From assembly GCA_964586255.1 (NCBI GenBank), contig CAZPGE010000004.1:32693-96692 (forward strand): a stretch of DNA of 64,000 nucleotides. The letters are read 5' to 3'. The translations under genes were made by a program, and so were the position numbers. Below the pieces are notes generated by a model. The model did no database searches. It worked only from the letters and a program-made list of their open reading frames with translations, and had not been told where the DNA came from. Below are positions 1 through 64,000 of the stretch, in pieces; positions within the stretch are counted from its first letter, which is position 1; each line of letters starts with the position of its first letter. The stretch comes from an uncultured Candidatus Saccharibacteria bacterium (lineage in GTDB: Bacteria; Patescibacteriota; Minisyncoccia; Phycocordibacterales; UBA2100).

Positions 1-969
1 GATGAAAACCCCTCCGATGTGCTGCGCAATAACATCATCACGCTTGTCGGCCTCTTCCGCATCATGCTCGGCGGGCTCACGCCCGAGGAAGACGCCATTA
101 TCGACAAGGCCATCACCGAGACGTACGCCCTCAAAGACATCACGCCGGAGGCCAATTTCGCCGCTGTAGAGCCGCCGCTTCTCTCCGACTTTGAGCTCGT
201 GCTCTCCGGTATGGAAGGCTCAGAGAGTCTCGTGCAGCGCCTCTCCAAGTACACCAAGGGTACCTGGTCAGGCTTTATGAACAGACCGACCAACGTCGAC
301 ATGAACAAAAAGCTCGTCGTCTTTTCCGTGCGCGACATGGAAGACGACCTCAAGCCGGTCGCGATGTACATCATTACGCACCACATCTGGAATACGGTGC
401 GCAAAGAACTACGCAAGCGCCTGCTTGTCATCGATGAAGCTTGGTGGATGATGCGCTCCGAAGATACCGCATCCTTCCTTTTCTCAATTGCGAAGCGAGG
501 TCGTAAATACTATCTAGGCATCTCGACGATTACGCAGGACGTGTCCGACTTCTTGAACTCTCCGTATGGCATCCCGATGATTACAAACTCGTCGATTCAG
601 CTTCTTCTGCGCCAATCGCCAACCTCAGTCGACTTGGTGCAATCCACATTCAAACTTTCCGACGAAGAGAAGTATCTCCTTCTCGAGAGTGATGTAGGGG
701 AGGGCATCTTCTTCGCAGGTCTCAAGCATGTCGCGATTAAGGTCATCGCGTCGTACACCGAAGACCAGATTATTACTTCTGACCCGTCACAAATTCTCGC
801 CATCAAGAAGGCGAAACAAGATCTTGATGCCGTGGACACGCCGACATCCGCAGGCGCTGCTGCTGCCCCCGCACCCGCCCCGATGCTTTCTTCTGCCCCG
901 GCTGCACCGGGCGCTGACACCGCGCCGGTGGGGAAGGCGTTCAGTAGCTCTGACTTGAAAGAGGTATGA
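1..969 (+). CDS. VirB4/TraC-like type IV secretion/conjugation ATPase, C-terminal part (5' end lies outside the window); Ala/Pro-rich tail
   Basis: Reading frame is open from nt 1. Walker-B-like 'LLVIDEAWWMM', 'AKRGRKYYLGISTITQ' and the downstream pattern fit the VirB4 family C-terminal domain. The stop overlaps the next start (ATGA). Confidence 0.6.
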   Translation, partial: DENPSDVLRNNIITLVGLFRIMLGGLTPEEDAIIDKAITETYALKDITPEANFAAVEPPLLSDFELVLSGMEGSESLVQRLSKYTKGTWSGFMNRPTNVDMNKKLVVFSVRDMEDDLKPVAMYIITHHIWNTVRKELRKRLLVIDEAWWMMRSEDTASFLFSIAKRGRKYYLGISTITQDVSDFLNSPYGIPMITNSSIQLLLRQSPTSVDLVQSTFKLSDEEKYLLLESDVGEGIFFAGLKHVAIKVIASYTEDQIITSDPSQILAIKKAKQDLDAVDTPTSAGAAAAPAPAPMLSSAPAAPGADTAPVGKAFSSSDLKEV

Positions 970-1991
970 GAATCGTCGCGCTTTTGGCAATCCTGTTCCT
1001 GGCTTCCCCTGCCTATGCGCAGCAGTTTGATATCCCGGGCGCATCAAATGCGCTCCAGATAGTCACGAGTCCTGCGCAGCCGGCACCGAAAAGCACGGTG
1101 CGTCTCACGCTTCAGAGTCCGATTTTCGACCTCGACGAAGGTGTTATCTCGTGGAGAGTCGACGGAGAACCGCTCTCCGAAGGCATGGGTCTCCGCACGG
1201 TGTCTGTCAACGTCGGTGACGTGGGGCAGTCGATAGATATCTCTGCCACATACGTGAGCGGAGATGACGAGGCACTCGCATTTCTTACCATCACACCCGC
1301 CGGACTTGGCCTCCTCTGGGAAGCTGAGGGCCTGACGCCGGCATTTTACAAGGGGAGGACTCTTCCAGCTGCCGGTGCACGACTTACATTTGTTGCATAC
1401 CCGACCTTCGTCCGGAATGGCGCTCCTGTTGCCGAAAAGGACCTCATCTTCACGTGGCGGCGCGGAGACACGGTACTTGGTACGCTTTCGGGTCGCGGTA
1501 AATCCACGGCAATCATAGACTCGACTGCCTTTTTTGCTTCCGATGTTATATCCGTCGAGGCGCGCACAACAGACGGCTCCATTTCATCCCGTGCGTCGGC
1601 ACGGCTTGTGAGCCCCGAGACCCCCCTGCGGCTCTATGAAAATCACCCGCTCTTCGGACCGCTGTATCACAAGGCATTTGGCGCGACGACCTTTACACCA
1701 GATTCGGAAATGACCTTTATCGCGATACCGTACTTCGCGCCCGCGGCCAACGAGAACAGCTCGGCGCTGCAGTATGAATGGCGAGTCAACCAGCAAAGTG
1801 TTGCGGCCGACACAAAGCGTCCGTCACAGGTAACGATCAACGCATCAGGCTCATCTGGCGTCGCACTCATTGAACTTCTTGTGAGTCATGCCACAAATTT
1901 CTTCTTCGGTTCTGAGGATTCGTGGCAGGTCACATTCTCAAGAGCGGGAGGAACGACCGGGGGAGATTACCCCTTTGGCGCTCAACAATAA
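966..1991 (+). CDS. secreted hypothetical protein (N-terminal signal peptide MRIVALLAILFLASPAYAQQ)
   Basis: Signal-peptide-like N-terminus. Translationally coupled to the VirB4-like gene. No recognisable catalytic motif. Confidence 0.5.
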   Translation: MRIVALLAILFLASPAYAQQFDIPGASNALQIVTSPAQPAPKSTVRLTLQSPIFDLDEGVISWRVDGEPLSEGMGLRTVSVNVGDVGQSIDISATYVSGDDEALAFLTITPAGLGLLWEAEGLTPAFYKGRTLPAAGARLTFVAYPTFVRNGAPVAEKDLIFTWRRGDTVLGTLSGRGKSTAIIDSTAFFASDVISVEARTTDGSISSRASARLVSPETPLRLYENHPLFGPLYHKAFGATTFTPDSEMTFIAIPYFAPAANENSSALQYEWRVNQQSVAADTKRPSQVTINASGSSGVALIELLVSHATNFFFGSEDSWQVTFSRAGGTTGGDYPFGAQQ

Positions 1992-1994
1992 TCT

Positions 1995-3239
1995 ATGAAA
2001 CTCGGCACACCACTACTTCGGTACATAGTCGCGGCCATCATCGTCGTGGTTCTCGGCGGTCTCGGGGGTTGGTACATGTTTATCAATAAGCAAATAGGTT
2101 CTACGGAGGCGCAGGATACCGCGCGCGGGTATGGAGAGGCGGAGACGTTTGGAGGTGGAATCGGGGGCACAATCAACAACCTCGTCGGTGATGTGATTGG
2201 TGGAATACTCAGCAACGACAAGGGGCCGAGTGCTGCGTCTGCACCGAAGCTCTGGCAAATAACACGCACCCCCGTAGCAGGCCATGGCTTCGCGAGTTCG
2301 AGTCCTCGTCTCTATTTCGCAGAACGCGCCTCAGGCAACGTCCTTCTTGCAGACCCCACGACGACAAACGTACAGCGTCTTACCAATACGCTCATTCCCA
2401 AGGTCTTAGAGGCGTACTTCGCGACAGACGGTTCGGTCGTATTGCGCTCTTTAGACGATGACGGGAAGATCCAGTCGTACGCCGCACGAATTGCGACGAG
2501 CACAAGCCCTGCAGCGGGTGACACGCCAAACAAACTGGAGGGTGCATTCCTGCCAGAGGGTATCGTGTCGATGGGAGTGCACTCGACGCCCGACGAGTTG
2601 TTTTTCATCGTGCGGGAGAACAGTGGGTCCGCGGGTATCGTGTCGGGATGGCTCGGTGGAAATCAGAAGCGCACACTCGTATCCGCGCTCTCGGATTGGC
2701 AGGCCATTTTTCTCCAAGATGGCAGCAAATACCTGGTCCAGAAAGCATCGGATGATGTCGCGGGGTATGCATTCAAAATCACCGGGTCCGGGTCCTTGGA
2801 GCGAGTCATGGGGGATTTGCCCGGACTCATCATATTGCCGCGCTCAAACTCGCAGGCGATGCTCTTCAGCACAGCATCAGCCGGCCAGATAGCACTTTTT
2901 GCCCGCGTAAATTCGCAGACTTCTGATGTACGGCTTGCCATCAGGACCCTCGCCGAGAAGTGCGTATGGGCGCCCGATACAAGACTGATTGCCTACTGTG
3001 CAGTGCCGCAAACCGCACCGAGTGGCACCATCCTCCGTGATCGGTACGACGGTAGTGCACACACCGCAGATGCATGGTGGCGCGTCGATGTCTCTGCAAA
3101 TACCGCAGAACAAATATATACACCTGAAATATCGGTGGCGCTCGATGTGGAAAACCCGCAGATAAACAGCGCCGGCACTCACATCGCTTTTATGAATGGG
3201 ACTGACAAGACACTGTGGATGCTAACCCTGAATAAATAG
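1995..3239 (+). CDS. membrane-anchored TolB-like beta-propeller (PD40/WD40-like repeats) protein
   Basis: N-terminal TM helix. Repeated 'SPxL.F..R..G.....D...' and 'GTHIAFMNGTDKTLWML' PD40-like motifs. Lies 4 nt after the previous stop. Confidence 0.45.
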   Translation: MKLGTPLLRYIVAAIIVVVLGGLGGWYMFINKQIGSTEAQDTARGYGEAETFGGGIGGTINNLVGDVIGGILSNDKGPSAASAPKLWQITRTPVAGHGFASSSPRLYFAERASGNVLLADPTTTNVQRLTNTLIPKVLEAYFATDGSVVLRSLDDDGKIQSYAARIATSTSPAAGDTPNKLEGAFLPEGIVSMGVHSTPDELFFIVRENSGSAGIVSGWLGGNQKRTLVSALSDWQAIFLQDGSKYLVQKASDDVAGYAFKITGSGSLERVMGDLPGLIILPRSNSQAMLFSTASAGQIALFARVNSQTSDVRLAIRTLAEKCVWAPDTRLIAYCAVPQTAPSGTILRDRYDGSAHTADAWWRVDVSANTAEQIYTPEISVALDVENPQINSAGTHIAFMNGTDKTLWMLTLNK

Positions 3240-3240
3240 T

Positions 3241-3687
3241 ATGCACGCGCTCCGCATCACGATACAGCTCGCGGTAATCACTCTTGGCGCATGCGCCCTC
3301 GCGCTTCTCAGTGTTGATTTCGCGCACGCACAAGGCAGTTTTGTACCACTCGCACCTGCACCATCAGGCTCGAGATTGGGTCAAATCTACACTTCAAACT
3401 CTCTGACGGGATTCATCAACGGGCTTTTCACGGCAGCCATCGCGGTGGGTGCGATTCTCGCCGTGATGCGACTCGCTTTCGCAGGATACCTCTACATGAC
3501 GACCGATGCTTGGGGCCAAAAGGGAAAGGCGAAAGAGGTGATAGGAGATGTCATTATGGGGCTTCTTCTCCTCCTATCTATTTGGCTCATCTTGAGACAG
3601 ATAAATCCGAAGCTCCTCGACCTCGACATACTACAGAGCCTGAGGCCGACTTCGCAGCTTATTCAGCAAACAGAGAGAGCAACATAG
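3241..3687 (+). CDS. VirB2/TrbC-like pilin-type small membrane protein (signal peptide plus two hydrophobic helices)
   Basis: Signal peptide ending AHA|QG followed by two hydrophobic helices (GLFTAAIAVGAILAVMRLAFAGYLYM; VIGDVIMGLLLLLSIWLIL). This topology is typical of T4SS pilins. It is the last gene of the operon. Confidence 0.4.
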   Translation: MHALRITIQLAVITLGACALALLSVDFAHAQGSFVPLAPAPSGSRLGQIYTSNSLTGFINGLFTAAIAVGAILAVMRLAFAGYLYMTTDAWGQKGKAKEVIGDVIMGLLLLLSIWLILRQINPKLLDLDILQSLRPTSQLIQQTERAT

Positions 3688-3733
3688 CAGATAGCCCACC
3701 TGGTGCGGTGCAGTGTTCAACAAGACCTCGTGA

Positions 3734-4243
3734 TTATTCAGCGGAGTACTTGATGACGACACGCCTGTTTCGTCCCTCGCCCTGTGACTCCGTCTTCACG
3801 TTTGGAGCGTCTTGGAGTGTCGTGTGCACAATGAGTCGCTCGTACGCGCTCATTGGAGTGAGTTCTACGTCGTATTGAAATGAACGTGCTCGCTCAGCCA
3901 TCATCAGCGCCTTCGTCTGTATGTCCCGTATCTGTTTGGCCCGGTAGTCGTTGACGTCGATGAGAAACATCGGCGCCTCTTCACCCGCAGGGAGAGGAGC
4001 ACGCTTCTCGACAATCTTTTTCACAAGCATATCAATAGCCTGGATAGTGTCCCCATGCATGCCGATGAGCCGGCGGGCATCATCGGTCTCGATAGAGTAG
4101 ATAGTCTGGCCGGCCATGTCGGACTTCACAATCTTCGAGTATGAAATCCCGAGCGTATCGAGCATTTCTTTGAGGACATCTTCGACTGCATAGGACACTG
4201 CCATATGGTGCGCACTATACCTCGTGAGGCGGTAAATCGGCAA
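3734..4243 (-). CDS. jag: Jag/KhpB RNA-binding protein (KH + R3H domains)
   Basis: R3H/KH-like motifs ('GMHGDTIQAIDMLVKKIV', 'RRVVIKYSAE'). Conserved position downstream of yidC. TTG start with an AGAGGG RBS; an alternative ATG at 4204 is possible. Confidence 0.75.
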   Translation of the reverse strand: MPIYRLTRYSAHHMAVSYAVEDVLKEMLDTLGISYSKIVKSDMAGQTIYSIETDDARRLIGMHGDTIQAIDMLVKKIVEKRAPLPAGEEAPMFLIDVNDYRAKQIRDIQTKALMMAERARSFQYDVELTPMSAYERLIVHTTLQDAPNVKTESQGEGRNRRVVIKYSAE

Positions 4244-4308
4244 TACAAAGCCCTCTTACGGCGTGTTCTAATATCACCCCCCTCCGTCCGCGCTCTAGAG
4301 CGAGAACG

Positions 4309-5037
4309 CTATTTGTTACCCCCGAATCGACGGCCCGAAAGCAGCTCCTGTCCTATCATAAAAAGGTTACTGGTGAGCCAATAGAGTGGCGCTGCAGCTG
4401 AGATGAAGTACGCGATGCCGGCGACCATGACGGGAAGAATGTACCGCGCCTGAAGATCAAACGTGCGTGCCATCTCTGCAGAGAACGATGCCTCAGCCGC
4501 CACCACAGACCCGCGCGGCCCCATAGAGAGTCGCGTGTAGATGAACTGTGAGATGCCCGCAAGTACGGCGAGCACCATACTCTTGCCCGCCATGTCGATG
4601 AGGCCAAGGAACTCCATGTTCACGTTTGCGGGTACCGGAACGAACGCGTAGAGAATATCGGCGTTGATGGTCGGCAATCCGCCGTTGGCGAACACGAAGT
4701 AGAGTCCGAGTAGAACGGGGAGCTGAATGAGGAGGAGAAGGAGCCCCGCAAACGGACTCACTCCACGCTCGCGGTACAGTGCGAAAATTGCTCGACCCTG
4801 TTCTTCCGGCTTGTCTTTGTATTTTTTCTTGAGCTCCTCAATCTCTGGCGCAACACGTTTCATGTCCATCTGCGCCTTGATCGCTTTGCGAGAAAGCGGG
4901 AAGAGAATAAAGCGGACGATGATAGTGACTATGATAACGGCGACACCCATGTCGTGCGTTGGGACCACGTCAACAAAGTACACGAGCGCGTTGTATATCG
5001 GGTCGTACACGACCGTATGGAAGAGAGTGCGTATCAT
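4309..5037 (-). CDS. yidC: membrane protein insertase YidC (short, Gram-positive/CPR-type)
   Basis: Multi-TM protein with YidC/Oxa1 signature. Part of the rpmH-rnpA-yidC-jag synteny. Confidence 0.85.
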   Translation of the reverse strand: MIRTLFHTVVYDPIYNALVYFVDVVPTHDMGVAVIIVTIIVRFILFPLSRKAIKAQMDMKRVAPEIEELKKKYKDKPEEQGRAIFALYRERGVSPFAGLLLLLIQLPVLLGLYFVFANGGLPTINADILYAFVPVPANVNMEFLGLIDMAGKSMVLAVLAGISQFIYTRLSMGPRGSVVAAEASFSAEMARTFDLQARYILPVMVAGIAYFISAAAPLYWLTSNLFMIGQELLSGRRFGGNK

Positions 5038-5070
5038 AGGGTGGGTTGCGGCGTATTGTACCGCCTCGGC

Positions 5071-5400
5071 TTACCGAGCGCTACGGACCTCGCGCAGTAG
5101 TGCCTCGATGTCGTGTGCAAGCTCCTGGTACGTTGCTTTCGCCGCATCTTTCTTTGCAAGAAACAGGTACACGCCAGGTGGCGTCAATTGTGCGCTCTTC
5201 TCAAGCACGGCGCGACATCGGCGCCGAATAAGGTTGCGCGTCACTGCTTTCATGGCGACCTTTTTTGACACGACGCACGCAAACTGTGCACTGCCCGTGC
5301 GCGATGCCGATATCGACACAGAGAAAAAACCGCCATGTAGACGGCGAGGGGAGCGCAGCTCCCTGATCTCGGCGCCCGTGAGGCGGTTTTTCTTTGGCAT
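5071..5400 (-). CDS. rnpA: ribonuclease P protein component
   Basis: Basic ~109-aa protein with an RnpA-like sequence, located immediately downstream of rpmH. Confidence 0.85.
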   Translation of the reverse strand: MPKKNRLTGAEIRELRSPRRLHGGFFSVSISASRTGSAQFACVVSKKVAMKAVTRNLIRRRCRAVLEKSAQLTPPGVYLFLAKKDAAKATYQELAHDIEALLREVRSAR

Positions 5401-5403
5401 CGT

Positions 5404-5544
5404 TTAAACGGAAGCGGAGAGGCGCTTGCGTCCTTTTGCGCGACGGCGGTTCAGAACCTTGCGGCCCACCGTGGTCGTCGTTCGTGAACGGAAGCCGTGC
5501 GCTTTGGCGCGCTTTTGCTTCTTCGGCTGATAGGTTCGTCTCAT
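5404..5544 (-). CDS. rpmH: 50S ribosomal protein L34 (46 aa; below the ORF-track size cut-off)
   Basis: Translation [46 protein letters not shown] matches the L34 consensus. The stop lies 4 nt before the rnpA start. Confidence 0.85.
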
Positions 5545-5822
5545 GTGCGCGACTATACGTTATATAGCGCCAGATTTCAAGCATTTTCACTCCTTACCCA
5601 TCATTGCAAGAGGGGAGGGGTTTCGTGAGGTGTCGCGCAGGCCGACGGGCCGAGCGGCAGCGCTGCGCGAGCACGCGCAGACAGCGACCTCACGAAACCT
5701 CCTCCCGTTTTGCGATGTCCACACCTTGTCCACAGGTTGTAAACATGGTCTCGCGTAGCGCATTCGCTTCCCAGCGCGAGCGACACGCGTATAATGCGTG
5801 AGCTTCGAAGACTAATGTACCT
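5545..5822. promoter_or_regulatory. rpmH/dnaA divergent intergenic region: candidate oriC part with two tandem DnaA-box-like 9-mers, a 13-17 bp inverted repeat, and a TATAAT -10 element for dnaA
   Basis: ATGTCCACA (5715-5723) and TTGTCCACA (5726-5734) resemble TTATCCACA. Inverted repeat GGTTTCGTGAGGT (5619-5631) / ACCTCACGAAACC (5687-5699). TATAAT at 5790-5795, 28 nt upstream of the dnaA ATG. Confidence 0.45.
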
Positions 5823-7175
5823 ATGATGACCAATCGAGAATTATGGCAGAACGCATTGGTCCAAATAGAACTCGGGACGACGCAGGCGTCGTTTAGAACC
5901 TGGTTTCGCAATACTGACATCGCAAATCGTGACGGGGGAGTCGTCCAAGTCGCCGTCCCGTCAAAGATTGTAAAGGAGTGGCTGCTTGAAAAACACCACA
6001 AGCTTGTTTTGAAGGCACTGCGCAGTCTCGACAACACCATCCGCACCGTTGAGTACGTGGTACACCGCTCCGCGCCGAGCGCCGAGCGAAAAGCTCCGCG
6101 CGCCGAGAAGCCCCAAGAGAATGCGTCGTTCGATTTACAATCTCTCTATATAGATAAGCGCGACAACCTGAACCCGCGTTACACTTTTGAGACATTTGTC
6201 GTCGGTCCCTTCAACCAACTCGCTCACGCGGCGGCAAAAGCGGTGCTCGATAGACCCGGCCTCACGTACAATCCTCTCTTTATCTATGGCTCCACCGGGC
6301 ATGGAAAGACACATCTCATACAAGCAGTGGGCAACTACTTCAAGAAAGCGCACGCCAACAAGAAAGTGCTCTATGTCACATCGGAGCGCTTTGCGGTGGA
6401 TTACATCAACTCCGTGCGTGCGGGACGAGCCAACAACTTCAAAGACCAGTACCGTCAGTACGACGTGCTCATCATGGACGACATCCAGTTCATTGCGAAC
6501 ACAGAAAAGACGCAGGAAGAGCTCTTCCACCTCTTCAACGCACTCCACGACAACAACAAACAAATCGTGTTCTCGAGCGATAAACACCCGTCACTTCTCC
6601 CCGGCTTTGAGGAGCGCCTCAAGGGCCGCTTTGCCGCGGGCGTGATTGCTGAGATACCCGAGCCCGACGTGGAGTCACGCATCGCCATCATCAAGGCGAA
6701 GATTGAGCAGCACGGCTTCTCAATCCCTGAAGACATCATCCAATACATTGCAGAGAACGTACGGGGCAACATACGCGAACTCGAGGGGGTACTCAATATG
6801 ATCGTTTGCAAATCGCAGCTCAAGGGAAAGGCAATATCCCACGCCGACGTGCGAGCGCTCATCAAACACAACGTAAAGCCCAATAGAGGTGTCTCTATAG
6901 ACGAGGTGGTCCGCAGGATAGCGCAATACTACGAAGTGCCGGAGAAGAGCATCTACGAAAAGACTCGCAAAAAGGAGGTGGTGAAGCCCCGTCAAATAAT
7001 CATGTACATGCTCCGAGAAGAATTTAGTGTCTCGTACCCGTCGATAGGAGAGAAACTTGGGGGTCGTGACCACACCACCGTCATCCACTCGTGCGAGAAG
7101 ATAAAGGAAGAGATAAAAATGAACAACGCACTCGAGCAAGAACTCGACCACATCCGTACTCTCATCCACGCATAG
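5823..7175 (+). CDS. dnaA: chromosomal replication initiator DnaA
   Basis: AAA+ Walker A 'GSTGHGKTHL', 'VLIMDDIQF', and a C-terminal DNA-binding domain. Confidence 0.95.
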   Translation: MMTNRELWQNALVQIELGTTQASFRTWFRNTDIANRDGGVVQVAVPSKIVKEWLLEKHHKLVLKALRSLDNTIRTVEYVVHRSAPSAERKAPRAEKPQENASFDLQSLYIDKRDNLNPRYTFETFVVGPFNQLAHAAAKAVLDRPGLTYNPLFIYGSTGHGKTHLIQAVGNYFKKAHANKKVLYVTSERFAVDYINSVRAGRANNFKDQYRQYDVLIMDDIQFIANTEKTQEELFHLFNALHDNNKQIVFSSDKHPSLLPGFEERLKGRFAAGVIAEIPEPDVESRIAIIKAKIEQHGFSIPEDIIQYIAENVRGNIRELEGVLNMIVCKSQLKGKAISHADVRALIKHNVKPNRGVSIDEVVRRIAQYYEVPEKSIYEKTRKKEVVKPRQIIMYMLREEFSVSYPSIGEKLGGRDHTTVIHSCEKIKEEIKMNNALEQELDHIRTLIHA

Positions 7176-7471
7176 TGTATGAACACAGCCTTCATTGGTA
7201 TTTCCGTCGATACACAGCGCGGCGTTGTTCGTGCACCGAAAAAAGTCTCTGTATATCCTGTGGAAAACACGGGGAGAGTGGTCGCACAACTCACGAATAA
7301 GTTTGCCGGAAAAGCCATGGCGCGAGTTACCCCCGTTTCATCCCCGCTTCACGCAAGAGTTTTCAACAGGTCACGTACAACTATTTCATCTAGATTCTGC
7401 GCGATATTTCCGACTTGTCCCCGCTATACACAGGACTAATAGTAGTAATAGAATATATAAGTAAAAAGTAT
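7176..7471. promoter_or_regulatory. dnaA-dnaN intergenic region with a DnaA-box-like site and an AT-rich stretch (possible DNA-unwinding element / second oriC module)
   Basis: TGTGGAAAA (7259-7267) is the reverse complement of TTTTCCACA. AT-rich 7380-7470 lies immediately upstream of dnaN. Confidence 0.3.
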
Positions 7472-8569
7472 ATGAAGATAACAACAACAAAAGAAAAACT
7501 TCTTAACGCGATATTGATGGTAGAGAGAATCACAGGAAAAAAAGAATCTCTCCCGATACTTTCTTGTGTTCTTATCGATACGACGAGTGACATAACACTT
7601 CGCGCTACAAATCTTGAAGCCGGTATTGAAGTGACCGTTCCCGGTGAAATATCAGAAAAAGGAGTTGTAGCTGTTTCAGCTACGATACTTTCACAAACTA
7701 TCCGCTCGATAGGTGGCGATAAAATATCGCTCTCAAGCGAAGAGGGGAATCTTCTTATCGAATCTCGCGGGACCAAGACACTTATAAAGGCAGTGCCTCA
7801 TGAGGAGTTCCCTGTGCTCTCAAGTGAATCAGGAAAATCAAACGTCTCTCTTTCCAGAGAGCGACTCATTCACGGTATTCAATCGGTTTCATACGCTGCA
7901 TCACCTTCGATGATTCGGCCGGACCTCGGAAGTATCTATATTTCTATCCAGGATGGTTCGATGGTCTGTGTCGCGACCGATTCGTTTCGTCTCGCCGAGA
8001 AGGTGGTTTCTGAGACCGGTTCTAAGACGTCGGATGAACTCCTTATCCCTCTCAAGCATGCACTCGAGCTCGTCCATGTACTCGAAAAACTCGATGATGA
8101 GAAGATTTCACTCTCGGCCGATGATTCACAGCTTGTTGTTGTGGGCTCCGGGACACGGTTTGTATCTCGTGTGGTCGATGCCACATTCCCCAACTATAAA
8201 GAAATTATTCCGAAAAAGTTTACGACTGAGGCCACAATGCTCAAAAATGACCTTGGTGAGATGCTCCGCAAAGCACGCGTGTTTTCAGGGAATGAGATGC
8301 ACGTGGGCCTCCATGTGTATCCGAAGAAAAAGATTTTTACTGCGACCGCGCGTAGTGCTGATGTAGGTGAGATGTCCGACTCTATCGATGCGGCCCTCTC
8401 AGGAGAGGATCTCGATATCAATTTCCACATAGGATATCTCGCCGACTGCCTGAGCTCTATCGCATCAGATTCTGTGATACTGAGTTTCTCCGGTGCAGGC
8501 CGTCCACTCGTGATTCGTGGTGTTTCGGATAGCAATTTCACATACCTGGTGATGCCACTCAACCGATAG
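7472..8569 (+). CDS. dnaN: DNA polymerase III beta sliding clamp
   Basis: 366 aa from the ATG at 7472, with three-domain clamp-like sequence. The ORF-track start at 7415 is probably an upstream extension. Confidence 0.9.
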   Translation: MKITTTKEKLLNAILMVERITGKKESLPILSCVLIDTTSDITLRATNLEAGIEVTVPGEISEKGVVAVSATILSQTIRSIGGDKISLSSEEGNLLIESRGTKTLIKAVPHEEFPVLSSESGKSNVSLSRERLIHGIQSVSYAASPSMIRPDLGSIYISIQDGSMVCVATDSFRLAEKVVSETGSKTSDELLIPLKHALELVHVLEKLDDEKISLSADDSQLVVVGSGTRFVSRVVDATFPNYKEIIPKKFTTEATMLKNDLGEMLRKARVFSGNEMHVGLHVYPKKKIFTATARSADVGEMSDSIDAALSGEDLDINFHIGYLADCLSSIASDSVILSFSGAGRPLVIRGVSDSNFTYLVMPLNR

Positions 8570-8586
8570 TCGTACAGGATACGACG

Positions 8587-11001
8587 TTACTGAATTGTGA
8601 GAGGCACGCTCGTCACTTCTGATTGGCCTGTGAGCGTCTGTGCGACCGCTTGCAGCATCGAAGGCCCATATATCGTCGGTACATACGTGATGGCATACGG
8701 CGGCTGCGTAGCGGAGCCTATAAGCTGTCCGTTGAGGTAGTACGCAATAGAAACTATGTTCTGCGGATTCGGATAGTACGCAGAGATAGCGAGAGGCGTC
8801 CATGCGGGAGCAAAGCTACCAGGTGCGGGGGTGAGGATTCGGAATGCCCCGCTGTCAGTTGCTGGGGTAGTCGAGCTCAGCGAGAGCTGGCCCGCTGCCC
8901 ACATCTGCACAGGTGCATCCCAGTACGCGAGCTGCCTGTCGCCACGAGAGGTGCCGCCGGAGCGCGGGGAATCTTTGTTGACCCAGTAGAGAATCTCGTG
9001 CACGCCCTGCCCAGGGTCGCTATTCCATACACCACGGAGGACTGGAGGAAGCGCATCGCGCTCAGGCTCAGGAGAAGGCTCTATGAAGTCCCCCGCAGGG
9101 TATTTCTCCATCGCGTACTCCATAAACTCGTGCCACATCGGCGCGATGATAAACGCGGCGATACGTTTCTCGAGAGGCTCATTGTCGTTGTTGCCAGCCC
9201 ATGCCCCCACGGTCATATGAGGCGTGTAGCCCATTATCCAGACATCCCAGTAGTCGTTGGTGGTACCGGTCTTCGCGGCGACATCTTCACCAGGGAAGTA
9301 GAGCGGTGAGTTGGCGCCAAATTCCGGTGTGCGCGCGACGTTGTCTGAGAGGATGTCGCTAATCTGCCGTGCTGTTTGAGGATCGAGTGCGCGCGATTCT
9401 TCCTGTTTGAATTCTTCAAGTACGTTGCCCTTCATATCTTCGACGCGAAGTATCGCTGTGTGCGGATTACGCATGCCGTCATTGGCGAACACCGAGTACG
9501 CGCTCGTAAGCTCAAGGAGTGTCACATCGCCGCCGCCCAGTACGAGCGAGAGACCGTAGTTGGAGACATCGACGAGTGTGGTGATACCGACACGCTCTGC
9601 GACAGAGACAGCTTCTTTGACGCCCACGAGATAGAGAGTTTTCACTGCGGGTACGTTGAGCGACTGCGCGAGTGCCTCGCGGATAGTGATGGGTCCTTTG
9701 AAATTACCGTCGAAACTTGTTGGCGCGTAGCAAGGTGGTGTCGAGTTGAGTACATCTTGCGGAGCGCAAACGGTTGAGAACTGGGTGGGGAGATCGAAGA
9801 GCATGGTCTCTGGCGTGTATCCTTTTTCGAGCGCCGCTGCGTAGACGAATGGTTTAAATGCGGAGCCCGGTTGTTGGTGCGAAGTCGCTACGTTGACCTT
9901 GCCGTCTATAGTGTCGTCGAAATATCCCCGTGAGCCGACCATCGCGAGGACCTGGCCCGATGTCGGGTCTATCGCGACCATACCTTCGTTTGATGCATTG
10001 AAATTGGCCTCCATGCCAGGCGCATACTTGCCCACGACATCCTCCGCTTTTTTCTGGAGGTCGTAATCAAGTGTCGTAATCGCGCGGAGGCCCTCGCGGT
10101 TGACCGCATCGACACCATACTTACTCTCGAGATATTCGCGGACGTAGAAGACAAAGTGCGGTGCCTTTATTCCTGCCTCCGCCTCGTCTTTAAACTGCAC
10201 CTCTTCACTCGCGGCCTCGTCGTGCTCCTCTTGCGAGATGAATCCATGTTCGAGCATTTTTGCGAGCACCAGGTTTTTCCTGCGCTCGAGGAGGTCACGG
10301 TTGTTGCCATAGGGAGAGTAGCGCGTAGGAGCTTGCGGAAGTGCCGCAAGGTATGCCGCTTGAGCGAGGTCGACATCGCTCGCGTCTACCCCGAAGAAAT
10401 ACTGGCTCGCTTCTTGTATGCCGTATATTGTCCCCCCATACGGATTCTCATTGAGGTACGTCGCGAGTATTTGGTCTTTTGTATAGATGCGCTCCAAGCG
10501 GATAGCGAGAATGATTTCTTTTATCTTACGTGTGACCTTCTTGTCCTGTGTGAGAAGCGCATTTTTTACTACCTGCTGTGTGATGGTCGAACCGCCCTGG
10601 CCGCCGAGGAGGTCGCCGGTGGTGAGGTTGATCCATATTGCGCGGGCGAAGGCGAGCGGGCGGAAACCGAAGTGTTCATAAAATGATGCGTCTTCGATGG
10701 CGATAGTCGCTTTTTGGATATAGGGAGAGATGCTATCGAGCGGCACCGCGGTGCGTCGCATCGAGCCGTGCACATCGTAGAGCACGATGTTGCCCGTGCG
10801 GTCGAAGATCTTTGTCGATTGCGCGACCGCTCGATTCTCGAAATTGTCTATCGAGGGAATAGGCGTGAATGCAGCCCACGCGATGACACTTCCCAGCCCG
10901 AAAAATCCAAGCGCGATGAGGCCGATGAGCGAGAGCTTGAGCCACTCAGGGAGACGAGAGAAAAGGCGAACGGTGCGCCTGTAAAGCCGCTTTATATTCA
11001 T
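8587..11001 (-). CDS. mrcA: class A penicillin-binding protein 1A (GT51 transglycosylase + transpeptidase) with a ~150-aa C-terminal extension
   Basis: 'IAIEDASFYEHFG', 'GGSTITQQVVKN' (GT51 motifs), and the SxxK/SxN/KTG transpeptidase region. Confidence 0.9.
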   Translation of the reverse strand: MNIKRLYRRTVRLFSRLPEWLKLSLIGLIALGFFGLGSVIAWAAFTPIPSIDNFENRAVAQSTKIFDRTGNIVLYDVHGSMRRTAVPLDSISPYIQKATIAIEDASFYEHFGFRPLAFARAIWINLTTGDLLGGQGGSTITQQVVKNALLTQDKKVTRKIKEIILAIRLERIYTKDQILATYLNENPYGGTIYGIQEASQYFFGVDASDVDLAQAAYLAALPQAPTRYSPYGNNRDLLERRKNLVLAKMLEHGFISQEEHDEAASEEVQFKDEAEAGIKAPHFVFYVREYLESKYGVDAVNREGLRAITTLDYDLQKKAEDVVGKYAPGMEANFNASNEGMVAIDPTSGQVLAMVGSRGYFDDTIDGKVNVATSHQQPGSAFKPFVYAAALEKGYTPETMLFDLPTQFSTVCAPQDVLNSTPPCYAPTSFDGNFKGPITIREALAQSLNVPAVKTLYLVGVKEAVSVAERVGITTLVDVSNYGLSLVLGGGDVTLLELTSAYSVFANDGMRNPHTAILRVEDMKGNVLEEFKQEESRALDPQTARQISDILSDNVARTPEFGANSPLYFPGEDVAAKTGTTNDYWDVWIMGYTPHMTVGAWAGNNDNEPLEKRIAAFIIAPMWHEFMEYAMEKYPAGDFIEPSPEPERDALPPVLRGVWNSDPGQGVHEILYWVNKDSPRSGGTSRGDRQLAYWDAPVQMWAAGQLSLSSTTPATDSGAFRILTPAPGSFAPAWTPLAISAYYPNPQNIVSIAYYLNGQLIGSATQPPYAITYVPTIYGPSMLQAVAQTLTGQSEVTSVPLTIQ

Positions 11002-11022
11002 AGAGATACCTGCATTTTAGCG

Positions 11023-11529
11023 CTAATTTGCCTTTGAATGAAGCGCTTTCGCTGCAAGCATCTTGTACATCGCCAAATGCGTGACGCCGACCGCTATCGC
11101 ATCGTATTCATCGTCTAGACGCACAGGCTTCTCAATCTTTACAAGCGCATGAAGCATCTTTATCACCTGCTTTTTGTCAGCACCGCCAAAACCTGCCGCA
11201 GCCGCTTTCACCTCGGAGGGCGAGTACTCAAATACGGCAAGTGACGATTCTCCTGCGATGGAGAGGATGGCGCCGCGCACTTCGGCGACGCGCAGACCCG
11301 TCGTACGACTTTTTGCGAAATACAGTTTCTCCATCGCAAGACAATCCGGCGCATGTGAGCGGATAAGTCGACGGCACTCGGCAGCTACCGTGTTGAGACG
11401 CTCGGTAAATTCCGTGGTCGGAGATGTCTCGATGCAGTCGGAATAGAGGAGGACGTCGGTAGCACCTTGGCGCTCTACGACGGCGACACCGCACCGGCCG
11501 TAGCCCGGGTCGATAGCAAGGACCTTCAT
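11023..11529 (-). CDS. ruvC: crossover junction endodeoxyribonuclease RuvC
   Basis: 'LAIDPGYGRCGVAV' catalytic Asp motif and RuvC length. Confidence 0.9.
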   Translation of the reverse strand: MKVLAIDPGYGRCGVAVVERQGATDVLLYSDCIETSPTTEFTERLNTVAAECRRLIRSHAPDCLAMEKLYFAKSRTTGLRVAEVRGAILSIAGESSLAVFEYSPSEVKAAAAGFGGADKKQVIKMLHALVKIEKPVRLDDEYDAIAVGVTHLAMYKMLAAKALHSKAN

Positions 11530-11568
11530 AGAGAGAAGTGTAGCACCGCGAAGTGGTACGATACGGAG

Positions 11569-12063
11569 ATGCAGCCGTCGAAACTCCGTAGCGCGCTCTT
11601 TTTGCGCAATCTCGTGTTTGGCGTCGAGGATGGTCTCGTCTCCACAGTTGGTCTGCTCTCCGGAATTGCGATTGCAGGCGTCGACCGCGACACGATTTTC
11701 CTGACGGGTGTCGTACTTATTTTTGTCGAGGCGTTCTCCATGGCAGCAGGAAGCTTTCTCTCGGAAGCGTCAGTAGAAGAGATGGACGGCGGTACCGACG
11801 ACACGAGAGGCTCACTCGCTGCGGGCGCCATTATGTTTGCATCGTATTTCGTAGCGGGCTTTGTGCCGCTCTTCCCGTACGTGATCTTCGGTGTCTCGGA
11901 TGCGTTTTGGATATCAATCATCTCTTCGGTCTTCGTCCTCTTTGTCCTTGGATACTGGAGTGCGATGCACACGAAGAAGCCGTGGCGTAAAGCACTGCGC
12001 ATGGGTCTCGTTGGCGGACTTGCGATACTCGTCGGTGCCGCGTCAGGAAGCTTCCTTTCATAA
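11569..12063 (+). CDS. VIT1/CCC1-family membrane protein (putative Fe/Mn transporter)
   Basis: 'LRNLVFGVEDGLVSTVGLLSGIAIAG' VIT-family motif. Start taken at the ATG at 11569, divergent from ruvC. Confidence 0.7.
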   Translation: MQPSKLRSALFLRNLVFGVEDGLVSTVGLLSGIAIAGVDRDTIFLTGVVLIFVEAFSMAAGSFLSEASVEEMDGGTDDTRGSLAAGAIMFASYFVAGFVPLFPYVIFGVSDAFWISIISSVFVLFVLGYWSAMHTKKPWRKALRMGLVGGLAILVGAASGSFLS

Positions 12064-12098
12064 AAAAGAAATGCCCGACATGAAGTCGGGCTTTCGAA
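12064..12098. terminator. bidirectional intrinsic terminator between the convergent VIT gene and the glutaredoxin-like gene
   Basis: A-tract, then GCCCGAC-atgaa-GTCGGGC hairpin, then TTTCG. Confidence 0.5.
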
Positions 12099-12116
12099 TC
12101 TCCTCTGCGTCGGGGC

Positions 12117-12464
12117 TTACCGTACGCAGAGATTCATCTTGATGGCGGTCACGTCGAACCCGAGGATTTTGCCGCGCTCGGTGGCAATCACGGGCACGCC
12201 ACGTCGTGCGATTTCGCGGACCTCCTGGTTGTCGGTCTTTTCGACGTCGATTTCGAAAAAGTCGACACCGATTGCCCTAAGGTACCAACGAGCAGCGTGA
12301 CACTGCGAGCACCAGGTAGTCATGTAGAGCACGACTTCCTGTGTCTGGCAGTGTGCCGTCTGCGCGGAAGCACTGCCCAAGCTCAGCATGGTCGCCAGAA
12401 TGGCGACGAGAATAATACGCATGACAGCGTCTCCATCTAGAGGGAACTGCTTACATAGTACCAT
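12117..12464 (-). CDS. secreted glutaredoxin/NrdH-like thioredoxin-fold protein (CxxC)
   Basis: 'TTWCSQCHAARWYL' CxxC motif plus 'VPVI'. Signal-peptide-like N-terminus. The true start is probably the internal Met ('MRIILVAIL', about 12422). Confidence 0.6.
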   Translation of the reverse strand: MVLCKQFPLDGDAVMRIILVAILATMLSLGSASAQTAHCQTQEVVLYMTTWCSQCHAARWYLRAIGVDFFEIDVEKTDNQEVREIARRGVPVIATERGKILGFDVTAIKMNLCVR

Positions 12465-12520
12465 ATTTCAGCGGAAAAAGCAAGTCCCGGCAGCCCACTA
12501 TTCTGCCCATATATGAAGCC

Positions 12521-12553
12521 AAAAAAACGGACCGTCGCGGTCTGCGACGGCCC
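12521..12553 (-). terminator. intrinsic terminator downstream of the HD-domain gene
   Basis: On the minus strand, a GGGCCGTCGC-loop-GCGACGGTCC hairpin followed by a T-run (seen as A-run 12521-12527 on the plus strand). Confidence 0.5.
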
Positions 12554-12568
12554 ACCCCGCGGGGTCTC

Positions 12569-13291
12569 CTACGCGGCCAAACGCCGCTCGACGATGCTCA
12601 TGGTGTCTTCGAATTCATGCACGAGCATGTGGTACTTCTCGGCCAGGGGCAGGATGAAGTCTTTCGTCTCGGAGAGCTTCCTCCGGATGCGTGCCTCGTC
12701 TTGTCCCCAGATCGTGATGATGTTGTGAAGTCGCTCGGGCAGCTTCACGCAGAGCGCCTTCCTCGGCGCTTTGCTGAGTCGGCGATGATATCGGCGGTCG
12801 ATATCGTCGGACGTCTCGTGGCCTCCGTTGGCGACAGGCTTGGTGACCCACCAGACGAGATTCGCAATCTTCCTGTTGAACTCCGCCGCAATGCGGTTGA
12901 AGTTCCACTCATCGGGGCAGTCCTCGATGCAGTCGTGCATGAGAATCGCACAGATGATGTTGGCGTTGCGGACCCGCATGTACACGATGGCAATCAGCGC
13001 GCTCACCCGGAGATGTTCGAAATACTGATCTCCGTTGTCGCGCATCTTGTTGCGGAAGCTCCGCTCCATCGCGTCGTAGGCGCGCTCGATGAGCAGGTAC
13101 TGCTTGCTCAAGCACGGCCAAATTTCGCCGATGCGGGCGAAGAACGACTCTTTCGTCGCCGCCTTGTCGAGCACTCCTGCAAGTTTTTCCTCGAGCCACC
13201 GGGGCAGGTTGGTCCCCGACAGCAGTTGCTTCTTGGATTCTTTTTGGCGCGTACTCGCGCGGGATTGTATACCCGAATGGCTCTGTGCCAT
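12569..13291 (-). CDS. HD-domain (p)ppGpp hydrolase-like protein (hydrolase domain of the RelA/SpoT family only; small alarmone hydrolase-like)
   Basis: 'ILMHDCIEDC' (HD motif) and 'KLPERLHNIITI' (cf. SpoT 'KLADRLHNMRT'). High-GC gene with strong GC3 bias. Confidence 0.6.
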   Translation of the reverse strand: MAQSHSGIQSRASTRQKESKKQLLSGTNLPRWLEEKLAGVLDKAATKESFFARIGEIWPCLSKQYLLIERAYDAMERSFRNKMRDNGDQYFEHLRVSALIAIVYMRVRNANIICAILMHDCIEDCPDEWNFNRIAAEFNRKIANLVWWVTKPVANGGHETSDDIDRRYHRRLSKAPRKALCVKLPERLHNIITIWGQDEARIRRKLSETKDFILPLAEKYHMLVHEFEDTMSIVERRLAA

Positions 13292-13357
13292 GGTGTCCTC
13301 CCGTCATGCCAAAATGGCTGCGGCGACCATAGCACTGAGTGACCTATGAATCAATGT

Positions 13358-13888
13358 TCACGCAGCGTTGGTGTGTACCTCTTCCACATCGTCGTACGCA
13401 TCGATTTCTTCGAGAATTTTCATGAGTGCCTCGTTCTCGCCTTCGGTGAGCTCCACGGTCGTCTTGGGTTCGTACCCTTCGGCGGTCTTTTCAAAGGCCC
13501 ACATCGCTGAACCGGGGGAAGCAAGCGCGATGCCGTTTTTACTGAGTAGGTGTTTTATCTCCTGCGCCGTCCTGTTGCGGCTATCGGTGAGGACATCTAT
13601 CAAGATAGCGGCGCCGCCCGGACCGTACGCTTCGTACGTAATGCTCTCAAGCGCAGCCGAATCCGCCGCGATACCTTTTGCCACGGCGCGGTCGATAGTG
13701 TCTTTGGGCATGTTTGTTTTCTTGCCGCGCTCAATCGCTGCGCGGAGGCCCGGCGCATTCACATCGCCCTTCGCCAGCTTGCTCTCTACCGCGATGCGCT
13801 TACCCATCTTGCCCCAGAGGTTGCTCTTGGCTTTGTCGGCAGCGCCTTTCTGTCTTTTTATTTGCGCCCATTTGTTGTGACCGGACAT
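13358..13888 (-). CDS. YebC/PmpR-family transcriptional regulator, unusually short (about 176 aa)
   Basis: 'MSGHNKWAQIKRQKGAADKAKSNLWGK' and 'YEAYGPGGAAILIDVLTDSRNRTAQEI' match YebC. The C-terminal domain is about 65 aa shorter than in E. coli YebC. Start taken at the internal ATG. Confidence 0.75.
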   Translation of the reverse strand: MSGHNKWAQIKRQKGAADKAKSNLWGKMGKRIAVESKLAKGDVNAPGLRAAIERGKKTNMPKDTIDRAVAKGIAADSAALESITYEAYGPGGAAILIDVLTDSRNRTAQEIKHLLSKNGIALASPGSAMWAFEKTAEGYEPKTTVELTEGENEALMKILEEIDAYDDVEEVHTNAA

Positions 13889-14027
13889 GAGAGTAGGGTA
13901 TAGGGGAAGGAAAGAAAATGCAAAATACTCCGGTGGGGTGCGTAGAATCCTTGTGTAATGGGGCGCGAGGAGTAGGCTTCCACCCAGGTCTCCCGGCCGG
14001 GAGCTCAAAAAGACTTGTGAGGCCGCA

Positions 14028-14258
14028 ATGCTTGCAATCCATCTTGCCGGAAACGGCCACCTGATGCTGACTGCCCCCGATGGTGCTACGCCATCGGACG
14101 AACAAATTCGTGCCGCCGCTTCCCGGATTTGTCCGGAAAGTAAACTCGAAGTTCTCAATCGTGGGTTCGGGGGAGGAGTCGTCTTCGATTTCCCCGACTC
14201 GTCGCCCGTGGATCACGCGCGTCTCCTGCTGCATCTCGACGCGCACCACATCGAGTAG
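14028..14258 (+). CDS. small acidic protein, paralog 1 of a tandem pair (76 aa)
   Basis: GAGG RBS 6 nt upstream. Conserved about 100-nt upstream leader shared with the 14433 gene. Followed by an intrinsic terminator. C-terminus 'DFPDSSPVDHARLLLHLD' is similar to paralog 2. Confidence 0.45.
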   Translation: MLAIHLAGNGHLMLTAPDGATPSDEQIRAAASRICPESKLEVLNRGFGGGVVFDFPDSSPVDHARLLLHLDAHHIE

Positions 14259-14289
14259 TACTCGCCTGCGTTGGTATTGGTATTGCGTA

Positions 14290-14321
14290 ACCGCCCATGA
14301 AAATGGGCGGTACTCTTTTTA
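14290..14321 (+). terminator. intrinsic terminator after small gene 1
   Basis: ACCGCCCAT-gaaa-ATGGGCGGT hairpin followed by ACTCTTTTTA. Confidence 0.6.
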
Positions 14322-14432
14322 TATACGTGCTGAATACACAGATTTTGCAAAATACTCCTTGTGCTCTTGCTCGCTGGCGGTACGCTTTGTGTAGGTCTCC
14401 CAATCGGGAGCTGAAAAAAGTGCGAGGTAGCC

Positions 14433-14639
14433 ATGTCTGCAATCCGCGCTATCGACGACCAGGCGCCCGACTCGAACGTTTCAATACTGCCGAAAGCAAA
14501 TCTCGGACAGGCAGCGACCCAGGTCAGCTCCAGCTCCGAGACCGACGTGTTCGGGTACGATCCTGATGATACGGATATCATCGATCTCCCCGGTTCGTCC
14601 GTCGGACGATTGCACCTGCTGCGATACCTCGACATCTGA
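14433..14639 (+). CDS. small acidic protein, paralog 2 of a tandem pair (68 aa)
   Basis: Same leader architecture (GCAAAATACTCC ... GGTCTCCCnnnCGGGAGCT ... GAGG-N6-ATG). C-terminus 'DLPGSSVGRLHLLRYLD'. Own terminator. Confidence 0.45.
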   Translation: MSAIRAIDDQAPDSNVSILPKANLGQAATQVSSSSETDVFGYDPDDTDIIDLPGSSVGRLHLLRYLDI

Positions 14640-14670
14640 GTCGAGACGAACTCCACCGGAGTTTACGGAA

Positions 14671-14699
14671 CCGCTCACGAAAGTGAGCGGCCCCCTTTT
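14671..14699 (+). terminator. intrinsic terminator after small gene 2
   Basis: CCGCTCAC-gaaa-GTGAGCGG hairpin followed by CCCCCTTTT. Confidence 0.6.
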
Positions 14700-14767
14700 G
14701 TGGTGTGTGCCAAAAAGAAAAGGCGGCCGCGATGCGGTCGCCCTCGAGTCTCGAAGCCCTGCGGAGC

Positions 14768-15265
14768 TCACGCTCCTTGGAATGCGTCCGCTACCACCTC
14801 CTCGCGCTGCGGCGGCTCCCAGTGGGCCGGCATCACGTTGCATGACGCGAAGTAAAATCCGCAGACGAAAAATATCGTGCCGAATATATTGCACACGTTG
14901 CCCATAATCGGTGTGAAGGGAAACACATTTACGATATTGAAGAGAAGCAGGAACGCAGGCACCACCCTGAAATACCAATGCGCTTTCGCGGGGTTCATGT
15001 GGTGCGGTCGCGTGACCACCAGATGCTCAGCATTCGAGAGCGACATCATCACGCCGAGCCAAGCGAGCCCCATGAGGGGGCCGAAGAATCTCAAAAGCGC
15101 CGGCTCCGTGAGTCCCCATCCGAGAGTGTGACACAGTGCTCCCAGCGTGTAGCCCGTGCGCGAAAGGTCGAAGCAGTTGTACCCGAATCGATACTCGATA
15201 CGCCATGCAAACGGTTCGGCGATTTCGTTGATGATGCGCTCGTCAGTGCGTGCAAAGAAGCCCAT
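14768..15265 (-). CDS. hypothetical integral membrane protein
   Basis: Four to five hydrophobic helices. No recognisable family. Confidence 0.45.
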   Translation of the reverse strand: MGFFARTDERIINEIAEPFAWRIEYRFGYNCFDLSRTGYTLGALCHTLGWGLTEPALLRFFGPLMGLAWLGVMMSLSNAEHLVVTRPHHMNPAKAHWYFRVVPAFLLLFNIVNVFPFTPIMGNVCNIFGTIFFVCGFYFASCNVMPAHWEPPQREEVVADAFQGA

Positions 15266-15640
15266 GGATTCCTCCCCGATTCACTGCGGGGAATATGGCA
15301 TGTGCGAGACTGGCCTGTCAAAGGCAGTGTTTATGCACAGGGATATCCACATACTTATACACTGCATATCCACTCGAAATCCCCCGAAATAGGGGAAAGT
15401 GCTCGATGTGCATGATTGCGCACGCATATATACTCACTTTATCGATGCGCTTTACCGTGCGTCGGTCGCCACCGAGAGACAAGTAGAAATACTTTTCTCC
15501 TCGGAGGCAGTTCCCTGGGTAAGTCCATGCGCAAGCTAGAGACAATGCGGGAGCAGTCGGTCAGAGCATTGAGGTGATAGCTGTAGTACGAGGAGATCGT
15601 ATCAAGCCGGACTGGAGGTATCATTCATCCGAAATGGCCG

Positions 15641-15678
15641 AAAACGAAAAGGGTCTCCGCAAGGAGACCCTTTTCGCT
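15641..15678. terminator. bidirectional intrinsic terminator inside a ~490-bp non-coding stretch
   Basis: A-tract, GGGTCTCC-gcaa-GGAGACCC (15651-15670), then TTTT. Confidence 0.45.
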
Positions 15679-15755
15679 ACCGTGCGTGTGCATTCATTGT
15701 ACAGACCGCATGTGAGGGGACACGCTGCTTATCCCCACACACGCCCGGCCTCAAT

Positions 15756-16097
15756 TTGATGGAAGATAGTTTGGAACATGTGCAGCACCTCTTCGACTCT
15801 TCGGGGTTTTGGATAGCTTTTCGTTTTGATCGCAATATTTTCGATACCGTCGGCAACTGGGTAGGGTGGCTTCCTTTTGAAGATGACCACGCTGAGGTCC
15901 ACGACACCAAGGGTACCTACCTCGGCCACATCTATCCCGGCAATCGCTTCTATCGTAATTTCAGATTCATTCGCCGCGAGGCTATCGAGAAGCCCTCACG
16001 CCCCGCCTACATCCGCCGCCAAACATTCCCCGGCTCTATCGGCCCTTCACGGCTCCCCATCGGCTGCAGCGACATCCGTCTAAGCGCGCATGTGTGA
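15756..16097 (+). CDS. hypothetical protein (113 aa)
   Basis: ORF with gene-like mixed composition. No recognisable motif. Confidence 0.3.
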   Translation: MMEDSLEHVQHLFDSSGFWIAFRFDRNIFDTVGNWVGWLPFEDDHAEVHDTKGTYLGHIYPGNRFYRNFRFIRREAIEKPSRPAYIRRQTFPGSIGPSRLPIGCSDIRLSAHV

Positions 16098-16197
16098 GCT
16101 AAGGAGCGCGGCCCTGATTACTTCTCGGCGCTGAATCTTCCGCAAATCTTCATGGAGAGAGGGTTAGGCTGAGGGCTTACGATAACTTCTTATCTCC

Positions 16198-16560
16198 ATG
16201 ACAACCGATGATTCGCAAAAAGGTGTAAAGCCTCTCTACAGAGGCACGCAGGTAGTGTGGTACATATTCTCAGTCGTCGAAGTGCTCCTGGTATTCCGCT
16301 TCTTGCTCAAGCTTCTTGGTGCAAATCCGGAGGCAGGATTCACCGCGTTTATTTACACGCTCAGCTATCCGCTCGCTGCACCATTTCTCTATGTGGTGCG
16401 TTCGACACAAGTATCGGGAAGTGTGTTTGAATGGACCACTCTGCTCGCCATGCTCGTGTATTGGATAGTCGCCTGGGGGATTGTGCGCCTGTTTGTTATG
16501 GGCAAACCAGTTTCACGCGCAGAGGCCAACGTGAAGCTCCAAGCGCAAGACGTCGCATAG
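16198..16560 (+). CDS. YggT/Ycf19-family small membrane protein
   Basis: 'VVEVLLVFRFLLKLLGANP' is the YggT hallmark. Two TM helices. Confidence 0.6.
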   Translation: MTTDDSQKGVKPLYRGTQVVWYIFSVVEVLLVFRFLLKLLGANPEAGFTAFIYTLSYPLAAPFLYVVRSTQVSGSVFEWTTLLAMLVYWIVAWGIVRLFVMGKPVSRAEANVKLQAQDVA

Positions 16561-16670
16561 CGACTGCTCAAAAAAATTCTTGTCCGCACGACAGTTGCCT
16601 CGATTGCACTTTCTGCTATGGTCGAGGCGGATATACCAGGTCTCGAACATGGTCATGAGGGAGAACCGCG

Positions 16671-16991
16671 ATGAGGAAATGGGGAACGACACAGCTAGGC
16701 TGGGGGCCGCACCGCAGTGTGGCGGGAGGACGAATTCAACGTAAGCTTTCCCGCCTGAGCGTCCGCGGGAAGTCACTTCCCGATGATTCCGGTCTAAAGG
16801 CCATTTTTGACGCGGTCGTCGCAGGCCGTGAGATTCAGATCGTAGAGCGCGACAGTCGATCGGTGACGCTCGAAGCTCCAGACGATGACGCAGTCTGGAA
16901 CCTGCTCTTGCCGAAAATTGCGGAAGCCATCGACGCTCCGGCAATTGCGGAAAGAAAGGCACGGCAGCAGACACGGCGTAGACGGCATTGA
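16671..16991 (+). CDS. hypothetical small basic protein
   Basis: GAGGGAGA RBS upstream. Intrinsic terminator immediately downstream. Confidence 0.35.
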   Translation: MRKWGTTQLGWGPHRSVAGGRIQRKLSRLSVRGKSLPDDSGLKAIFDAVVAGREIQIVERDSRSVTLEAPDDDAVWNLLLPKIAEAIDAPAIAERKARQQTRRRRH

Positions 16992-17007
16992 AGAAATGCC
17001 AAGGAGA

Positions 17008-17033
17008 GCGGGCCTCGTGCCCGCCTTTTTCTT
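17008..17033 (+). terminator. intrinsic terminator (GCGGGC-ctcgt-GCCCGC then CTTTTT)
   Basis: Hairpin plus T-tract. Lies between the convergent 16671 gene and ruvB. Confidence 0.5.
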
Positions 17034-17056
17034 TGGGAAAGTCCCGGAAGGGCGCG

Positions 17057-18076
17057 TTAAGCGATCAATTTCTTTTGGCCTGAGCCTGGCTTTTCGATGC
17101 CGAGATGTGCGTACCCCTTTTCCGTCACGGTGCGTCCCCGAGGAGTCCGTTCGATGAGACCGGTCTGCATGAGGTAGGGCTCGTTGACCTCTTCTATCGT
17201 CGCCTCTTCCTCAGAGAGTGCCGCTGCAATCGTCTTGAGTCCCACGGGACCGCCGCCAAACTTTTCGCAAAGCAGTGTGAGGATGTCGCGGTCGGTCTGG
17301 TTGAGACCGATTTCATCTATCTCAAGAAGTGCGAGTGCCTTTTTCACCGTCTTGATGTGGAGCGTCTCTTCGCTTACCGCGGCGAAGTCTCGCGCGCGCT
17401 TGAGGAGATAGTTGGCGGTGCGTGGCGTGGCGCGTGAACGACGCGCGACTTCGAGAAGTGAGTCGGCATCCATCTCGATGCCGAGGATTTTTGCAGAGCG
17501 ACGAAGTATTTCTGCTATCTCGGCATCGGTGTAGTACTGCAATCGGAATGTGCCGCCGGAGAATCGCGAGCGCAGCGGCGCGGAGAGCATCGATATTCTT
17601 GTTGTTGCAGCAATCAGAGTGAAAGGAGGGAGCTCGAGCTGCACCGTGCGCGCAGCGGGGCCTTTGCCGATGACGATATCGAGCACGCCCGCTTCCATAG
17701 CAGGATAGAGGACCTCTTCTATAGTGCGATTGAGGCGATGTATCTCGTCGATAAAGAGGACATCACCCGGTGAGAGGTTGGTGAGGATGGATGCGAGGTC
17801 GCCCACGCGCTCTATCGCAGGGCCCGATGTGCTGCGCAGGCTCGCACCAATCTCTTTTGCCATGAGATGTGCGAGCGTGGTCTTACCAAGACCCGGTGGA
17901 CCATAGAGGAGCACGTGCTCTGGCTGATGATTGCGCCCCTTTGCGGCGGTGAGGAGGATGCGAAGGTTCTCTTTGATAGCCTCCTGGCCCACATATTCTT
18001 TCCACGAATCAGGGCGAAGCGCCTGGTCGAGGCTGCGGGGCGACTTTTCTATCTGTTTGTGTTCGGTATCGGTCAT
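17057..18076 (-). CDS. ruvB: Holliday junction branch-migration ATPase RuvB
   Basis: 'LLYGPPGLGKTTLA', 'LFIDEIHRL', sensor/arginine finger, and C-terminal winged helix. Confidence 0.9.
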   Translation of the reverse strand: MTDTEHKQIEKSPRSLDQALRPDSWKEYVGQEAIKENLRILLTAAKGRNHQPEHVLLYGPPGLGKTTLAHLMAKEIGASLRSTSGPAIERVGDLASILTNLSPGDVLFIDEIHRLNRTIEEVLYPAMEAGVLDIVIGKGPAARTVQLELPPFTLIAATTRISMLSAPLRSRFSGGTFRLQYYTDAEIAEILRRSAKILGIEMDADSLLEVARRSRATPRTANYLLKRARDFAAVSEETLHIKTVKKALALLEIDEIGLNQTDRDILTLLCEKFGGGPVGLKTIAAALSEEEATIEEVNEPYLMQTGLIERTPRGRTVTEKGYAHLGIEKPGSGQKKLIA

Positions 18077-18120
18077 ACGGAGGCTCTACGAAGCCCTGAG
18101 GAGGGGAGCGAAGAGGCTGC

Positions 18121-18148
18121 TTGACAAATGGCTCTAATATGCTATATT
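18121..18148 (+). promoter_or_regulatory. sigma70-like promoter (TTGACA, 16-nt spacer, TATATT)
   Basis: Consensus -35 and near-consensus -10. Transcription would run toward the 18413 membrane-protein gene. Confidence 0.35.
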
Positions 18149-18412
18149 GGAGAGAGAAGCGGAATCAACCCCGCTTTTTCCTTTTGTAGAGACGCATAGC
18201 TTCGGGCAATGGTGGTTTTTCCAAGGACGTGGTGGCGCCGCTGCCACTATCCTCAGGTCCAGACTGCAACATTCGCCAGAATGCATTGCCCGAAATTGTG
18301 CGTCTCCAACTCCTGTTTGCAATCTAACACCGCATTGCGCTCGCGCAATGCGGATTTGTGGTCTAAACATATGCACCTGCGTGCGGTGGAGTGCGCCTGC
18401 GCGCTGCTATGA

Positions 18413-18853
18413 TTGCGATACATGCCCACAGCAAAGAAGCAGTCGGCCAATTGGCGCATCGCCGCAGTACACGCCCTCATCGTCGGGCTTGCTGTACCGT
18501 TTGTCGGCGGTTTGGCGCTCACTTTTTTCTACTATTACGCGCTTCCAGTGCTCACCGATACGACATATCTCCTGCTCGGTGTGGGCGAGACGATGATGCT
18601 GACTTTCATCGGCGTCGTACTGGGTGCGAAGTATATTCGTAGAAAATATCGAGTCTCCGACGCATCGTCCATCGTAAATCTTTCGACCGCATACGTCGTC
18701 GTGCTCACGGGTCTGTGGATGAGCGCCGATATGTTCTTCCTCTCGCAGCTTGCAGAAGTGCCTACTATCGAGATGGCAATCGCGTCCGCCGAGTCCGCTC
18801 TGGGAATCTTGGTGTTCTATTTCGCGAGTAAAAAATACATTCGCGCAAACTAG
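18413..18853 (+). CDS. hypothetical integral membrane protein
   Basis: Four hydrophobic helices. No recognisable family. Confidence 0.45.
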   Translation: MRYMPTAKKQSANWRIAAVHALIVGLAVPFVGGLALTFFYYYALPVLTDTTYLLLGVGETMMLTFIGVVLGAKYIRRKYRVSDASSIVNLSTAYVVVLTGLWMSADMFFLSQLAEVPTIEMAIASAESALGILVFYFASKKYIRAN

Positions 18854-18930
18854 CGAATCAATATATTAAAAAGATTTCAGGCGCCGCTTCGAAAGAAGCG
18901 ACGCCCGTTGTACATGTCGTCGATGCCGCG

Positions 18931-19386
18931 TCAGGCGGCGATGGCGATGCGTTCGCTCGTATACATCACGCGCTGCGTGAGCCGGCGTGCGGAGTCCTCG
19001 GCGGCGAGGATGTCGAGCCAGGCCTTGGTCAGGGCGGCGTACTCGGCGTCGGCGCCGCTGGTGCCATGGCTGTAGGCGTAGAAGCCCAGATCGGCGGCCT
19101 GCTTGTAGGTCTCGAGCAAGCGGCCCTTGCCCATGTTGGCATTGAACGAGCCGTAGACCTGACCGACGACGCACCCGCAGTCGTACTTGATGTCGAGCGA
19201 GCCGCCGTCAATCCTGGAGCGCCAGCCGGGTTCGGTGTTGTCCATGAACGCGATGCCGGCCATAGCGCGCTCGTGCACGGTCGGTCCGGAAGAAGCGATT
19301 TGCAACATCTTGCAGTCCCTTTCCTGGTTGCGGGGGCTCCTAGACCCTCCAATCAAATTAGTAGCATCCCCGGGAATATCCCGCAA
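18931..19386 (-). CDS. hypothetical protein (high-GC island gene A)
   Basis: High GC (about 64%) with strong GC3. Terminator hairpin downstream (about 18878-18905). No recognisable family. Confidence 0.4.
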   Translation of the reverse strand: MRDIPGDATNLIGGSRSPRNQERDCKMLQIASSGPTVHERAMAGIAFMDNTEPGWRSRIDGGSLDIKYDCGCVVGQVYGSFNANMGKGRLLETYKQAADLGFYAYSHGTSGADAEYAALTKAWLDILAAEDSARRLTQRVMYTSERIAIAA

Positions 19387-19399
19387 TCATTCCGCGCAC

Positions 19400-19437
19400 C
19401 TACGAAATCGTCTCAAGCATGACCTCATTGTTGAGGT
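19400..19437. repeat. 38-bp direct repeat: duplicated copy of the 3' end of pilB (second copy at 19956-19993, 36/38 identical)
   Basis: CTACGAAATCGTCTCAAGCATGACCTC[A/G]T[T/C]GTTGAGGT. The 19956 copy encodes ...NDEVMLETIS* of pilB. The 19400 copy is non-coding. Confidence 0.65.
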
Positions 19438-19458
19438 TTTGTAATCTAAAAAGAATAG

Positions 19459-19481
19459 GGCGCCGGCAGAGTGCCGGCGCC
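19459..19481 (-). terminator. intrinsic terminator downstream of island gene B
   Basis: GGCGCCGGC-agagt-GCCGGCGCC hairpin followed by a T-run on the minus strand. Confidence 0.5.
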
Positions 19482-19500
19482 TGATTTCGTCCACCTGAGG

Positions 19501-19884
19501 TCAGAGAGACCTGCGCAGATGCGCTTCCCAGAAGGACTGAAGCGTGCCGTACATGGTGTTGGGATCGTTCTCATCCCTCGCAAGCCCGTAGGCGATGCCG
19601 ATGCGATACGACATGTCGGCGCTGAGCAGAGCATCAGCAAACGTGAGGCCCTCCTGGCTGATGATCAGCGCCTTGAGCCTATCCACGTCCTGGAACATTC
19701 CCGTGCGGTGCGCCGTCTCGACGACGGCAAGCATGCACTTGTGCGGGTCGGCCATGACGAGAGGGCAGCGAGATGCGACCTGCCGCCACCACGGCCGCTT
19801 CGTGTCGAAGTGGTTCGCAATACCTCTCAAGACACGGCGCCTTGCAAGGCGGTTTTCGGCTTCCTTCGCTTGAACAGCGTTCAT
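19501..19884 (-). CDS. hypothetical protein (high-GC island gene B, 127 aa)
   Basis: High-GC ORF between the two copies of the pilB 3'-end repeat. Has its own terminator. Confidence 0.4.
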   Translation of the reverse strand: MNAVQAKEAENRLARRRVLRGIANHFDTKRPWWRQVASRCPLVMADPHKCMLAVVETAHRTGMFQDVDRLKALIISQEGLTFADALLSADMSYRIGIAYGLARDENDPNTMYGTLQSFWEAHLRRSL

Positions 19885-19955
19885 CGAGAATCTCCCTTGT
19901 GCTGCGTACTACGAGCAGTGAATAGTAGTATCACCGGGGCTGAGGTAGGTCAACG

Positions 19956-21647
19956 CTACGAAATCGTCTCAAGCATGACCTCGTCGTTGAGGTCGACGAC
20001 GCGGGAGAGTTCGTCGTACGAGGTGACACCTTGGAGTATCTTCACCGCACCGTCTTGTGACATGCGGCGGATTTTCTGATGCTTCGCTGCGGCCCAGATA
20101 TCGCGTTCGCTCGATGAGTGGCGCACGCACTCTTCTATTTCTTTATCCATAAGAATCACTTCCACTACGGCGATGCGTCCTTTGTATCCGAGGCCGCCGC
20201 ATTTGTCGCAGCCTTTGGGGAGCCACATGGTGTCGCGATTTTGCGGGAGCTCATCGGCGTGCGGTATGTGCGCGAGGAGCTGCTCCATCTTCGTCTTGAT
20301 ATCGCCGGTAATCGGTGTCGGTACGCGGCACACGGGGCAGAGGCGGCGCACGAGGCGCTGCGCCATCGCGGTCGTGAGAGCAGCGCCGAGGATGTCCGGC
20401 GCGACACCCATATCGACGAGGCGGGGGAATGTACCTGCTGCATCGTTGGTGTGTAGCGTGGAGAACACGAGGTGACCGGTAAGCGATGCGTTGACCGCCG
20501 TCGAAGCGACTTCAGCATCGCGGATTTCGCCGACCATGATGATGTCGGGGTCTTGGCGGAGTGTGGAGCGGAGGCCCTGTGCAAAGGTGTAATCCCGTGA
20601 GACTTGTGTCTGCACGATACCGGGCAGGTGGTATTCGACCGGGTCTTCGATGGTGACTATCTTTATTTCCGGTGAGTGCACTTGGCGCAAGAATGCGTAG
20701 AGTGTCGTCGTCTTACCGCTGCCGGTCGGTCCTGTGTTGAGAATCATACCGTTGGGCTTTGCGATTTCTTTCGCGAAAATATCCATGAGGTATTTGTCGA
20801 AGCCGAGCGCTTCCATCGGGAGTGCAATCGTCGTCGGGTCGAGGAGGCGCATGACGATAGTCTCTGCGTACGAGCCTGGGAGTACCGATGCGCGTATTTC
20901 GACTTCTTTACCACCCACCACGATAGAGAAGCGGCCGTCTTGTGCCGCGTTTTTGATGTTGAGCTTGAGGCCCGAGAGCAGCTTGAGGCGGCTCGACACG
21001 AGTGAGTATGTGGCGGCGTCAAACATGAGCACCTCCACGAGCACGCCGTCGAGGCGATAGCGCATACGCACACCTTCTTCTTCCGGCTCGAGGTGCACGT
21101 CGGATGCACCGAGCGCGAGTGCGCCGGCCATGATGATTTCGAGCACGCGTGAGATGCGGTGCGCGTCTTTGCTGCCCGTGTGGCTCGCAATCTCTGTCTT
21201 TACATCCTGGAGCGTCTTGAGCTTCTCAAGCATTTGTTGAATCGTCTCGTTGGAGAGGGTGAGGATGCCTGCTTCCGTCTCGGTCGCGTATGAAAGGTCG
21301 TGAAAGCGGTCCCACGCGTGTTCGAGCGAGGCCTGAGAGACGATAAAGCGCCGCACCTCGTAGCCGAGGCGTTCGATAGTCTGGAGCGACTTGAGCGAAT
21401 CCTCGCGCTCTGGAGCGCGCATTCCTACGAAAATGATTTTATTCACCTTGCGAAAAGGGGCGATCTCCACCGCGCGCGCCTCGTCCTCAGGTACGAGCTT
21501 GAGCGCATCGGTATCGATGGATTTGCTCGTAAGGTCGACGTACTCGACGCCGTATCGATGCGAGAGCATCTCGGCGAGCTGCTCCTCCTCTTTTGCGCGC
21601 AGCTCAGTCAGGCGCTCCGCTGCTTTCTTGTCGTTGAACGTCGCCAT
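19956..21647 (-). CDS. pilB: type IV pilus assembly ATPase PilB (GspE family)
   Basis: 'GPTGSGKTTTL' Walker A, Asp/His boxes, and a tetracysteine 'CPVC...CDKCGG'. ATG at 21647; the ORF track extends to an upstream GTG at 21665. Confidence 0.85.
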   Translation of the reverse strand: MATFNDKKAAERLTELRAKEEEQLAEMLSHRYGVEYVDLTSKSIDTDALKLVPEDEARAVEIAPFRKVNKIIFVGMRAPEREDSLKSLQTIERLGYEVRRFIVSQASLEHAWDRFHDLSYATETEAGILTLSNETIQQMLEKLKTLQDVKTEIASHTGSKDAHRISRVLEIIMAGALALGASDVHLEPEEEGVRMRYRLDGVLVEVLMFDAATYSLVSSRLKLLSGLKLNIKNAAQDGRFSIVVGGKEVEIRASVLPGSYAETIVMRLLDPTTIALPMEALGFDKYLMDIFAKEIAKPNGMILNTGPTGSGKTTTLYAFLRQVHSPEIKIVTIEDPVEYHLPGIVQTQVSRDYTFAQGLRSTLRQDPDIIMVGEIRDAEVASTAVNASLTGHLVFSTLHTNDAAGTFPRLVDMGVAPDILGAALTTAMAQRLVRRLCPVCRVPTPITGDIKTKMEQLLAHIPHADELPQNRDTMWLPKGCDKCGGLGYKGRIAVVEVILMDKEIEECVRHSSSERDIWAAAKHQKIRRMSQDGAVKILQGVTSYDELSRVVDLNDEVMLETIS

Positions 21648-21703
21648 GGCGCTATTGTAACGCACTTCGCTCGTGAACGAGGTGTTACAATTTGCTCATC
21701 TAT

Positions 21704-23602
21704 ATGAGTGAGGCCCCCAAAAGAGAACGACGTTTGAGCACTGAGCCTCACGAAGAATTTGGATTGGGTCACGAAGCGCCCGTGAGCGACTTGGTGAGTG
21801 TTAATCGGAACGGAGAAGAGGTCTGGGTACATCCCGACGAAGTGGCGCAAGTGCTGAGTGACGCCAAAAAGGCACCTTCTCCCAGTGAGTCGGGACCATC
21901 GCCTGACTCGAAGCGAACGGGACCCGAAATCCCCGCCGGAAAGAAGCCGAGAGAAGCGTTTCTGAGTGGGGTGCGTGAAGTCGGTCGCAACTTTGGACCC
22001 GGCGGACACAAGGTAAAAGACGAGAGCGTCTTTAGGGCGGCACTCGGGAAGTATGCCGACTACCGTACACGGTGGGGAGGCGCGGAAGCGTTTGCCGCGG
22101 CCGTGAACGATCTCGAAGTTGACGATGTGAAAGCATTCCGCGAACGCACTACGGAGCTTGAACAGGAGCTTGCCGATAAAAACCTCTCCAAGCCCGAAGC
22201 ACCGGAAAGTTCGACGAACTCTCGCCCAGGAGAAGCGCCTGACGCTACAGGGCGCATGACAGAAGAGGAGCTGCTTAAAGGTCTTGAGGGACTATCGGAG
22301 CCAGAGGCAGCGTCCAATACCATCCCGCCCCACTTCGAGACAGCATATAAGCGACTCGTAGAGAAATTTAGAAAAGATGGAACGCGTCGTGAGGATCAAA
22401 TACCGCTCGCATCGAGAGGTGTGATTGGGAATAGTGAGTACGCAGCGTTCAAAGCATTCGTCGACGAGCGAGACGCAGCGGCTGAGCGAGCAAAACAGGC
22501 AGCAAAGAGCGCGAGAAAAAGCGATGGCGGAAGTGCGGGAAAAGAAAAGGGTCCTGCACCGAAGGAGTCGGCCAAAGACAGAGATGCGCGACTCGCGGTT
22601 CTCGCCGACGATTTCGACAAGAAGGCCGGAGCCGATAATTCGATCGCTATGGACTTGTTTCAAGACATCGACGCGACACTCTCAGATGAAGAGAGAGGTA
22701 TCTTTATCGAAAAAGTACGAGGCCTCGGCTGGAAAATAAACGGCGATGTCCATCAAGTGCCCGGAGCTCTCGAGCTCATACCGCTTGGTAACACGGCAGA
22801 GAAGCTTACCGAAGCGCTCGGAGCGCCAGCAGGTAAAGTCGACGGGATTCCGTTTTGGGTACTTGAAAATGGTGATGGCGTAATGCTCAGTGGTGGCCCG
22901 CAAGAGGGGCGCTATCCGCAGCGATATCAAGACGGTGGGTTCTCGGAAATCCGGGGCTCACTCTATGAATACAAAGACGGGAAATTCCGAAAAATAAGTG
23001 AAAAAGAAGTCGCGGCGCGTCGTGCTGCTGCTATCGCCGTAAATGAGCAAGACAAGGCTGCGTCGAAAGAGCAGCTAAGAGAAAAGGCTAAGCGAGAGCG
23101 TACACAACCAGAGCCGGAAAGAGATCGCATAGAGCCAGAGGAGCGCGCGGCTGAGCGACCGGCACGCGACGAAACTCGTAGGGAGCGCCCTGAGGCGCGC
23201 AGGGAGGAGCGCGCCGAGAGGGAAAGCTCAGAGAAATCGCGCTCGTTTGAGGAGGCGCTCAAGATATTTGTGAAGACCTACAGCAAAGAAAAAAGAAATG
23301 CGGGGAGAGCCTTCCGCGATGCGATAAGCGGCTTGTCGGACAAAAATAGAAAGAGACTCATCGAATTTGCCGTCGAGACCACTGATATACCACGCCCAAT
23401 TCTCGAGCGCATACATCGTGACGTCGGTGATGAGAGCGAACGTGACGAAAGTAGCGATGGAGTAGCGCGCCCGGCACCGGTAGAGCGTGAAGTCGACAGG
23501 ATGCTCTCCGGTCGCGCGCAGCCACGTGTGAGCGAGCGTAGGGAATCACGAGAGAGTGAAAATATCGACGACGAGATAGATAGAATGCTCGGACTCAAAT
23601 AG
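21704..23602 (+). CDS. hypothetical highly charged (E/R/K-rich) protein, about 632 aa
   Basis: Long ORF, divergent from pilB. Low-complexity ER-rich segment. No recognisable domain. Confidence 0.5.
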   Translation: MSEAPKRERRLSTEPHEEFGLGHEAPVSDLVSVNRNGEEVWVHPDEVAQVLSDAKKAPSPSESGPSPDSKRTGPEIPAGKKPREAFLSGVREVGRNFGPGGHKVKDESVFRAALGKYADYRTRWGGAEAFAAAVNDLEVDDVKAFRERTTELEQELADKNLSKPEAPESSTNSRPGEAPDATGRMTEEELLKGLEGLSEPEAASNTIPPHFETAYKRLVEKFRKDGTRREDQIPLASRGVIGNSEYAAFKAFVDERDAAAERAKQAAKSARKSDGGSAGKEKGPAPKESAKDRDARLAVLADDFDKKAGADNSIAMDLFQDIDATLSDEERGIFIEKVRGLGWKINGDVHQVPGALELIPLGNTAEKLTEALGAPAGKVDGIPFWVLENGDGVMLSGGPQEGRYPQRYQDGGFSEIRGSLYEYKDGKFRKISEKEVAARRAAAIAVNEQDKAASKEQLREKAKRERTQPEPERDRIEPEERAAERPARDETRRERPEARREERAERESSEKSRSFEEALKIFVKTYSKEKRNAGRAFRDAISGLSDKNRKRLIEFAVETTDIPRPILERIHRDVGDESERDESSDGVARPAPVEREVDRMLSGRAQPRVSERRESRESENIDDEIDRMLGLK

Positions 23603-23624
23603 CGGTGAGCGCGTTTGATATGCT

Positions 23625-24077
23625 GTGCGGATGACTCGCACTATCAAGACTCGTGAAGAGATGCTCGCTTTCGCGGGTGAGACCATCGGCCCGCTCGCGC
23701 CGAGAGTGCTCGCGACAGTCATCACGCTCTCTGGTGAGCTTGGCGCTGGGAAAACCACGTTTGCTCAGGGCGCTGCTCTTACCTTGGGAGTCACGGAGAC
23801 CGTACAGAGTCCGACCTTTGTGCTCGAAAAGATTTATGCTCTCGAAAATCAGAAGTTTACGCACCTTGTCCATATAGACGCGTATCGCCTCAAAAGTGCG
23901 CACGAACTCCGGGTGCTGGGGTGGGAAGAGCTCGCGCGCGAGCCCGGCAACCTCATACTTATAGAGTGGCCCGAGCGCGTGGCCGAATGTATGCCGAAAG
24001 ACGCCATCCGTCTGCGGTTCGACATCGACGGGGATGCGCGTATCATCACGATTAATGACGGCCAAAAAAACAGTTAA
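23625..24077 (+). CDS. tsaE: tRNA threonylcarbamoyladenosine biosynthesis ATPase TsaE
   Basis: 'LSGELGAGKTTFAQG' P-loop and TsaE/YjeE length. Confidence 0.8.
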   Translation: MRMTRTIKTREEMLAFAGETIGPLAPRVLATVITLSGELGAGKTTFAQGAALTLGVTETVQSPTFVLEKIYALENQKFTHLVHIDAYRLKSAHELRVLGWEELAREPGNLILIEWPERVAECMPKDAIRLRFDIDGDARIITINDGQKNS

Positions 24078-26475
24078 ACGGGAGCCGAAAGGTGAGAAAC
24101 CGGAGTCTGAGCGACAAAGCAGGCTCGTGATTCTCGACTCGCACGCGATACTCCATCGCGCATACCATGCGCTGCCGGATTTCTCTTCGAACAAGGGTGA
24201 GCCGACAGGCGCGCTCTATGGTCTCATCCTCATGCTCCTTAAAATCGTGTCAGAGCTGAAGCCGGATTACATCGTGGCCGCGAGAGACCTGCCGGGCCAG
24301 ACGGTGCGGCACGAGATGTTTGAAGCATACAAAGCCAAGAGGGTAAAAGCGGAGGATGAGCTGATTGCGCAGCTCATTCGCGCACCAAAAGTATTCGAAG
24401 CCTTTGGCGTACCCGTGTACTCATGCGAGGGGTACGAGGCCGATGACGTGCTCGGCACGATTGTGAAGCAGGTGAGTCAGCGCTCCGACCTCGAAGTGAT
24501 TATCGCATCGGGCGATATGGATACACTCCAGCTTGTGGGCCCGCGCACGCGCGTATTCACGTTGCGCAAAGGTCTTTCAGATATTGTCATGTACGACGAG
24601 CAGGCGGTGGTAGATAGGTACGGATTTACTGCGGCGCAGGTGGTGGATTACAAGGCGCTTCGAGGCGACCCGTCCGACAACATCCCCGGCATCAAAGGTA
24701 TCGGCGAGAAGACTGCGACCGAGCTCATCAAAGAATTCGGCACACTCGAATCAATTTATCGTGAGCTCGAAAAAGGTCCCGAGGCTCTCGAGAAGCGCGG
24801 CGTGAAGCCACGCATCGTGCAATTGCTCCTTGCGGGCAAGTCCGATGCGGCATTTTCGAAGCAACTGGCGACAATCCATCCTGAAGTGCCAATACACTTC
24901 GAACTTCCGAAGCGCCATTGGCATATCGAGGACCATGCCGGTACCATCGTGCCGATTCTCGACGAGCTCGAATTCCGAGCGCTCAAAGAGCGTTTGCGCG
25001 AGTCGCTCAAGATTGTGGCTGAAGAAAAGCCCGCGGATTTTTCCGGCAAGGAAGTCGACACGCAAGCACTGCAGGAGACATCGATCGCGCTCTGGCTATT
25101 GCGCAGTGACCTCACCACGCCCGATGTGCAAGATATTTTGAATTTTGCGGGTACCGACGATTTTGAAAAGGCGCGCGAATCGATTTTCAAGACACTCCGT
25201 GAGACGGGGGAGCTCATCGCGGTGTATGAATCTATCGAGAAGCCGCTTATGGCGATTGTGCGCAAGATGAACGAAGTCGGCATTCGCGTCGATGCAGAAT
25301 ATCTCAAAAAGCTTTCGAAGGAATACACCAAAGGTCTGGGCGAAATAGCGGGTCGCATCTACCAGCATGCGGGCCACGAGTTCAACATCAATTCTCCAAA
25401 GCAGCTTGGCGACGTCCTCTTCGATGAGCTCAAGATTGGTTCGGGCAAACAGAAAAAAACTGCCACGGGTGCGAGGACCACAAAGGAGGAGGAGCTTTCG
25501 AAAATGGCCGACTTGCACCCCATCATCGGGGATATCCTGGCATACCGCGAACTCCAAAAGCTCCTTTCGACGTATATAGAGAAAATACCCGCGCTTATCG
25601 GCAAAGACGGCAGACTGCATGCGGAATTCTTGCAGGCAGGGACCACGACCGGCCGCATGTCGAGTCAGAATCCAAATCTCCAGAACATACCGATTCGCAC
25701 CGAGTATGGAAAGCGGATTCGCGAAGCATTTGTGGCTGACAAAGGGTATCTGCTTGCTGCCATCGACTATTCACAGATAGAACTGCGCATCGCGGCAGGG
25801 CTCTCGGGCGATGAGAAGCTCACGGAGATATTTAAAAAGGGCGGCGATGTGCACACGGCAGTGGCAGCACAGGTGTTCTCGGTACCTCCCGAGCACGTCG
25901 ATAGAGAAATGCGCCGACGCGCAAAGGTAATCAACTTCGGCATCCTCTACGGCATGGGAGTCAACGCGCTCCGAGCAAATCTCGGTTCGAGTGTTTCTCG
26001 TGAAGAGGCCTCGAAGTTTCTCGAAGACTATTTCAAAAACTTCTCGGGCATAGCGAGGTACATGGAAAACACGAAAGCGGAGGCTGCGCGGCTCGGCTAC
26101 ACAGAGACACTTTTCGGACGTCGCAGGTATTTCCCGGGCTTTCAGTCGGTGCTGCCAAATCTTCGTGCACAAGCGGAGCGCATGGCTATCAACGCGCCGA
26201 TACAAGGCACGCAGGCCGATATCATCAAGCGCGCGATGGTAGAAGCGGACACGCTTATTGCAAAAGAAAAGTGGGAGGATAAGGCGCGCCTTCTCCTTCA
26301 GGTCCACGACGAACTTGTGTACGAAGTGGAAGAAAAAGATGCAGAAGAGATTGCGCGCACGCTCCGCAATGTGATGGAAAATGTCGTTGATCCGAAGCTC
26401 CTCGGGGGCGTGCCCATCGTCGCTGAGATAGCGCTCGGCAAAGATTGGGGCAACACAAAAAGAATCGAGCGATAG
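24055..26475 (+). CDS. polA: DNA polymerase I (5'-3' exonuclease + polymerase domains)
   Basis: 5'-nuclease N-terminus. 'RMSSQNPNLQNIP' (motif A region) and 'QVHDELVYEV' (motif C). Confidence 0.9.
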   Translation: MTAKKTVKREPKGEKPESERQSRLVILDSHAILHRAYHALPDFSSNKGEPTGALYGLILMLLKIVSELKPDYIVAARDLPGQTVRHEMFEAYKAKRVKAEDELIAQLIRAPKVFEAFGVPVYSCEGYEADDVLGTIVKQVSQRSDLEVIIASGDMDTLQLVGPRTRVFTLRKGLSDIVMYDEQAVVDRYGFTAAQVVDYKALRGDPSDNIPGIKGIGEKTATELIKEFGTLESIYRELEKGPEALEKRGVKPRIVQLLLAGKSDAAFSKQLATIHPEVPIHFELPKRHWHIEDHAGTIVPILDELEFRALKERLRESLKIVAEEKPADFSGKEVDTQALQETSIALWLLRSDLTTPDVQDILNFAGTDDFEKARESIFKTLRETGELIAVYESIEKPLMAIVRKMNEVGIRVDAEYLKKLSKEYTKGLGEIAGRIYQHAGHEFNINSPKQLGDVLFDELKIGSGKQKKTATGARTTKEEELSKMADLHPIIGDILAYRELQKLLSTYIEKIPALIGKDGRLHAEFLQAGTTTGRMSSQNPNLQNIPIRTEYGKRIREAFVADKGYLLAAIDYSQIELRIAAGLSGDEKLTEIFKKGGDVHTAVAAQVFSVPPEHVDREMRRRAKVINFGILYGMGVNALRANLGSSVSREEASKFLEDYFKNFSGIARYMENTKAEAARLGYTETLFGRRRYFPGFQSVLPNLRAQAERMAINAPIQGTQADIIKRAMVEADTLIAKEKWEDKARLLLQVHDELVYEVEEKDAEEIARTLRNVMENVVDPKLLGGVPIVAEIALGKDWGNTKRIER

Positions 26476-26477
26476 GT

Positions 26478-27104
26478 ATGTTGTACTTCTATAGCGGGAC
26501 CGATACAGACAAGGCGAGAAATGCTCTCAACGGTTCTGTTGAAAAGCTGGCAAAAAAGACTCCCGTGGTTCGTATCACTGATGTGCATACGAGAGCAGAT
26601 GTAGACGCTGCACTTCAGGGTGGGGGCATGTTTGGAGGGGAGCGCGTTGTCGTTTTTGACAATGTCTATGCGAACGACGACTTACGAGAAGTTCTTGCAG
26701 AATCGCTACCAAGGATTGCTAAGTCTAAAGATATTTTTTTCATGATTGAGGGCGCGCTTGATGTCGCTACGCGAAAGTCGGTGGAGAAGTATGCGACCGA
26801 ATTTGAGCGCTTTGATGCGAAGAAAGCTGCCAAAGAGGAGACGATTTTCTCGCTCGCCAACGCGCTTCAGGCAGGGAAGAAGAAAGACCTGTGGGTCGGC
26901 TATCAGCGAGAGCTCCATAGTGGCAAAGCTCCGGAGGCGATACATGGCGTGCTTTTTTGGGCTGCAAAGCAGCTCCTCTTAAAATCTGATACACCAAGAG
27001 CCCGAGAGCTTGTGGCGGAGCTCGCCGCGCTGCCGCACGAAGCGAGGCGACAAGGCTTTGAGCTCGAATATGCACTCGAACACTTTGTCCTCTCACGCAC
27101 GTGA
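26478..27104 (+). CDS. holA: DNA polymerase III delta subunit-like protein (short HolA-like)
   Basis: Position and pattern ('VVVFDNVY...', 'LLK...AELAALPHEARRQGFELEYALE') resemble short delta subunits. Weak call. Confidence 0.45.
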   Translation: MLYFYSGTDTDKARNALNGSVEKLAKKTPVVRITDVHTRADVDAALQGGGMFGGERVVVFDNVYANDDLREVLAESLPRIAKSKDIFFMIEGALDVATRKSVEKYATEFERFDAKKAAKEETIFSLANALQAGKKKDLWVGYQRELHSGKAPEAIHGVLFWAAKQLLLKSDTPRARELVAELAALPHEARRQGFELEYALEHFVLSRT

Positions 27105-27121
27105 TAGTATTTATCTCACGT

Positions 27122-28870
27122 ATGCTCAAACAAATGCGAACAGCTTTTGTTGTCGTCTTTCTTAGTATCGTCGTCTCTGCTGTGTTTCTAGGCGCCCTTT
27201 CTTACATGCCACGTGAGACTGGGGCACTCTTCATGGACGCAGACATGATGTATTGCATCGGCTTGCCGTGCCCGTGTGGCAAAGGACCAGGTGGGAATCC
27301 CCCATCACCTTGCGGGGGCGTGGGGAAAGGCGTCCTTCAATGTCCATGCAAAGATTTGACAAGCGGATTCAGTACTACGGGGAAATGCTCTGCAGTCGGC
27401 GTTTGTACAGCTTCGGGCACGAGCGGTAAGGATGGTTTCGGTCTCGACCAAGTTTCGAAGATTCTCGGCGATCTCATGGGGAAGCTCATGGGGCAAAAAG
27501 GGGGGGATACGGCGCAACCGCCTCCACCGCCGGGCGGAGACACAGCCAGCAAGATTCCCCCCACATGTACACTCACCTCTAGTACGGTTTCTTCCAATGC
27601 ATCGTCCACCACAGCGACGCTCTCGTGGTCGAGCTCGTATGAAGCTACGAGCGCTTCGATAACGCCCAACATTGGCACCGTCTCAGTCAATGGCTCCCAA
27701 TCGATTACTATCACTGAGACGACCCCATACTCCATGTCGGTGACTGGGCCAGGAGGTACAGGGTACTGCTCTTCGATTGTGGTGGGTTTTGGCGACGGAA
27801 GCACAGACAAGTGCTCGGGCATCTTCGCAGATATCTATGGATGTGAAGATGATGGCGACGATGACGAAGAAACACCGGACACCAGCACTACGACCCCGGG
27901 TCTTTCGGCGAGTCCAACAGGTGGCACGGCACCTCTCACTGTCGTATTCACAGGCAATGCAGGCAGTGCGGGGTACACCATCAAGTATGGTGACGGTAAG
28001 ACCAATGCGGTCGGTTGCGAACACGGAAGCTGCTCACCGAGCGCTTCGCCACTCACCATCAACAGGAGTCACGTGTATGAACAGCCAGGTACGTACACCG
28101 CGAAGCTTCTCAAGCACTTCACCTCCGTGCAATCAAATTGCGCGGGCGAGGATTGCAACGCAATCGATTCCGTCACGATTACAGTCACCGCGCAGCAGAC
28201 TACTTCCGGTACGACGAACACGACAAGCTCAACAACCGTCCCTGTGTTCTCGAACCCCGCGTACCTATTGCCGGGCTTAAGGGGAGATATCAAAATGTTG
28301 AATTCTGGCGGCACGGTCGTCGTGGGTGCGCGCAATCAAAACAACACGGAGGTAGCAGGATTTTACGGCGGCACTACGTTCTCCGGGCCTGCGACTGGCG
28401 TGGTGGCGACGCTCTGCCGCACGCGACCGTGGGCAGGTAACTTCCTCTCGTATATACTCCCGGCCAATTTCTTTGACAGTCTCTGTGTCGCACGCGGCTA
28501 CACCGTCGGTGCGCCTGCTACTCAGCAGACAAGCGGCAGCGCGCAGACGACGGGCACGTCTCAGGCCAAGCCAAAGCCGACACAGAAGCCCGCAACTTCG
28601 ACCCCATCTGTATCCAATGTTCCTCCCAAAGTGCGGGTATGGGCAGTGCCGTCTACGGTGCCACTTGGCTCTCGTGCTTCGGTATTCTGGACTTCGCAGG
28701 GTGTGGCGAGCTGTCTCGTGGCGAGCCCAGACGGAAGTTTCTCTCAGACGACACTCTCTGGAGGTGCGTCCACTGTATCTCTCACGGGACCGACCACGTT
28801 TACGATTTCATGCCTCACCGCAGATGGGACTCCCATCACTGACTTCGTGACAATCAATCTCGCGATCTAG
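27122..28870 (+). CDS. Cys-rich, Ser/Thr-rich cell-surface protein with an N-terminal membrane anchor and Ig-like C-terminal modules
   Basis: N-terminal TM. Many Cys, a poly-P/G linker and an acidic DDGDDDEE stretch. The C-terminal about 85-aa module ('VWAVPSTVPLGSRASVFWTSQGVASCLVASP...ISCLTADG') is homologous to modules in the 35720 protein. Confidence 0.5.
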   Translation: MLKQMRTAFVVVFLSIVVSAVFLGALSYMPRETGALFMDADMMYCIGLPCPCGKGPGGNPPSPCGGVGKGVLQCPCKDLTSGFSTTGKCSAVGVCTASGTSGKDGFGLDQVSKILGDLMGKLMGQKGGDTAQPPPPPGGDTASKIPPTCTLTSSTVSSNASSTTATLSWSSSYEATSASITPNIGTVSVNGSQSITITETTPYSMSVTGPGGTGYCSSIVVGFGDGSTDKCSGIFADIYGCEDDGDDDEETPDTSTTTPGLSASPTGGTAPLTVVFTGNAGSAGYTIKYGDGKTNAVGCEHGSCSPSASPLTINRSHVYEQPGTYTAKLLKHFTSVQSNCAGEDCNAIDSVTITVTAQQTTSGTTNTTSSTTVPVFSNPAYLLPGLRGDIKMLNSGGTVVVGARNQNNTEVAGFYGGTTFSGPATGVVATLCRTRPWAGNFLSYILPANFFDSLCVARGYTVGAPATQQTSGSAQTTGTSQAKPKPTQKPATSTPSVSNVPPKVRVWAVPSTVPLGSRASVFWTSQGVASCLVASPDGSFSQTTLSGGASTVSLTGPTTFTISCLTADGTPITDFVTINLAI

Positions 28871-29635
28871 CTAGAGGACGATAAAGAAGAATGCCGCTGC
28901 CGCGAGGATACGGTAGATGCCAAACGGTATAAACGTGTGGTTGCGGACGAAGTGCAAGAGAAACTTGATTGAGAGGAGCGCGACGACAAATGAGACGATA
29001 AATCCTATGGCGAGCGCGCCCAGGTGCTCTGACGTAAACGCCGGAAGATTCTTCACAAGATCAAGACCTGTTGCCGCAGCCATGGTGGGTACGGCAAGCA
29101 AAAAAGAAAATTCCACAATTGTGCGTCGGGGGATACCTATCATCAGTCCGCCGAGTATCGTGGCAGCAGAGCGGGATACACCGGGGACAATCGCTATCGA
29201 TTGAAAGAGTCCCACGATAAATGACTGTGTGTACGAAATATGCGAGACCGGAAGCTCCTCCGGCGTCTCGCGGTAGAGCAGCTCAAATACGATGAGCACG
29301 ATGCCCCCTAGAAAAAGAGAAGAGAGGACGATGAGTGGGCTATCGAGCAGGTACGATTTGAGAAAAGGATATGCGGCAAGGCCGATGATGCCCGTCGGTA
29401 TAAAACCAACGACGAGTTTCTTGAGAATTTCAATATCGAGAAGAAGTCGCCAGTAAAGCGCGACGACGGAGAGGATGGCGCCAAACTGAATAGATATTTC
29501 AAATGACTTGAGAAAGTCTGAAGAGGGGATGCCGAGGAGTTCGCTCGCGAGGATAAGGTGACCTGTCGATGAGATAGGAAGAAATTCCGTGACCCCCTCT
29601 ATGATGCCGAGCAGTGCCGCCTGAAGTAAGTCCAT
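28871..29635 (-). CDS. uppP: undecaprenyl-diphosphate phosphatase
   Basis: 'GVTEFLPISSTGHLIL' and 'AAMVGTASK...RRGIPI' are BacA/UppP motifs. Confidence 0.85.
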   Translation of the reverse strand: MDLLQAALLGIIEGVTEFLPISSTGHLILASELLGIPSSDFLKSFEISIQFGAILSVVALYWRLLLDIEILKKLVVGFIPTGIIGLAAYPFLKSYLLDSPLIVLSSLFLGGIVLIVFELLYRETPEELPVSHISYTQSFIVGLFQSIAIVPGVSRSAATILGGLMIGIPRRTIVEFSFLLAVPTMAAATGLDLVKNLPAFTSEHLGALAIGFIVSFVVALLSIKFLLHFVRNHTFIPFGIYRILAAAAFFFIVL

Positions 29636-29691
29636 ACGTGGGTTGCATTATATATGAAGCTCCAGGGCTCTTGTGTTATATTTCGCCCTAA

Positions 29692-29764
29692 CCGCCCGTA
29701 GCTCAGTCGGTAGAGCACCTGCCTTTTAAGCAGAGGGTCGTTGGTTCGATTCCAACCGGGCGGA
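29692..29764 (+). tRNA. tRNA-Lys (anticodon TTT)
   Basis: Cloverleaf: acceptor CCGCCCG/CGGGCGG, D-arm GCTC/GAGC, anticodon loop CTTTTAA, T-arm GTTGG-TTCGATT-CCAAC, discriminator A. No encoded CCA. Confidence 0.85.
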
Positions 29765-29902
29765 CTGAAACGAAGTGTAAGAACGCCCGGTTGCGAAGGG
29801 GGTCGGGGAAACAGCTGTTTCCCCGTGGAGGAAGGCAGCCGCGCAGCGGCGTTGGAAAACCGTGGGTTTCCAAGGCAACTGGGGCGGACATGACGTCACA
29901 AA

Positions 29903-29923
29903 CAGTGCCTGCGCACTGTTTTT
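29903..29923. terminator. intrinsic terminator-like hairpin (CAGTGC-ctgc-GCACTG then TTTTT), nested in a larger inverted repeat
   Basis: Stem-loop plus T-tract, preceded by an A-rich run. Lies within the structured GC-rich region 3' of tRNA-Lys. Confidence 0.45.
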
Positions 29924-30063
29924 GCATTCATGTCCGGGCCGGAGCGTTGTCGCACAAGCTTGTGCGACCGCGAGGCGGGGGCTGCGACCGAGGCGAGTGA
30001 CGACGAGTCGAGAGTCGTGGCCGACTGGCTCGTCTGAATCATCGGACGAAGTCGCGTAACTCT

Positions 30064-30306
30064 CTACTCGCCCTTCTCTTCTAGAATCTCGGCAGCCTTA
30101 AGGGCACTGTCCTGCAGGTCTGCAATTTTGGCATCAGCGAGGCGTGCTGTTACCGCATCGGAAAAAGAAGCAAGCAGCATCTCGCTCTGCGTATCTTCCG
30201 GTAGTTCGGAAAAGTGTTCGAGCATAAAATCCTTGAGCGCAGATTCGTCGCCGGCGTCCAAAAGGCGATCTATCTCGGCGCGAAGTTGTTCTTGATTTAG
30301 GGCCAT
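30064..30306 (-). CDS. hypothetical small acidic protein (80 aa)
   Basis: Overlaps the upstream gene end by 10 nt (operon-like). Helical, acidic. Confidence 0.45.
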   Translation of the reverse strand: MALNQEQLRAEIDRLLDAGDESALKDFMLEHFSELPEDTQSEMLLASFSDAVTARLADAKIADLQDSALKAAEILEEKGE

Positions 30307-31487
30307 AGTGATGCAGCGTGAGTTTTAATGTCTGGTTTTGATTTGAGGAATAGATTGAGAAGCGCCGTAAAGATGCCTTTACCAACCTTTTTCTTTTGAA
30401 GAGTTACTTCAGAATCTACAAATGAGTCGATGAATGCGCTCTTCTCTGCGGGGGAGTACGCCGACAGGCTCTTCTTCTTGAGTCGTTTACTCTCCGCTTT
30501 CAGCGCTTCACCAAAGCGCTTCTTCACTGCCCCCTCCTCAAACTCTTCTCGTGCTGCTCGGAGGTCTTGGATGGTGTTGACGTTGGTTTCAGGCATGTCC
30601 TTCATCTTCCCGCCCTCTATCATGACGCGCTGCATCTCGAGCCGCATTTCAGGGGTGATAGAGGCCTTGAGGACCTTTGCGATATCAGCTAAGTGAAGGT
30701 TGCTCTTTTGGAGTAGATCGCGCTGGTGTTGAAATGACTCGACAAGAGTGCGGGCGCGTCGATGAGAAATAGCGCTCCCGCTGACGATGTCGGCGACTCT
30801 CATCATAATGTTCATGCTTTCTCGCGCGGTACGTTCAATCATCGACTTCTCACCTGAGTCGAATCCGCTCGAAAGGCCCAGACTCTTTGTGACGTACCGC
30901 GCGAGCTCACTTTCTGGGATTCCCGTCTTTTCTAAAGCGGCAGAGACTTTCGTATTCACGCTCCGTGCCCAACCGCCCTCGCTGAGGGTACGCTCTTCCG
31001 ACATCGACTTAACAAGTTTTGAGTATGCCTTTGCATCTTCTCGCGAGAGTGTATCGAGTCGGCTCTTGAGAAAATCGTGGGCCCTTTCAAGTCCAATCTG
31101 TTTGACCATGAGGCCAACACTCTTGTCCGTATCGGCAATGTCGCGGACGTAGTCCGGTGTAAAAATCTGCTCGAGCCGGCCCATCTCGGCACTGCGTATG
31201 TTGTAACCTTTGACCGACTCATCGACGTAGGTCTGCTGGCTTTCTGTCAAAAGACGCTTGTTTTCAAGAGCATCAATGATTGGCTTTGCCTTGCGGCTGT
31301 CTTTCGCTCCGAGAAACTGCAGAAACTTGGCCTGCTCCTCAGGATCCTGCCAGATATCCTCCTGCGACTTTGCGTGTTCGCCGAGCTCCATCTGCTCGCC
31401 GGAAAGAGGGTCTTTGACAGCAGCTTTCTCAGCCTTTTCCTCGATACTTCTCCGTACTTTGCGGAGTTCTATTCCCATACGCAGCAT
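30297..31487 (-). CDS. hypothetical alpha-helical protein (396 aa)
   Basis: Long ORF with no recognisable motif. Confidence 0.5.
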   Translation of the reverse strand: MLRMGIELRKVRRSIEEKAEKAAVKDPLSGEQMELGEHAKSQEDIWQDPEEQAKFLQFLGAKDSRKAKPIIDALENKRLLTESQQTYVDESVKGYNIRSAEMGRLEQIFTPDYVRDIADTDKSVGLMVKQIGLERAHDFLKSRLDTLSREDAKAYSKLVKSMSEERTLSEGGWARSVNTKVSAALEKTGIPESELARYVTKSLGLSSGFDSGEKSMIERTARESMNIMMRVADIVSGSAISHRRARTLVESFQHQRDLLQKSNLHLADIAKVLKASITPEMRLEMQRVMIEGGKMKDMPETNVNTIQDLRAAREEFEEGAVKKRFGEALKAESKRLKKKSLSAYSPAEKSAFIDSFVDSEVTLQKKKVGKGIFTALLNLFLKSKPDIKTHAASLWP

Positions 31488-31543
31488 TGTGGCATGCGAA
31501 AAGTGTCCCGCAATGCTGGAGCTGTGTAGAGAACTAAGAGGCC

Positions 31544-31888
31544 TTAGAGGGGGAGGTCGAGCGCGAAGGCGCCGGGACCGGTAACAACGAGGGAGAGCGC
31601 GATGATGAGTGCGAGGGCGACAGAGCTTTTCGGGAATATGCGCATGTCATGAAAGAACATACTTGCAAAGAGCCACGCAGCTGCGAAAAGTGCCACAGGC
31701 TGTGTCCACGCCCCTACCATGAGAGATACTGCCGTCGCGGCCTCAATGAGAGCCCAAATACGCGGGAGTGTTTCTGGACGCGATACATGTGCCCATGCAG
31801 TGAAGAGAAGAGTGGCAGCGAGCGAGAGTCTGAGCGCGAGCGCGGCAAACGGTGCGAGAAAGAGTATTTCAGGAAATATCGAAAGCAT
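31544..31888 (-). CDS. DoxX-family membrane protein
   Basis: Four TM helices. DoxX-like 'GAFALDLPL' C-terminus. Confidence 0.65.
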   Translation of the reverse strand: MLSIFPEILFLAPFAALALRLSLAATLLFTAWAHVSRPETLPRIWALIEAATAVSLMVGAWTQPVALFAAAWLFASMFFHDMRIFPKSSVALALIIALSLVVTGPGAFALDLPL

Positions 31889-31955
31889 ACCGGCAAGTAT
31901 AACGCAGTGGAGAGGAGAAGTGAACGAGTATGAGCGGGTATGCTAGTCTCTCGCT

Positions 31956-32426
31956 ATGAAAGAAGTGGCAGTACTTTTGCACAACATTCGGAGCGCATAC
32001 AATGTGGGCTCGATATTCCGCACCTGTGATGCGGCGGGCGTCACGCATGTCTATTTGAGCGGCTATACGCCGCGTCCCATCGACCGATTCGGTCGATCGC
32101 AGAAAGATATCGCCAAGACGGCTCTTGGTGCCGAGACGTCAGTACCGTGGCACTTTGTGAAATCTCCCGGCCCACTTCTGCGCGCAGCGCGCGCAGACGG
32201 GTGGTGTATTGTCGGCATCGAGCAACATGCGCACTCGACTGATTATCGGGCGCTCAAGAAAGGGGAGCGGACACTTTTTATTCTTGGCAATGAAGTGCGA
32301 GGCATTTCTTCACAGTTGCTCGCGAATTGCGACGAAATCGTCGAGATACCCATGCATGGGAAGAAAGAGTCACTCAATGTTTCGGTCGCCGCCGGTGTAG
32401 TGCTCTTTGGTACGCTCGAGAATTAG
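31956..32426 (+). CDS. SpoU/TrmH-family RNA 2'-O-methyltransferase (TrmL-like size)
   Basis: 'NVGSIFRTCDAAGV', 'LGNEVRGIS' and 'IPMHGKKESLNVSVAAGVVLF' are SPOUT motifs. Confidence 0.75.
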   Translation: MKEVAVLLHNIRSAYNVGSIFRTCDAAGVTHVYLSGYTPRPIDRFGRSQKDIAKTALGAETSVPWHFVKSPGPLLRAARADGWCIVGIEQHAHSTDYRALKKGERTLFILGNEVRGISSQLLANCDEIVEIPMHGKKESLNVSVAAGVVLFGTLEN

Positions 32427-33397
32427 TACGTTACAGAATCGACCGTCTGGCCGTTTTCATCGAGTAGACGGATGACATCGTGCGTGTTACCCCACAGCTC
32501 GACTGGTGAACCAAGGTAGAGCCGCCATGTATCAAGGGCAAAATTTGCTTCATGGCGATATGTCTGTACGCAGCCGTTGTACGAGAATGTGTTAGCGATA
32601 TATATGCGACACGCAGGTGCGAGCGATGTAGGAATGGTCGTCGGGTACGTGCACTGGGGAAGAGATTGCACATAATCTACGCAGTCACCACCGTACCGTA
32701 AAAGATTTTGATCGGTAAGCGACATGCTCTCTGCGGGTGAGGGGCATGCATTGGCGAGCGACGGCTCAAACGAGAGATTCTGTGCAAGGTATCCGGTGCA
32801 CCTGTTTTCACGGAACGAGACGCCGGCAGGGGAGAAGCCCGAAATCACAATAGCGCTCGTGCCCGGCTCAAGCGAAACAGTGCGGACGTTGTTGAGTGTG
32901 CCATGCTCGTATACCGTCGTGGCAAGAGGAATCGGAGCGATAGCTCCGGTGAGCATGCTCATGAGTGACCACCCGGCGAGAGATGCGCCTCCAGAAGCAT
33001 CGATGACGAGATATTCATTTGAAGCGGCTGCTTCTGTTGCCGCAGCGCGAGAGAGGGAGACCTTACCCGCATATGGCGACCGCCCGAGCTTAGCAACGTC
33101 TTTTTGGATTGAATCGTACTGGCGCTGCATTTCGTCGAGGCGTTCTTCGGCGCTCATGTTTTCATATGCCTCACCCTCTTGTGCGAGGCCCTCGATATCT
33201 GGGCCCTGAGGGATGGGGAGCTGCCAGGGGAGCTCAATTTTGTAGGTGGATGTGCTGGTGCCCCACAAAATGTCGATAGGATTGGCTATCGTTTTGACGA
33301 AGCTCACGATGCGCGATGCGCCACCAACCCACAGCCAGGCGCCCGCGAGAAGTATCACCATCCCAATAAGGACGTACCAGAGGACAGTGCGTACCAT
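32423..33397 (-). CDS. hypothetical membrane-anchored protein
   Basis: N-terminal TM (MVRTVLWYVLIGMVILLAGAWLWVGG). The start is taken at the internal Met so that it abuts the Mur ligase stop. Confidence 0.45.
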   Translation of the reverse strand: MVRTVLWYVLIGMVILLAGAWLWVGGASRIVSFVKTIANPIDILWGTSTSTYKIELPWQLPIPQGPDIEGLAQEGEAYENMSAEERLDEMQRQYDSIQKDVAKLGRSPYAGKVSLSRAAATEAAASNEYLVIDASGGASLAGWSLMSMLTGAIAPIPLATTVYEHGTLNNVRTVSLEPGTSAIVISGFSPAGVSFRENRCTGYLAQNLSFEPSLANACPSPAESMSLTDQNLLRYGGDCVDYVQSLPQCTYPTTIPTSLAPACRIYIANTFSYNGCVQTYRHEANFALDTWRLYLGSPVELWGNTHDVIRLLDENGQTVDSVTY

Positions 33398-33404
33398 GCA
33401 CGTA

Positions 33405-34640
33405 TTATAACGCTCCTCCGCGGAGTCGTTGTATCTCTTCTCGGGCAACCTCGGCGTCGCTCCACGGTATCTTCGCGCCGCCTTTTCCGTAGATAGGATC
33501 GATGCCTTTGCCTGTTATGAGGACAGTGTCGCCCGCACGTGCGATTGAAAAAGCCCTACGTATCGCCTCGCGCCGGTCGAGAATAATCTCAGGTCGCTTG
33601 GTCATCCCGGAAGCTATTTCATCGACGATTTTCTGGGGGTCTTCGTCGTACGGGTCGTCGTTGGTGAGTATCACGACCTCACACTTTTCCTCAGCGGTCT
33701 TACCCATGACCGGTCGCTTCCACGTATCGCGGCCGCCTCCCGCTGAACCGAGAAGACATATTTTTCTTCCTGGATACGCATCACAGAGGGCTGCGAGTGA
33801 GTCGGGTGTATGCGCGTAGTCCACGACGACGATAAAGTCTTGCCCTGCTTCGATGCGCTCGGCTCTCCCGGGGATGCGTGTAAGCGAGGCGAGCCCCTTT
33901 TGTATCGCATTGAGGTCCGCACCAAACGCGTACGCGACCTCGGCAGCGGCAAGTGCGTTCTTGAGAGAAAATTCTCCGGGCTGAGGGACGTCGATGACGC
34001 GTCCTTCGTAGGTGAATGTGCCACCGTCTGCCGATGCGTGCCAGGGTTCTTGTTTGGTGAGAGAAAATGCGATGCGAGATTCTATGGGCAGTGCGAGGTA
34101 TCGAGCAGATTCTTTGTCGTCGGCGCTTGCTATCACGGCTCGAGGGCGCTTCGCCGAGTTTGCAAGCGCGAGTCCGAGCTCGTACTTCGCATCTGCGTAC
34201 GCTTCATACGATCCGTGCGACTCGATGTGTTCGGGGGCAAGGTTGAGAAACACGAGTGCGTCGAGTTCGATTCCTCGATGTCGATGCTGTCGCGCACCCT
34301 CAGACGTCATTTCTATGACAGCGTACGTACATTTCTCGCGCACAGCATCACGCAAGAATTTTTGAAGCCGAGCTCTACCGGGCATCGAGCGCCCGATAGT
34401 GTTGCGCTGCTTCTTCTGCCCAATCTTGATTCGAATCGAATTTATGAGCGCAGTTTTCTCGCCCGTAGCCTCGAGTATGGAAGATATCATCTCACTTGTG
34501 CTGGTCTTGCCTTTCGTTCCCGTGACCGCGATGACTTTTATAGAACGAGAGGGGAAGCCATAAAGAAATGCACCGCCAAGCGCTATCGCGAGATGGTACG
34601 CGGAGATGAGAGAGTCGGGCAAGAATCTTCTCAAGAACAT
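33405..34640 (-). CDS. Mur ligase family protein (MurE-like, short N-terminal domain)
   Basis: 'VTGTKGKTSTSEM' P-loop. C-terminal 'TNDDPYDEDPQKI' and 'TGKG' resemble MurE motifs. Confidence 0.6.
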   Translation of the reverse strand: MFLRRFLPDSLISAYHLAIALGGAFLYGFPSRSIKVIAVTGTKGKTSTSEMISSILEATGEKTALINSIRIKIGQKKQRNTIGRSMPGRARLQKFLRDAVREKCTYAVIEMTSEGARQHRHRGIELDALVFLNLAPEHIESHGSYEAYADAKYELGLALANSAKRPRAVIASADDKESARYLALPIESRIAFSLTKQEPWHASADGGTFTYEGRVIDVPQPGEFSLKNALAAAEVAYAFGADLNAIQKGLASLTRIPGRAERIEAGQDFIVVVDYAHTPDSLAALCDAYPGRKICLLGSAGGGRDTWKRPVMGKTAEEKCEVVILTNDDPYDEDPQKIVDEIASGMTKRPEIILDRREAIRRAFSIARAGDTVLITGKGIDPIYGKGGAKIPWSDAEVAREEIQRLRGGAL

Positions 34641-34641
34641 A

Positions 34642-35208
34642 TTACTTTCCGAGCATCTTTAGTGCTGCTCGCAATCTGTCGTTGCCCCCTTCGATGTCTT
34701 GAGGGACGTTGCGGAGCGCGTCACGAGCTTCGGCGGCGGAGTACCCGAGACTCCGCATTGCTTCAAGTGCCTCTTCATCGCCCTTGAGCGCACCGGAAGA
34801 TGCAACGTCTGCGGCGCTCATTTTGTCTTTGAGTTCGAGCACTATTTTTTCCGCGGTCTTCTTGCCTATGCCTGAGACATTGGTGAGATAGCTTGCGTTG
34901 CCGGATGCGATGGCGCTTCTCAGTGTCTCGACAGACGCGATATCGAGTACGCCGAGCGCGGACTTTGGGCCGATGCCAGACACCGTGAGGAGGAGCTCGA
35001 AAAATCGCAGCTCTTCCTCATGGACGAAGCCATAGAGGTCGAGCGCATCTTCCCGTACGGCGAGATGGGTCCAAAAAGTCTGCTCTCCCTCTGTAGAGCG
35101 CAGGATGGTTTCCTTGAGTGTAAACACTTTGTATCCGATGCCCTGTACATCAATAATGAGATGCGTCGGACGTGTAGCTTTTATAGAGCCTCGGATGTAG
35201 CCAATCAT
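34642..35208 (-). CDS. ruvA: Holliday junction DNA helicase subunit RuvA
   Basis: 'MIGYIRG...', HhH motifs 'VSGIGPKSALGVL' and 'VSGIGKKTAEKIVLEL'. Start taken at the internal ATG. Confidence 0.85.
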   Translation of the reverse strand: MIGYIRGSIKATRPTHLIIDVQGIGYKVFTLKETILRSTEGEQTFWTHLAVREDALDLYGFVHEEELRFFELLLTVSGIGPKSALGVLDIASVETLRSAIASGNASYLTNVSGIGKKTAEKIVLELKDKMSAADVASSGALKGDEEALEAMRSLGYSAAEARDALRNVPQDIEGGNDRLRAALKMLGK

Positions 35209-35285
35209 GGGGCAATCATAGCATCGGCCTCGCCTGCGGGCGGATTCTTGCGCAGACCACAGAATTAATGTAGCATCGCTAGGCA

Positions 35286-35552
35286 ATGGCAAATACAACG
35301 TCAGCAAAGAAGGCACAACGAGCGGCAGAGAAGCGCCGCGTCTTCAACGCGCGCCGCAAGAAGGCGATGAAAGATACGCTCAAGACGGTTGAGAAACTCC
35401 TCGTGGCCAAGAAGGGCGCGGATGCTGCAAAGGCACTCCCTGACCTCTATCAGGCAATCGACAAGGCTGCCAAAAACGGCACTATCAAGCCCAACACTGC
35501 ATCCCGCATGAAGTCCCGCATCTCCAAGCAGGTTGGCGCTCTCACTAAGTAA
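35286..35552 (+). CDS. rpsT: 30S ribosomal protein S20
   Basis: 'MANTTSAKKAQRAAEKRRVFNARRK' is S20-like. Confidence 0.85.
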   Translation: MANTTSAKKAQRAAEKRRVFNARRKKAMKDTLKTVEKLLVAKKGADAAKALPDLYQAIDKAAKNGTIKPNTASRMKSRISKQVGALTK

Positions 35553-35608
35553 TTTCCAGCAGTTTTTGCTGGATTTACATACGAGTCTAGGATAGACTCG
35601 TCTTCAAC

Positions 35609-35680
35609 GCTCCCGTCGTTCAACGGATAGGACGCATCCTTGCGGAGGATGTAATGTAGGTTCGATTCCTGCCGGGAGCA
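35609..35680 (+). tRNA. tRNA-Arg (anticodon GCG as read; unusual)
   Basis: Cloverleaf: acceptor GCTCCCG/CGGGAGC, D-loop AACGGATA, anticodon stem CATCC/GGATG, loop TTGCGGA, T-arm GTAGG-TTCGATT-CCTGC. Preceded by the rpsT terminator hairpin GAGTCTA-ggat-TAGACTC. Confidence 0.7.
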
Positions 35681-35719
35681 CAGATATGAGCGCAGCGAAA
35701 TAGTTGTGCTCGCAGAGAA

Positions 35720-38197
35720 GTGCGGGAGATTCCTGCAAAAAAGCAAAGAAAGAGGTTCTTTTCCCCACGCGTTTCATTGCGTCGCCTCGGCGCAGGGCGC
35801 ATCATGGTGGACATGAGGAAGCGCTTTACGAGTCGCGGTTATTCTATTCTTGCCGCGCTCGTATTCGTCGCGCTCTTGGGGAGCATCACGGTCGCCGTAA
35901 ATTTCGCCACTCCATCAGTCAATCGGATGGCGATGTCAGCACTTGCTCCCGCGACGGGCAACGTACCTACGAGTGCGCCTGCAAGCACGGGAAAGGAGAG
36001 CGGACAGAAACAGCAATGCCAACCCGGATACGATTATGTAGTGAACAAAGATTCGAAAGGAAAACCCCAGGTTGCTGCGCAGCCAGTCTGTCCGCCTCCG
36101 GGCGAAGCTCCCAAGGGTCCCGAACAGATAAAGAGCACTCAGCAGGGTGCGGCGGCGCTCGCCCTCGCGCCAGGCACATTCGGGGAGCGCAACGACCCGG
36201 TGCGATGCGAGCTTGATGCCAAGACCAAGCAGTACAAACCTAAGAGCGACTATAAGTGCAAGGTCAAATACTGCATACCGGTTGGCGGCAACAAAAGTGA
36301 GTGTAAAGAAGTAGATAATTTGTTTGGAGCGAATAGCAGTATCGATCCTTCGGCCGTAGAGAAAGAATTGAGAGAGCCTTTGATCAAAGATATTTTAAAG
36401 AATACCGACCCATCTGAGCATCAAAAACTTCTGGGCGAAATGGGGGTATCTTCAGCGGATCAAGACATATTGAAAAAAGCATATGAGGAAGACAAGACGG
36501 AGACAAAGGCTGAGATTGCACGGAATAACAACAGATTGTCCGAAATAGAACAGGCGCTTTCAAATTGCGCATACGGTGGATGTGATGAAGGGCGCAATGC
36601 GCGAGATGCAAAGTTGCTAGAGGCCGAAAAAGCGGCGCTCGACGCAAGAAATGAGTCACTGCAGAAGCGTCTCAGTGTTCTCTCAGCTGCTGAACAACAG
36701 CATCTTAAGCCCGGCGTAGTGCCTGGCACCGACCAACCGGGCGTTGCGCAGGTCTGCAGCACGGCAGGTGGATGTGTAGGGCCAGATGGCAGACCGGTGC
36801 CCAAAAACACTTTCCGTGATCCGGGACCTGCTGCGCCGCAGGGACCCGCGGGGCCTGATTCGCCAGCACCGAGAAGTGGAGGTAATCCGATGGGATCTCT
36901 TGGCTCGCTCTTGCAAGGGCTCTTGAAGGGATTGAGCGGCTCAGGTGCGGGACAGGGTGCTCCATGCGCGTCTGATCCAAACGCGTATCAGCAACAACAG
37001 CAGCAGTATCAGATGCAGATGCAGCAGTACAACTACCAGCTGCAGCAATATAATTACCAACAGCAACAAGCGGCCACGTTTGGCGGCCCGCAGCCCCTTG
37101 CCCCTGTGCCTCCAGCGGCATGCACGCCGAACGCGGATTCAAATACATGTCCTGCCGCTCCTGTGCAGCCGAAGACGGGATGCGCCAATGGCTCATGGAA
37201 GCCCGTGACTACACAGGGGTCAAATGGACGCCAGTGCACTACAAACTGGCAGTGCACGCCAAGCAACGCGGTCACGCCGACCGCGGAACTCTCATGCCAG
37301 CCAAAGGTCGCCGATGTGGGAATGTCAGTGGCCATATCTTTTTCATGCGCCAACGCGACAGGAAGCTCGGGTGCTGGCGGGGGATTCTCCACCGACAATC
37401 AAACATCGGGTTCGACGACGACCGTGATAGCGACCCCGCCGACGGGTGCTACGGGCATCACGTACGCGCTCACATGCCGCAACGAGAATCTGACTGCTCG
37501 CGCTGAATGTAGTGTGCAGATATCAAAACCGACCATCGTGTTACTTGCCAATCCGAAGAATGTTGTCTCTGGGGAGTCCTCGAGAGTCGGATGGGTGACC
37601 AGTGGCATGCAGTCGTGCGTCGTATCGAGCCCTCAGATGCCGGGTTTCACTACGCAAAACGCGAGCAATAAAAACGTAAATGGTGTCGCAACAACCTCGC
37701 CACTCACACGCAATACCACGGTGGTACTGACATGCCAGACTATCGGGGGTAGCACAAAAGCGGCTTCGACCACAATAGTGGTGGGCAACAGCACATCGAC
37801 ATCGGTCATGACGGTCTCGTCGACTATTGATGGTCGGACGGATGTAAAACATGGCGCCTCTACGACGATTTCATGGCAGACACCTTCGGCACCGTCCAAC
37901 TCTGCGGTCGCGCTCTGGCTCGTCGATTCTCAGAGTGGTCAGGCGACAGGACTCATCCACCGCTCGGCAAACACGTCGGGCTCGTACGTGTGGGCGATTC
38001 CGGCCACGAGCTCACCATGCGCAGTCGATTCTCCTGCAGTTTGTGGTGCGGATCTCGTCGTTGGTCGCACGTATTCGATACAGGCGTCGCTTTTCACACC
38101 TCCCAATGCGTATCTTGGCGGACTTCCGCCAGCAGACCCTATAACACCGACGTACCTCGACGAAGCATCTACGGCGAACTTCAAGGTGAGTAACTAG
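35720..38197 (+). CDS. large Cys-rich, Q/N-rich cell-surface protein with repeated Ig-like modules (N-terminal membrane anchor)
   Basis: GTG start per the ORF track; an alternative ATG is at about 35804. Poly-Q/N tract QQQQQYQMQMQQYNYQLQQYNYQQQQ. Repeated modules 'V.W.SxG..SCxV.SP...........LTC.T.GG' are shared with the 27122 protein. Confidence 0.5.
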   Translation: MREIPAKKQRKRFFSPRVSLRRLGAGRIMVDMRKRFTSRGYSILAALVFVALLGSITVAVNFATPSVNRMAMSALAPATGNVPTSAPASTGKESGQKQQCQPGYDYVVNKDSKGKPQVAAQPVCPPPGEAPKGPEQIKSTQQGAAALALAPGTFGERNDPVRCELDAKTKQYKPKSDYKCKVKYCIPVGGNKSECKEVDNLFGANSSIDPSAVEKELREPLIKDILKNTDPSEHQKLLGEMGVSSADQDILKKAYEEDKTETKAEIARNNNRLSEIEQALSNCAYGGCDEGRNARDAKLLEAEKAALDARNESLQKRLSVLSAAEQQHLKPGVVPGTDQPGVAQVCSTAGGCVGPDGRPVPKNTFRDPGPAAPQGPAGPDSPAPRSGGNPMGSLGSLLQGLLKGLSGSGAGQGAPCASDPNAYQQQQQQYQMQMQQYNYQLQQYNYQQQQAATFGGPQPLAPVPPAACTPNADSNTCPAAPVQPKTGCANGSWKPVTTQGSNGRQCTTNWQCTPSNAVTPTAELSCQPKVADVGMSVAISFSCANATGSSGAGGGFSTDNQTSGSTTTVIATPPTGATGITYALTCRNENLTARAECSVQISKPTIVLLANPKNVVSGESSRVGWVTSGMQSCVVSSPQMPGFTTQNASNKNVNGVATTSPLTRNTTVVLTCQTIGGSTKAASTTIVVGNSTSTSVMTVSSTIDGRTDVKHGASTTISWQTPSAPSNSAVALWLVDSQSGQATGLIHRSANTSGSYVWAIPATSSPCAVDSPAVCGADLVVGRTYSIQASLFTPPNAYLGGLPPADPITPTYLDEASTANFKVSN

Positions 38198-38664
38198 AGT
38201 CCGAAGAATTCTACAACTTTGTGTGTGAACGGTTCTTGCATGTGTCGTTCCTCGATGCGCTCTTTAAGATATGCGCGCACAAGTGATGGCTCTATGTGTT
38301 CTATCGGCAGAATCATATTGGGCGAGAGCCACTTCGTCGTGTCGATGAGGAGCATAGGGCTATCATCATGGTCGTCTTCGACCCAGAACGCGAGTATTTC
38401 ACGATACGGATGCATTTTTCCGTTGATACGGATTCCCTTATCCGAAAGTTCAAAATGCGCAATCTCCGGCGGAGTGCGAGAGATAAGCGCAAGTGTTCCG
38501 GCGGCCAGGAGTATCAGAAGCGCAAAAAAGAAATCCTGAAAAAGCACGCTTGTTACAGCGACAGAGATGGCGACAACACCAAGCGCCCAATACCAATCAC
38601 TGCCTCTTTCGATGTGCTCGTGTTCGTATGCGCTCCACCGAAGGACGACATTTTCTTCAGACAT
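38194..38664 (-). CDS. hypothetical membrane protein
   Basis: Start taken at the internal ATG (MSEENVV...). The ORF-track N-terminal extension runs through tRNA-Ser. Confidence 0.4.
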   Translation of the reverse strand: MSEENVVLRWSAYEHEHIERGSDWYWALGVVAISVAVTSVLFQDFFFALLILLAAGTLALISRTPPEIAHFELSDKGIRINGKMHPYREILAFWVEDDHDDSPMLLIDTTKWLSPNMILPIEHIEPSLVRAYLKERIEERHMQEPFTHKVVEFFGL

Positions 38665-38740
38665 AACGTAAGATTTATACGCATTGTACCATCGGACGCT
38701 GTACGAGGACCTGAAACGTGGTACAACGTCAGCTACAGAG

Positions 38741-38825
38741 GGAGGGGTGGCAGAGTGGTCTAATGCACCTGTCTTGAAAACAGGAGTGGGGCAACCCACC
38801 GTGAGTTCGAATCTCACCCCCTCCG
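38741..38825 (+). tRNA. tRNA-Ser (anticodon TGA), type II with a long variable arm
   Basis: Acceptor GGAGGGG/CCCCTCC, anticodon loop CTTGAAA, variable arm GTGGGGCAACCCAC, T-arm GTGAG-TTCGAAT-CTCAC, discriminator G. Confidence 0.85.
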
Positions 38826-38896
38826 CCTTCGCCTCGCAGTAGCTCGGCTTCGGCGTGACGCAGTCCGCAGAAGAAGAGCGAAGGCGGGAAAATAAT

Positions 38897-39139
38897 ATGT
38901 ATTACGCATATAGTCTAAGATGCAAAGATGGTTTCTATGTTGGCTGTACTGATGATATTCAAGAGCGATTAGAGCGTCACCAAAAGGGGCAGGTCCCTGC
39001 AACCGTAGATCGTCTGCCTGTCGCGCTTGAGTTCTACTTTGCCATTGAAGATAAGTACAAAGCTTTTGAGTTTGAGAAATATCTTAAGTCGGGTTCAGGT
39101 CGAGCATTTATCAACAAACATTTTGTTAAGATGAGCTAA
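38897..39139 (+). CDS. GIY-YIG nuclease-superfamily small protein (UPF0213-like), AT-rich
   Basis: 'MYYAYSLRCKDGFYVGCTDDIQERLERHQKG' shows the GIY...YIG motif. About 42% GC against about 57% for the flanks. Immediately 3' of tRNA-Ser. Confidence 0.65.
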   Translation: MYYAYSLRCKDGFYVGCTDDIQERLERHQKGQVPATVDRLPVALEFYFAIEDKYKAFEFEKYLKSGSGRAFINKHFVKMS

Positions 39140-39202
39140 CTTCCTCGAAGGGTAGTGTCAGAAGAAGAATGTTCCGCCGTATCTGACCCATAGAGATGGA
39201 GA

Positions 39203-39577
39203 ATGGAAAAAATAAAACCGCCCTATCAAAGTCGCATGAACACATTTAAAGGAATTGTGCAGGAGGGCTCCAAGCGAGCGCGGGCACTTGGGTATCCGAC
39301 CGCAAATATCAAGCAAGACGACCGCTCGATAAGCGGTGTGTATGCCGCAATCGTGCGTATCGACAAGGCGATGTATCATGCGGTGGCTTTTGCAGACCCT
39401 GCGAGGCAGCTTCTCGAAGCGCACATATTTGGAGTCAACGAATCGATGTACGGCCGGAATATGTCGATAGAGTTGATGCAGAAAATTCGCGAAACGGTGC
39501 GGTTCGAAGACGACGAAGCGCTTCGTCTTGCTATCGAAGAAGATATTGCAAAAGTCCGCGAATACTTTAATACATAG
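39203..39577 (+). CDS. monofunctional riboflavin kinase
   Basis: 'FKGIVQEGSKRARALGYPTANI' is a riboflavin kinase motif. The true start may be the internal Met (about 39236). Confidence 0.7.
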   Translation: MEKIKPPYQSRMNTFKGIVQEGSKRARALGYPTANIKQDDRSISGVYAAIVRIDKAMYHAVAFADPARQLLEAHIFGVNESMYGRNMSIELMQKIRETVRFEDDEALRLAIEEDIAKVREYFNT

Positions 39578-39582
39578 TGTAT

Positions 39583-40167
39583 ATGTTTGCCGGCATCATA
39601 GAAAAAAAGGCACGGGTTCTCAGTGCCGAGAAAAGTGGGCGGATTCTCCGCGTGCGCGTGGAAAAGCCACGTGCATGGAAGCTCGCACTCGGACAGAGTG
39701 TCAATATTGATGGCGTATGCTCGACGGTCGTCCACACTTTGGCCGCATCTTTCGATGTCGAATACATGCCCGAGACGCTCTCAAAGACGGCGGCCGGCTC
39801 GCTTGCGAAAGGGCGAGTGGTCAATCTCGAGCGCTCGCTCACGTATGGTCAGCGGATTGATGGGCATCCGGTGCAAGGTCATGTCGATACTTCGACACCG
39901 GTACACGAAATCCGTTCGCTTGGAAAATCGAAAGAGATTACCATCAAGCCGAGTGTACTTCTCGCTAGGCAGGCAGCGCTTCACGGTTCGATTGCTCTCA
40001 ATGGCGTGAGCCTCACGATTGCACGCAAACACGGGCCCAACATTACGGTCGCGCTTATCCCACACACGCTCTCTTCGACAAATCTCGGGGCGCTCAAGGT
40101 GGAGGATGAAGTTAATGTCGAATTCGACCACTCCGCCGCTTATCTGGCTGGGCTGCAAAAGAAGTGA
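39583..40167 (+). CDS. ribE: riboflavin synthase alpha subunit
   Basis: 'MFAGIIE' N-terminus and a duplicated lumazine-binding repeat ('GQSVNIDGVCSTV' / 'SIALNGVSLTI'). Confidence 0.8.
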   Translation: MFAGIIEKKARVLSAEKSGRILRVRVEKPRAWKLALGQSVNIDGVCSTVVHTLAASFDVEYMPETLSKTAAGSLAKGRVVNLERSLTYGQRIDGHPVQGHVDTSTPVHEIRSLGKSKEITIKPSVLLARQAALHGSIALNGVSLTIARKHGPNITVALIPHTLSSTNLGALKVEDEVNVEFDHSAAYLAGLQKK

Positions 40168-40179
40168 TACGGTGCCTGT

Positions 40180-40644
40180 ATGTTACGAAAAGAATTTCTC
40201 AAAAAGGCGCAGGTGCAAGATGCGTCAAAGCTGAAAATCGGCATTGCGGTCGCCGATTTTAATCCCGACATCACGGGGAGTATGCTGAGCGGCGCTCTCG
40301 AAGTACTCGGAGAATGGGGCGTCAAAGAAAAAAACATCACCGTATACCATGTATACGGCTCTTTCGACCTCACGTATGCGAGCGAGCTACTGCTGCGAAG
40401 CAAAAAGCCGGATGCGATTATTACGATCGGCTGCATCGTGAAAGGTGAGACCGACCACGACAAACACATCGCGTCTGCGGTATTCAATGGCCTCACGAAT
40501 CTCACTATCAAGTATGGGAAGCCGATTTCACTCGGTATCCTGACGACGAACAATCTTGCACAGGCAAAAGAGCGCTCGCGCGGCAAGACAAATCACGGCG
40601 AAAAGGCAGCCATCGCCGCCATGCGTGCCGCCCTCCTCAAGTAA
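40180..40644 (+). CDS. ribH: 6,7-dimethyl-8-ribityllumazine synthase
   Basis: 'KIGIAVADFNPDIT', 'VYHVYGSFDL' and 'IITIGCIVKGETDH' match the lumazine synthase family. Confidence 0.85.
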   Translation: MLRKEFLKKAQVQDASKLKIGIAVADFNPDITGSMLSGALEVLGEWGVKEKNITVYHVYGSFDLTYASELLLRSKKPDAIITIGCIVKGETDHDKHIASAVFNGLTNLTIKYGKPISLGILTTNNLAQAKERSRGKTNHGEKAAIAAMRAALLK

Positions 40645-41058
40645 ATGACGCGCGTCATGGTCTTTGGGACGTACGACATGCTCCACGAGGGGCATCTCGA
40701 CTTTTTCCGCCAGGCGCGCTCACTGGCTCCGGACTCAGCACTCATAGTCTCCGTTGCGCGCGATACGGCCGTCGCGCGAATAAAAGGCGCCAGTCCGCGC
40801 CGCTCGGAAGAGAAGCGACTTGCACTCGTGAGCGCGTGCGAGCTTGTTGATGAAGCAGTTCTCGGGGATACAGAGGGGTACATTGCGCATATTCTTGAAG
40901 CGCGACCCGAGATTATCGCGCTAGGCTATGACCAAGAGGGAGAATATGTGCAATCGCTTGAAGATGATTTGCGACGTGCGGGACTTGTCACCACAGTGAC
41001 GCGGCTTGCCGCATACAAACCGGATGTGTACAAAACCTCCTTCTTGTCGCAGGATTAA
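40645..41058 (+). CDS. cytidylyltransferase-fold FAD synthetase, archaeal RibL-like (FMN adenylyltransferase)
   Basis: '[14 protein letters not shown]' (HxGH nucleotidyltransferase motif) and '[15 protein letters not shown]'. Gene context is the riboflavin cluster. Architecture resembles archaeal RibL. Confidence 0.55.
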
Positions 41059-41061
41059 TGT

Positions 41062-41475
41062 ATGAGGTACTTGGGAATTGATTTTGGCGCGAAGCGCATA
41101 GGCGTCGCAATATCCGACGAGGGCGGTTCAATCGCATTTCCGCGTGCGGTTCTCGACAATACCAAGCAGACACTCTCGCTTCTCAAGAAAGATATCGAAG
41201 AACAAAAAATTGGCTGCATCGTCGTGGGAGACACGATGAGCTACTCAGGACTCCGCAATCCTGTGACAGACGATGTCGACACATTTATAGACGCGCTAAA
41301 GAGGGAGACGGGGATACCTGTCGAGCGTGCATTTGAGGCGGGGAGTTCAATCGAGGCATCGCGGTATGCGCCGGATGGCGCACCACACGACGACTCGGTG
41401 GCGGCAGCCGTAATACTCCAACGATTTCTCGAAATGAAGGTGCGCTCCGATGACCATTCTCCAGGACACGAATAA
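41062..41475 (+). CDS. ruvX: YqgF/RuvX-family putative pre-16S rRNA nuclease / Holliday junction resolvase-like protein
   Basis: 'MRYLGIDFGAKRIGVAISD' with catalytic Asp, and 'GCIVVGDT'. Confidence 0.8.
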   Translation: MRYLGIDFGAKRIGVAISDEGGSIAFPRAVLDNTKQTLSLLKKDIEEQKIGCIVVGDTMSYSGLRNPVTDDVDTFIDALKRETGIPVERAFEAGSSIEASRYAPDGAPHDDSVAAAVILQRFLEMKVRSDDHSPGHE

Positions 41476-41576
41476 CTTTCTGCTGAAAGTTTTCTCTGCT
41501 CGCACTGTCGTGCTTCGCACGGTCCTGTCAAACGGTCATGCTCCGCTAAATCAGGGAAATGCGCTAGAATCAATTC

Positions 41577-41909
41577 ATGGCTGATGAGATTACATACGAC
41601 GATTTTGCAAAATTGGAGATTCGTATAGGCACCGTGATTGCAGCGGAGTTGGTGCCCGATACAGACAAGCTCATCAAATGCACGATAGATTTCGGCGAGT
41701 TTGGTGAGCGCACGATTGTTTCCGGCATCGCAGAGTGGAAGAAACCCGAGGAGCTCGTCGGAAAACAGCTCCCATACATCGTGAATTTGGCACCGCGCGT
41801 GTTGCGTGGCGTGGAAAGCCAGGGAATGTTGCTCGCACTCTCTGATTCAGAAGGACTTGCGCTGTTACAGCCAGAAAGATTTGTAGAAAAAGGTACGAAA
41901 GCAAAGTAG
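41577..41909 (+). CDS. tRNA-binding domain protein (CsaA/Trbp111-like OB fold)
   Basis: 'LEIRIGTVIAAELVPDTDKLIKCTIDFGE...' resembles the MetRS C-terminal/EMAP-II tRNA-binding domain. Confidence 0.65.
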   Translation: MADEITYDDFAKLEIRIGTVIAAELVPDTDKLIKCTIDFGEFGERTIVSGIAEWKKPEELVGKQLPYIVNLAPRVLRGVESQGMLLALSDSEGLALLQPERFVEKGTKAK

Positions 41910-41938
41910 CGCGAATTTCTCTTGGTATAATTGCTCGT

Positions 41939-43075
41939 ATGAGTTTGTCCTCAGGGCAGTCTGCTTTTGCACAGCGGACACGTTCTCTATCTCACGCACT
42001 CACGCGTGCCTTCCCCACACCATCGCTGCTTACGCCTCCGGCGGCAGGCATCGATATCTCGGACTCTTCCATAAAATGGATGGTCCTTTCCCCGCATCCC
42101 GAGACCCATCGCATCATCACATACGGCGAAATGCCGCTTGAGCAGGGGATAGTGACTGGCGGGATTGTTCGCGATGTGGCCAAGCTCTCAGCAGTCCTGC
42201 GCCAGGTCCGCTCGGAGCTTGGAGGCGTATCGAGCGTACACGCCGCACTTCCCGAAGAAGCAGCGTATGTGTTTGGCATGCATGTGCCACGAGGGACAGC
42301 GCGCCAACAGACGCTCCGCATGATTGAGTTTGAATTCGAGGATCGTGTGCCCATACCGCCATCTGCGGCTGTGTACGATTACAGCGTCATTCTTCCTCGC
42401 GACACCGAAGTTGATGATGAGATAAGCGTCGTGGTGTTTCCGCGAGAGATTGCGGAGGCATACACAGAGGCGTTTGAGAAAGCGGGGATAACACTCCTCT
42501 CTCTCGAGATTGAAGCTCGTTCTATCGCGCGGGCGGTCTCTTTGCGCACTTCTGATGAGCCCATCACCTTGCTTGTCGACTTTGGTCGCGCGCGAACAGG
42601 TTTTGCGGTTGTGAAGCACGGATATCCCATTTTCACTTCAACCGTCGAGGTGGGGGGTGATCTCATGACGTCGGCACTTATGCAGTCGCTCTCGCTGACC
42701 CCCGAAGACGCAGAGTTGTTCAAGAACGAGCACGGCCTTGTTCCTACTGAGGGAAAACTCGCGAAAGGTCTCGAGGTCGTGAGTGGCGTCGCTTCCGCGC
42801 TCGCAGAGGAAGTCGCGCGGCATTACCACTATTGGGATACGCGTCGCAACGATAAGGGTGAGCGCATGACCCCTGTAGGAAAAATTATTCTCATAGGAGG
42901 AAGTGCGAACTTGCGCGGACTGCCTGAGTATATTGCGGGTAAAGTGCACGCACCCACAGAGATAGGAAATGTATGGCAACACGTAACGAAGTTTGAAGAC
43001 TATGTCCCGCCGATAGATAAGCGAGAATCATTGCAATTCGCGACTGCTGTAGGTCTTGCATTGCGCGGCATCTAA
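41939..43075 (+). CDS. pilM: type IV pilus assembly protein PilM (actin-like ATPase)
   Basis: Actin-fold motifs ('GIDISDSSIKWMVL', 'LLVDFGRARTGFAVV', 'IILIGGSANLRGL'), followed by pilN/O-like genes. Confidence 0.8.
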   Translation: MSLSSGQSAFAQRTRSLSHALTRAFPTPSLLTPPAAGIDISDSSIKWMVLSPHPETHRIITYGEMPLEQGIVTGGIVRDVAKLSAVLRQVRSELGGVSSVHAALPEEAAYVFGMHVPRGTARQQTLRMIEFEFEDRVPIPPSAAVYDYSVILPRDTEVDDEISVVVFPREIAEAYTEAFEKAGITLLSLEIEARSIARAVSLRTSDEPITLLVDFGRARTGFAVVKHGYPIFTSTVEVGGDLMTSALMQSLSLTPEDAELFKNEHGLVPTEGKLAKGLEVVSGVASALAEEVARHYHYWDTRRNDKGERMTPVGKIILIGGSANLRGLPEYIAGKVHAPTEIGNVWQHVTKFEDYVPPIDKRESLQFATAVGLALRGI

Positions 43076-43077
43076 AT

Positions 43078-43596
43078 ATGGCAAACGTACTACCAATCGC
43101 ATCGCAAAAGAAAGTATGGGCCATGTATCGCTCAAGGCTCATTCTCGTGACAAGTCTCGTACTCCTCGGGCTTGCTGCCGCTACTGCGCTCACGCTTTTC
43201 CCAAGCTACGTCGCACTGCAGATAGTGACCTCTTCTGAGGCGAATGCGAATGCGGCTCCTGAGGAAGACAGAACAAGCGCGTTTGCACTCGAGAGAAGCC
43301 AGTTTCTGATTCGTGAGTTGAGGCCAATTTTGGGAGCGACATCGTCGCCGATGAGTGCGGTGGAATCAGCGCTCGCGGTCAAGCCAGCCGGTGTGCGCAT
43401 TACACGAGTAATCTACATGGGTGGTGAAGGCGAGGGGCGGGTCACTCTAGTCGGCGCCGCGAGTCGTGACCAGGTCAGTGCGTACAAAGACGCGCTCACC
43501 AACTCAGGCCTCTATACATCCGTATCAGTTCCGGTAGGCGCGCTTGTTGGCTCGGAGGGGGGAGGGTTCTCGATTGTGTTCTCAGGCGCATTCTAA
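43078..43596 (+). CDS. pilN: PilN-like pilus assembly protein (single N-terminal TM)
   Basis: Single TM near the N-terminus, located immediately after pilM. Confidence 0.6.
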   Translation: MANVLPIASQKKVWAMYRSRLILVTSLVLLGLAAATALTLFPSYVALQIVTSSEANANAAPEEDRTSAFALERSQFLIRELRPILGATSSPMSAVESALAVKPAGVRITRVIYMGGEGEGRVTLVGAASRDQVSAYKDALTNSGLYTSVSVPVGALVGSEGGGFSIVFSGAF

Positions 43597-43599
43597 ATT

Positions 43600-44151
43600 A
43601 TGCACAAAACCATTACATATCTTTCGTGGCTCGCGCTCGCGCTCGCGTTCGTCTCATGGGGTGGTGTAGTGTACGGAAGTCTGTGGTTGCGGGATGAAGC
43701 GCGTGTGAGAGGGGCGAGCGTCCAGAGCGCTGAACAGAAGACTGCGCAGGCTGCGTACGCCTCGCGCCTCAAATCACTGGCGCGCGAGACAGAAACTGAC
43801 CGTGCGAACCTTGAGACTTTATCGCGCAGCGAAATCGTGGCCATCGCCAATGCCATCGAGGCAGCAGGTCGTAGTATCGGTGTTGCGGCAAAAGTGAATG
43901 CTGCGATACCGGCGGGCAATGCAAAAGATATTCCTGGCGGTGCGCCTTTGAACAGTGTTGCATTCATCGTTCAGGGAGAGGGCTCGTTCTCGGGTGTCGT
44001 CCAGCTCGTGCGCGTGCTTGAAAAATTCCCGGGTTTTTCGCAGGTAGAACAATTTGAGTTTGAGCGAGCTCAATCTATTGAAGGAGCGAAGCAGCCGTGG
44101 CGAACAACTATACGTCTTCGGATTTATACGACCGCTGATATCGCATCATGA
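43600..44151 (+). CDS. pilO: PilO-like pilus assembly protein
   Basis: N-terminal TM and coiled segment. Position within the pilMNO operon. Confidence 0.55.
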   Translation: MHKTITYLSWLALALAFVSWGGVVYGSLWLRDEARVRGASVQSAEQKTAQAAYASRLKSLARETETDRANLETLSRSEIVAIANAIEAAGRSIGVAAKVNAAIPAGNAKDIPGGAPLNSVAFIVQGEGSFSGVVQLVRVLEKFPGFSQVEQFEFERAQSIEGAKQPWRTTIRLRIYTTADIAS

Positions 44152-44480
44152 ACTCTCTAACGCACATATGGAATTCCCTGAGGACCTTTTATGAGGCCCG
44201 TCACGAACCGGAGAATATGCGCCCTCTTGCAGAGGTGTATTGGCGCGTGCTTCTCGTGTCCGCGCTCGTCGCCCTTGCCGGGATACTTGCGTTTGGTGTG
44301 TGGGAATTTATCGGCGTCACACAGAAGCTCAATGCGGGCGCAGGCCTCAAGAGCTCGGAGCAATCGGACGTACTTTCGAGAAAGGAGCTTACTGAAGTGC
44401 TCGATCTCTACCAGGCGCGCCAAGCCGAATTTGATGCAGCGAAAAGGAGCAGGGCGACAGTACCTGACCCTTCCAGATAA
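44148..44480 (+). CDS. small membrane protein (possible pilus-assembly accessory, PilP-position)
   Basis: Overlaps the pilO stop. Single TM. Confidence 0.4.
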   Translation: MNSLTHIWNSLRTFYEARHEPENMRPLAEVYWRVLLVSALVALAGILAFGVWEFIGVTQKLNAGAGLKSSEQSDVLSRKELTEVLDLYQARQAEFDAAKRSRATVPDPSR

Positions 44481-44528
44481 TTGACCGCGCCCGTCTGTGC
44501 GGTTACGCTGTGCATGTTCTCGGAGTCT

Positions 44529-44600
44529 GCCCTCGTAGCACAATGGATAGTGCAGGACTCTTCTAAGGTCTTGATGGGGGTTCGATTCCCTCCGAGGGCA
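44529..44600 (+). tRNA. tRNA-Arg (anticodon TCT)
   Basis: Acceptor GCCCTCG/CGAGGGC, D-loop AATGGATA, anticodon loop CTTCTAA, T-loop TTCGATT. Confidence 0.85.
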
Positions 44601-44604
44601 ATAG

Positions 44605-44678
44605 GCGCGCTTAGCTCAGTTGGTTAGAGCATCTCGTTTACACCGAGAGGGTCGGGGGTTCGAATCCCTCAGCGCGCA
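44605..44678 (+). tRNA. tRNA-Val (anticodon TAC)
   Basis: Acceptor GCGCGCT/AGCGCGC, anticodon stem TCTCG/CGAGA, loop TTTACAC, T-loop TTCGAAT. Lies 4 nt after tRNA-Arg. Confidence 0.85.
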
Positions 44679-44724
44679 CCGGAATTTGCCGTTTGTGGGG
44701 CGTGGTGTTATAGTGCCGCGACGT

Positions 44725-45183
44725 ATGGCATTCACAATATCGCCGGTAGACGTGGAATCGCGCAAAAACCTCGACCTTAGGCCGGGCGATACGGTGCGTG
44801 TACACCAGAAAATAGAGGAAAAAGGCAAGACAAGAATCCAGATTTTTGAGGGTCTTGTGCTCGCGCGCAAGCATGGCACTGAGGCTGGAGGCACCTTTAC
44901 GGTCCGCCGTGTCTCAAGCGGTGTGGGCATCGAGAAGATTTTCCCACTCTACACTCCGATGATCGACAAGATTGAGGTGGTGAAGCGTGCAATCGTCCGC
45001 CGCGCGAAGCTCTACTACATCCGCGAGAAGGTCGCGCGTGAAGCACGCCGTATGCTCCGCCGCACCAAGATGGTGGTCAATGTTTCAGGCACGACCAAGA
45101 TTGTCGCGGCAGAGGACGCACCCATCGAGCCTTCAGCAGAGGAGGCTGCTGTGCAGGAGGCTGCTGCGGAGAAGGCAGAATAA
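44725..45183 (+). CDS. rplS: 50S ribosomal protein L19
   Basis: '[29 protein letters not shown]' matches L19. Confidence 0.9.
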
Positions 45184-45203
45184 ATCCCATACATTAAAAA
45201 GAA

Positions 45204-45236
45204 GGGGACCGGATATCCGGTCCTTTTCTTTTTTGT
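45204..45236. terminator. bidirectional intrinsic terminator after rplS (GGACCGG-atat-CCGGTCC flanked by A- and T-tracts)
   Basis: Perfect hairpin with a long T-run. Confidence 0.6.
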
Positions 45237-45267
45237 ATTCAGTGCTGATTAATAAGAGGGGCGAAAA

Positions 45268-45858
45268 ATGTCTATGCGGTATAGTGAAGACGTGGAAAAA
45301 TACGACGAATCTAAAATTGGCCGCCGCATCGCTTGGGGTCGTTCTCATTCTGTGTATCACTACGGTGAAACTGAAGTCATTCGATTTCCTCGTGCAGAAC
45401 GTTGGCTCGCATGGTTGCTTCGCGACGGATTAAGCCTTCGCGAGAGGTTCACCCGCGATATTTCGGTATGCGAGCAATACCTAGGGAACTATGTTTTAAC
45501 AACTCGCGTAGTGGAAAGTTCGCAAGGGCAAATCGCCACAATACAACCCTATATTTCGGGTCGTTACTTTTCGAAAAATGACCTGCAAAACGAAGCAATA
45601 AAAGCTCAATTTCAAGACTTGATTGCTCGATACGAAACAATGTATGCGGCGGGATACCTAGTGGACCTTATTGGACAAGGTGGAGTGTTGCGGCGACGCT
45701 TGAGTAATATCCTCGTGCTCGGCGATAATAATCTAAAATTATTCGATGCGGGCCTCGCAGATATGCGAATAATCGACAGGGCGCCGTATATCATTCAATC
45801 CGCCACAAAGCTGATTCTTAAACGACAGCGTTCGACGCTCCGATACCTGCTTTCTTGA
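45268..45858 (+). CDS. hypothetical protein with an atypical protein-kinase-like core (catalytic-loop/DFG-like 'NILVLGDNNLKLFDAGLA'); AT-rich gene
   Basis: Gly-rich N-terminal segment and 'LKLFDAGLA' resembling a kinase DFG region. GC is clearly lower than the flanks. Confidence 0.4.
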   Translation: MSMRYSEDVEKYDESKIGRRIAWGRSHSVYHYGETEVIRFPRAERWLAWLLRDGLSLRERFTRDISVCEQYLGNYVLTTRVVESSQGQIATIQPYISGRYFSKNDLQNEAIKAQFQDLIARYETMYAAGYLVDLIGQGGVLRRRLSNILVLGDNNLKLFDAGLADMRIIDRAPYIIQSATKLILKRQRSTLRYLLS

Positions 45859-46012
45859 TTTCAGCGGGAGACTCGGTCACGCGTTAGCCTGAAGACTCGA
45901 CCAAGAGCTCGTTTGGTCGCCGTCGCGACCAAACTCCTCTCGGCCCTGTTCGCGCCGTCCCATCTGCTGATGGGTCCCGCGTCGCTCACTTTCTCGTCTC
46001 CCCCCGCTGAAA

Positions 46013-46049
46013 ACAGCACGACGCCGGAGACATGCTCCGGCGTCGGCTG
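46013..46049. terminator. bidirectional intrinsic terminator (GACGCCGGAG-acatg-CTCCGGCGTC then GGCTGTTTT)
   Basis: 10-bp stem. T-tracts on both strands. Separates the kinase-like gene from tRNA-Leu. Confidence 0.55.
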
Positions 46050-46055
46050 TTTTAG

Positions 46056-46140
46056 TGCGCGGGGGGAGACTCGAACTCCCATGCCCTTAACGGGCGCTAC
46101 CACCTCAAGGTAGTACGTCTACCAATTTCGCCACCCGCGC
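46056..46140 (-). tRNA. tRNA-Leu (anticodon GAG), type II
   Basis: Minus strand: acceptor GCGCGGG/CCCGCGC, D-loop AAATTGGTAGA, anticodon loop TTGAGGT, long variable arm, T-arm GGGAG-TTCGAGT-CTCCC. Confidence 0.85.
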
Positions 46141-46245
46141 GTGGGGCGCATGATAGCAAAAGAGGTGCCATATGGCGAGCGAGCCTTGACCTCAGCGCGC
46201 ATTGCCTGTATACCCGATGCAGTGAATCGGCAATGGAGCTTCGTC

Positions 46246-46551
46246 ATGTTTGGAATTGTCATATCGCTTTTGGCTGCAGTGTGGGCCGGCCGGAGTGCGA
46301 GAACATCCTTTTCAAGGGGTCAGCGGTACCCGTTGATCCGCGCGTCAATCACGACATGCGGCCTCTCGGCGTTCGGTGGCTTCCTCGACGTCGTCTCTGG
46401 CACCTGGCGAGCACTCGGCGTTCTCGCTATCCATTCGGACACGGGAGCGTTTGTGACGTACCTGCTCGGGTACGTGGCCGTGTCCCTGTACCTGATGCTC
46501 GCGGTGTACTATGGCCGCGTCGTGCCGATTACTTTCAGCGCCGCTCGCTGA
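46246..46551 (+). CDS. hypothetical small membrane protein
   Basis: Three hydrophobic helices. Start taken at the internal Met because the ORF-track start (GTG 46141) abuts tRNA-Leu. Confidence 0.4.
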   Translation: MFGIVISLLAAVWAGRSARTSFSRGQRYPLIRASITTCGLSAFGGFLDVVSGTWRALGVLAIHSDTGAFVTYLLGYVAVSLYLMLAVYYGRVVPITFSAAR

Positions 46552-46605
46552 AATCCGCCGGGGTTCTGCCAACGCAGGACCCCGGCGTTTGCTATCATTG
46601 CGTGC

Positions 46606-47166
46606 ATGGCACTCTTCACCGGAAAAGGCGACGGTGGTTCCACCAAACTTTTTGATTCGGAGCCCGGCAAACGGGTTTCAAAGGCAGCGCCTGTCTTTGA
46701 GTGCCTCGGCATGCTCGACGAGCTCAATACGCTTGTCGGTTGGTGCAAAGCGGGAAGCCCTGACGACTTTATAGTGCAGGAGCAAAAATTGCGCATGGTG
46801 CTGCACGACGTGCAAAATCATCTTTTTACGATTCAGGCGGAAGTCGCCGGCGCAGAAAAATCCATCCCGCTTTCGAGTGTCGAAGCACTTGGAGTGTTTA
46901 TCAATAGGATAGAAGCAGAGATGCCCCCCATCACCACCTTTCTTGTGCCGGGCGCCACGGAGCTCTCTTCGAGACTCGACATCGCGCGCGCGGTGGCACG
47001 GCGTGCTGAGCGGAGACTCGTCACTTTGCACGAAAGCGGGGAGCGGCAGGTGAGCGAATCGAGTCGCTCATATGCCAACAGGCTTTCTTCGCTCCTTTAT
47101 GCGCTCACGCGTCTGGTGAATCACAAATCAGGAGTACAGGAAAATCCTCCCTCATATCTCTCATGA
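46606..47166 (+). CDS. PduO-type ATP:cob(I)alamin adenosyltransferase
   Basis: 'FTGKGDGGSTKL' N-terminus plus 'ECLGMLDELNTLVGW' resemble PduO/YvqK-type adenosyltransferases. Confidence 0.7.
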   Translation: MALFTGKGDGGSTKLFDSEPGKRVSKAAPVFECLGMLDELNTLVGWCKAGSPDDFIVQEQKLRMVLHDVQNHLFTIQAEVAGAEKSIPLSSVEALGVFINRIEAEMPPITTFLVPGATELSSRLDIARAVARRAERRLVTLHESGERQVSESSRSYANRLSSLLYALTRLVNHKSGVQENPPSYLS

Positions 47167-48260
47167 TTCGAAAATATTTACCAAAAAACACCGAGGAGCT
47201 CATCCACTGGTATGAGCGGTACGTATCTCCGTTTGCACTCCTCGGTGGCTTTCTTCTCGACAATTTCGTATTCCTCGACCGCATAGACTCTCTACAGAGC
47301 TACGTGCTCCTCACCTCCTATATGGCCCTCGCTGCGGGCGGCATTGTGCTCATTCACCTCATAGAGACGGGGCGGCTTCGAGAGAGGATGGTGCTTTCCG
47401 TTGCGCCATTTGTACCAGTAGTCATCCAATTTGCTTTTGGAGGTCTCTTCAGCGGCTTTTTGGCTGTATATTCGCGTAGCGCATCGGTCGCGGTGAGTTG
47501 GATTTTCGTGATTGCTATCGCAGCGCTCCTCATCGGTAATGAGCGCTTTCGACAGCACTATATGAAGCTGCCGTTTCAGATAAGTGCGTACTTTATCGTA
47601 CTGTTCTCTTTTTTCATTTTCTTTTTGCCCATTCTATTTCACCGGATTGGCTCCTTGATGTTCGTGCTTAGCGGCATCGCCACGCTCATTGTCACCCTGC
47701 TTTTGCTCTACGCCATTCGCACTCTCGTGCCTGAGGTCTGGAAAGAGGAGCGCACCCGTGTCGCTCGAGCGATTACGGTGATATTTCTTATGTTCAACTT
47801 GTTGTATTTCACGAATGCCATACCGCCGCTTCCGCTCGCACTGAAAGATGCGGGCGTGTATCACGGCGTAACTCGCGTGGGTGATGAGTACGTACTGCAA
47901 GCGGAGCCTGTGCCGTGGTACAAGCGCTACCTGCTCTACAATACACTCTTTCACCGCGAGGTCGGCAAGCCGGTCCATGTCTTCTCCGCAATATACGCGC
48001 CCTCTGGCCTTACTACTCCCGTTCTGCACCAATGGCAGCATAAGAACGAGGAGGGAGAATGGATTACAGAGAGCGTGGTCCCATTCACTATCTCGGGAGG
48101 GAGAGAGGGGGGATATCGCGGATACTCTACAAAGAATGCTCTGGCCGAGGGAAAGTGGCGCGTGAATGTGCTTACGAAGAATGGACAAATCATCGGGAGG
48201 GTAGCGTTCACCGTGATTGCTGCGTCTTCTACCCCGCTCGTGGTGGAGATACGACGATAG
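47163..48260 (+). CDS. hypothetical polytopic membrane protein with a C-terminal soluble domain
   Basis: About 7 TM helices, then a beta-rich C-terminal domain. Confidence 0.5.
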   Translation: MIRKYLPKNTEELIHWYERYVSPFALLGGFLLDNFVFLDRIDSLQSYVLLTSYMALAAGGIVLIHLIETGRLRERMVLSVAPFVPVVIQFAFGGLFSGFLAVYSRSASVAVSWIFVIAIAALLIGNERFRQHYMKLPFQISAYFIVLFSFFIFFLPILFHRIGSLMFVLSGIATLIVTLLLLYAIRTLVPEVWKEERTRVARAITVIFLMFNLLYFTNAIPPLPLALKDAGVYHGVTRVGDEYVLQAEPVPWYKRYLLYNTLFHREVGKPVHVFSAIYAPSGLTTPVLHQWQHKNEEGEWITESVVPFTISGGREGGYRGYSTKNALAEGKWRVNVLTKNGQIIGRVAFTVIAASSTPLVVEIRR

Positions 48261-48349
48261 CTCAATCCACCGAGGTACCTTGACGCCATTTTCATGAGGC
48301 TCACAATTGCCGTATCAGGGTCGAGATACGTGAAATCTTATTCATAAAC

Positions 48350-48778
48350 GTGCTCAATAATACTCAGCAACATATGGCTAAAAAATTGGCTCTCGCAGTG
48401 GGCGTCATTCTCACCGCTGTCGGTGTTCTCGGGTTTGTGCCGGGGGTAACAAGTGCTGACGGACTCCTTCTCGGAATCTTTGAGGTAGACACCATTCACA
48501 ACATCGTACATATCCTCACGGGCGTTCTTGCGCTCATCGCAGCGATGGGATCGGGCGCGTATGTCGGCCTGTACTTCAAAGTGTTTGGCGTAGTGTACGC
48601 ACTTGTCGCAGCCTTGGGGCTCGCGATGGGCAGTCCGATACTCGGACTCATCAGTGCCAACACGGCAGACCATGTCCTTCATATCGCGCTTGCGGCGCTT
48701 TTCCTGTATGCCGGCTTCGGCATGAAATCGGAATCAGCTCCCGCAATGAGCGGCATGTCTGCGAATCCCGTAATGTAG
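48350..48778 (+). CDS. DUF4383-like small membrane protein
   Basis: 'MAKKLALAVGVILTAVGVLGFVPG' N-terminus is typical of DUF4383. Four TM helices. Confidence 0.5.
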   Translation: MLNNTQQHMAKKLALAVGVILTAVGVLGFVPGVTSADGLLLGIFEVDTIHNIVHILTGVLALIAAMGSGAYVGLYFKVFGVVYALVAALGLAMGSPILGLISANTADHVLHIALAALFLYAGFGMKSESAPAMSGMSANPVM

Positions 48779-48868
48779 GCGGAATCTATTATGAAGAAGC
48801 GCCTGCCCGTGGCTGGCGCTTCTTTCGTGCTAAACGCCGGTTTTTTTGCTATAAATCGCCGTGTAGAT

Positions 48869-48941
48869 GGCGACTGTGGTGTAACGGTTAACACTGGAGC
48901 TTGTGGAGCTCTCGATCAGGGTTCGATTCCCTGCAGCCGCC
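48869..48941 (+). tRNA. tRNA-His (anticodon GTG) with encoded G-1
   Basis: G-1 plus acceptor GCGACTG/CAGCCGC (one A-C mismatch), D-loop AACGGTTA, anticodon loop TTGTGGA, T-arm CAGGG-TTCGATT-CCCTG, discriminator C. Confidence 0.8.
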
Positions 48942-49128
48942 CAAAAAATAACAAAGCAGATGCGAAGCATTTGCGAGTTCTATTTTTCGGAGTGGCTGCA
49001 GGGAATCGAACGGCGGAGCGTGGTGAGGCCAGCAGGCCGAACCGCGAGCCGGTGCCCAACCCGAGTCGCGCGACGGTGCGACGAGAGGTGAGGGAGATTC
49101 CCGCTTAGGTAGCTCATGAACGGGTCTT

Positions 49129-49614
49129 TTGCGCGGGTATAATACCCCCATCTCTATGAAAAAAGGTGAAGATTTCATCGGCATCACGGTTTCTTTCCTT
49201 TGTCATGATGGTAAGGGCAATGTGCTCCTCTCAAAGCGAGGCGAAAACGCTCGCGATGAACATGGGCGCTGGGACTGCGGAGGAGGGGGCGTAGAGTTTG
49301 GCGATACGGTTGAGGCTACGTTGCGGAAGGAGATTCAGGAAGAATATTGTACAGACGTGCTCGATGCGGAGTTCCTGGGGTTTCGTGATGTATTCCGAGA
49401 AAAAGACGGACGCAAGACTCACTGGGTGTCGCTTGATTACCTCGTGCTCGTCGACGCGGAGATGTGGGGTAATGGAGAGCCGCACAAGCTCGAAGAAGTA
49501 AAGTGGTTCCCTTTTGCTGCATTGCCCGAGCCGATGCATTCACAATGGCCGATGTTTCTCGAACAGTATGCGCCAAAGCTGATACAATTGAAAAATGGAA
49601 CAAGAGCTCAGTGA
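49129..49614 (+). CDS. NUDIX hydrolase
   Basis: Nudix box 'GGGVEFGDTVEATLRKEIQEE'. A TATAAT-like -10 lies upstream. Confidence 0.75.
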   Translation: MRGYNTPISMKKGEDFIGITVSFLCHDGKGNVLLSKRGENARDEHGRWDCGGGGVEFGDTVEATLRKEIQEEYCTDVLDAEFLGFRDVFREKDGRKTHWVSLDYLVLVDAEMWGNGEPHKLEEVKWFPFAALPEPMHSQWPMFLEQYAPKLIQLKNGTRAQ

Positions 49615-49792
49615 ACGTTTGCGAGCACTAGAGGCCAAGATTGATGCGACGTTTGTGAGTGCCGAAAAGACCCGCAAATATTTCCTCACCATCATTATTG
49701 TCAGCGTGATTGCTTTCGTGCTCCCGCTCATAGGCCTTGCGTTTGCGGTGCCAGCAATGCTTTCTTCGTATAGCGAGCTGCTCACGCTGTAA
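49595..49792 (+). CDS. hypothetical small membrane protein (65 aa)
   Basis: Single TM helix. Overlaps the NUDIX stop. Confidence 0.3.
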   Translation: MEQELSERLRALEAKIDATFVSAEKTRKYFLTIIIVSVIAFVLPLIGLAFAVPAMLSSYSELLTL

Positions 49793-49859
49793 GGAATTGA
49801 GGGGCATTACGTCGTAGTGGTATACTAAAGTTCTTAACCGGATTTTCACCTATTCTCGT

Positions 49860-50687
49860 ATGCCAGAAAGAAATGCGTTTGCCGAGACTATTCAGTCAAA
49901 TTATTGGTATCGCGTAGCAGGGCTTGCCGTGCTCGCACTCCTCGCCCTGTATCTTTTTGTATTGGTCATCAGCGAATTTAAAGCGATGAGATACATAGGG
50001 AGCGGCGTGAGCGCATCTAATACCATCACGGTTTCCGGCGAAGGCGAGGTCACCGCGGTACCTGACATGGCGACATTTAGCGTGACCATCCAGGAGCGCG
50101 CGTCGACCGTGAAAGCGGCGCAAGAACTCGCTACGAAAAAGACCAATGACATCGTCGCGTACCTCAAAGATCAGGACATCGACGAAAAGGATGTTCAGAC
50201 GAGTGATTACAGCGTGTATCCCGAGTATGACTACGAGACAAAGGCATGTGCGCCAGGCGAATACTGCGTACCGGGCAAGCAGGTACTCCGCGGATACCAG
50301 GTGTCACAGACACTCACTGTAAAGGTGCGTGATACGGAGCAGGCGGGAGACCTTCTCACAGGCGTAGGTGAGCGCGGTGCTACCCAGGTCAGCGGTCTAT
50401 CATTTACCATCGACGATGAGGAAGCGCTAAAAGCATCTGCTCGCGACGAGGCCATTGCACAGGCAAAAGACAAGGCAGACGAGCTCGCGCGAGCTCTTGG
50501 GGTCAATGTGGTGCGCGTAGTCGGATTCTCAGAGAATGATTACTATCCTCCGATGCCGTATGCGTACGGTCGCGGTGGAGCCACTATGGATACGGCAGTA
50601 GCGCAGGAAGCAAAAGCAGCCCCGGAGATTCCGACAGGGGAAAACAAGATCGTTTCCAACGTGACCATTACTTACGAGATAAGGTAG
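49860..50687 (+). CDS. SIMPL/DUF541-domain protein
   Basis: N-terminal TM. 'ITVSGEGEVTAVPDMATFSVTIQE' and the overall pattern match SIMPL family proteins. Confidence 0.65.
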   Translation: MPERNAFAETIQSNYWYRVAGLAVLALLALYLFVLVISEFKAMRYIGSGVSASNTITVSGEGEVTAVPDMATFSVTIQERASTVKAAQELATKKTNDIVAYLKDQDIDEKDVQTSDYSVYPEYDYETKACAPGEYCVPGKQVLRGYQVSQTLTVKVRDTEQAGDLLTGVGERGATQVSGLSFTIDDEEALKASARDEAIAQAKDKADELARALGVNVVRVVGFSENDYYPPMPYAYGRGGATMDTAVAQEAKAAPEIPTGENKIVSNVTITYEIR

Positions 50688-50695
50688 TCAATTCT

Positions 50696-50989
50696 ATGGG
50701 TTCTAAACAGATGCGCGCGAGAGCGCAGCGTGCCGCTCGCGTTTTCAAACTTGCCTCGAGCGCCTCGCGCTCGCATATTCTGCTCGTTCTTGCCGAGAAG
50801 TCGGCGTTGCCGGTGCAGCAGATTGCAGACTCTGTGGGCATGACACATTCGGCGGTCAGTCACCAGCTCGGGCTTCTCTCGAGTGCGAAAATCGTAGCCT
50901 TCAAAAAGGAGGGAAGGATAGTGCGCTATTCCATTGCGTCGAATGCGGAAGCGAAGGCGCTTGTGAAATTCGTCCGGGCCCTTGCTTGA
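50696..50989 (+). CDS. ArsR/SmtB-family transcriptional regulator
   Basis: HTH 'LPVQQIADSVGMTHSAVSHQLGLL'. Confidence 0.75.
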   Translation: MGSKQMRARAQRAARVFKLASSASRSHILLVLAEKSALPVQQIADSVGMTHSAVSHQLGLLSSAKIVAFKKEGRIVRYSIASNAEAKALVKFVRALA

Positions 50990-51016
50990 CTCGGGACCCC
51001 AAGCGGATTACTATAT

Positions 51017-51040
51017 TTTAAACCCCGCGAGGGGTTTTAA
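51017..51040. terminator. bidirectional intrinsic terminator (TTTTAAA-CCCC-gcga-GGGG-TTTTAAAA)
   Basis: Short GC stem flanked by A/T tracts, lying between arsR and secE. Confidence 0.45.
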
Positions 51041-51067
51041 AATTGGCTTAAAATATCATTAATTTCT

Positions 51068-51328
51068 ATGGGACTCGGACAATATCTCAAAGATACGCAG
51101 GCAGAGCTTCGTCATGTGGCATGGCCGACGCGTGCGCAGACGATTATCTTCACCGTGCTTGTGGCACTGGTCTCTGTCTTTGTTGCCCTGTACCTTGGTC
51201 TTTTTGACTACGTGTTCACCACGAGCCTCACCAACTTCCTCGGCACACTCCCTGCAGCAGAGGTCGCGCCTGCGGCCACGTCTTCACCCGTTGTCGACGT
51301 AATCGTCGGTACGAGCACAATCCAGTAA
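51068..51328 (+). CDS. secE: preprotein translocase subunit SecE (with a C-terminal extension)
   Basis: 'VAWPTRAQTIIFTVLVALVSVFVALYLGLFD' with a single TM. Immediately upstream of nusG. Confidence 0.8.
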   Translation: MGLGQYLKDTQAELRHVAWPTRAQTIIFTVLVALVSVFVALYLGLFDYVFTTSLTNFLGTLPAAEVAPAATSSPVVDVIVGTSTIQ

Positions 51329-51332
51329 ATAT

Positions 51333-51878
51333 ATGGCTAAGCAAACATACGGTTCAGAGAGAAAGTGGTATGCGGTACACACGTATTCAGGATATGAGGA
51401 CGCGGTAGCACGCAACTTGAAGCAGCGCATCGATTCTTTCGGCATGGGAGAGCAAATCTTCAATGTCGTAGTCCCGATTGAAAAGAAAATAAAAATCAAG
51501 AACGGCCGCAAGACTGAAGCTAAAGAGAAGATATTCCCCGGATACGTACTCGTCGACATGATAGCGACCGACGATGCGTGGAGCGTGGTGCGCAACACGC
51601 CGCAGGTTACCGGCTTCGTCGGTACCGCCAATCAGGCTGTCCCTCTCTCGCAGGAGGAAGTAGATAAGATTCTCAAGAGAAGCGAAGGCGATACCGTCCG
51701 CCATGCGATAGATCTTGCGGAAGGAGATGCAGTCATTATTATCGACGGCCCGTTCAAGGATCTCGAGGGTAAAGTAGGCGAGATTGACGAAGAGCGCGGA
51801 AAAGTTAAAGTGCTCGTACCTATGTTCGGTCGTGAGACTCCTGTGGAGCTCGAAGCCGACCAGGTGCAGCGCGTATAA
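51333..51878 (+). CDS. nusG: transcription termination/antitermination factor NusG
   Basis: NGN domain '[15 protein letters not shown]' and KOW '[18 protein letters not shown]'. Confidence 0.9.
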
Positions 51879-51885
51879 ATCATGT

Positions 51886-52311
51886 ATGGCAAAAGAAGTC
51901 ACAAAAATAATTAAGCTCCAGATTGAAGCAGGTAAAGCGACTCCGGCTCCTCCGGTCGGTACGGCTCTTGGTCCCGCGGGCGTCAACATCGGTGAATTCG
52001 TCAACCAGTTCAACACCCTGACGCGTCCGCTCATGGGTTCGACGCTCCCTGTCGTCCTCTCAGTGTACAAGGACCGTACCTTTAGCTTCATCGTGCGAAA
52101 GCCGCCAGCGTCTCGCGCCATCCTTAAGATGCTTGGTCTCGAGAAGGGTTCTCAGCGCCCACACACGGACAAGGTGGGGAAGCTTACGAACGCGCAGCTC
52201 GAGCAGCTCGCCAACGACAAGATGGAAGATCTCAATGCGACTGATATCGAACAGGCGAAGAAGATTATCGCCGGGACTGCCCGATCAATGGGGATTGACG
52301 TGCAAAAGTAA
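51886..52311 (+). CDS. rplK: 50S ribosomal protein L11
   Basis: '[27 protein letters not shown]' matches L11. Start at the internal ATG (51886). Confidence 0.9.
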
Positions 52312-52412
52312 CGTCAATCGACCTTTCGAGATATTTTTGAGCGAATGCGAAAAAAATATCCGAAAGGTGTACTGTTCCTGTAAGGAATCGACACTCAGAA
52401 ATAGAAAGAAAA

Positions 52413-52440
52413 GCCCCGGACAGACCGGGGCCTTTCTTTT
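52413..52440 (+). terminator. intrinsic terminator after rplK (GCCCCGG-acaga-CCGGGGC then CTTTCTTTT)
   Basis: Hairpin plus T-tract preceded by an A-run. No rplA follows. Confidence 0.5.
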
Positions 52441-52482
52441 GCGCTTGCGCTGGAGGCTCGCAGCTGTTTTAGTGAGTCGTAC

Positions 52483-53115
52483 ATGAGCAAACTTATCGTC
52501 TTCGAAGGCATAGACGGCGCTGGCAAGGCCACGCAAGTAAAACTCTTGGCCAAACGGCTTCGTGCACAGGGAAAGCATGTGACCGTTTTCGCTTCGCCAC
52601 GATACGACCTCCCCACGGGAAAGCTCGTGCGTTCCGCGCTCCACGGCGCGTTCGGAGACTTTGTAGGACTCTCCCCGTATTTCTCGGCGCTCCCGTACCT
52701 CGTGGATTTCGCCGCATGGCGAGATGAAATCCAAGACGCGCTCAAAAAAGGGGTCGTGATTTGCGACAGGTATGTGCCGAGCACAGTCGCGTATCACAGC
52801 GCCAAGCTCTCAGGGAAGAAGACGGCGGATTTCGTCCGCTTTGTCGAAGATATTGCGTACCTCCGGCTGAAGCTCCCCAAGCCGAGTCTCGTCGTATACC
52901 TGCATGTACCGGTAGCGGAAGCTCAGAAACTCACTCGCACGCGAAAGCGAAAGCGCGACCAGCATGAAAGAGATGACTCATACCAAAAGCGCGTGGCAGC
53001 GATGTATGCGGCGCTCTGCAAGAGGCCCCATTGGAAGTCGGTCGACTGTATTGAAGCTGGCGCGATGCGCTCACCCGAGGCTATCCATGAGGAAATCATA
53101 AGACTCACGAGATAA
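52483..53115 (+). CDS. tmk: thymidylate kinase
   Basis: 'IVFEGIDGAGKATQ' P-loop and 'DRYVPSTVAYH' DRY-like motif. Confidence 0.85.
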   Translation: MSKLIVFEGIDGAGKATQVKLLAKRLRAQGKHVTVFASPRYDLPTGKLVRSALHGAFGDFVGLSPYFSALPYLVDFAAWRDEIQDALKKGVVICDRYVPSTVAYHSAKLSGKKTADFVRFVEDIAYLRLKLPKPSLVVYLHVPVAEAQKLTRTRKRKRDQHERDDSYQKRVAAMYAALCKRPHWKSVDCIEAGAMRSPEAIHEEIIRLTR

Positions 53116-53139
53116 TCGACTCCCTGCTACAATGCCCGC

Positions 53140-54804
53140 ATGAATGTCCGCGAGAGTTTGCATGTAAAGTTGGCAGAGGCATTGAGGGCCGCCGGTGTTG
53201 AGGAGACTGTCGTGCATGTGGAGCATCCAGCGGATTTTTCCCATGGGGATTATGCGACTGGAGCGGCGCTCCAGTACGCCAAACACGTCGGTCTTACGCC
53301 GAGAGGGCTCGCTGAGCGCATCGTCGCTGCTATCGCCGATGTGCCAGGCGTTGCTTCTATAGAGATAGCGGGCCCTGGCTTCATCAATTTTAGACTTTCG
53401 GGCGACGCGCTCGCTGAGTCGGTAGTCGCAGCAAGGGAGAGCGACATGTGGGGCTCTATAGACACGTACGGCGGCAAAAAAGTGATGGTTGAGTATACCG
53501 ACCCGAATCCGTTTAAGGAGTTCCACATCGGACATCTCATGAGCAATGCCATCGGAGAATCGCTCTCTCGACTTTTTCAATTTTCCGGCGCAGAAGTGCG
53601 CCGCGCCAACTACCAGGGGGATGTGGGTCCGCATGTCGCAAAAGCGATATGGGGAATCAAGAGACTCTCGCTCGACCCAGGAAGTGCCGCATCGCTCGGT
53701 ATGGCATACGCAGCGGGAGCGAAAGCATACGAAGAAGATGCAGTCGCAAAAGAAGAAATCGAAGCGATAAACAAAGCCGTATACGAACACACCGATGCGG
53801 AAATCGACGATATCTATAACAAGGGTCGCGAAGCGTCCCTGAAGCACTTTGAAGAGCTGTATGAAATGCTCGGTACGAAATTCGACCATTACTTTTTTGA
53901 GAGCGAGACTGCGATTCGTGGAGTAGCTCTTGTCCGCTCACGCCCAGACATATTTGTGGAGAGTGACGGCGCCACAGTGTACAAGGGGGAGGACGAAGGG
54001 TTGCACACACGAGTATTTCTCACCTCCAAGGGGTTGCCCACGTACGAGACCAAGGACCTCGGCCTCGCACAGATGAAGGCCGAAGTATGGGATGCGGACA
54101 TGCTTGTGACGGTCACTGCAAATGAACAGAAAGATTATTTCAAGGTCATGCTCGCCGCTATGCACAAAGTCCTGCCCGACGTCGCCGCAAAAGTGGTACA
54201 CGTGACCCACGGCATGATGCGGTTCGCCGAGGGGAAGATGTCGTCGCGTACCGGCAATGTGGTCACGGGCGAGTCACTTTTAAACGAACTTATTGAAGTC
54301 GCCAAAGTCCGCGCACAAGAGAGTCGCGCAGAAAGCCCCGAGAGGCTCGCGAGAGATGTCGCGGTAGCTGCCATCAAATATCAAATTCTCAAGCAGGGCT
54401 CGGGAAAAGATATTATTTTCGACCGCGAGCGAGCACTTTCCGTGGATGGTGACTCAGGACCGTATGTGCAGTACGCGCACGCACGTACACATCAAATAGT
54501 GGAGAAAGCGTTGGTGTCGAATGTGGTGCCGTATTTCGATGCTGTCGCGCCAACCCATGACATAGCGCGCCTCCTACATCGCTTTCCAGAAATCGTGGAG
54601 TATGCGACAGAACAAAAAGAGCCACATATCGTGACGAGCTACCTCATAGAGCTCGCGGCGGCGTTCAATAGCTGGTATGCACAAGAACAGATACTCGACG
54701 GTACGCCTGCGGCGGCTCACAAGGTGGCTCTCACCGATGCGGTACGCCGCACGCTCAAAAATGGGCTTTGGATACTCGGCATGCCGGCGCCGGAGAAGAT
54801 GTAG
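53140..54804 (+). CDS. argS: arginine--tRNA ligase
   Basis: Class I 'HIGH'-like 'NPFKEFHIGHLMSNAIGE'. The C-terminal DALR anticodon-binding domain contains 'KMSSRTG'. Confidence 0.9.
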   Translation: MNVRESLHVKLAEALRAAGVEETVVHVEHPADFSHGDYATGAALQYAKHVGLTPRGLAERIVAAIADVPGVASIEIAGPGFINFRLSGDALAESVVAARESDMWGSIDTYGGKKVMVEYTDPNPFKEFHIGHLMSNAIGESLSRLFQFSGAEVRRANYQGDVGPHVAKAIWGIKRLSLDPGSAASLGMAYAAGAKAYEEDAVAKEEIEAINKAVYEHTDAEIDDIYNKGREASLKHFEELYEMLGTKFDHYFFESETAIRGVALVRSRPDIFVESDGATVYKGEDEGLHTRVFLTSKGLPTYETKDLGLAQMKAEVWDADMLVTVTANEQKDYFKVMLAAMHKVLPDVAAKVVHVTHGMMRFAEGKMSSRTGNVVTGESLLNELIEVAKVRAQESRAESPERLARDVAVAAIKYQILKQGSGKDIIFDRERALSVDGDSGPYVQYAHARTHQIVEKALVSNVVPYFDAVAPTHDIARLLHRFPEIVEYATEQKEPHIVTSYLIELAAAFNSWYAQEQILDGTPAAAHKVALTDAVRRTLKNGLWILGMPAPEKM

Positions 54805-54894
54805 CGCGGGCGCTTGCGAAAAAGTTTCTCAGGTATAGGCTGGTGCCAGCGTTGCGTAATCGTCAACAACCGCAACAGCTGCAAAGAGGCTGAA

Positions 54895-55071
54895 ATGTCA
54901 GACAGACTTACTGACGCAGCCCGCGAGCGAATCGAGAGGTTCGCAAGCGAGCATGGTACCGAGATGCCGCCGATTCCGCATCTCGACTTCGGATCGGAGG
55001 CTCTCGCCGACGGCGTGCGCGCCCGCATCGAGGACCACACGACCAAGAACGGTGCGCCAGCGCGCACCTGA
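54895..55071 (+). CDS. hypothetical small protein (58 aa)
   Basis: Short ORF followed by a strong intrinsic terminator. Weak call. Confidence 0.3.
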   Translation: MSDRLTDAARERIERFASEHGTEMPPIPHLDFGSEALADGVRARIEDHTTKNGAPART

Positions 55072-55094
55072 CGTACTTCTCCCGGGGGTACAAG

Positions 55095-55126
55095 GCCGGC
55101 GCTTTTTGCGCCGGCTTTTGTTTTTT
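55095..55126 (+). terminator. intrinsic terminator (GCCGGCGC-ttttt-GCGCCGGC then TTTTGTTTTTT)
   Basis: Perfect 8-bp GC stem followed by a long T-run. Confidence 0.6.
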
Positions 55127-55152
55127 GCCTGTCTGCCGTACGGCAGGCTACA

Positions 55153-58100
55153 ATGACCCACATGTCCGAATCTCAGAAAAGCGACGTATCTAAGCGCGAA
55201 GAGGCTACACTCGCGTTTTGGAAAGAACACCAGATTTTCGAAAAATCGGTCAAAAAACACGCGCCTTTGGGCGAATATGTCTTTTACGACGGGCCACCAT
55301 TTGCTACAGGACTCCCGCACTATGGGCATATCGTGGCATCGGTCATAAAAGATGTGATACCTCGCTACTTCACGATGCGAGGCTACAGCGTGCCGCGCGT
55401 GTGGGGCTGGGACTGTCACGGACTTCCGATTGAAAATATCGTTGAAAAAGAGCTTGGTTTCAAACACAAGAAAGACATCTTGGAGATGGGTGTCGCGAAG
55501 TTCAACGAGCTCTGCCGCTCGAAAGTATTCACGTATGCGGATGAGTGGAAGAAGGTAATCCCGCGTATCGGTCGCTGGGCAGATATGGAGAAGCCGTATT
55601 TCACGATGAGCCGCGACTTTATGGAAAGCGTGTGGTGGGCTTTCAAACAGATATACGACAAAGGTCTCGTCTACGAAGACTATCGCTCAATGCATATCTG
55701 TCCGCGCTGCGAGACGACGCTTTCACAAAGCGAAGTCGCAGAAGGGTACAAAGATGTGAAAGACCTTGCTGTCACAGCGAAATTTAAGATAAAGAACCCG
55801 GAAAAGATTGGTTTGTCTGGAGATGTGTACATCCTTGCGTGGACGACAACGCCATGGACGCTGCCTGGCAATGTCGCGCTCGCCGTTGGGAATGAAATTG
55901 AATACGTAAAAGTTACCAATAAAGGTGCACATTCAACTTCAGTAACGATGGAATTGAAAAGCGGTGAAGTAACGAGACAAGTAAATCTTTCACCTGGAGT
56001 GTACATAATGTCTAAGGATTTCTTCCAGAGGAACGTCTATTCAAATGCGGGCGTCATGGAAGTTCGATACATGCTCGGAGATCCCGAAGAGACAAAACGT
56101 AACGTTCTAAAATATGCAAATGATTTTCAAGGATTTGCGGCGGTGTATGGCGTTGAGATTGTTAAAGGTGTGTCACTTGCAGGTCTCGCGTACGAACCAC
56201 TTTTCGACAGTTACTCTTCTGATACCAACCTCAAAAACAAAGAGAATGGCTGGAAAGTGTATGCAGCGGATTTCGTTACGACTGAAGATGGTACGGGTGT
56301 GGTCCATATCGCGCCCGCGTTTGGTTCCGACGACATGGCGCTCGGGAAAAAAGAGAATCTCCCGTTTGTGCAGCACGTCAGGATGGACGGTATCATAAGG
56401 CCCGAGGTGAAGGAGCTTGCCGGTCTTTCGGTAAAGCCGATAGATGATATTCAGTCGACGGATGTTGCAGTTATCAAATATCTGGCGGAAAAGGGACTGC
56501 TTTTTTCAAAGGAAAAATACGAGCACTCGTATCCGCATTGTTGGCGTTGCGATACGCCACTCATCAACTACGCGACCTCGTCGTGGTTTGTGAAAATCGA
56601 AGACCAGAAATCTGCACTTCTCAAAAATGCCGCGCCCATCAACTGGTCTCCAGCGCACATCAAAGAGGGGCGGTGGGGCAAGTGGCTCGAAGGTGCGCGT
56701 GACTGGTCTATATCACGCCAGCGCTTCTGGGCGAGCGTGATACCGATATGGGTCTGCGAAAAGTGCAAAGCGAAGCGGGTATTTGGCAGTGCCACAGAGC
56801 TCGAGGAAGCCAGTGGGAAAAAGATAGACGACTTGCACAAACATATCGTCGATGAGATTTCGTTTTCTTGCTCAGAGTGCGATGGCGTGATGCGACGCAT
56901 CCCCGATGTGCTCGATACGTGGTTTGACTCAGGCTCGATGCCGTATGGCCAGGCGCACTATCCCTTTGAGAACAAAGCTGCTTTTGAGAAGACGTTTCCG
57001 GCGCAATTCATCGCAGAAGGACAGGATCAGACACGCGCATGGTTTTACTACCTGCACGTGCTCTCCACGTCTATCTTCGGCAGGAATGCGTTTCAAAACG
57101 TAATCGTGAACGGCATCGTGCTCGCCGAGGATGGCAAGAAAATGTCAAAGCGCTTGCAAAACTACCCTGACCCGATGGAGATCGTGGAAAAATACGGCGC
57201 AGATGCGCTCCGCTATTACATGCTCTCGTCACCCGTCGTACAGGCTGAGAATCTCAATTTTTCTGAAAAAGGAGTTGATGAGGCGCTCAAAAAGAATATC
57301 GGACGTCTCGGCAACGTGCTCGCGTTCTACCAGCTGTACGCCGATGGTACGGTGCGCGATTGGAAGAGTGAGCACGTACTCGATACATGGATTATCGCGC
57401 GACTTGATTCGCTTATCGAAGAAGTCACCAAGGCGTTTGATGCGTACCAGCTCGACGCGGCGACGCGCCCGCTCGCACTCTTCATCGATGACCTCTCTGT
57501 ATGGTATCTGCGCCGCTCTCGCGACCGCTTTAAAGAAGATGGGGATGATAAAAAGGCGGCGCTCGCGACGCTGCGTTTTGTACTGCATAGGCTCTCACTC
57601 GTGATGGCGCCGTCGATGCCTTTCTTCGCAGAGCACCTCTTTCAGGCCGTGCGAGAGGGTGAGGATGAGGAGAGTGCACACCTTGCCTCATGGCCATCGG
57701 TCTCGTACCAGCCACGCTTCTGGGCGAAGCTCTTTGGGGGAAAGGACTCACGCTTGGTGCTCGAGGCGATGCAGGTTGCACGCAATGTCGTATCAAGCGC
57801 TCTTGAAGAGCGCGATACGGCTGGCATAAAAGTACGTCAGCCGCTCTCCAAGCTCTCCATACCATCTTCCCTCAAACTCGCGGAGGAGTACCTCGCAATC
57901 ATTGCCGACGAGGTGAATGTGAAAAAAGTGGAGAGGCTTGGCGATGCTATAAGACTTGATGTTGAGATTACCGACGAATTGAAAGAGGAGGGAGTTGTGA
58001 GGGATACTATTCGCGAAATACAGGCATTTCGTAAAGAGCAGGGACTCAAGCCAGGAACATCTGCCACATATACGTTTGTAAAAGACGAACCTCGACGGAG

Positions 58101-58167
58101 TGTTATAGAGAAGAATCGCACGAAGATAGAAGACACGACATCGACAATGATTGTGTTTGTGGAATAG
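55153..58167 (+). CDS. ileS: isoleucine--tRNA ligase, type 2 (eukaryote/archaea-like form)
   Basis: 'GPPFATGLPHYGHI' (type-2 HIGH region), 'KMSKRLQNYPDP' (KMSKS), CP1 editing domain. 1004 aa. Confidence 0.9.
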   Translation: MTHMSESQKSDVSKREEATLAFWKEHQIFEKSVKKHAPLGEYVFYDGPPFATGLPHYGHIVASVIKDVIPRYFTMRGYSVPRVWGWDCHGLPIENIVEKELGFKHKKDILEMGVAKFNELCRSKVFTYADEWKKVIPRIGRWADMEKPYFTMSRDFMESVWWAFKQIYDKGLVYEDYRSMHICPRCETTLSQSEVAEGYKDVKDLAVTAKFKIKNPEKIGLSGDVYILAWTTTPWTLPGNVALAVGNEIEYVKVTNKGAHSTSVTMELKSGEVTRQVNLSPGVYIMSKDFFQRNVYSNAGVMEVRYMLGDPEETKRNVLKYANDFQGFAAVYGVEIVKGVSLAGLAYEPLFDSYSSDTNLKNKENGWKVYAADFVTTEDGTGVVHIAPAFGSDDMALGKKENLPFVQHVRMDGIIRPEVKELAGLSVKPIDDIQSTDVAVIKYLAEKGLLFSKEKYEHSYPHCWRCDTPLINYATSSWFVKIEDQKSALLKNAAPINWSPAHIKEGRWGKWLEGARDWSISRQRFWASVIPIWVCEKCKAKRVFGSATELEEASGKKIDDLHKHIVDEISFSCSECDGVMRRIPDVLDTWFDSGSMPYGQAHYPFENKAAFEKTFPAQFIAEGQDQTRAWFYYLHVLSTSIFGRNAFQNVIVNGIVLAEDGKKMSKRLQNYPDPMEIVEKYGADALRYYMLSSPVVQAENLNFSEKGVDEALKKNIGRLGNVLAFYQLYADGTVRDWKSEHVLDTWIIARLDSLIEEVTKAFDAYQLDAATRPLALFIDDLSVWYLRRSRDRFKEDGDDKKAALATLRFVLHRLSLVMAPSMPFFAEHLFQAVREGEDEESAHLASWPSVSYQPRFWAKLFGGKDSRLVLEAMQVARNVVSSALEERDTAGIKVRQPLSKLSIPSSLKLAEEYLAIIADEVNVKKVERLGDAIRLDVEITDELKEEGVVRDTIREIQAFRKEQGLKPGTSATYTFVKDEPRRSVIEKNRTKIEDTTSTMIVFVE

Positions 58168-58169
58168 TC

Positions 58170-58742
58170 ATGTACCAGAAATACAACACCGAAGCGCTGG
58201 TCTTGGGGAGTCGAGAGAGCGGGGAGAGCGACCGCACGATGGTGCTCTTCACAAAGGACTTTGGACTCGTTCGCGCTCGTGCGACTGCCGTGCGGAGCGA
58301 AAAATCAAAGATGCGCTATGCGCTGCAAAACTACTCGCTCGCCAATGTCTCGCTCGTGCGAGGAAAGAAGAGTTGGCGAGTGGCGGGCGCGACCGCGCTC
58401 AAGCTTGCGACTGGTGATGTCCGCGCTGTCGGCACATTTGCTCGTTCGTCGGAGCTCGTCGTCAGGCTCGTCCATGGCGAAGAGCAGAATCCGTACCTCT
58501 ATGCGGCTCTCGTGGAGGCACACAGTGCTCTCATGCGAGACAATGTTGAGGCGTTCGGGACCATAGAAATCGTCTGTGTAGCCCGAGTCCTGTATTCGCT
58601 CGGCTACATTTCTGCGGAAGCTCTCGAGACAGCGCTGTTTACGCATACTGCATATACGGGTGAACATCTCATGGAAGCAGAGACCATGCGCGACAAACTA
58701 CTTTCTTCTATCAATAAGGCCATTGCGGAAACACAGCTCTAA
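58170..58742 (+). CDS. recO: DNA repair protein RecO (short form)
   Basis: N-terminal OB-fold 'TEALVLGSRESGESDRTMVLFTKDFGLV' is RecO-like. Abuts the ileS stop. Confidence 0.65.
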   Translation: MYQKYNTEALVLGSRESGESDRTMVLFTKDFGLVRARATAVRSEKSKMRYALQNYSLANVSLVRGKKSWRVAGATALKLATGDVRAVGTFARSSELVVRLVHGEEQNPYLYAALVEAHSALMRDNVEAFGTIEIVCVARVLYSLGYISAEALETALFTHTAYTGEHLMEAETMRDKLLSSINKAIAETQL

Positions 58743-58757
58743 AGCTAATCTCTCCGT

Positions 58758-59195
58758 ATGATAACCATTTCTCAACTTACAGAAGCGACAGCGAACTCTA
58801 TTGCCGAACTTAATACGCTCATGCGCGAACTCCGCACCGAACAATCCGGCGATGCCATTAACAGTGTCGACGACATGACGCTGCTGCTGAGCGATAAAAA
58901 TATTGTCGTCATGACGGTGAAAGACGACGAAAAGATTGTTGGTGTTGCCACTCTGTATATAGTGCCCAAAATCGGGAAGACCGTCGCGTACATCGAAGAT
59001 GTCGTCGTGAGTAGCGCGTATCGTGGACAGGGGTTGGGCGAGAAACTCGTGCGCAAAGTCATCGAAACCGCGAGAAGTAGGCATGTCAAAAGTGTAGGGC
59101 TTACCTCGCGTCCGGCACGAGAAGCAGCAAATAAGCTCTACCAAAAGATTGGCTTCAATCGCAAGGAGACGAACGTCTACAAGCTCGCTCTCTAA
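58758..59195 (+). CDS. GNAT-family N-acetyltransferase
   Basis: Acetyl-CoA binding motif 'VVVSSAYRGQGLGEKLVRKVIETAR'. Confidence 0.75.
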   Translation: MITISQLTEATANSIAELNTLMRELRTEQSGDAINSVDDMTLLLSDKNIVVMTVKDDEKIVGVATLYIVPKIGKTVAYIEDVVVSSAYRGQGLGEKLVRKVIETARSRHVKSVGLTSRPAREAANKLYQKIGFNRKETNVYKLAL

Positions 59196-59199
59196 CCAT

Positions 59200-60354
59200 A
59201 TGGCGCGGGTGAAGATAAGCGAATATAAGGCGAAGAAGATTCTCTTTGGGGAGGCGTACGATGGTCTACAGTTGCGCACAGGCGAGTCCATGAATATCCC
59301 GGATGGACACTGGGTGGCGAAAGTCGACCAGGGCGTCAAGAAGCGCTTCAAGCAAGGGCTTGTCGCTGTCGACAAACCGAAGGCTGAGATACTCACTGCA
59401 ATCGCCGAGTGGGAGAAAAAAGGATTCACGCAATTCGTCCTTGAGCCGTATTTTGAACACGAGGAGACAGAGGAGCAGTACCTCTCTCTCGAGAGAGTCC
59501 GAGGAGGAGTGCGCGTGCTGCATGCGTCGGGAGGAGGGATCAATATAGAGGAGCACCCTGAAGCGGTCGGACGTTACATTATATCTGAGGAAGCTGATAT
59601 CGCAGGAATTGCGAAAAAGACCAAGGTTCCGGAGTCTTTCCTGTCGCGCCTGTACGCAATATTCAATGCGAGCCACTTTTCATTCTTGGAGATTAATCCG
59701 CTCATCGTGCGAAGTGAAGACGTGTATGCGCTCGATGCGGCCGTGCTCGTCGACAGTGCGGCGGAGTTTTTCGTTTCTGGCATCTGGAGCGACGATGACG
59801 TCGTGAAGACAAAAGCGAAACATGTCGCCGAGGAGCGCGTAGAAGCGCTTGCGGCGACCACACCCGCGGCTCTCAAGCTCTCCGTAATCAATCCCAACGG
59901 CGCGCTCTTCTTCCTGCTCTCAGGTGGAGGCGGAAGTATCGTAATTGCTGATGAGGCACAGCTTGAGGGTGTCGGACACCTCATAGCGAATTACGGAGAA
60001 TACAGCGGCGGTCCGACTCGCGAAGAAACATACCTGTATTCAAAAGAGATAATCGGCATGATGATTGAATCGAAGGCGCACAAGAAAGCGCTCGTGATTG
60101 CGGGCGGGGTCGCAAATTTTACCGATGTGAAAAAGACTTTTCTCGGTATCATAGATGCGCTCAAAGAGCGCTCGGAAGAATTGCGGACGCAGGGTACAAA
60201 GATATTTGTTCGGCGTGGTGGTCCCAATGAAAAGGTGGGCTTGCAGCTCATGCGCGATTTCTTACAAAACGAAGGGCTTCTAGGCGCAGTCTACGGCTCG
60301 GACGTCGTCATTACACAAGCGGTGGACGATGCCATTCAATATATCCGCATATGA
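59200..60354 (+). CDS. aclB: ATP-citrate lyase beta subunit (ATP-grasp, citrate-binding)
   Basis: Strong similarity to the ACLY N-terminal half: 'FSFLEINPLIV...VYALDAAVLVD', 'ANYGEYSGGPTREETYLYSKEI', 'IAGGVANFTDVKKTF', 'IFVRRGGPNEKVGLQLM'. ATG at 59200; the ORF track extends upstream. Confidence 0.8.
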   Translation: MARVKISEYKAKKILFGEAYDGLQLRTGESMNIPDGHWVAKVDQGVKKRFKQGLVAVDKPKAEILTAIAEWEKKGFTQFVLEPYFEHEETEEQYLSLERVRGGVRVLHASGGGINIEEHPEAVGRYIISEEADIAGIAKKTKVPESFLSRLYAIFNASHFSFLEINPLIVRSEDVYALDAAVLVDSAAEFFVSGIWSDDDVVKTKAKHVAEERVEALAATTPAALKLSVINPNGALFFLLSGGGGSIVIADEAQLEGVGHLIANYGEYSGGPTREETYLYSKEIIGMMIESKAHKKALVIAGGVANFTDVKKTFLGIIDALKERSEELRTQGTKIFVRRGGPNEKVGLQLMRDFLQNEGLLGAVYGSDVVITQAVDDAIQYIRI

Positions 60355-62150
60355 AAACTATACTTGAAGAAGTGAGAGCGGGTGCAGACGGAATCCTCGT
60401 CGTCGGAAATCATCCGCAGATTGTGCAGGCGATTCTCGATTTCGATTACTTGGCAAGCAAGGAGAGCCCTTCGGTCGTCGGAGTTATCTCGGGTACACGC
60501 AAAGCGCAAAAGTTCTTTTACGGTACGGGAGAAGTGCTCGTACCGTGCTTCGGCAGTGTTCGTTTGATGCCTGAGACGCTGCGACCGCGTGTGAAATGGA
60601 TGCTTAACGCACAGTCGGGTCGGCGTACCTTCGAGTCGACCGTCGCCTTCTTTGAGACTTTTCCCGACGCACTCGGAGGTCACTTGTTTGCGGAAAACGT
60701 GCCGGAGATTCATGCGACCGAATTAATACGCCGTTTCGGAAAAAAATATGTCATCGCGGGACCGTCCGGCGTGGGCATCCTCGTGTCCGGTGCACTCAAG
60801 CTAGGTGCGATAGGCGGTACCGACGCGTCGCAAATACGAGCGAGCAAGCTCGCATCGCGGGGCTCTGTCGCCGTCGTATCGACTTCAGGGGGCATGACCA
60901 ACGAACTTATTCGTGCGGTCTCGGGTGCTGGAAAACGCGTGTCATTCTCGATATCGATAGGCGGAGACCGGTTCCCAGTGACAGGTCTCTCTGACGTGCT
61001 CCGCTTGGCTGAGAGCGACGTTGATACAAAAGCCATCGTCTATTTCGGGGAGCTCGGTGGCTCTGACGAATACGAGATAGTGGAGATGCTTGAGAAAAAA
61101 GAGCTGACGAAACCCATAATTTGTTACATTGCGGGAGTTATCGACGAAGCATTCGATGAGCACATGCAGTTTGGACACGCGAAGGCGCTCGTGGCTACAA
61201 AGGACCAAAGTGCGCGCGCGAAGCGAAGCGCTCTCGCGTCGGCTGGTGCCACGGCGCCCGAGACATTCCCCGGGTTTCTCAAGGCACTTACTGAGCTGCC
61301 GCTTCCGGATATTCGTGATACCGTCGTGGATATGGATCCACTTGAGAATCGTAAAGCGAGCATCCTTTCGACGAGAGAGATAGTTGATTTGGATACAGTG
61401 CCTGTTTTTGTACAAGCAGGTGCACTCGTAAAGCAAAAAGAAAATGCATTTGCGGGGGCGACGATGCAGGCTCTTCTCGGGCATGAAGTGTCGCCTGAGA
61501 CTGCTGCATTTGTAGAAAATATATTTGAACTCCTTATCGACCATGGGGGCCATGTCTCCGGCGCAGTCAATACGATGGTGAGTGCTCGCGCAGGAAAGGA
61601 CATGGTGTCGTCGCTCGCATCAGGTCTCCTTACGATAGGTCCACGCTTTGGCGGCGCGGTCAATGAAGCGGCGCGTGCATGGCTCGAGGGCAGCGAATCG
61701 GCCGTGCCCGCGATGGAGTATGTGGAGAAAAAGACTCGTGCGGGAGCACTCCTGAGCGGCATTGGCCACCGCAAATACCGCGTAGGGATTCCTGATCCGC
61801 GTGTTGCAGCGCTTTCAGAGTTTGCATCGCTGCTCAAAAAGCATCCATACTACGATTTTGCACGCGAAGTGGAGAAGGTGACGACCGGGAAGAACGGCAA
61901 CCTCATACTCAATGTCGATGGTGTTATGGCCGCGCTCCTTCTCGACATGCTCGCCGAGAAAGAAGGCGTATCAAAAGAAGAGCTTCACGAGCTTGTGGAT
62001 GCGGAATTTTTCAACGCACTCTTCATAATTCCGCGATCTGTGGGCTTTATCGCTCATTTTCTCGAACAGAAACGCAACGACGAAGGGCTCTTCCGTCTTC
62101 CTGACGAGCTCCTCTTTGAGAAGAAAAGCGAAAAAAAGAAGAAGAATTAG
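60351..62150 (+). CDS. aclA: ATP-citrate lyase alpha subunit (CoA-binding + phosphohistidine domain + citrate-synthase-like C-terminal domain)
   Basis: 'STSGGMTNE' (SucD-like), phospho-His loop 'QFGHAKALV', C-terminal 'SGIGHRKYRVGIPDPRV' (citrate-synthase-like). Start overlaps the aclB stop (ATGA). Confidence 0.8.
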   Translation: MKTILEEVRAGADGILVVGNHPQIVQAILDFDYLASKESPSVVGVISGTRKAQKFFYGTGEVLVPCFGSVRLMPETLRPRVKWMLNAQSGRRTFESTVAFFETFPDALGGHLFAENVPEIHATELIRRFGKKYVIAGPSGVGILVSGALKLGAIGGTDASQIRASKLASRGSVAVVSTSGGMTNELIRAVSGAGKRVSFSISIGGDRFPVTGLSDVLRLAESDVDTKAIVYFGELGGSDEYEIVEMLEKKELTKPIICYIAGVIDEAFDEHMQFGHAKALVATKDQSARAKRSALASAGATAPETFPGFLKALTELPLPDIRDTVVDMDPLENRKASILSTREIVDLDTVPVFVQAGALVKQKENAFAGATMQALLGHEVSPETAAFVENIFELLIDHGGHVSGAVNTMVSARAGKDMVSSLASGLLTIGPRFGGAVNEAARAWLEGSESAVPAMEYVEKKTRAGALLSGIGHRKYRVGIPDPRVAALSEFASLLKKHPYYDFAREVEKVTTGKNGNLILNVDGVMAALLLDMLAEKEGVSKEELHELVDAEFFNALFIIPRSVGFIAHFLEQKRNDEGLFRLPDELLFEKKSEKKKKN

Positions 62151-62186
62151 GGCGAGCAGGGTCTTCGGAGTGGTAGAATTGTCTGA

Positions 62187-64000
62187 ATGGACGACTTTGA
62201 GCAGGAGAAGATAGAGCGCTTACGAAGGGCGATGTATAGCCGGTCTCTCTCAGGGAATCTCAAAGAGCGTCCGCGCCGCGACTTTGCGGGCGTCGACCCA
62301 CTTGTAGGCGAAGACTGGGCGGAAGACGATGAGCCTCTTTCAGGTTCGCGTGTGGCGCCGCGCGTCATCGGGTACACACGCAAAGCGCTGTGGTGGTTCT
62401 TGGGCGCATCGATAGCATTTTTTATCGTTGCCCTCGGATTCTTCGTGTACTACTTCACGCTCGGTGGCGGAAGTGCCGCAGCTGCACCCGGAAATATAGA
62501 CATCACGATTTCAGGCCCACCGCAGATTGCGAGCGGGGAACCTACGAAACTTCAGGTTGAGGTGACCAACCGCAACAAAGTCTCACTCGAGCTCGCAGAC
62601 CTTATCATCACGTATCCTGATGGTACGCGTTCACCGCTCGACTTCCAGACCGACTTTCCAAGCCAACGCATCACACTCGGCTCAATCGAGCCGGGAGGTC
62701 GCAGGCAGGGCACCGTCACCGCCGTATTTTCGGGTGAGAGTGGTGTCGCGGAACAAGTGCATGTGGAGCTTGAATACCGCGTGCAAGGCTCGAGCGCGAT
62801 ATTTGTCGCTAAAGAGGATTACAGTCTTGTGCTCAGTACATCGCCAATTACACTTTCAATCGACGGCAACACACAGACGACATCCGGCCAGCCAGTACAA
62901 TTCACCATCAATGCATCCTCTAATGCGAGTGCGCCTCTTCGCGATGTGCTCGTGAGTGTCGCGTACCCGTTTGGTTTTAAATTCACCTCGTCGACGCCGG
63001 CCCCCGTCGGACAAGGTCTCTGGGCGATAGGCGATCTTGCACCAGGAGAGAGGAAGTCGATATTTGTAAGTGGCGTGCTCTCGGGTGAGAGTGGCGATGA
63101 GCGGGTCTTCCGCATCACGACGGGGACCCGTCCTTCTGCTGACGTGACGACGATTTCCAACGTGCTGGCCACCAATTCGTACGAGGTGCAGATATCGCAG
63201 GCGTTCTTGGGTCTTGCGGTGACGGTCAATAAGCAGAGCGGCTCAAACGTCGTCGCTGCGCCGAGTGAAAACGTGCTTGTCACCGTCTCGTACCAAAACA
63301 ATCTCTCCACTGAGATAACTGATGCCATCGTCGTCGCTCGGCTTACCGGGCTCTCTATTGATGGCGCATCGGTGCATTCGATAGACGGATTCTATCGCTC
63401 CACCGACGAGACGGTCTTGTGGGACAAAACGACAACGGGTGGTGCACTTGCGTCACTTGCACCGGGCGCAAAGGGGACGCTGTCGTTTTCTTTTCAAATG
63501 CCCTCTAACGAAGAGCTCAAAAATATTGTAAATCCCAAGCTCTCACTTAGTATCAATGCTGCGGGCAAACGTGTTTCTGAGAGCGGCGTCCCGCAAAGTC
63601 TCCAATCGGCAGTGCGACAGGACGTGAAGCTCGCCTCTGACCTTCAGCTCAACGCGCAGGGGCTCTACTATGCAAACCCATTTGGTTCTACGGGCCCGAT
63701 ACCTCCAAAGGCCGGTACCGAGACCACCTATGCGCTCGTACTCACTATCACCAATACCACCAACAAGCTCACGGGCGCGAAAGTGACCGCGGCGCTCCCT
63801 TCGTATGTGCGATGGATTGGCTCGTATGCTCCGGCAAGCGAACAGCTCAAATTTAATGAGACAGACGGAACGTTTACGTGGACAATCGGAGATATCGGGG
63901 AGAATGTAGGAGTCGGAGGCAATCAGCCGAAACAAATTGCCATCGGCATTGCGCTGACCCCATCGACCAGTCAGATAGGACAGCAGCCGGCTTTGTTGCA
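62187..64000 (+). CDS. large cell-surface protein with repeated CARDB/DUF11-like beta-sandwich modules (partial; continues beyond the window end)
   Basis: ATG at 62187 and an open frame to nt 64000, checked codon by codon. N-terminal TM 'ALWWFLGASIAFFIVALGFFVYYF'. Repeated 'LAPGERKSIFVSGVL' and 'LAPGAKGTLSFSFQM'-type motifs. Not in the ORF track because no stop lies in the window. Confidence 0.55.
   Translation, partial: MDDFEQEKIERLRRAMYSRSLSGNLKERPRRDFAGVDPLVGEDWAEDDEPLSGSRVAPRVIGYTRKALWWFLGASIAFFIVALGFFVYYFTLGGGSAAAAPGNIDITISGPPQIASGEPTKLQVEVTNRNKVSLELADLIITYPDGTRSPLDFQTDFPSQRITLGSIEPGGRRQGTVTAVFSGESGVAEQVHVELEYRVQGSSAIFVAKEDYSLVLSTSPITLSIDGNTQTTSGQPVQFTINASSNASAPLRDVLVSVAYPFGFKFTSSTPAPVGQGLWAIGDLAPGERKSIFVSGVLSGESGDERVFRITTGTRPSADVTTISNVLATNSYEVQISQAFLGLAVTVNKQSGSNVVAAPSENVLVTVSYQNNLSTEITDAIVVARLTGLSIDGASVHSIDGFYRSTDETVLWDKTTTGGALASLAPGAKGTLSFSFQMPSNEELKNIVNPKLSLSINAAGKRVSESGVPQSLQSAVRQDVKLASDLQLNAQGLYYANPFGSTGPIPPKAGTETTYALVLTITNTTNKLTGAKVTAALPSYVRWIGSYAPASEQLKFNETDGTFTWTIGDIGENVGVGGNQPKQIAIGIALTPSTSQIGQQPALL

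Follow-up and report, generated by a model that had tools for sequence, protein, structure and literature searches.

A mosaic, hairpin-rich spacer between tRNA-Lys(UUU) and a converging operon in a Patescibacteria genome

Bidirectional Rho-independent terminators occur between converging genes, and the E. coli 3'ETS-leuZ is an example of an RNA that originates from the external transcribed spacer 3' of a tRNA. REPs and other palindrome-associated miniature elements are defined by many dispersed copies. Clusters of hairpins have been proposed as termination units (PMC8355165), and partial tRNA copies beside inserted DNA are presented as an expected by-product of integration at tRNA genes (PMC9897764, citing Williams 2002, PMC100330; Reiter 1989, PMC317532). 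The block described here, at positions 29765-30063 of the 64 kb stretch of DNA that was analysed (hereafter the window), lies between the gene of tRNA-Lys(UUU) on the + strand and a converging 80-aa ORF on the - strand, and can be compared with each of these systems. The block is real, non-random, fast-changing and mostly ordinary, being made up of known kinds of feature. We propose, with a probability of about 0.6, that it is a mosaic spacer in which a terminator (module T), an accessory hairpin (module B), a recombination scar (module A) and filler (modules C/D) lie between two converging units. The preliminary description had treated it as a single structured block, a view that we abandon: alignment with relatives indicates four independently varying modules with different histories, and no single element. 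The same description had suggested a REP-like nature, and the short, GC-rich palindromic hairpins of the block, in their intergenic position, do recall REPs. The dispersed copies that define REPs were, however, not found for the block: neither palindrome recurs elsewhere in the 64 kb window, even when 3 mismatches are allowed, and no copy turned up in ~100 related loci off the orthologous site or in viral, phage and plasmid collections.

Context and composition of the spacer

The host genome would be a Patescibacteria genome (Paceibacteria-like), with the spacer placed between tRNA-Lys(UUU) (+) and an operon encoding proteins of 396 aa and 80 aa (-). The window is a portion of a 178.8-kb metagenome contig, and the neighbours are of CPR type. 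The tRNA-Lys(UUU) gene (29692..29765, +) was identified by ARAGORN and scores 72.2 bits against the Rfam tRNA family; CCA is not encoded. Its sequence is identical among relatives, down to those with 52% protein identity, and its last 13 nt, CAACCGGGCGGAC (29753-29765), constitute the left copy of a direct repeat. UppP/BacA lies upstream, on the opposite strand. A putative extended -10 promoter element of tRNA-Lys, TGTTATATT (29674..29682, +), was read from the sequence, and GTGTTATA(T/G)T is found at equal distance upstream of tRNA-Lys in L089, L097/L101 and L100, including where the cassette is inverted. As a consensus promoter scan gave no -35/-10 pair upstream of tRNA-Lys, this promoter element is one that we infer. 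On the other side, the 80-aa ORF (30064..30306, -), which is the last gene of the 396-aa/80-aa operon and converges on tRNA-Lys, sets the right-hand limit of the block; it is conserved in relatives and gene-called in related loci, with no Pfam or PHROG match.

The GC content is 0.59-0.64 across the block vs ~0.45-0.55 in the flanks. The predicted fold of 298 nt reaches -142.8 kcal/mol on the + strand (z -5.2 vs shuffles) and -126.4 kcal/mol on the - strand (z -5.5 vs shuffles), in line with the GC-rich, structured character first ascribed to the block. The absence of a plausible CDS is likewise borne out: the ORFs of the block encode 48-74 aa only, and they either overlap the tRNA or are frame-broken by indels in relatives (L087, L089). 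Both of the reported palindromes are present. The first is in reality 22 bp long (CGGGGAAACAGCTGTTTCCCCG, 29804-29825), the inner 20 bp (GGGGAAACAGCTGTTTCCCC, 29805-29824) having been given previously; the second is the 20-bp GTCGCACAAGCTTGTGCGAC (29949..29968). An exhaustive scan of the 64 kb window gave 2 perfect palindromes of at least 20 bp, both inside the block; block shuffles give an expectation of 0.07 for the window. Chance, in a spacer rich in GC, is scarcely credible as the source of the palindromes: they do occur here only, in a variable flank, but their number (2 vs 0.07), fold z-scores of about -5 and the compensatory change that keeps modules T and B paired all speak against chance.

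Modules C/D (29969..30063) form a hairpin-prone and poorly conserved spacer, as judged from predicted folds and alignments, and at the same time supply the converging small-ORF operon with its 3' untranslated region. A recurring patch, GGCGAG..TGACGAC, is located at 29992-30004. Such patches alone are in common with L087, L088, L089 and L097, with many indels, while L099 shows ~92% identity in the first 40 nt and is unrelated beyond. We regard modules C/D as probable fast-evolving filler. Among described RNA families, tRNA was the sole match, both for the whole window at the Rfam gathering score and for 29600-30200 at E values up to 10, so that the Infernal/Rfam check suggested at the outset brought no other family to light. 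ARAGORN with introns, with thresholds lowered to 80% and in tmRNA mode found tRNA-Lys alone. Two further candidates were set aside. One was an SRP RNA, proposed on the resemblance of GGAGGAAGGCAGCC to the SRP motif GGAAGCAGCC; there was no Rfam SRP match, and no matching hairpin could be drawn. The other was a TIGR-like or tandem array, for which there is no repeated unit and only two 8-nt direct repeats.

The comparative evidence relies on seven informative related Patescibacteria lineages. In GTDB representative genomes, the best UppP match was 71% identical (Patescibacteria/Paceibacteria MAGs), and tRNA-Lys adjoined UppP in 0 of the 60 loci scanned. Because this route gave no synteny, closer relatives were located with the two lineage-specific proteins (396 aa and 80 aa) and with UppP homologues sharing 80-97% identity; exact matching of the 3' half of tRNA-Lys against JGI metagenomes supplied further loci. 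The species of the window is represented by its own contig (L001) and by L086, from another sample. The 396-aa gene region of L087 is ~87-90% identical to that of the window at the nt level, and L089-L092/L102 together with L099 make up one species, at 84-87% nt identity. L088 stands at 79% aa identity, L097/L098/L101 at 80% UppP identity, and L084/L095 are one MAG, L084 having a different neighbour. L085 stands at 52% aa identity, and there the tRNA abuts the stop codon of the ORF, with no block between them; L100 is a more distant lineage.

Paired hairpins of modules T and B

Module T (29886..29935), delimited by fold and alignments, is a long nested hairpin, preceded by an A-tract and followed by a candidate U-tract. 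The outer stem is formed by GGACATGA (29886-29893) and TCATGTCC (29928-29935), and its inner stem by AAACAGTGC (29900-29908) and GCACTGTTT (29913-29921), separated by the loop CTGC and followed by TT. The nested terminator hairpin of the preliminary description, which corresponds to CAGTGC-CTGC-GCACTG + TTTTT at 29903-29923 within the GGACATGA...TCATGTCC inverted repeat, is confirmed as a stem of 6 bp (CAGUGC-CUGC-GCACUG) that can be lengthened to 9 bp and sits inside a longer helix; it behaves like a conserved terminator in that it follows the tRNA directly in relatives and covaries. On the + strand, UUUUU stands 3' of the stem and is partly pairable with the upstream AAA, and the - strand offers only UUUGU. 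A consensus terminator scan did not flag the hairpin (29900-29923), and the U5 after a 6-9 bp stem was recognised by reading.

In L099, L097 and L087, module T lies directly 3' of the tRNA and folds as one long hairpin (z -4.5 to -7.4), the base of which is CGGAC, the last 5 nt of the tRNA, paired with GUCCG. In the window, the left arm of this base is a displaced copy of the tRNA end. The inner stem covaries (CAGUGC, CGGCGC, CCUGCC) around an unchanged loop, CUGC, 4 of its 9 pairs having changed on both sides and pairing being kept in all, and the outer stem covaries in L087 (AUGA/UCAU to UAAG/CUUA).

Module B coincides with the second palindrome and is predicted to form an 8-bp hairpin with an AGCU loop. 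It is followed directly by a conserved motif, CGCGAGGCGGGGGCTGCG (29969-29986), which reads CGCGAG(G/T)CGGGG or a variant of it across lineages. The module is identical in L099, and the same position is occupied by GTCCCGCAAGCTTGCGGGAC in L087 and by GTTTTGTCAGCGGACAAAAC in L097. The half-stems of the palindrome accordingly differ by lineage (GUCGCACA/UGUGCGAC, GUCCCGCA/UGCGGGAC and GUUUUGUC/GACAAAAC), with 6 of the 8 pairs changed on both sides and 100% still paired. The covariation count covered the 9 inner pairs of T and the 8 pairs of B in three independent lineages (the window, L097 and L087), the hairpin segments being picked by position, in agreement with alignment A5. All 51 of the 51 cells for T and B are standard pairs, and 10 of the 17 pairs changed on both sides. 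None of 500 shuffles reached any of these measures, and sliding the partner by 1-3 columns reduced pairing to 33-52%. Conservation is higher in the loops, CUGC in T and AGCU or AGCG in B, than in the stems. From these three lineages, T and B are, at the level of sequence, hairpins under selection. Every T and B pair across the three lineages is Watson-Crick and hence strand-neutral; the terminator stem of L100 contains one G-U pair, which is the sole hint of a strand and points to the tRNA-sense strand.

These results bear on the suggestion that the palindromes are DNA sites, either operators of a dimeric regulator or protein-recognised sites of recombination or nicking, which we hold to be very improbable. 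Both palindromes are perfect (22 bp and 20 bp) and centred on AGCT, and the loops CTGC (T) and AGC(T/G) (B) are kept while the stems vary, which could suit a protein that recognises structure, for example a hairpin-binding nuclease. The half-site sequence of B is, however, unconserved at orthologous loci, and the replacement of the stem sequence with pairing kept makes a sequence-reading dimeric regulator unlikely. The location between converging gene ends, away from a promoter, and the lack of an adjacent regulator or recombinase gene are further objections, as is the position of palindrome 1 within a dispensable insertion. The proposal of a dimeric-regulator operator is thus not upheld. The perfect palindromy of B in the DNA is explained by its 4-nt loop, AGCU, which is self-complementary, and the same applies to the 22-bp palindrome.

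We therefore return to the reading of T and B as hairpins of a spacer between converging units, in which module T is likely, as modelled from its fold and flanking tracts, to be a bidirectional intrinsic terminator. T resembles intrinsic terminators and hairpin clusters in its GC-rich stem, which lies between converging units with an A-tract on one side and a candidate U-tract on the other, in the further hairpins (B, C/D) within a few tens of nt and in the compensatory evolution of the stems. It differs from them by its unusual length (~20 bp) and by a base built from the last 5 nt of the tRNA; B differs in that it has no U-tract and stays distal to T relative to the tRNA, even in the inverted cassette of L097, the roles of both being predicted ones. 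We propose that T, with its ~20-bp hairpin, would be the ancestral terminator of tRNA-Lys, most likely ending the tRNA transcript and, less efficiently, that of the opposing operon. Module B, which has no U-tract, would most likely form with T and the C/D hairpins a cluster that blocks read-through or protects RNA 3' ends. The L089-type allele has no T and no obvious replacement terminator, which indicates that T is dispensable.

An insertion at the 3' end of tRNA-Lys

Module A (29766..29889, +) is a 124-nt insertion defined by an empty site, a direct repeat and alignments. It ends with the right copy of the direct repeat, CAACTGGGGCGGAC (29876-29889), which is imperfect relative to CAACCGGGCGGAC, and the exact GGGCGGAC copies are spaced 124 nt apart. 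The empty site is found in L099, which reads tRNA...GGGCGGAC/ATGACGTCA where the window reads ...GGGCGGAC/124 nt/ATGACGTCA; the longer junctions are ...GGGCGGAC/ATGACGTCAAAAACAGTGCC... in L099 and ...GGGCGGAC/124 nt/ATGACGTCACAAACAGTGCC... in the window. The empty site and the duplicated tRNA terminus together identify module A as an indel located precisely at the 3' end of the tRNA. The module is present at 96% identity in L089-L092 and L102, and absent in L087, L097, L099, L100 and L085. It is thus missing in at least five related lineages, one of which, L099, is conspecific with the carriers L089-L092/L102, and is therefore dispensable. The expectation that the 3' flank of this tRNA would be a hotspot is corroborated by this 124-nt indel, by the duplicated tRNA end and by an empty site in a near-identical genome, and the comparison of the flank across relatives that had been called for yields the four modules, with A as an indel and the pairing of T and B conserved.

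Near its start, module A contains a perfect inverted copy of the tRNA end, CGCCCGGTTG (29784-29793), followed by the 22-bp palindrome, the hairpin GCCGC-GCA-GCGGC (29838-29850) and the hairpin TTGGAAAACC-GTG-GGTTTCCAA (29852-29873). Within the latter, the imperfect GGAAAACC-GTG-GGTTTCC of the preliminary description is present as reported (29854-29871, with GGAAAACC at 29854 and GGTTTCC at 29865). The minimum-energy structure in the window is predicted to be a three-way junction (-53.1 kcal/mol), and a fold prediction with shuffles gave -53.8 kcal/mol with z -3.2; the alternative, a cloverleaf-like four-way junction with a 10-bp closing helix, is the minimum-energy structure in L089 (-51.1) and reaches -48.8 in the window. 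The 124 nt hold no integrase, no ORF and no terminal inverted repeats. A decayed tandem copy of tRNA-Lys was also considered; its alignment z-score of 2.4 with the terminal repeat falls to 0.69 without it, and it is unsupported beyond the repeat.

The comparison with integrative elements of tRNA genes, bounded by attL and attR, is informative on both sides. Module A shares with them its position just after an intact tRNA, its bounding by direct repeats of the tRNA end and the existence of an empty site. Unlike them, it measures just 124 nt, against the kilobase-sized islands of PMC9897764, it is without integrase or cargo, its repeat is short (13/14 nt), and it contains an inverted copy of the tRNA end. 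Judged by its sequence features, module A fits the scars left by integration or duplication at tRNA flanks, with the exception of the integrase. We propose that it may be the scar of a recombination event at the tRNA gene, either an integration followed by an internal deletion or a partial duplication, which would have pushed the old tRNA end and T 124 nt downstream. From its position between the tRNA and T, module A is expected to be transcribed as a structured 3' trailer and cut off during the 3' processing of the CCA-less tRNA.

An alternative origin, which we consider improbable, is that of a miniature non-autonomous mobile element that targets the tRNA-Lys 3' end and is mobilised in trans by an integrase or transposase. 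A precise empty site with a 13/14-nt target duplication, two subterminal hairpins, a patchy distribution and near-identical copies in two species that have diverged by 40% at neutral sites would all suit such an element. It is nevertheless confined to the orthologous site: no further copy was found in the window, in ~100 related loci off the orthologous site, in viral contigs or in phage and plasmid records. Terminal inverted repeats are lacking, as is a nearby recombinase or integrase gene, the neighbours being UppP and conserved hypothetical proteins, that is, conserved core genes. The tRNA-Lys 3' end was not found in viral contigs, which offer no candidate attP. Homologous recombination through the identical tRNA, combined with deletion between repeats, explains the same pattern. 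A recombination scar remains the reading that we prefer for module A.

Probable exchange of the cassette between lineages and its implications

The distribution of the modules is itself a mosaic. L089 and L102 have the tRNA followed by A and a short C, and L099 has the tRNA followed by T, B and C without A, although L099 and L089 share 98.3% identity across the 1445 nt that span UppP, promoter and tRNA, and 100% across 109 nt in the small ORF. Both alleles occur in sample Ga0172379, as L102 (with A) and L099 (without A). L097/L101 have the complete cassette, from promoter and tRNA through T and the B-like hairpin to C, in inverted orientation as one unit with respect to the genes on either side. 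Coding divergence does not follow the same order as the spacer. Between the window and the L089 species, 40% of fourfold-degenerate sites are different (112/280), whereas module A differs at 5 of 124 positions (P ~6e-21 under neutrality and vertical descent). The T+B+C tract differs from that of L099 at 8 of 136 positions, yet that of L087 is only 66% identical, even though the 396-aa gene of L087 is the nearer one to that of the window, at 14% fourfold divergence. This discordance between T+B+C identity and coding divergence indicates that the cassette has been exchanged between lineages. The simplest reading of the alignments is that recombination swapped it among lineages and deletions later shortened it. 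One end of the exchanged tract would be anchored by the identical tRNA and the other by the small ORF, and the tract imported by L099 takes in the last ~18 codons of the small ORF. We propose more generally that the tRNA cassette may be exchanged, inverted and trimmed by recombination among related species.

The conservation of module A has to be read against this background. Its 96% identity, set against 40% neutral divergence, could reflect purifying selection instead of recent exchange; as recent exchange is possible, the high identity by itself is no proof of function. It can be hypothesised that A, possibly with T, is a functional structured small RNA derived from the tRNA-Lys 3' trailer, in which an acceptor-like outer helix (CGCCCGGUUG / CAAC-N-GGGGCG then GAC) could permit its release as an RNA of ~124 nt by tRNA 3'-processing enzymes. 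The model in this case is 3'ETS-leuZ, with which module A would share a structured segment between tRNA and terminator that is freed by tRNA 3' processing, and from which it differs in being known from sequence alone and dispensable among close relatives. We consider this hypothesis possible, though unlikely. Besides the low divergence just mentioned, the substitutions suit the outer helix (a U to C change replaces G-U by G-C, and variation is seen at the bulged base), a stable fold is predicted, cloverleaf-like in L089, and a position between tRNA and terminator should lead to co-transcription. Against it stands the dispensability of A, and the exchange that is apparent from the equally high likeness of T+B+C to L099 and from the incongruence of L087 can explain conservation without function. 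Moreover, the three sequence variants are too few for a proper test of covariation, and neither Rfam (E up to 10) nor relaxed ARAGORN returned a match or a tRNA-like or tmRNA gene for A.

The relation between tRNA ends and their trailers extends to other genes of the window, where 3 of the 7 tRNAs (Lys, Leu and His) have a downstream complement of their own 3' end. For Lys and Leu, the complement encloses a terminator-like hairpin, and compensatory changes preserve the pairing in the case of tRNA-Lys. The 3' flanks of the Lys, His and Leu tRNAs in the window have no sequence similarity to one another. A bolder proposition, which we regard as quite unlikely, would join these observations: module A would be a cloverleaf-like RNA element that inserts or recombines at the tRNA-Lys 3' end by duplication of the terminus, is passed between Patescibacteria and is freed by tRNA-processing enzymes through mimicry of an acceptor/T-arm minihelix by its outer helix, and the complements of Lys, Leu and His would be functional and no accident.

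On the reading of a mosaic spacer, the locus offers a worked example of how comparison of a few relatives can resolve an apparent single structured block into separate parts (terminator, accessory hairpin, recombination scar), and of how perfect palindromy can arise as a by-product of hairpins with self-complementary loops. The tRNA-Lys cassette emerges as a recombination hotspot, with alleles that differ within a species, exchange between species and inversion in one lineage. Many assemblies break at the locus (L002, L083, L085-L088, L093-L096, L098), which would fit allele heterogeneity or the shared tRNA sequence; the hotspot may partly account for assemblies that break at or near tRNA-Lys. 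What interest remains is modest; it attaches to module A, whether this is a structured RNA that is set free or an inert scar, and to the repeated occurrence of tRNA 3' ends that can pair with their trailers. Should it prove general, such a complement downstream of a tRNA would be a feature of CPR tRNA transcription units that has yet to be described.

Inverted copies of tRNA 3' ends in their own flanks

The 3' flank of tRNA-His (window 48943-49130; tRNA at 48870-48942) is the top-ranked 120-nt segment by structure across all 64 kb. About 52 nt past the tRNA, the 3' end of tRNA-His recurs in inverted orientation as a perfect 18-nt copy, GGCTGCAGGGAATCGAAC (~48994-49011), which encloses a segment that goes from an A-run to a T-run, after which comes a GC- and purine-rich segment. 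On the minus strand, the 3' flank of tRNA-Leu(GAG) (window 45859-46054; tRNA at 46055-46140) carries, directly 3' of the tRNA, a terminator-like hairpin that is nearly perfect and has both an A-tract and a U-tract. The hairpin is enclosed by GCGGGGGGAGAC, in which the 3' end of tRNA-Leu recurs inverted over 12 nt. This nested architecture is identical to that of module T, the likely terminator of tRNA-Lys. When the 3' end of each tRNA was compared with its own flank, the cognate inverted matches amounted to 10 nt for Lys, 12 nt for Leu and 18 nt for His, whereas most non-cognate pairs of tRNA and flank gave 4-8 nt. The exception is the His flank, where the shared T-arm motif produces matches of 10-12 nt with three other tRNAs.

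Possible tRNA fragments and other features of the window

Downstream of both tRNA-Arg(GCG) and tRNA-His, the 3' flank contains the motif G(C/A)GGGAGATTCC(T/C)GC (window 35715-35733 and 49083-49101), which resembles the 3' side of a T-arm, and the Arg flank also contains GATTCCTGC, a 9-nt direct copy of the T-arm of tRNA-Arg(GCG) itself. These elements may be displaced tRNA fragments. The stretch that ranks second by structure (window 52300-52440) follows a gene end and comprises a long imperfect hairpin, GACCTTTCGAGATATTTTT...AAAAATATCCGAAAGGT, and then a classic terminator, AAAAGCCCCGG-ACAGA-CCGGGGCCTTTCTTTT. Immediately downstream of tRNA-Ser(UGA), a stand-alone 80-aa ORF with a GIY-YIG nuclease domain (window 38897-39139, plus strand; Pfam PF01541, E 9.4e-11) starts 70 nt past the tRNA.

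The tRNA-Lys locus and its neighbouring genes

The 396-aa/80-aa gene pair that converges on tRNA-Lys (window 30064-31487, minus strand) gave no match in a Pfam search, and its homologues among 5.8 billion sequences amount to just 8 and 3 protein clusters, respectively, all of them belonging to one narrow group of Paceibacteria. Protein-level evolution of the gene seems rapid, with 85% amino acid identity found alongside just 14% difference at fourfold sites. Among the related loci compared, contigs from many independent assemblies (L002, L083, L085-L088, L093-L096 and L098; Logan and NCBI MAGs) end at or near tRNA-Lys, with break points that vary between the tRNA itself, a few tens of nt past it, the spacer and the adjoining small ORF. 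This suggests that assembly graphs are broken there by allele heterogeneity or by a tRNA common to co-occurring species. In one lineage (L097/L101, Ga0163150_10000605), the entire tRNA-Lys cassette, consisting of promoter, tRNA, terminator, a hairpin like module B of the spacer and a patch of C, the spacer following B, is inverted in comparison with the window, relative to the conserved flanking genes, the small ORF and UppP. The more distant L100 likewise has its tRNA-Lys oriented towards UppP.

Follow-up and report, generated by a model that had tools for sequence, protein, structure and literature searches.

Genes A and B and their surroundings

The window, meaning the whole stretch of 64,000 nucleotides analysed here, comes from the genome of an ultra-small, uncultivated Candidatus Kaiserbacteria bacterium (Patescibacteria) and contains two genes, A and B, which were both present in its open reading frame listing and which encode proteins with a hydrophobic N-terminal segment. 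The genes and their closest landmarks are given below.

27122-28870, + strand: gene A, 582 aa from ATG 27122 (GTG 27101 is possible), of a family separate from B; in order, a putative signal peptide, Cys-rich N-region, amphipathic helix, Ig-like region, PKD domain, then C-terminal parts
27899-28189, + strand: PKD-like domain of A, residues 260-356 when counted over 582 aa; AF2 pLDDT 78-92, matched by Foldseek to the PKD domain of 1l0q
28613-28867, + strand: Ig-like module at the C-terminus of A (residues 498-582), a homologue of the second Ig-like sandwich of B; conserved Cys pair; AF2 strands 503-581, pLDDT ~66-77
35609-35681: tRNA-Arg gene, upstream of gene B
35804-38197, + strand: gene B, 797 aa from ATG 35804 (residue numbers count from 35804), with 41 homologues
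38194-38664, - strand: 156-aa protein with two TM segments, convergent with B, always following B homologues, no Pfam match

Translation of gene B probably begins at ATG 35804 or at the alternative ATG 35813. The upstream GTG at 35720 is an unlikely start, because the tRNA-Arg gene ends at 35681 and homologues begin MKR or MRKRF. A promoter and terminator scan around gene B gave signal no better than shuffled sequences.

Protein B contains 24 Cys (3.0%) and protein A contains 20 (3.4%), an even count in each, at conserved positions. Thr and Ser together make up 18% of B and 26% of A. Together with the hydrophobic N-termini, these values supported the original prediction that both proteins are Cys-rich, Thr/Ser-rich and extracytoplasmic. 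Both had also been given an N-terminal membrane anchor; the hydrophobic segment is present in both, but that of A looks like a cleavable signal peptide, since homologues close the segment with Ala-x-Ala. An LPXTG motif with hydrophobic tail was absent from both C-termini, which read ...STANFKVSN in B and ...FVTINLAI in A. A glutaredoxin-fold CxxC protein with a signal peptide is encoded at 12117-12464, indicating disulfide capacity, and MdbA-like oxidoreductases are over-represented in CPR genomes (bioRxiv 10.1101/335083).

The 41 close homologues of B, none of them named, came from Kaiserbacteria and other Patescibacteria. The family comprised 304 cluster representatives at E<=1e-30, 598 at E<=1e-10 and 1841 at E<=1e-3 (clusters at 50% identity). 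Among GTDB species genomes 24 loci were found, most of them titled Kaiserbacteria, Paceibacterota, Parcubacteria or 'uncultured Candidatus Saccharibacteria'. Pfam, NCBIfam and PDB sequence searches with B returned nothing significant, and Pfam returned nothing for the 42 family members apart from weak PF10342 matches. Literature searches found no description of the family or its motif.

Gene order at B is conserved (S20, then B, then the convergent 156-aa membrane protein gene) within a conserved housekeeping block. Genes A and B are each single-copy in the window and both lie in conserved core synteny. They had been described as sitting near pilus genes. A PilB-type ATPase (19956-21665) and PilM (41939-43075) do occur in the window, but housekeeping genes intervene between these and A or B and the association is a loose one; as the entire block belongs to the conserved core synteny, little weight attaches to this proximity. 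PilM/N/O lie 3.7 kb downstream of B, both here and in relatives. At six related loci (L009, L012, L016, L019, L021, L025) a 135-143-aa pilin gene adjoins the 156-aa gene, two genes beyond B, and one further genome has a 324-aa protein, annotated N_methyl by Pfam, in the pilin slot. Neither a regular expression nor tblastn with the related pilins found a canonical pilin in the window.

Domain structure and the module common to A and B

Protein B was modelled with AF2 as a single chain from a 15-sequence alignment. The mean pLDDT was 66.5 and the pTM was 0.30, and domain packing is not readable from the model. The parts of B are listed in order.

35813-35902, + strand: N-terminal anchor, MRKRFTSRG-YSILAALVFVALLGSITVAV; family motif [RK]G-x-S-[IV]-L-A-A-L-V; prepilin-signal-like, without Glu5
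36011-36313, + strand: variable Cys-containing beta-rich region, residues ~70-170; AF2 strands 76-169
36347-36703, + strand: predicted long alpha-helical hairpin, residues 182-300, C255/C260 at the turn
36710-36964, + strand: Pro/Gly-rich disordered linker; AF2 pLDDT <50 for 303-385 except helix 364-377
36893-36934, + strand: amphipathic helix LGSLLQGLLKGL in the linker, residues 364-377; motif kept across the family
36965-37069, + strand: Q/Y heptad segment, C388-ASDPNA-Y395...Q422; AF2 helix 392-426
37082-37264, + strand: Pro-rich stretch, then a small Cys/Trp-rich beta unit, from column composition; AF2 strands 464-471 and 477-485
37271-37525, + strand: predicted Ig-like beta-sandwich 1, residues 490-574
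37526-37786, + strand: predicted Ig-like beta-sandwich 2 (the shared module), residues 575-661; AF2 pLDDT 81-87
37805-38194, + strand: optional C-terminal beta-sandwich, residues 668-797, weakly Kre9/KNH-like; AF2 pLDDT 81-91

The anchor was modelled as a low-confidence helix at residues 16-25. Conservation was low (0.15-0.33) in the beta-rich region around residues 70-170, in which C72, C152, C157 and C167 are conserved. The Pro-rich stretch has a three-residue periodicity (P431, P434, P437) and is followed by C440; the adjoining Cys/Trp-rich unit contains C449, C460, G463, W465, C478, W482 and C484. The three C-terminal sandwiches (AF2 pLDDT 75-91) are predicted to resemble Ig-like arrays, with structure matches to GhpA, complement MG domains, ICAM and invasin. 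The Ig modules were among the better-conserved parts of B, the distal modules being more conserved than the membrane-proximal half. PF10342 matched 3 of 42 B homologues with a best E of 1.1e-4, while the B of the window itself gave no match; in homologue P0094 the C-terminal domain reached 20.1 bits, short of the 24.6-bit cut-off. One family member carries Inhibitor_I9 and Peptidase_S8 (subtilase) as its terminal domain.

The PKD domain of A scored 15.5 bits in Pfam, below the cut-off of 23.5, and homologues carry PF00801/PF18911. The C-terminal part of A consists of a conserved GLRGDI...RPWAGNFLSY...FFDSLC domain followed by the shared module, which holds much of the protein's invariant residues. 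Foldseek matches of A included the in-situ S-layer protein 7ptp and the archaeal S-layer PKD domain 1l0q. Homology between the amphipathic helix and Gly-rich stretch of A and those of B was considered and rejected, as an HMM of the B helix missed A and all A homologues.

The original prediction held A and B to be paralogues sharing an Ig-like module of about 85 aa, repeated within each protein. BLASTP between them aligned a single ~85-aa module, with 26/81 identities (32%) and an E of 5e-6. The score lay 11.4 standard deviations (z=11.4) above those of 1000 composition-preserving shuffles, none of which reached it, arguing against low-complexity bias, and reciprocal family HMMs matched the module at E 3.2e-7 and 2e-7. 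The one shared module is truly homologous. Self-BLAST revealed no internal repeat in either protein; modules 1 and 2 of B were marginally similar (z=2.9), the first Ig-like region of A had no significant similarity to the shared module, and the extra sandwiches were seen in predicted structures only. Since A and B are otherwise unrelated outside this one module, they are not full-length paralogues and belong to two different families. Module HMMs gave no further match among the remaining open reading frames of the window.

The module carries the motif W..T.G..SC.(V/I).S.P ... L.C.T, with A, W, C, G and C invariant and a conserved Cys pair (C605/C644 in B). It is predicted to form a two-sheet sandwich matching solved Ig-like domains. 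A search with 18 module sequences found no significant Pfam family (Big_x, PKD, fn3 and others) and no PDB sequence relative. In the search with the A family, 35 proteins bore the module and 32 of them had it as their last domain; the module terminates one protein of 2046 aa and occurs twice in another of 768 aa. Searching for homologues by module profile yielded only 16 short fragments. In the B family the protein stops at the module in 105 of 170 members and continues for a further 61-200 aa in 63. With its conserved Cys pair, the shared module is an Ig-like domain specific to this lineage; it is a mobile C-terminal element of two different families and usually lies at the very end of several Kaiserbacteria proteins that have nothing else in common.

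The Gln/Tyr tract of B

A Q-rich tract encoded by imperfect CAG/CAA repeats had been predicted at about 36990-37070, and was found: YQQQQQQYQMQMQQYNYQLQQYNYQQQQ, at 36986-37069, is encoded by mixed CAG and CAA codons and has 17 Q in 28 residues. The runner-up 28-aa window among the open reading frames of the 64 kb has 7. The longest pure CAG run in the tract is three, and TRF reported a 21-nt unit in 2.1 copies.

The tract was indel-free in 40 of 42 aligned relatives, down to ~30% identity, and its motif was present in at least 96 of the 172 relatives scanned. It forms the top conservation bin of B (0.84) and the most conserved 20-aa stretch. In the closest relative (L003, 84.5% identical) 15 of 35 tract codons differ; all 15 changes are synonymous, with CAG and CAA swapped in both directions, and none is non-synonymous. 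Three metagenomes (SRR18595301, SRR6484324 and JGI 3300050232) contained the same tract protein sequence at the same length, with 15 synonymous differences from the window. The tract is, going by its fixed length, conservation and codon changes, under strong purifying selection at every position. Length polymorphism had been proposed for the CAG tract, and its absence from relatives would have pointed to an assembly artefact; neither was observed. A length-variable contingency locus or an artefact would account for the appearance of an imperfect CAG/CAA run with a 21-nt unit. The fixed length, the high conservation and the exclusively synonymous changes rule out the artefact, however, and the independent recovery from metagenomes and the short uninterrupted CAG runs leave a contingency locus with practically no credibility; a trinucleotide repeat could not switch reading frame anyway. 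We therefore rejected this explanation. The Q tract is a fixed-length, strictly conserved, predicted Gln/Tyr helix and not an unstable CAG repeat.

In the AF2 model the tract forms one helix of 35 residues (392-426) with a pLDDT of 62-80. For Q-rich sequence a helix may be the default output of AlphaFold2. Tyr is found at 395, 402, 409 and 416, every seven residues, in 38-41 of the 42 relatives, and Leu or Met lies between them at 406 and 413 in 36-40. In the predicted helix this amounts to a heptad a/d hydrophobic pattern over at least four heptads, with Tyr at d and Leu/Met at a. Asp391-Pro392 forms the N-cap, and conserved G427 lies just downstream. Residues substituted in relatives were those that favour a helix, namely A, L, M, E and R, and rarely beta-branched ones, and one divergent family member (KYQQQREEYQSALDQYNYELRL) retains the Tyr/Leu heptad with charged residues in place of Gln. 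Every face of the helix, the b, c and f positions among them, shows conserved Gln, and Tyr411 and Tyr418 occupy f. Pfam, NCBIfam and PDB sequence searches with the segment found no significant family. It is known that coiled coils can be built or lengthened by stretches rich in Q (PMC3674527, PMC4049302).

The composition of the tract also suggests a prion-like or amyloid beta element, in which three five-residue strands of the form Y-x-[YM]-x-[LM], with QQ between them, would build a polar-zipper sheet on the cell surface. Typical prion domains are longer than ~30 residues. The Q/N/Y content is typical of prion-like domains, the Y-x-Y-x-L pattern alternates, Gln is conserved on every face, and among bacterial proteins with candidate prion-like domains those of the cell envelope are over-represented (PMC4606120). 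However, AF2 predicted a single helix, replacements favour helix formers over beta-branched residues, and the Asp-Pro N-cap and Gly C-cap bracket exactly five heptads. Moreover, prion-like domains span ~60 or more residues and are disordered and poorly conserved, whereas this tract of about 30 is conserved and predicted helical, and in the divergent member the heptad persists although Glu, Arg and Asp stand in for Gln. A beta element thus seems quite unlikely.

Proposed organisation of B and known systems

We propose, with a probability of about 55% for the whole statement, that B is a Kaiserbacteria-type stalk-and-Ig surface-display protein whose Q/Y helix self-associates or serves as a rigid stalk. 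Its descriptive core, an extracytoplasmic modular surface protein in which the Q tract is a conserved structural element, is highly probable. The conserved N-terminal hydrophobic segment would hold B in the membrane, with the remainder outside the cell and presumably disulfide-stabilised. Moving outward, a fast-evolving Cys/beta region would be followed by the helical hairpin, the flexible Pro/Gly linker and a stalk unit comprising the amphipathic helix, the 35-residue Gln/Tyr helix, the periodic Pro stretch and a Cys/Trp knot. The conserved heptad stalk unit indicates that the 'poly-Q' tract is a structural alpha-helix rather than a mutable repeat; it most likely mediates self-association, as a Q-rich coiled coil, and/or acts as a fixed-length rigid spacer. 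Beyond the stalk there would be two conserved Ig-like sandwiches and then an exchangeable terminal domain, Kre9/KNH-like here, absent in most relatives and a subtilase in one. Being the last domain of several unrelated secreted proteins, the shared module points to a conserved ligand or envelope partner that these proteins have in common, and not to a variable host receptor. The gene, its family and synteny, the conservation, the fixed tract length, the purifying selection and the predicted folds are shown by the data; from them we infer the topology, disulfides, oligomerisation and any binding function of B. The adhesin or host-attachment role first suggested, and a connection with pili, are plausible. 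Counting against this proposal, B has no experimental or annotated relative, the constraint on Gln at all faces exceeds the need of a simple two-stranded coiled coil, and distal Ig modules more conserved than the proximal half are unusual for host-selected adhesins.

Two other explanations concern the proteins as a whole. A and B may be ordinary secreted or wall-associated structural proteins, parts of a surface layer or envelope scaffold, with the shared module as an envelope-retention domain and neither protein contacting a host. The position of the module at the extreme C-terminus of most carriers, its standing as the best-conserved part of A, the conservation of the Ig modules in B, the single-copy core synteny and the S-layer matches of A (7ptp, 1l0q) are consistent with this. 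However, Pfam scans gave no SLH, LysM or Por_Secre_tail (PF18962) match, both C-termini lack LPXTG and the structural matches are to generic Ig-like folds. We consider a scaffold doubtful, though it overlaps the stalk-and-Ig proposal and does not exclude it. Somewhat less likely still is that B is a pilin-like subunit associated with a type IV pilus, its class III (prepilin) signal cleaved after Gly12. GspK-type minor pilins without Glu5 sit at the pilus tip, and a B lacking Glu5 would likewise be placed there, its Ig-like modules forming the adhesive end. Residue by residue, the N-terminus RG-YSILAALVFVALLG can be aligned with that of pilins in related genomes, RG-FTLIELLVVIAIIG; Gly12 occurs in 41 of 42 relatives, and RG-x-S-[IV]-LAALV is conserved far beyond the needs of a generic signal anchor. 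The pilin gene beside the 156-aa gene in six related loci, the 324-aa N_methyl protein and the downstream PilM/N/O argue in the same direction, and in cultivated Patescibacteria pili play a central part in the episymbiotic way of life (PMC9894109, PMC11623550). Against it, N_methyl (PF07963) had no match at E<=1 in 42 family members and NCBIfam no TIGR02532-type match; position +5 is Ala (occasionally Pro or Gly) instead of Glu across the family; AF2 showed no pilin head domain after the B helix, in a low-confidence region; and the window has no pilin gene, with housekeeping genes separating B from PilB and PilMNO. An extended version is more improbable than this: B as tip or cargo subunit of a Kaiserbacteria type IV pilus, placed at the filament end by its Glu5-less signal, with the invariant Gln/Tyr helix setting stalk length and the Ig module reading a conserved glycan of the partner-cell envelope. 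There the helix could possibly pack on the Pro stretch, as a reversed PP-fold, or form a multimeric Tyr-ladder coiled coil; that the 10.5-Å spacing of such a ladder equals a glycan disaccharide repeat is pure speculation.

A large part of bacterial diversity belongs to the Patescibacteria; those in cultivation live attached to other microbes, and their contact molecules are largely unknown. The B family is a sizeable, wholly unannotated family of putative surface proteins restricted to Patescibacteria (~300 clusters at 50% identity, E<=1e-30), and the Ig-like terminal module common to otherwise unrelated secreted proteins is new. The Gln-rich segment, with fixed length, invariant residues and synonymous change only, is the opposite of what low complexity would lead one to expect, and cautions that CAG/CAA runs in bacterial genes need not be unstable repeats. 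The stalk peptide, the terminal module and N-terminal processing are concrete, testable targets for the Kaiserbacteria cell surface.

Compared with known systems, B has no sequence relationship to invasin/intimin-type, MSCRAMM-type or GhpA grappling-hook Ig arrays and no Pfam Ig-family match. B differs from these Gram-positive stalk-and-Ig proteins in its N-terminal TM anchor, which is neither LPXTG nor a beta-barrel, and in the conserved Gln/Tyr heptad helix of its stalk, which they lack. B resembles type IV pilins and large pilins in its basic residue and Gly, the hydrophobic helix and a Gly at +14, with pilus genes in the wider neighbourhood; unlike PF07963/TIGR02532 pilins, it lacks Glu5, an HMM match in 42 members and a predicted pilin head. 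PF10342 (Kre9/KNH-like) and PF00801/PF18911 (PKD) concern accessory domains, below Pfam thresholds in the window's proteins; the Q/Y element and the shared module fall outside them. Prion-like Q/N domains contrast with the tract of B, which has fixed length, is under purifying selection, spans ~30 residues, is probably extracellular and is flanked by conserved Cys. The pancreatic-polypeptide (PP) fold consists of an alpha-helix with Tyr at i/i+7 on a Pro-x-x-Pro polyproline-II helix. B is similar in having Tyr every seven residues on a predicted helix and adjacent Pro every three (P431/P434/P437), but the order is reversed, with the helix first, and the helix is twice as long, so that this is a resemblance only. 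Q-rich coiled coils are like the tract of B in being Gln-dominated, with heptad-spaced hydrophobic residues and a predicted helical structure.

Gene starts and composition of proteins A and B

The window comes from the chromosome of a Patescibacteria (CPR) bacterium; near relatives of proteins A and B were found in Candidatus Kaiserbacteria, Paceibacterota and Parcubacteria MAGs.

27101/27122-28870, plus strand: protein A, 589 or 582 aa; 20 Cys (3.4%), Thr+Ser 26%
35720-38197 (ORF as listed), plus strand: protein B; 24 Cys (3.0%), Thr+Ser 18%

Because a tRNA-Arg ends at 35681 and B homologues open with M-K/R-R, the real start of B is most likely ATG 35804 or ATG 35813. Residues are counted here from 35804 (797 aa); numbering in the original prediction is 28 higher.

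The Gln/Tyr tract of protein B

The segment first described as a CAG/CAA poly-Q repeat spans nt 36986-37069 (Y395-Q422) and reads TAT CAG CAA CAA CAG CAG CAG TAT CAG ATG CAG ATG CAG CAG TAC AAC TAC CAG CTG CAG CAA TAT AAT TAC CAA CAG CAA CAA. Its longest pure repeat run was three units, and TRF returned just one 21-nt (7-codon) unit in 2.1 copies. No length polymorphism was seen: segment length was identical in 40 of 42 relatives, which follow C-[ST]-[ST]-D-P-N-x-Y-[AQ]-QQQQ-Y-x-x-Q-[LM]-QQ-Y-N-[YL]-Q-L-QQ-Y-N-Y-QQQ. The closest relative (84.5% DNA identity) was recovered from three independent metagenomes, which disposes of an assembly artefact; 15 of 35 codons were changed, every one synonymously, with CAG and CAA swapping freely. 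Selection acts on the encoded protein sequence rather than on a repeat in the DNA, and the tract is not polymorphic. The supposed poly-Q was, somewhat surprisingly, the best-conserved part of B, a useful correction: it forms the top 20-residue conservation bin (majority fraction 0.84, against 0.55-0.74 in the Ig modules and ~0.15-0.34 in the N-terminal half).

Tyr residues at 395, 402, 409 and 416, each seen in 38-41 of 42 relatives, are exactly seven residues apart and, with Leu/Met at 406 and 413, make up an a/d heptad. AF2 modelled a single helix at 392-426, bracketed by conserved Asp391-Pro392 and Gly427 (36/41). Substitutions among relatives were helix formers, beta-branched residues being rare, and one divergent relative kept the Tyr/Leu heptad while Gln was replaced by Glu, Arg and Asp. 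From model and alignment together, a predicted alpha-helical, coiled-coil-type element is therefore favoured over an amyloid-type one. The helix goes beyond a simple coiled coil in that Gln is near-invariant on all its faces and a second aromatic stripe runs via 411 and 418. Directly 3' of it, Pro431, Pro434, Pro437 and Cys440 recur every three residues (29, 40, 42 and 42 of 42 relatives), a spacing that would place them on one face of a polyproline-II helix.

Of the 172 relatives that were scanned, at least 96 have the Q/Y motif. More distant members have a small Cys-rich unit, PQAPGTC..C.GNTLYSRNNQCVD..Q.CQYGC, in its place and keep the preceding amphipathic helix. In both proteins an amphipathic helix leads into a Gly-rich stretch (A, VSKILGDLMGKLMGQKGG, 27443-27490; B, LGSLLQGLLKGLSGSG, 36893-36934); the two look alike by eye, yet an HMM of the B helix did not detect A, and homology of this feature was rejected.

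A terminal module shared by two families

BLASTP of A against B aligned a single region, the second Ig-like module of B (Ig2, residues 575-661) with the C-terminus of A (26/81 identities, E 5e-6). The original prediction had allowed that such similarity might be low-complexity bias only; the score lay 11.4 SD over the mean of 1000 composition-preserving shuffles, none of which equalled it, so this explanation fails. HMMs of each family's module picked up the reciprocal protein (E 3.2e-7 and 2e-7) and, run against the 580 ORFs of the window, nothing beyond A and B. Ala, Trp, Cys, Gly and Cys were invariant in the joint alignment. Modules repeated within each protein, as had been proposed, had no support from sequence: self-BLAST gave no internal repeats, modules 1 and 2 of B were marginally similar (z=2.9), and the first Ig-like region of A had no significant similarity to the shared module.

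The shared module typically comes last in its protein: it ends 105 of 170 B-family members, and it is terminal in 32 of the 35 proteins with a module that the A-family search gave. Among related loci from other genomes, a giant 2046-aa protein (L027, 154-6294, plus strand) carries it at the end, and a 768-aa protein (L028, 119-2425, plus strand) carries it twice, with a B-like small Cys/Trp unit before each copy. Since homology is confined to one region and the module ends varied proteins, A and B are two different families using one mobile, lineage-specific terminal module. Protein A also has a strongly conserved domain at residues 378-463 (28253-28510; GLRGDI...NTEVAGFYG...LCRxRPWAGNFLSYxLPANFFDSLC), in which the RGD tripeptide is mostly conserved; it had no family match, and AF2 confidence was low.

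An exhaustive profile search of the B family gave 304 cluster representatives at E<=1e-30; relaxing the cut-off to E<=1e-3 raised the count to 1841. Members fall into two length classes, ~650 aa stopping at the shared module and ~800 aa with an additional terminal sandwich. One member finishes in Inhibitor_I9 plus subtilase, which makes the C-terminus of the family an exchangeable position. No B-family member had a functional name or precomputed Pfam domain, and a scan of all 42 members gave just weak Kre9_KNH matches, on the terminal domain.

Genomic setting and proposed role of protein B

Features of the window outside A and B:
19-969, plus strand: TraG/VirB4-type P-loop protein (PF19044, E 3.9e-15), Type IV secretion-like
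3241-3687, plus strand: T4SS pilin (PF18895, E 2.6e-6), Type IV secretion-like
5823-7175: dnaA, after YidC/Jag/RnpA-like genes
7472-8569: dnaN, after dnaA
12117-12464, minus strand: 115-aa protein with signal-peptide-like N-terminus and glutaredoxin-fold CxxC (PF00462, E 1.5e-10)
38194-38664, minus strand: 156-aa two-TM protein, no Pfam match; convergent with B (4-nt overlap) and paired with it in almost every related locus

Between the first two genes are two proteins, secreted or in the membrane, for which no family match was found. Region 3734-8569, where the YidC/Jag/RnpA-like genes (minus strand) are known from translations alone, is a probable chromosomal origin region.

Nearly all related loci that span the block keep the order SpoU, LTD protein, Mur ligase, RuvA, S20, zero to two extra genes, B, the convergent 156-aa gene, riboflavin genes and, further on, PilM/N/O; B is therefore a vertically inherited, core-position gene. 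Tandem module-bearing B-family pairs between S20 and the 156-aa gene (loci L012, L013, L015, L016, L017 and L021) suggest local paralogue expansion. A membrane-anchored Cys-rich protein (32423-33448, minus strand), with a weak Lamin-tail-domain match (E 0.006), was syntenic with B in most covering loci.

Both genes had been placed near pilus genes. T2SSE/PilB (19956-21665) and PilM (41939-43075) are real, but PolA, holA, UppP, Mur ligase, RuvA, S20 and riboflavin genes separate them from A and B. More telling is a canonical 135-143-aa pilin (GFTLIELLVVIAIIG...) adjoining the 156-aa gene on the minus strand in six related loci (L009, L012, L016, L019, L021 and L025); an N_methyl protein occupies this slot in one further genome. 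The window has tRNA-Ser (38741-38827) and a GIY-YIG gene (38855-39139) there, and no such pilin was found anywhere in its 64 kb. The B-family N-terminal motif, [RK]G-x-S-[IV]-L-A-A-L-V-[FL]-V-x-x-L-G, agrees with that of local pilins (RG-F-T-L-I-E-L-L-V-V-I-A-I-I-G) position by position, Glu5 excepted. A pilin-like B located at the pilus tip is kept as a rival reading, which we consider unlikely. Prepilin-domain profile tests of B failed, with no N_methyl match among the 42 members scanned, and the model of B did not predict a pilin head domain.

Taking the gene, family, synteny, selection, fixed tract length and predicted folds of B as established, we infer its topology, disulfides, oligomerisation and ligand as follows. 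In the reading we adopt, B would be an N-terminally anchored, disulfide-stabilised surface-display protein with the Q/Y helix as a self-associating stalk element of fixed length. Its conserved Ig modules, including the one common to A, would bind a conserved partner, and its last domain would be exchangeable. Extracellular disulfide formation is plausible: the window encodes the glutaredoxin-fold CxxC protein and MdbA-like oxidoreductases are enriched in CPR genomes (bioRxiv 10.1101/335083). As a candidate extracytoplasmic thiol-disulfide oxidoreductase, the 12117-12464 protein could act on Cys-rich A and B.

Modular Ig-like surface proteins of bacteria are known as a general kind. The libraries and papers searched contained no description of the B family, of its terminal module or of the invariant Gln/Tyr heptad helix. 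The pancreatic-polypeptide fold combines a Tyr ladder with a polyproline-II helix, and the Tyr ladder and periodic Pro of B may recall this fold, an analogy that remains a lead.

Follow-up and report, generated by a model that had tools for sequence, protein, structure and literature searches.

The segment from position 38828 to about 39172 of the window, by which we mean the whole 64-kb stretch of DNA analysed here, is best explained as a small, promoterless and selfish insertion cassette that lies exactly at the 3' end of tRNA-Ser(TGA) and spreads by recombination that its nuclease stimulates. We hold this reading to be somewhat more likely than not (probability about 0.55), and its mechanism is inferred. 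In this reading, the cassette comprises a 63-nt structured leader and a minimal Slx1/UPF0213-type GIY-YIG gene, and it belongs to a large, old, Patescibacteria-wide family. The sites of the family are the 3' flanks of tRNA genes ending in ...CCGCC, namely Ser (all anticodons), Trp and Asp.

The tRNA-Ser(TGA) locus and its GIY-YIG gene

The tRNA, the leader and the GIY-YIG open reading frame (ORF) are all co-oriented, with a gene for a 156-aa protein upstream of the tRNA and the flavokinase-ribE-ribH order downstream. The features of the locus are listed below.

38741-38827, + strand: tRNA-Ser(TGA) (ARAGORN; Rfam RF00005, 63.6 bits)
38823-38831, + strand: junction CCGCC/TTCG, from the tRNA 3' end to the cassette, invariant across loci
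38823-38832 and 38878-38887, + strand: perfect 10-nt arms of an inverted repeat
38828-38890, + strand: conserved 63-nt structured leader, or module (covariance model, RNAalifold consensus)
38832-38838 with 38883-38888, + strand: leader helix P1
38842-38846 with 38875-38879, + strand: leader helix P2
38853-38868, + strand: leader hairpin hp2 (P3), GCGTGAC GCA GTCCGC, supported by covariation
38882-38888, + strand: putative ribosome-binding stretch AGGCGGG (from its sequence; role inferred)
38897-39139, + strand: GIY-YIG nuclease gene of the UPF0213/Slx1-like branch (Pfam PF01541; intact; 80 aa)
39173-39178, + strand: possible decayed remnant of a displaced tRNA 3' end, TCCGCC (6 nt only; weak evidence)

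The tRNA starts at 38741 in both the ARAGORN and the Rfam call and ends at 38827 and 38825, respectively. Its mature end is G73 (38825), followed by CC and then by T, so no CCA is encoded. The ATG of the GIY-YIG gene begins after a gap of 69 nt on the same strand, and no promoter-like or terminator-like site was found on the + strand between the tRNA and the ORF; intrinsic terminators are present 3' of the ORF in several relatives. The putative ribosome-binding stretch lies 9 nt ahead of the ATG and doubles as the 3' strand of P1. Its counterpart is AAGGAGG in some relatives, and the distance from the leader end to the ATG is 3–13 nt in simple-type loci. The TCCGCC found 33 nt past the stop codon would mark the right edge of the insertion, a possibility that rests on weak evidence.

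The sequence-only reading had proposed an AT-rich, UPF0213-like GIY-YIG ORF of 81 aa located about 70 nt 3' of tRNA-Ser(TGA), and most of this held. The tRNA and the gene were confirmed by ARAGORN, Rfam and Pfam, and the spacing agrees with the measured gap. The ORF, from the ATG at 38897 through the stop at 39139, encodes 80 aa, and the number 81 is reached only by counting the stop codon. Its GC content, given as about 42%, is 40.7%, and the AT-rich claim stands; the value of 57% given for the surroundings was slightly high, as the 2-kb flanks have 55.5% and 53.0%. The ORF falls at the 0.5th percentile of the window (mean 54.3%, sd 4.1, 243-nt windows). Encoded with the codon usage of the host, this protein would be expected to have a GC of 47.5% and a GC3 of 57.0 ± 5.4%, against an observed GC3 of 38.8% (P ~2e-4). 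Amino-acid composition accounts for about half of the GC deficit (47.5% expected versus 54% for the genome), and the AT-richness is not solely an amino-acid effect, since synonymous sites are AT-rich too. Such non-host-like synonymous sites occur in 70 of 76 family loci in addition to the window. Low GC is a trait of this whole family and, taken alone, cannot date the insertion.

The encoded protein is a bare GIY-YIG catalytic domain. It matches Pfam PF01541 over profile positions 1-73 of 78 (E 9.4e-11; 42.3 bits, cut-off 22.6), the domain occupies the whole 80-aa length, and a DNA-binding domain is absent according to Pfam and the AF2 model. Across 20 sequences of the family, 31 of the 80 positions are invariant; these include Y14, G16, R24, R27 and H28, and near-invariance (at least 90% of the sequences) is seen at Y5 and E60. 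By analogy, these residues would form the GIY-YIG motif, the conserved Arg and the catalytic Glu. The AF2 model (pLDDT 93.4) has a beta-beta-alpha-alpha-beta-alpha-alpha topology and contains the three-stranded sheet with flanking helices of the GIY-YIG superfamily. Foldseek searches with this model placed 1ZG2 first and Slx1 next (7CQ3, rmsd 2.1 Å), ahead of UvrC GIY-YIG domains, and returned no I-TevI match, while the sole matches of a PDB profile search were 1ZG2 (E 1e-6) and 1YWL (E 0.07). The UPF0213-like assignment therefore held both by sequence (1ZG2) and by fold (1ZG2 and Slx1), and the protein groups with UPF0213/Slx1 and with neither I-TevI/Seg nor UvrC. That it is a nuclease is inferred from the conserved catalytic-type residues and the Slx1-like fold, without activity data. 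The protein had no match among NCBIfam models or among PADLOC (anti-phage defence) and PHROGs (phage) profiles, and a check for further copies of the gene found none in the 64-kb window. Homologues number more than 1782 at 75–98% identity, and the Patescibacteria clade is unusually conserved, with 75–87% identity across classes.

The structured 63-nt leader

Several lines of evidence indicate that the leader is a conserved structured element. The covariance model R1 scores the window's leader at 76.8 bits (E 3e-19), and 95.6% of the cells in the RNAalifold consensus structure are paired, with compensatory changes at 9 pairs. Covariation is 0.40, whereas shuffles give 0.17 and slid controls do not exceed 0.09; the mean column identity across classes is 72%, and the fold of 38815-38900 has a z of −2.5 versus shuffles. 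The G-U pairs of the structure fall on the sense strand. GIY genes across the searched loci have the leader upstream, and the 64-kb window contains one leader only. Even with E relaxed to 10, no Rfam match covers the greater part of 38828-38890; a sub-threshold match to sX4 spans the tRNA into the first 36 nt of the leader, and the tRNA alone passes the threshold.

The hairpin hp2 links the leader to the identity of the adjoining tRNA. All of its positions pair in each of 29 sequences, 3 of the pairs covary, and its 3' strand duplicates the final bases of the adjoining tRNA (TCCGC), so that the hairpin carries both a copy and the complement of the target tRNA end. The tRNA base 6 nt from the end equals the matching hp2 base in 43 of 46 loci, this base being T at Ser loci, C at Trp loci and A at one Asp locus. 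Leaders and hp2 units are often tandemly duplicated (L024, L020, L080 and L054).

An inverted repeat had been pointed out between the tRNA and the ORF. It is real, with perfect 10-nt arms, and it belongs to the conserved leader, its left arm reaching over the final 5 nt called as tRNA. When the repeat is scored as a helix across the family, only 86.6% of it is paired, and pairing is lost at two of its positions in 14 and 11 of 29 sequences. A conserved closing helix formed by the tRNA end and the leader was rejected in favour of P1/P2/P3 on the grounds of pairing and covariation. The family comparison shows that the inverted repeat is a local by-product of the leader and is neither of att type nor a terminator. 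Covariation also lends support to hairpin 1, which pairs leader positions 5-11 with 15-22, and a two-state fold of the leader is possible.

Linkage to tRNA 3' ends and evidence for insertion

Linkage to tRNA genes is a property of the whole family. The sequence-only reading had suggested that such genes lodge beside tRNAs, which held for the family of the window: a same-strand tRNA ends within 400 nt upstream of the GIY-YIG gene in 59 of 67 Patescibacteria loci and within 200 nt in 51. The partner tRNAs are Ser-GCT (16), Ser-GGA (15), Ser-TGA (10), Ser-CGA (5), Ser-ACT (1), Trp (8) and Asp (2), and the loci beyond the 59 keep a tRNA-3'-like fragment at the junction. The junction ...CCGCC/TTCG recurs unchanged at about 60 loci from genomes and 38 from metagenomes, and it is present even where no intact tRNA remains. 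Partner tRNA types are intermixed in the GIY-YIG phylogeny, which was built on 80 aa and is weakly resolved.

Comparison of relatives at the tRNA-Ser locus revealed empty and occupied sites. The gene is missing in L092, L089 and L087, which keep the order of the 156-aa gene, tRNA-Ser(TGA) and flavokinase-ribE-ribH. At L092, with the same gene order and a neighbouring protein 72% identical, the site reads ...CTCCGCCAATAG and the leader is absent; ...GAATCTCACCCCCTCCGCCAATAGTTTT is likewise sequence of this empty site. L077 has the gene order of the window and the same tRNA occupied, yet its GIY gene is merely 64% identical, whereas the non-syntenic L006 has a GIY gene 80% identical to that of the window. 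GIY identity did not track host relatedness as judged from the flanks (rho −0.32 over 11 loci). These relatives were reached via the upstream 156-aa protein; a metagenome scan with the flavokinase neighbour gave none. Universal presence at this site together with host-like composition would have refuted an insertion. This was not met, as the gene is absent in syntenic relatives and its synonymous sites are non-host-like.

Displaced tRNA ends occur downstream of the gene. Copies of the tRNA 3' end of 9–16 nt lie 4–89 nt past the stop codon at L015, L060 (16 nt), L077 (14 nt), L065 (11 nt), L074 and L044. At L015, an 11-nt copy is followed by the native flank AATAGTTTT, which also trails the tRNA at the empty L092 site. 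Repeats of at least 10 nt were found at 10 of 62 loci versus 3 of 171 controls, although part of these ten are in fact intact tRNAs lying downstream. At the cassette edges, repeats of the tRNA end in direct orientation measure 9–16 nt at several loci, and the window has only 6 nt. Across 130 tRNAs, inverted copies of the tRNA end on the downstream side did not prove general in Patescibacteria. Two other direct repeats of the window, D1 (14 nt, 86%) and D2 (GTCCGCAGAAGAA / GTCAGAAGAAGAA, flanking the ORF), were rejected as target duplications; they are probably due to chance because they are imperfect and purine-rich and have no counterpart in the closest relative, L006.

Other loci show rearranged, partial or decayed forms. 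L033 and L035 carry a foreign tRNA-Ser fragment ahead of the cassette and behind an intact tRNA, L079 has five tandem copies, and the stop codon at L024 lies 7 nt ahead of the next tRNA. Only one of three tRNA-Ser genes in the 8-kb L075 locus carries the GIY-YIG gene, and at L117 an intact leader is followed by a truncated gene. In a leader-anchored metagenome sample (n=38), 23 leaders had no GIY gene, 16 of them directly behind an intact tRNA-Ser, and gene-less leaders also occur in genome loci (L069 2812-2874, L018 3542-3603 and L062 4389-4448). The metagenome scan used an hp2 19-mer, which gave many chance matches in high-GC coding genes, and true leaders were re-selected by profile. Nothing convincing as a decayed GIY remnant followed seven gene-less leaders, and L117 alone shows one. 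Gene-less leaders are at least as common as gene-bearing ones, and the leader may therefore be the primary element. Assemblies frequently break at the tRNA end or the leader.

A near-identical GIY pair with unrelated flanks was found only once (L034/L038); the median nucleotide identity is 71%, and the proteins are 60–87% identical. Purifying selection on this old family is strong, which is also compatible with a useful host gene. A scan of 2.9 million viral contigs gave 1 weak GIY-YIG match, and there is therefore no obvious vector. Among the hallmarks of homing genes, sporadic occurrence at a conserved site beside a conserved target gene is seen, as are movement between sites and, in the weakly resolved tree, a phylogeny incongruent with the host; a sequence-specific DNA-binding domain attached to the nuclease domain is lacking. 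The mobile, insertion-type origin proposed by the sequence-only reading is supported, but classical homing-endonuclease activity remains unproven for a bare Slx1/UPF0213-type catalytic domain.

Mechanism, rival readings and known systems

The mechanism proposed for the selfish cassette is inferred, and no nuclease activity, cleavage site or transfer event was observed. Without a promoter of its own, the cassette would be transcribed via read-through from the tRNA promoter, and the GIY-YIG mRNA would be released by normal tRNA 3' processing. The mature tRNA would be untouched, making the site a landing place that causes no harm and is both strongly expressed and strongly conserved. The leader is predicted to fold into a bent, elongated hairpin; the ribosome-binding stretch overlaps its 3' strand, which would hold nuclease translation low. 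The nuclease may nick or break DNA at the 3' ends of tRNAs, close to them, or at the leader in its folded form, and repair copying from an occupied locus, with the tRNA as one-sided homology, would bring the leader and the gene into new tRNA loci or genomes. Repair would sometimes deposit a displaced copy of the recipient tRNA 3' end downstream, and copies would later decay into gene-less leaders. Several points count against this reading. The bare catalytic core leaves sequence finding unexplained, simple homing does not account for a tRNA-end copy on both strands of the hp2 stem, and the 6-nt tRNA-end remnant of the window itself is merely possible.

Two rival readings deserve weight, although both are unlikely. 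In the leader-first reading, the Patescibacteria leader is the primary element, being either a mobile, non-coding repeat of small size or a tRNA-trailer RNA with a function, and the GIY-YIG protein is a trans-acting nuclease (REP/RAYT-like, or as in a MITE and its autonomous element) or its gene homes into the leader instead of the tRNA. The gene-less leaders in metagenomes and genomes, the tandem duplication of leader and hp2, and the conservation of the leader across classes favour it, and Slx1-type nucleases are structure-selective (PMC7017083), which would suit a hairpin-rich substrate. However, a single leader in 64 kb is not dispersed like REP elements, L117 shows that gene decay can yield a gene-less leader, and the sense-strand G-U pairs suggest an RNA role in the tRNA-GIY transcript, not a DNA repeat. 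Alternatively, the protein could be a host factor for tRNA metabolism or tRNA-gene maintenance that cuts the precursor at CC/UUCG or resolves structures at heavily transcribed tRNA genes, its position reflecting co-expression with the substrate and not selfish spread. The very strong protein conservation across deep lineages, the old nucleotide divergence and the lack of phage carriage support this view, and hp2 mimics the 3' end of the adjoining tRNA as operator mimics do. Prokaryotic Slx1-like domains have also been described in fusions or operons with a TrmH-like methyltransferase and COG4123 (Dunin-Horkawicz et al. 2006; PMC1564403). The latter has since been identified as a tRNA m6A methyltransferase. 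Against a host factor stand the sporadic distribution with the same site empty in close relatives, the single occupied tRNA-Ser gene at L075, the variable partner tRNA, the truncated and tandem copies and the non-host-like codon usage; in addition, GIY-YIG enzymes are known as DNases.

Two further explanations carry less weight. That the cassette is left over from an integrase-mediated island in a tRNA attachment site is very unlikely: the location at the tRNA 3' end and the partial direct repeats of tRNA ends at some loci would fit, but the insert is about 350 bp in all, the same compact unit recurs at many tRNAs, and the L024 gene all but abuts the next tRNA. The genes called over 12 kb around the site, and those related loci that were inspected, include no integrase gene (tyrosine or serine recombinase). 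An ordinary resident gene, with low GC caused by a Lys/Tyr/Phe-rich protein and a coincidental tRNA neighbour, is all but excluded. Amino-acid composition does cover about half of the GC deficit, but the GC3 deficit persists, a tRNA with the invariant junction adjoins the gene in 59 of 67 loci, and the gene is missing in syntenic relatives. A bolder extension is also unlikely, namely that the leader is a nucleic-acid specificity device in which hp2 copies and complements the last 6–7 tRNA bases. Guidance of the 80-aa enzyme to tRNA 3' ends would then come from base-pairing or structure and not from a DNA-binding domain of the protein, or the enzyme would cut the junction of the tRNA-leader transcript and free the element from the precursor. 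In either form, this would be a new kind of tRNA-end-targeting system.

If the selfish-cassette reading is correct, genome-reduced Patescibacteria harbour a widespread and very compact (~350 bp) selfish cassette specific to exact tRNA 3' ends, which combines the smallest kind of GIY-YIG nuclease with a structured leader lacking an Rfam match. It would provide the first clear biological context for the enigmatic bacterial UPF0213/YhbQ/Slx1-like proteins, and it would explain why assemblies of Patescibacteria metagenome bins repeatedly break at tRNA-Ser genes. The hundreds of loci, whose covariation follows the identity of the target, would form a comparative data set on how a nuclease without a DNA-binding domain gains site preference, and the leader RNA motif merits an entry in RNA family databases. 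Our literature searches on tRNA-linked GIY-YIG genes in Patescibacteria/CPR and on UPF0213/YhbQ/COG2827 found no description of this arrangement; their coverage was incomplete, and a prior description is not excluded.

Known systems share parts of the arrangement. The UPF0213/Slx1-like proteins (E. coli YhbQ, B. subtilis YazA, BH0048 1ZG2 and EF2693 1YWL) are of the same family and fold and are likewise small stand-alone domains, and the literature searched contains no report of their linkage to tRNA 3' ends, of a conserved leader or of mobility. The tRNA gene cluster of phage T4 encodes SegB, a free-standing GIY-YIG homing endonuclease whose target is a conserved sequence of the tRNA T-arm; it drives the inheritance of itself and the flanking tRNA region (PMC2330249). 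As in this case of intronless homing, the window's family has a GIY-YIG gene among or beside tRNA genes, is sporadic and carries flanking tRNA pieces along. SegB is phage-borne and has roughly 220 aa with a DNA-binding part. In contrast to SegB, which belongs to the I-TevI/Seg branch, the protein of the window is a bare 80-aa Slx1/UPF0213-type domain, and its family is chromosomal in Patescibacteria, essentially absent from viral contigs, and always associated with a conserved structured leader and a fixed tRNA 3'-end junction. In Allomyces mitochondria, a mobile free-standing GIY-YIG ORF at the atp6 3' end is reported to supply a donor atp6 3' end, with the recipient's own end shifted downstream (Paquin, Laforest and Lang 1994). 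The displaced or donor 3' ends at L015, L060, L077 and L033 resemble this pattern, although the Allomyces target is a protein-coding organelle gene and no conserved structured leader is involved. REP/RAYT and IS200/IS605 systems combine a small nuclease gene with short hairpin repeats that also occur gene-free, and an internal sequence of IS200/IS605 pairs with the target. The GIY-YIG hydrolase cannot form the covalent intermediates of their HUH tyrosine transposases, and unlike REP, the leader is not dispersed over the genome and its covariation includes sense-strand G-U pairs, typical of RNA. The cassette nevertheless resembles these systems in that its leader occurs with and without the gene and its hp2 holds both a copy and the complement of the target tRNA end.

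The tRNA-Ser(TGA) locus and its nuclease gene

The nuclease gene (GIY gene) lies 3' of tRNA-Ser(TGA) on the same strand, with a 69-nt gap between the tRNA and the ATG. The sequence-only reading had described the tRNA, a GIY-YIG ORF, low GC and an inverted repeat, and all of them are present:

38741-38827, + strand: tRNA-Ser(TGA), called by ARAGORN and Rfam
38823-38832 and 38878-38887: perfect inverted repeat CCGCCTTCGC/GCGAAGGCGG, left arm overlapping the tRNA end
38897 (ATG) to 39139 (stop), + strand, same as the tRNA: GIY-YIG ORF of 80 aa (Pfam GIY-YIG, E 9.4e-11)

No promoter-like or terminator-like site was found between the tRNA and the GIY gene in the window. The GC content of the ORF is 40.7% against a window average of 54.3%, which places it at the 0.5th percentile among equal-sized windows. 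When the protein was re-encoded with host codon usage, taken from 15 neighbouring genes, the expected GC was 47.5% and the expected GC3 57.0 ± 5.4%; about half of the GC deficit is due to amino-acid composition. The actual GC3 of 38.8% is below this expectation (P ~2e-4), which makes the compositional anomaly genuine at synonymous sites. Nearby, GC falls as low as in the GIY gene in one other segment only, a Lys/Glu-rich stretch (~36240-36480, 41% GC) in a large upstream ORF (35720-38197, 797-825 aa), which has no Pfam match and also contains a Gln/Tyr-rich repeat region. Several samples from a single study contain the identical GIY gene.

By sequence and fold, the GIY protein is a bare catalytic domain of the GIY-YIG superfamily, within the UPF0213/Slx1-like cluster. 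In the PDB, a profile built from 20 relatives matched two structures and no others, 1ZG2 (E 1e-6) and 1YWL, both UPF0213. AlphaFold models the protein with confidence (pLDDT 93.4); the model's top structural matches are 1ZG2 and then the Slx1 nuclease domain (7CQ3, rmsd 2.1 Å), with UvrC ranked behind. Residues Y14, G16, R24, R27 and H28 are invariant among relatives and Y5 and E60 nearly so, a conservation that fits an active enzyme, as inferred from sequence without cleavage data. Searches of NCBIfam, PHROGs and PADLOC returned no match to the protein.

A structured leader with a hairpin that resembles the adjoining tRNA end

The roughly 60 bases after the tRNA can be aligned between loci (mean column identity 72%), and we call this segment the leader. 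RNAalifold predicts a long bent hairpin in which a GAA/GAA internal loop divides helix P1 from P2, capped by a terminal hairpin, P3 (hp2). Across 29 sequences, 95.6% of cells are paired, and compensatory changes occur in 9 of 17 pairs; the covariation score of 0.40 compares with 0.17 in shuffles and no more than 0.09 with slid partners. The G-U pairs are found on the sense strand, and this speaks for a structure in RNA, or in the sense single strand. Covariation is also seen in an alternative hairpin that draws on the bases of P1/P2, which leaves room for a two-state fold. The inverted repeat held as a feature of the window and failed as a conserved feature of the family: family-wide, the helix that joins the tRNA end to the far arm reaches only 86.6% pairing, with two positions failing in 14 and 11 of the 29 sequences. 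The repeat thus comes about in this subclass as a by-product of the leader.

A covariance model of the leader (R1) placed leaders directly upstream of GIY genes across the loci searched and gave a single match in the window (38828-38890, 76.8 bits). No Rfam family overlapped most of the leader at E up to 10. In simple loci 3-13 nt separate the end of the leader from the ATG, and the leader's last strand (AGGCGGG in the window, AAGGAGG in some relatives) is positioned like a ribosome-binding site; we infer that P1 masks this putative stretch.

The final bases of the adjacent tRNA recur in the 3' strand of hp2, to which the 5' strand is complementary. Behind Ser tRNAs ending CTCCGCC, hp2 reads (G/A)TCCGCC; behind Trp tRNAs ending CCCGCC it is (G/A)CCCGCC, behind the sole Trp tRNA ending CCTGCC it is GCCTGC, and behind an Asp tRNA ending GACCGCC it is GACCGCC. 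In 43 of 46 loci, hp2 carries at the corresponding position the base that lies 6 nt from the end of the tRNA, and the mean match exceeded all 2000 permutations.

Distribution of the cassette and its empty, occupied and altered sites

The leader and GIY gene form a cassette that recurs at tRNA 3' ends across Patescibacteria. More than 1782 proteins match the family, the best 120 at 75-98% identity, from many classes including Paceibacterota, Azambacteria, Komeilibacteria, Nealsonbacteria and Taylorbacteria. A one-genome-per-species scan gave over 550 relatives, of which 80 loci were fetched and scanned for tRNAs. Among the 67 with at least 450 nt of upstream sequence, a same-strand tRNA ends within 400 nt of the start codon in 59, and within 200 nt in 51 of these; a short tRNA-3'-like fragment is still present in the others. 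The partners are Ser-GCT (16), Ser-GGA (15), Ser-TGA (10), Ser-CGA (5), Ser-ACT (1), Trp (8), Asp (2) and two others. The junction is ...CCGCC/TTCG in essentially all loci, and many contigs begin or end there, as expected of a repeated or polymorphic segment. In 70 of 76 loci the GIY gene has a lower GC3 than its host (mean -12.8 points, r 0.61). AT-rich synonymous sites are the usual signature of mobile DNA; being family-wide, the low GC3 gives no date for the insertion in the window. One partner (L083, 3630-3936) is a tRNA-like gene without an ARAGORN call, whose matching acceptor halves (GGGGGTG... and ...CGCCCCCACC) lie ~250 nt apart, with leader and GIY gene directly 3'; it may be an intron-containing tRNA.

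Relatives were located through the 156-aa protein encoded upstream of the tRNA. One of them (L092, 72% identity) retains S20, the large protein, the 156-aa gene, tRNA-Ser(TGA) and flavokinase-ribE; its tRNA ends ...CTCCGCCAATAG without leader or GIY gene, and an unrelated 205-aa ORF follows. The cassette is also absent from L089 and L087. Another syntenic locus, L077 (156-aa protein 64% identical, flavokinase 60%, ribE 48%), carries a cassette at the same tRNA as the window with a GIY protein just 64% identical, and the non-syntenic L006 has one 80% identical. We offer the comparison of L077 with the window as evidence of recurrent occupation of one site, and hence of mobility. GIY identity does not rise with flank identity over 11 loci (rho -0.32), and tRNA partner types are intermixed in a weakly resolved GIY tree.

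Copies of the tRNA 3' end occur 3' of the stop codon in L015 (11 nt), L060 (16), L077 (14), L065 (11), L074 (9) and L044 (9); past the L015 copy comes AATAGTTTT, the native flank found at the empty L092 site. Repeats of at least 10 nt were found in 10 of 62 loci versus 3 of 171 controls, some of the ten being merely downstream tRNAs. In L033 and L035 an intact tRNA is followed by the 3' fragment of a different tRNA-Ser, then leader and gene. The sharpest right-hand boundary comes from the only near-identical pair (L034/L038, 96%), cassettes behind tRNA-Trp in unrelated flanks, where similarity runs through a terminator hairpin ~35 nt after the stop and ends there; their MAG labels differ (Saccharibacteria and Gastranaerophilales). 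L117 (2426-2560) has a truncated GIY gene: the leader is intact behind tRNA-Ser(CGA), and only ten codons remain (ATG TAT CAT GTT TAT TCA TTA AAA TGC AAA, MYHVYSLKCK) before unrelated sequence. Of the 38 metagenome loci that were anchored on a leader and had adequate flanks, 11 carry both tRNA and GIY gene, 16 tRNA without GIY gene, 4 GIY gene without intact tRNA and 7 neither. L079 (1-1820) holds five tandem leader and GIY gene copies with a 363-nt period, possibly amplification, possibly an assembly artefact. This array starts a 430-kb contig labelled Bacteroidales, which could mean a family reaching outside Patescibacteria or a mis-binned contig.

The tRNA-Ser(TGA) neighbourhood gathers different small nuclease genes. 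In the closest relatives (L086, 51-578; L095, ~90-600; neighbouring protein 76-80% identical), a 175-aa HNH endonuclease ORF, absent there from the window, lies between the 156-aa gene and the tRNA, and both contigs end exactly at the tRNA 3' end. Elsewhere in the window (48870-49090), tRNA-His (48870-48942) has, 51 nt downstream, an inverted 18-nt copy of its T-arm/acceptor strand (48994-49011). Next comes a motif rich in GC, ...ATCGAACGGCGGAGCG...GCCAGCAGGCCG...GAGCCGGTGCCCA...; an insert of this kind also lies behind the L089 tRNA-Ser (~2260-2400), between 19-nt direct repeats of the tRNA 3' end. These resemble a second, non-coding family of tRNA-end inserts. Shorter inverted copies follow tRNA-Lys (29692-29765; 10 nt of the 3' strand, 18 nt downstream, in 29766-29793) and tRNA-Leu (46055-46140, minus strand; 12 nt, 47 nt downstream, ~45996-46007). 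Such copies were not general in 130 tRNAs of other Patescibacteria loci, and so seem particular to the window's lineage.

Proposed working, rival explanations and known systems

The locus anatomy (tRNA, invariant junction, structured leader, intact nuclease gene) and the comparative pattern are shown. That the cassette is a moving, nuclease-driven insertion is our leading reading, held as slightly more likely than not (probability ~0.55); its mechanism is inferred and cleavage is untested. The cassette would be transcribed from the tRNA promoter and released by tRNA 3' processing. With the mature tRNA untouched, the site would be neutral, well expressed and conserved. The leader would limit GIY translation, and the nuclease would break DNA at or close to tRNA 3' ends, or else at the folded leader. 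Where an occupied locus then serves as repair template and the tRNA supplies one-sided homology, the cassette would be copied in, at times displacing the tRNA end already there, and later decay would yield leaders without a gene. Counting against mobility, cassette GIY genes are old (median pairwise nucleotide identity 71%), and the family is essentially absent from viral contigs. The mechanism is also weakened by the lack of a DNA-binding domain, the unexplained hp2 mimicry and the abundance of gene-less leaders.

Those leaders would suit a rival that makes the leader primary and the nuclease its partner or parasite, which we consider unlikely. A tRNA-linked host factor is similarly doubtful, even with prokaryotic Slx1-like domains known fused to a TrmH-like methyltransferase and COG4123 (Dunin-Horkawicz et al., PMC1564403). 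The remnant of an integrase island is less credible still, as no integrase is found among the called genes of the surrounding 12 kb and the insert is only ~350 bp. An ordinary gene is practically ruled out, contradicted by the empty L092 site, the GC3 deficit and the tRNA adjacency in 59 of 67 loci.

The literature searched contains no account of a tRNA-3'-end-linked UPF0213 cassette, and neither it nor Rfam describes the leader motif; there is a modest chance that the leader/hp2 logic is categorically new. The moving-insertion reading has a precedent for a GIY-YIG nuclease tied to tRNA genes in T4 SegB, a homing endonuclease in a tRNA cluster that recognises a tRNA T-arm motif (PMC2330249). 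The cassette behaves like free-standing homing endonuclease genes, but an attached DNA-binding domain is among the defining features of that class and the GIY protein has none. Without such a domain or cleavage data, we say that the GIY gene works like a homing endonuclease gene, not that it is one.
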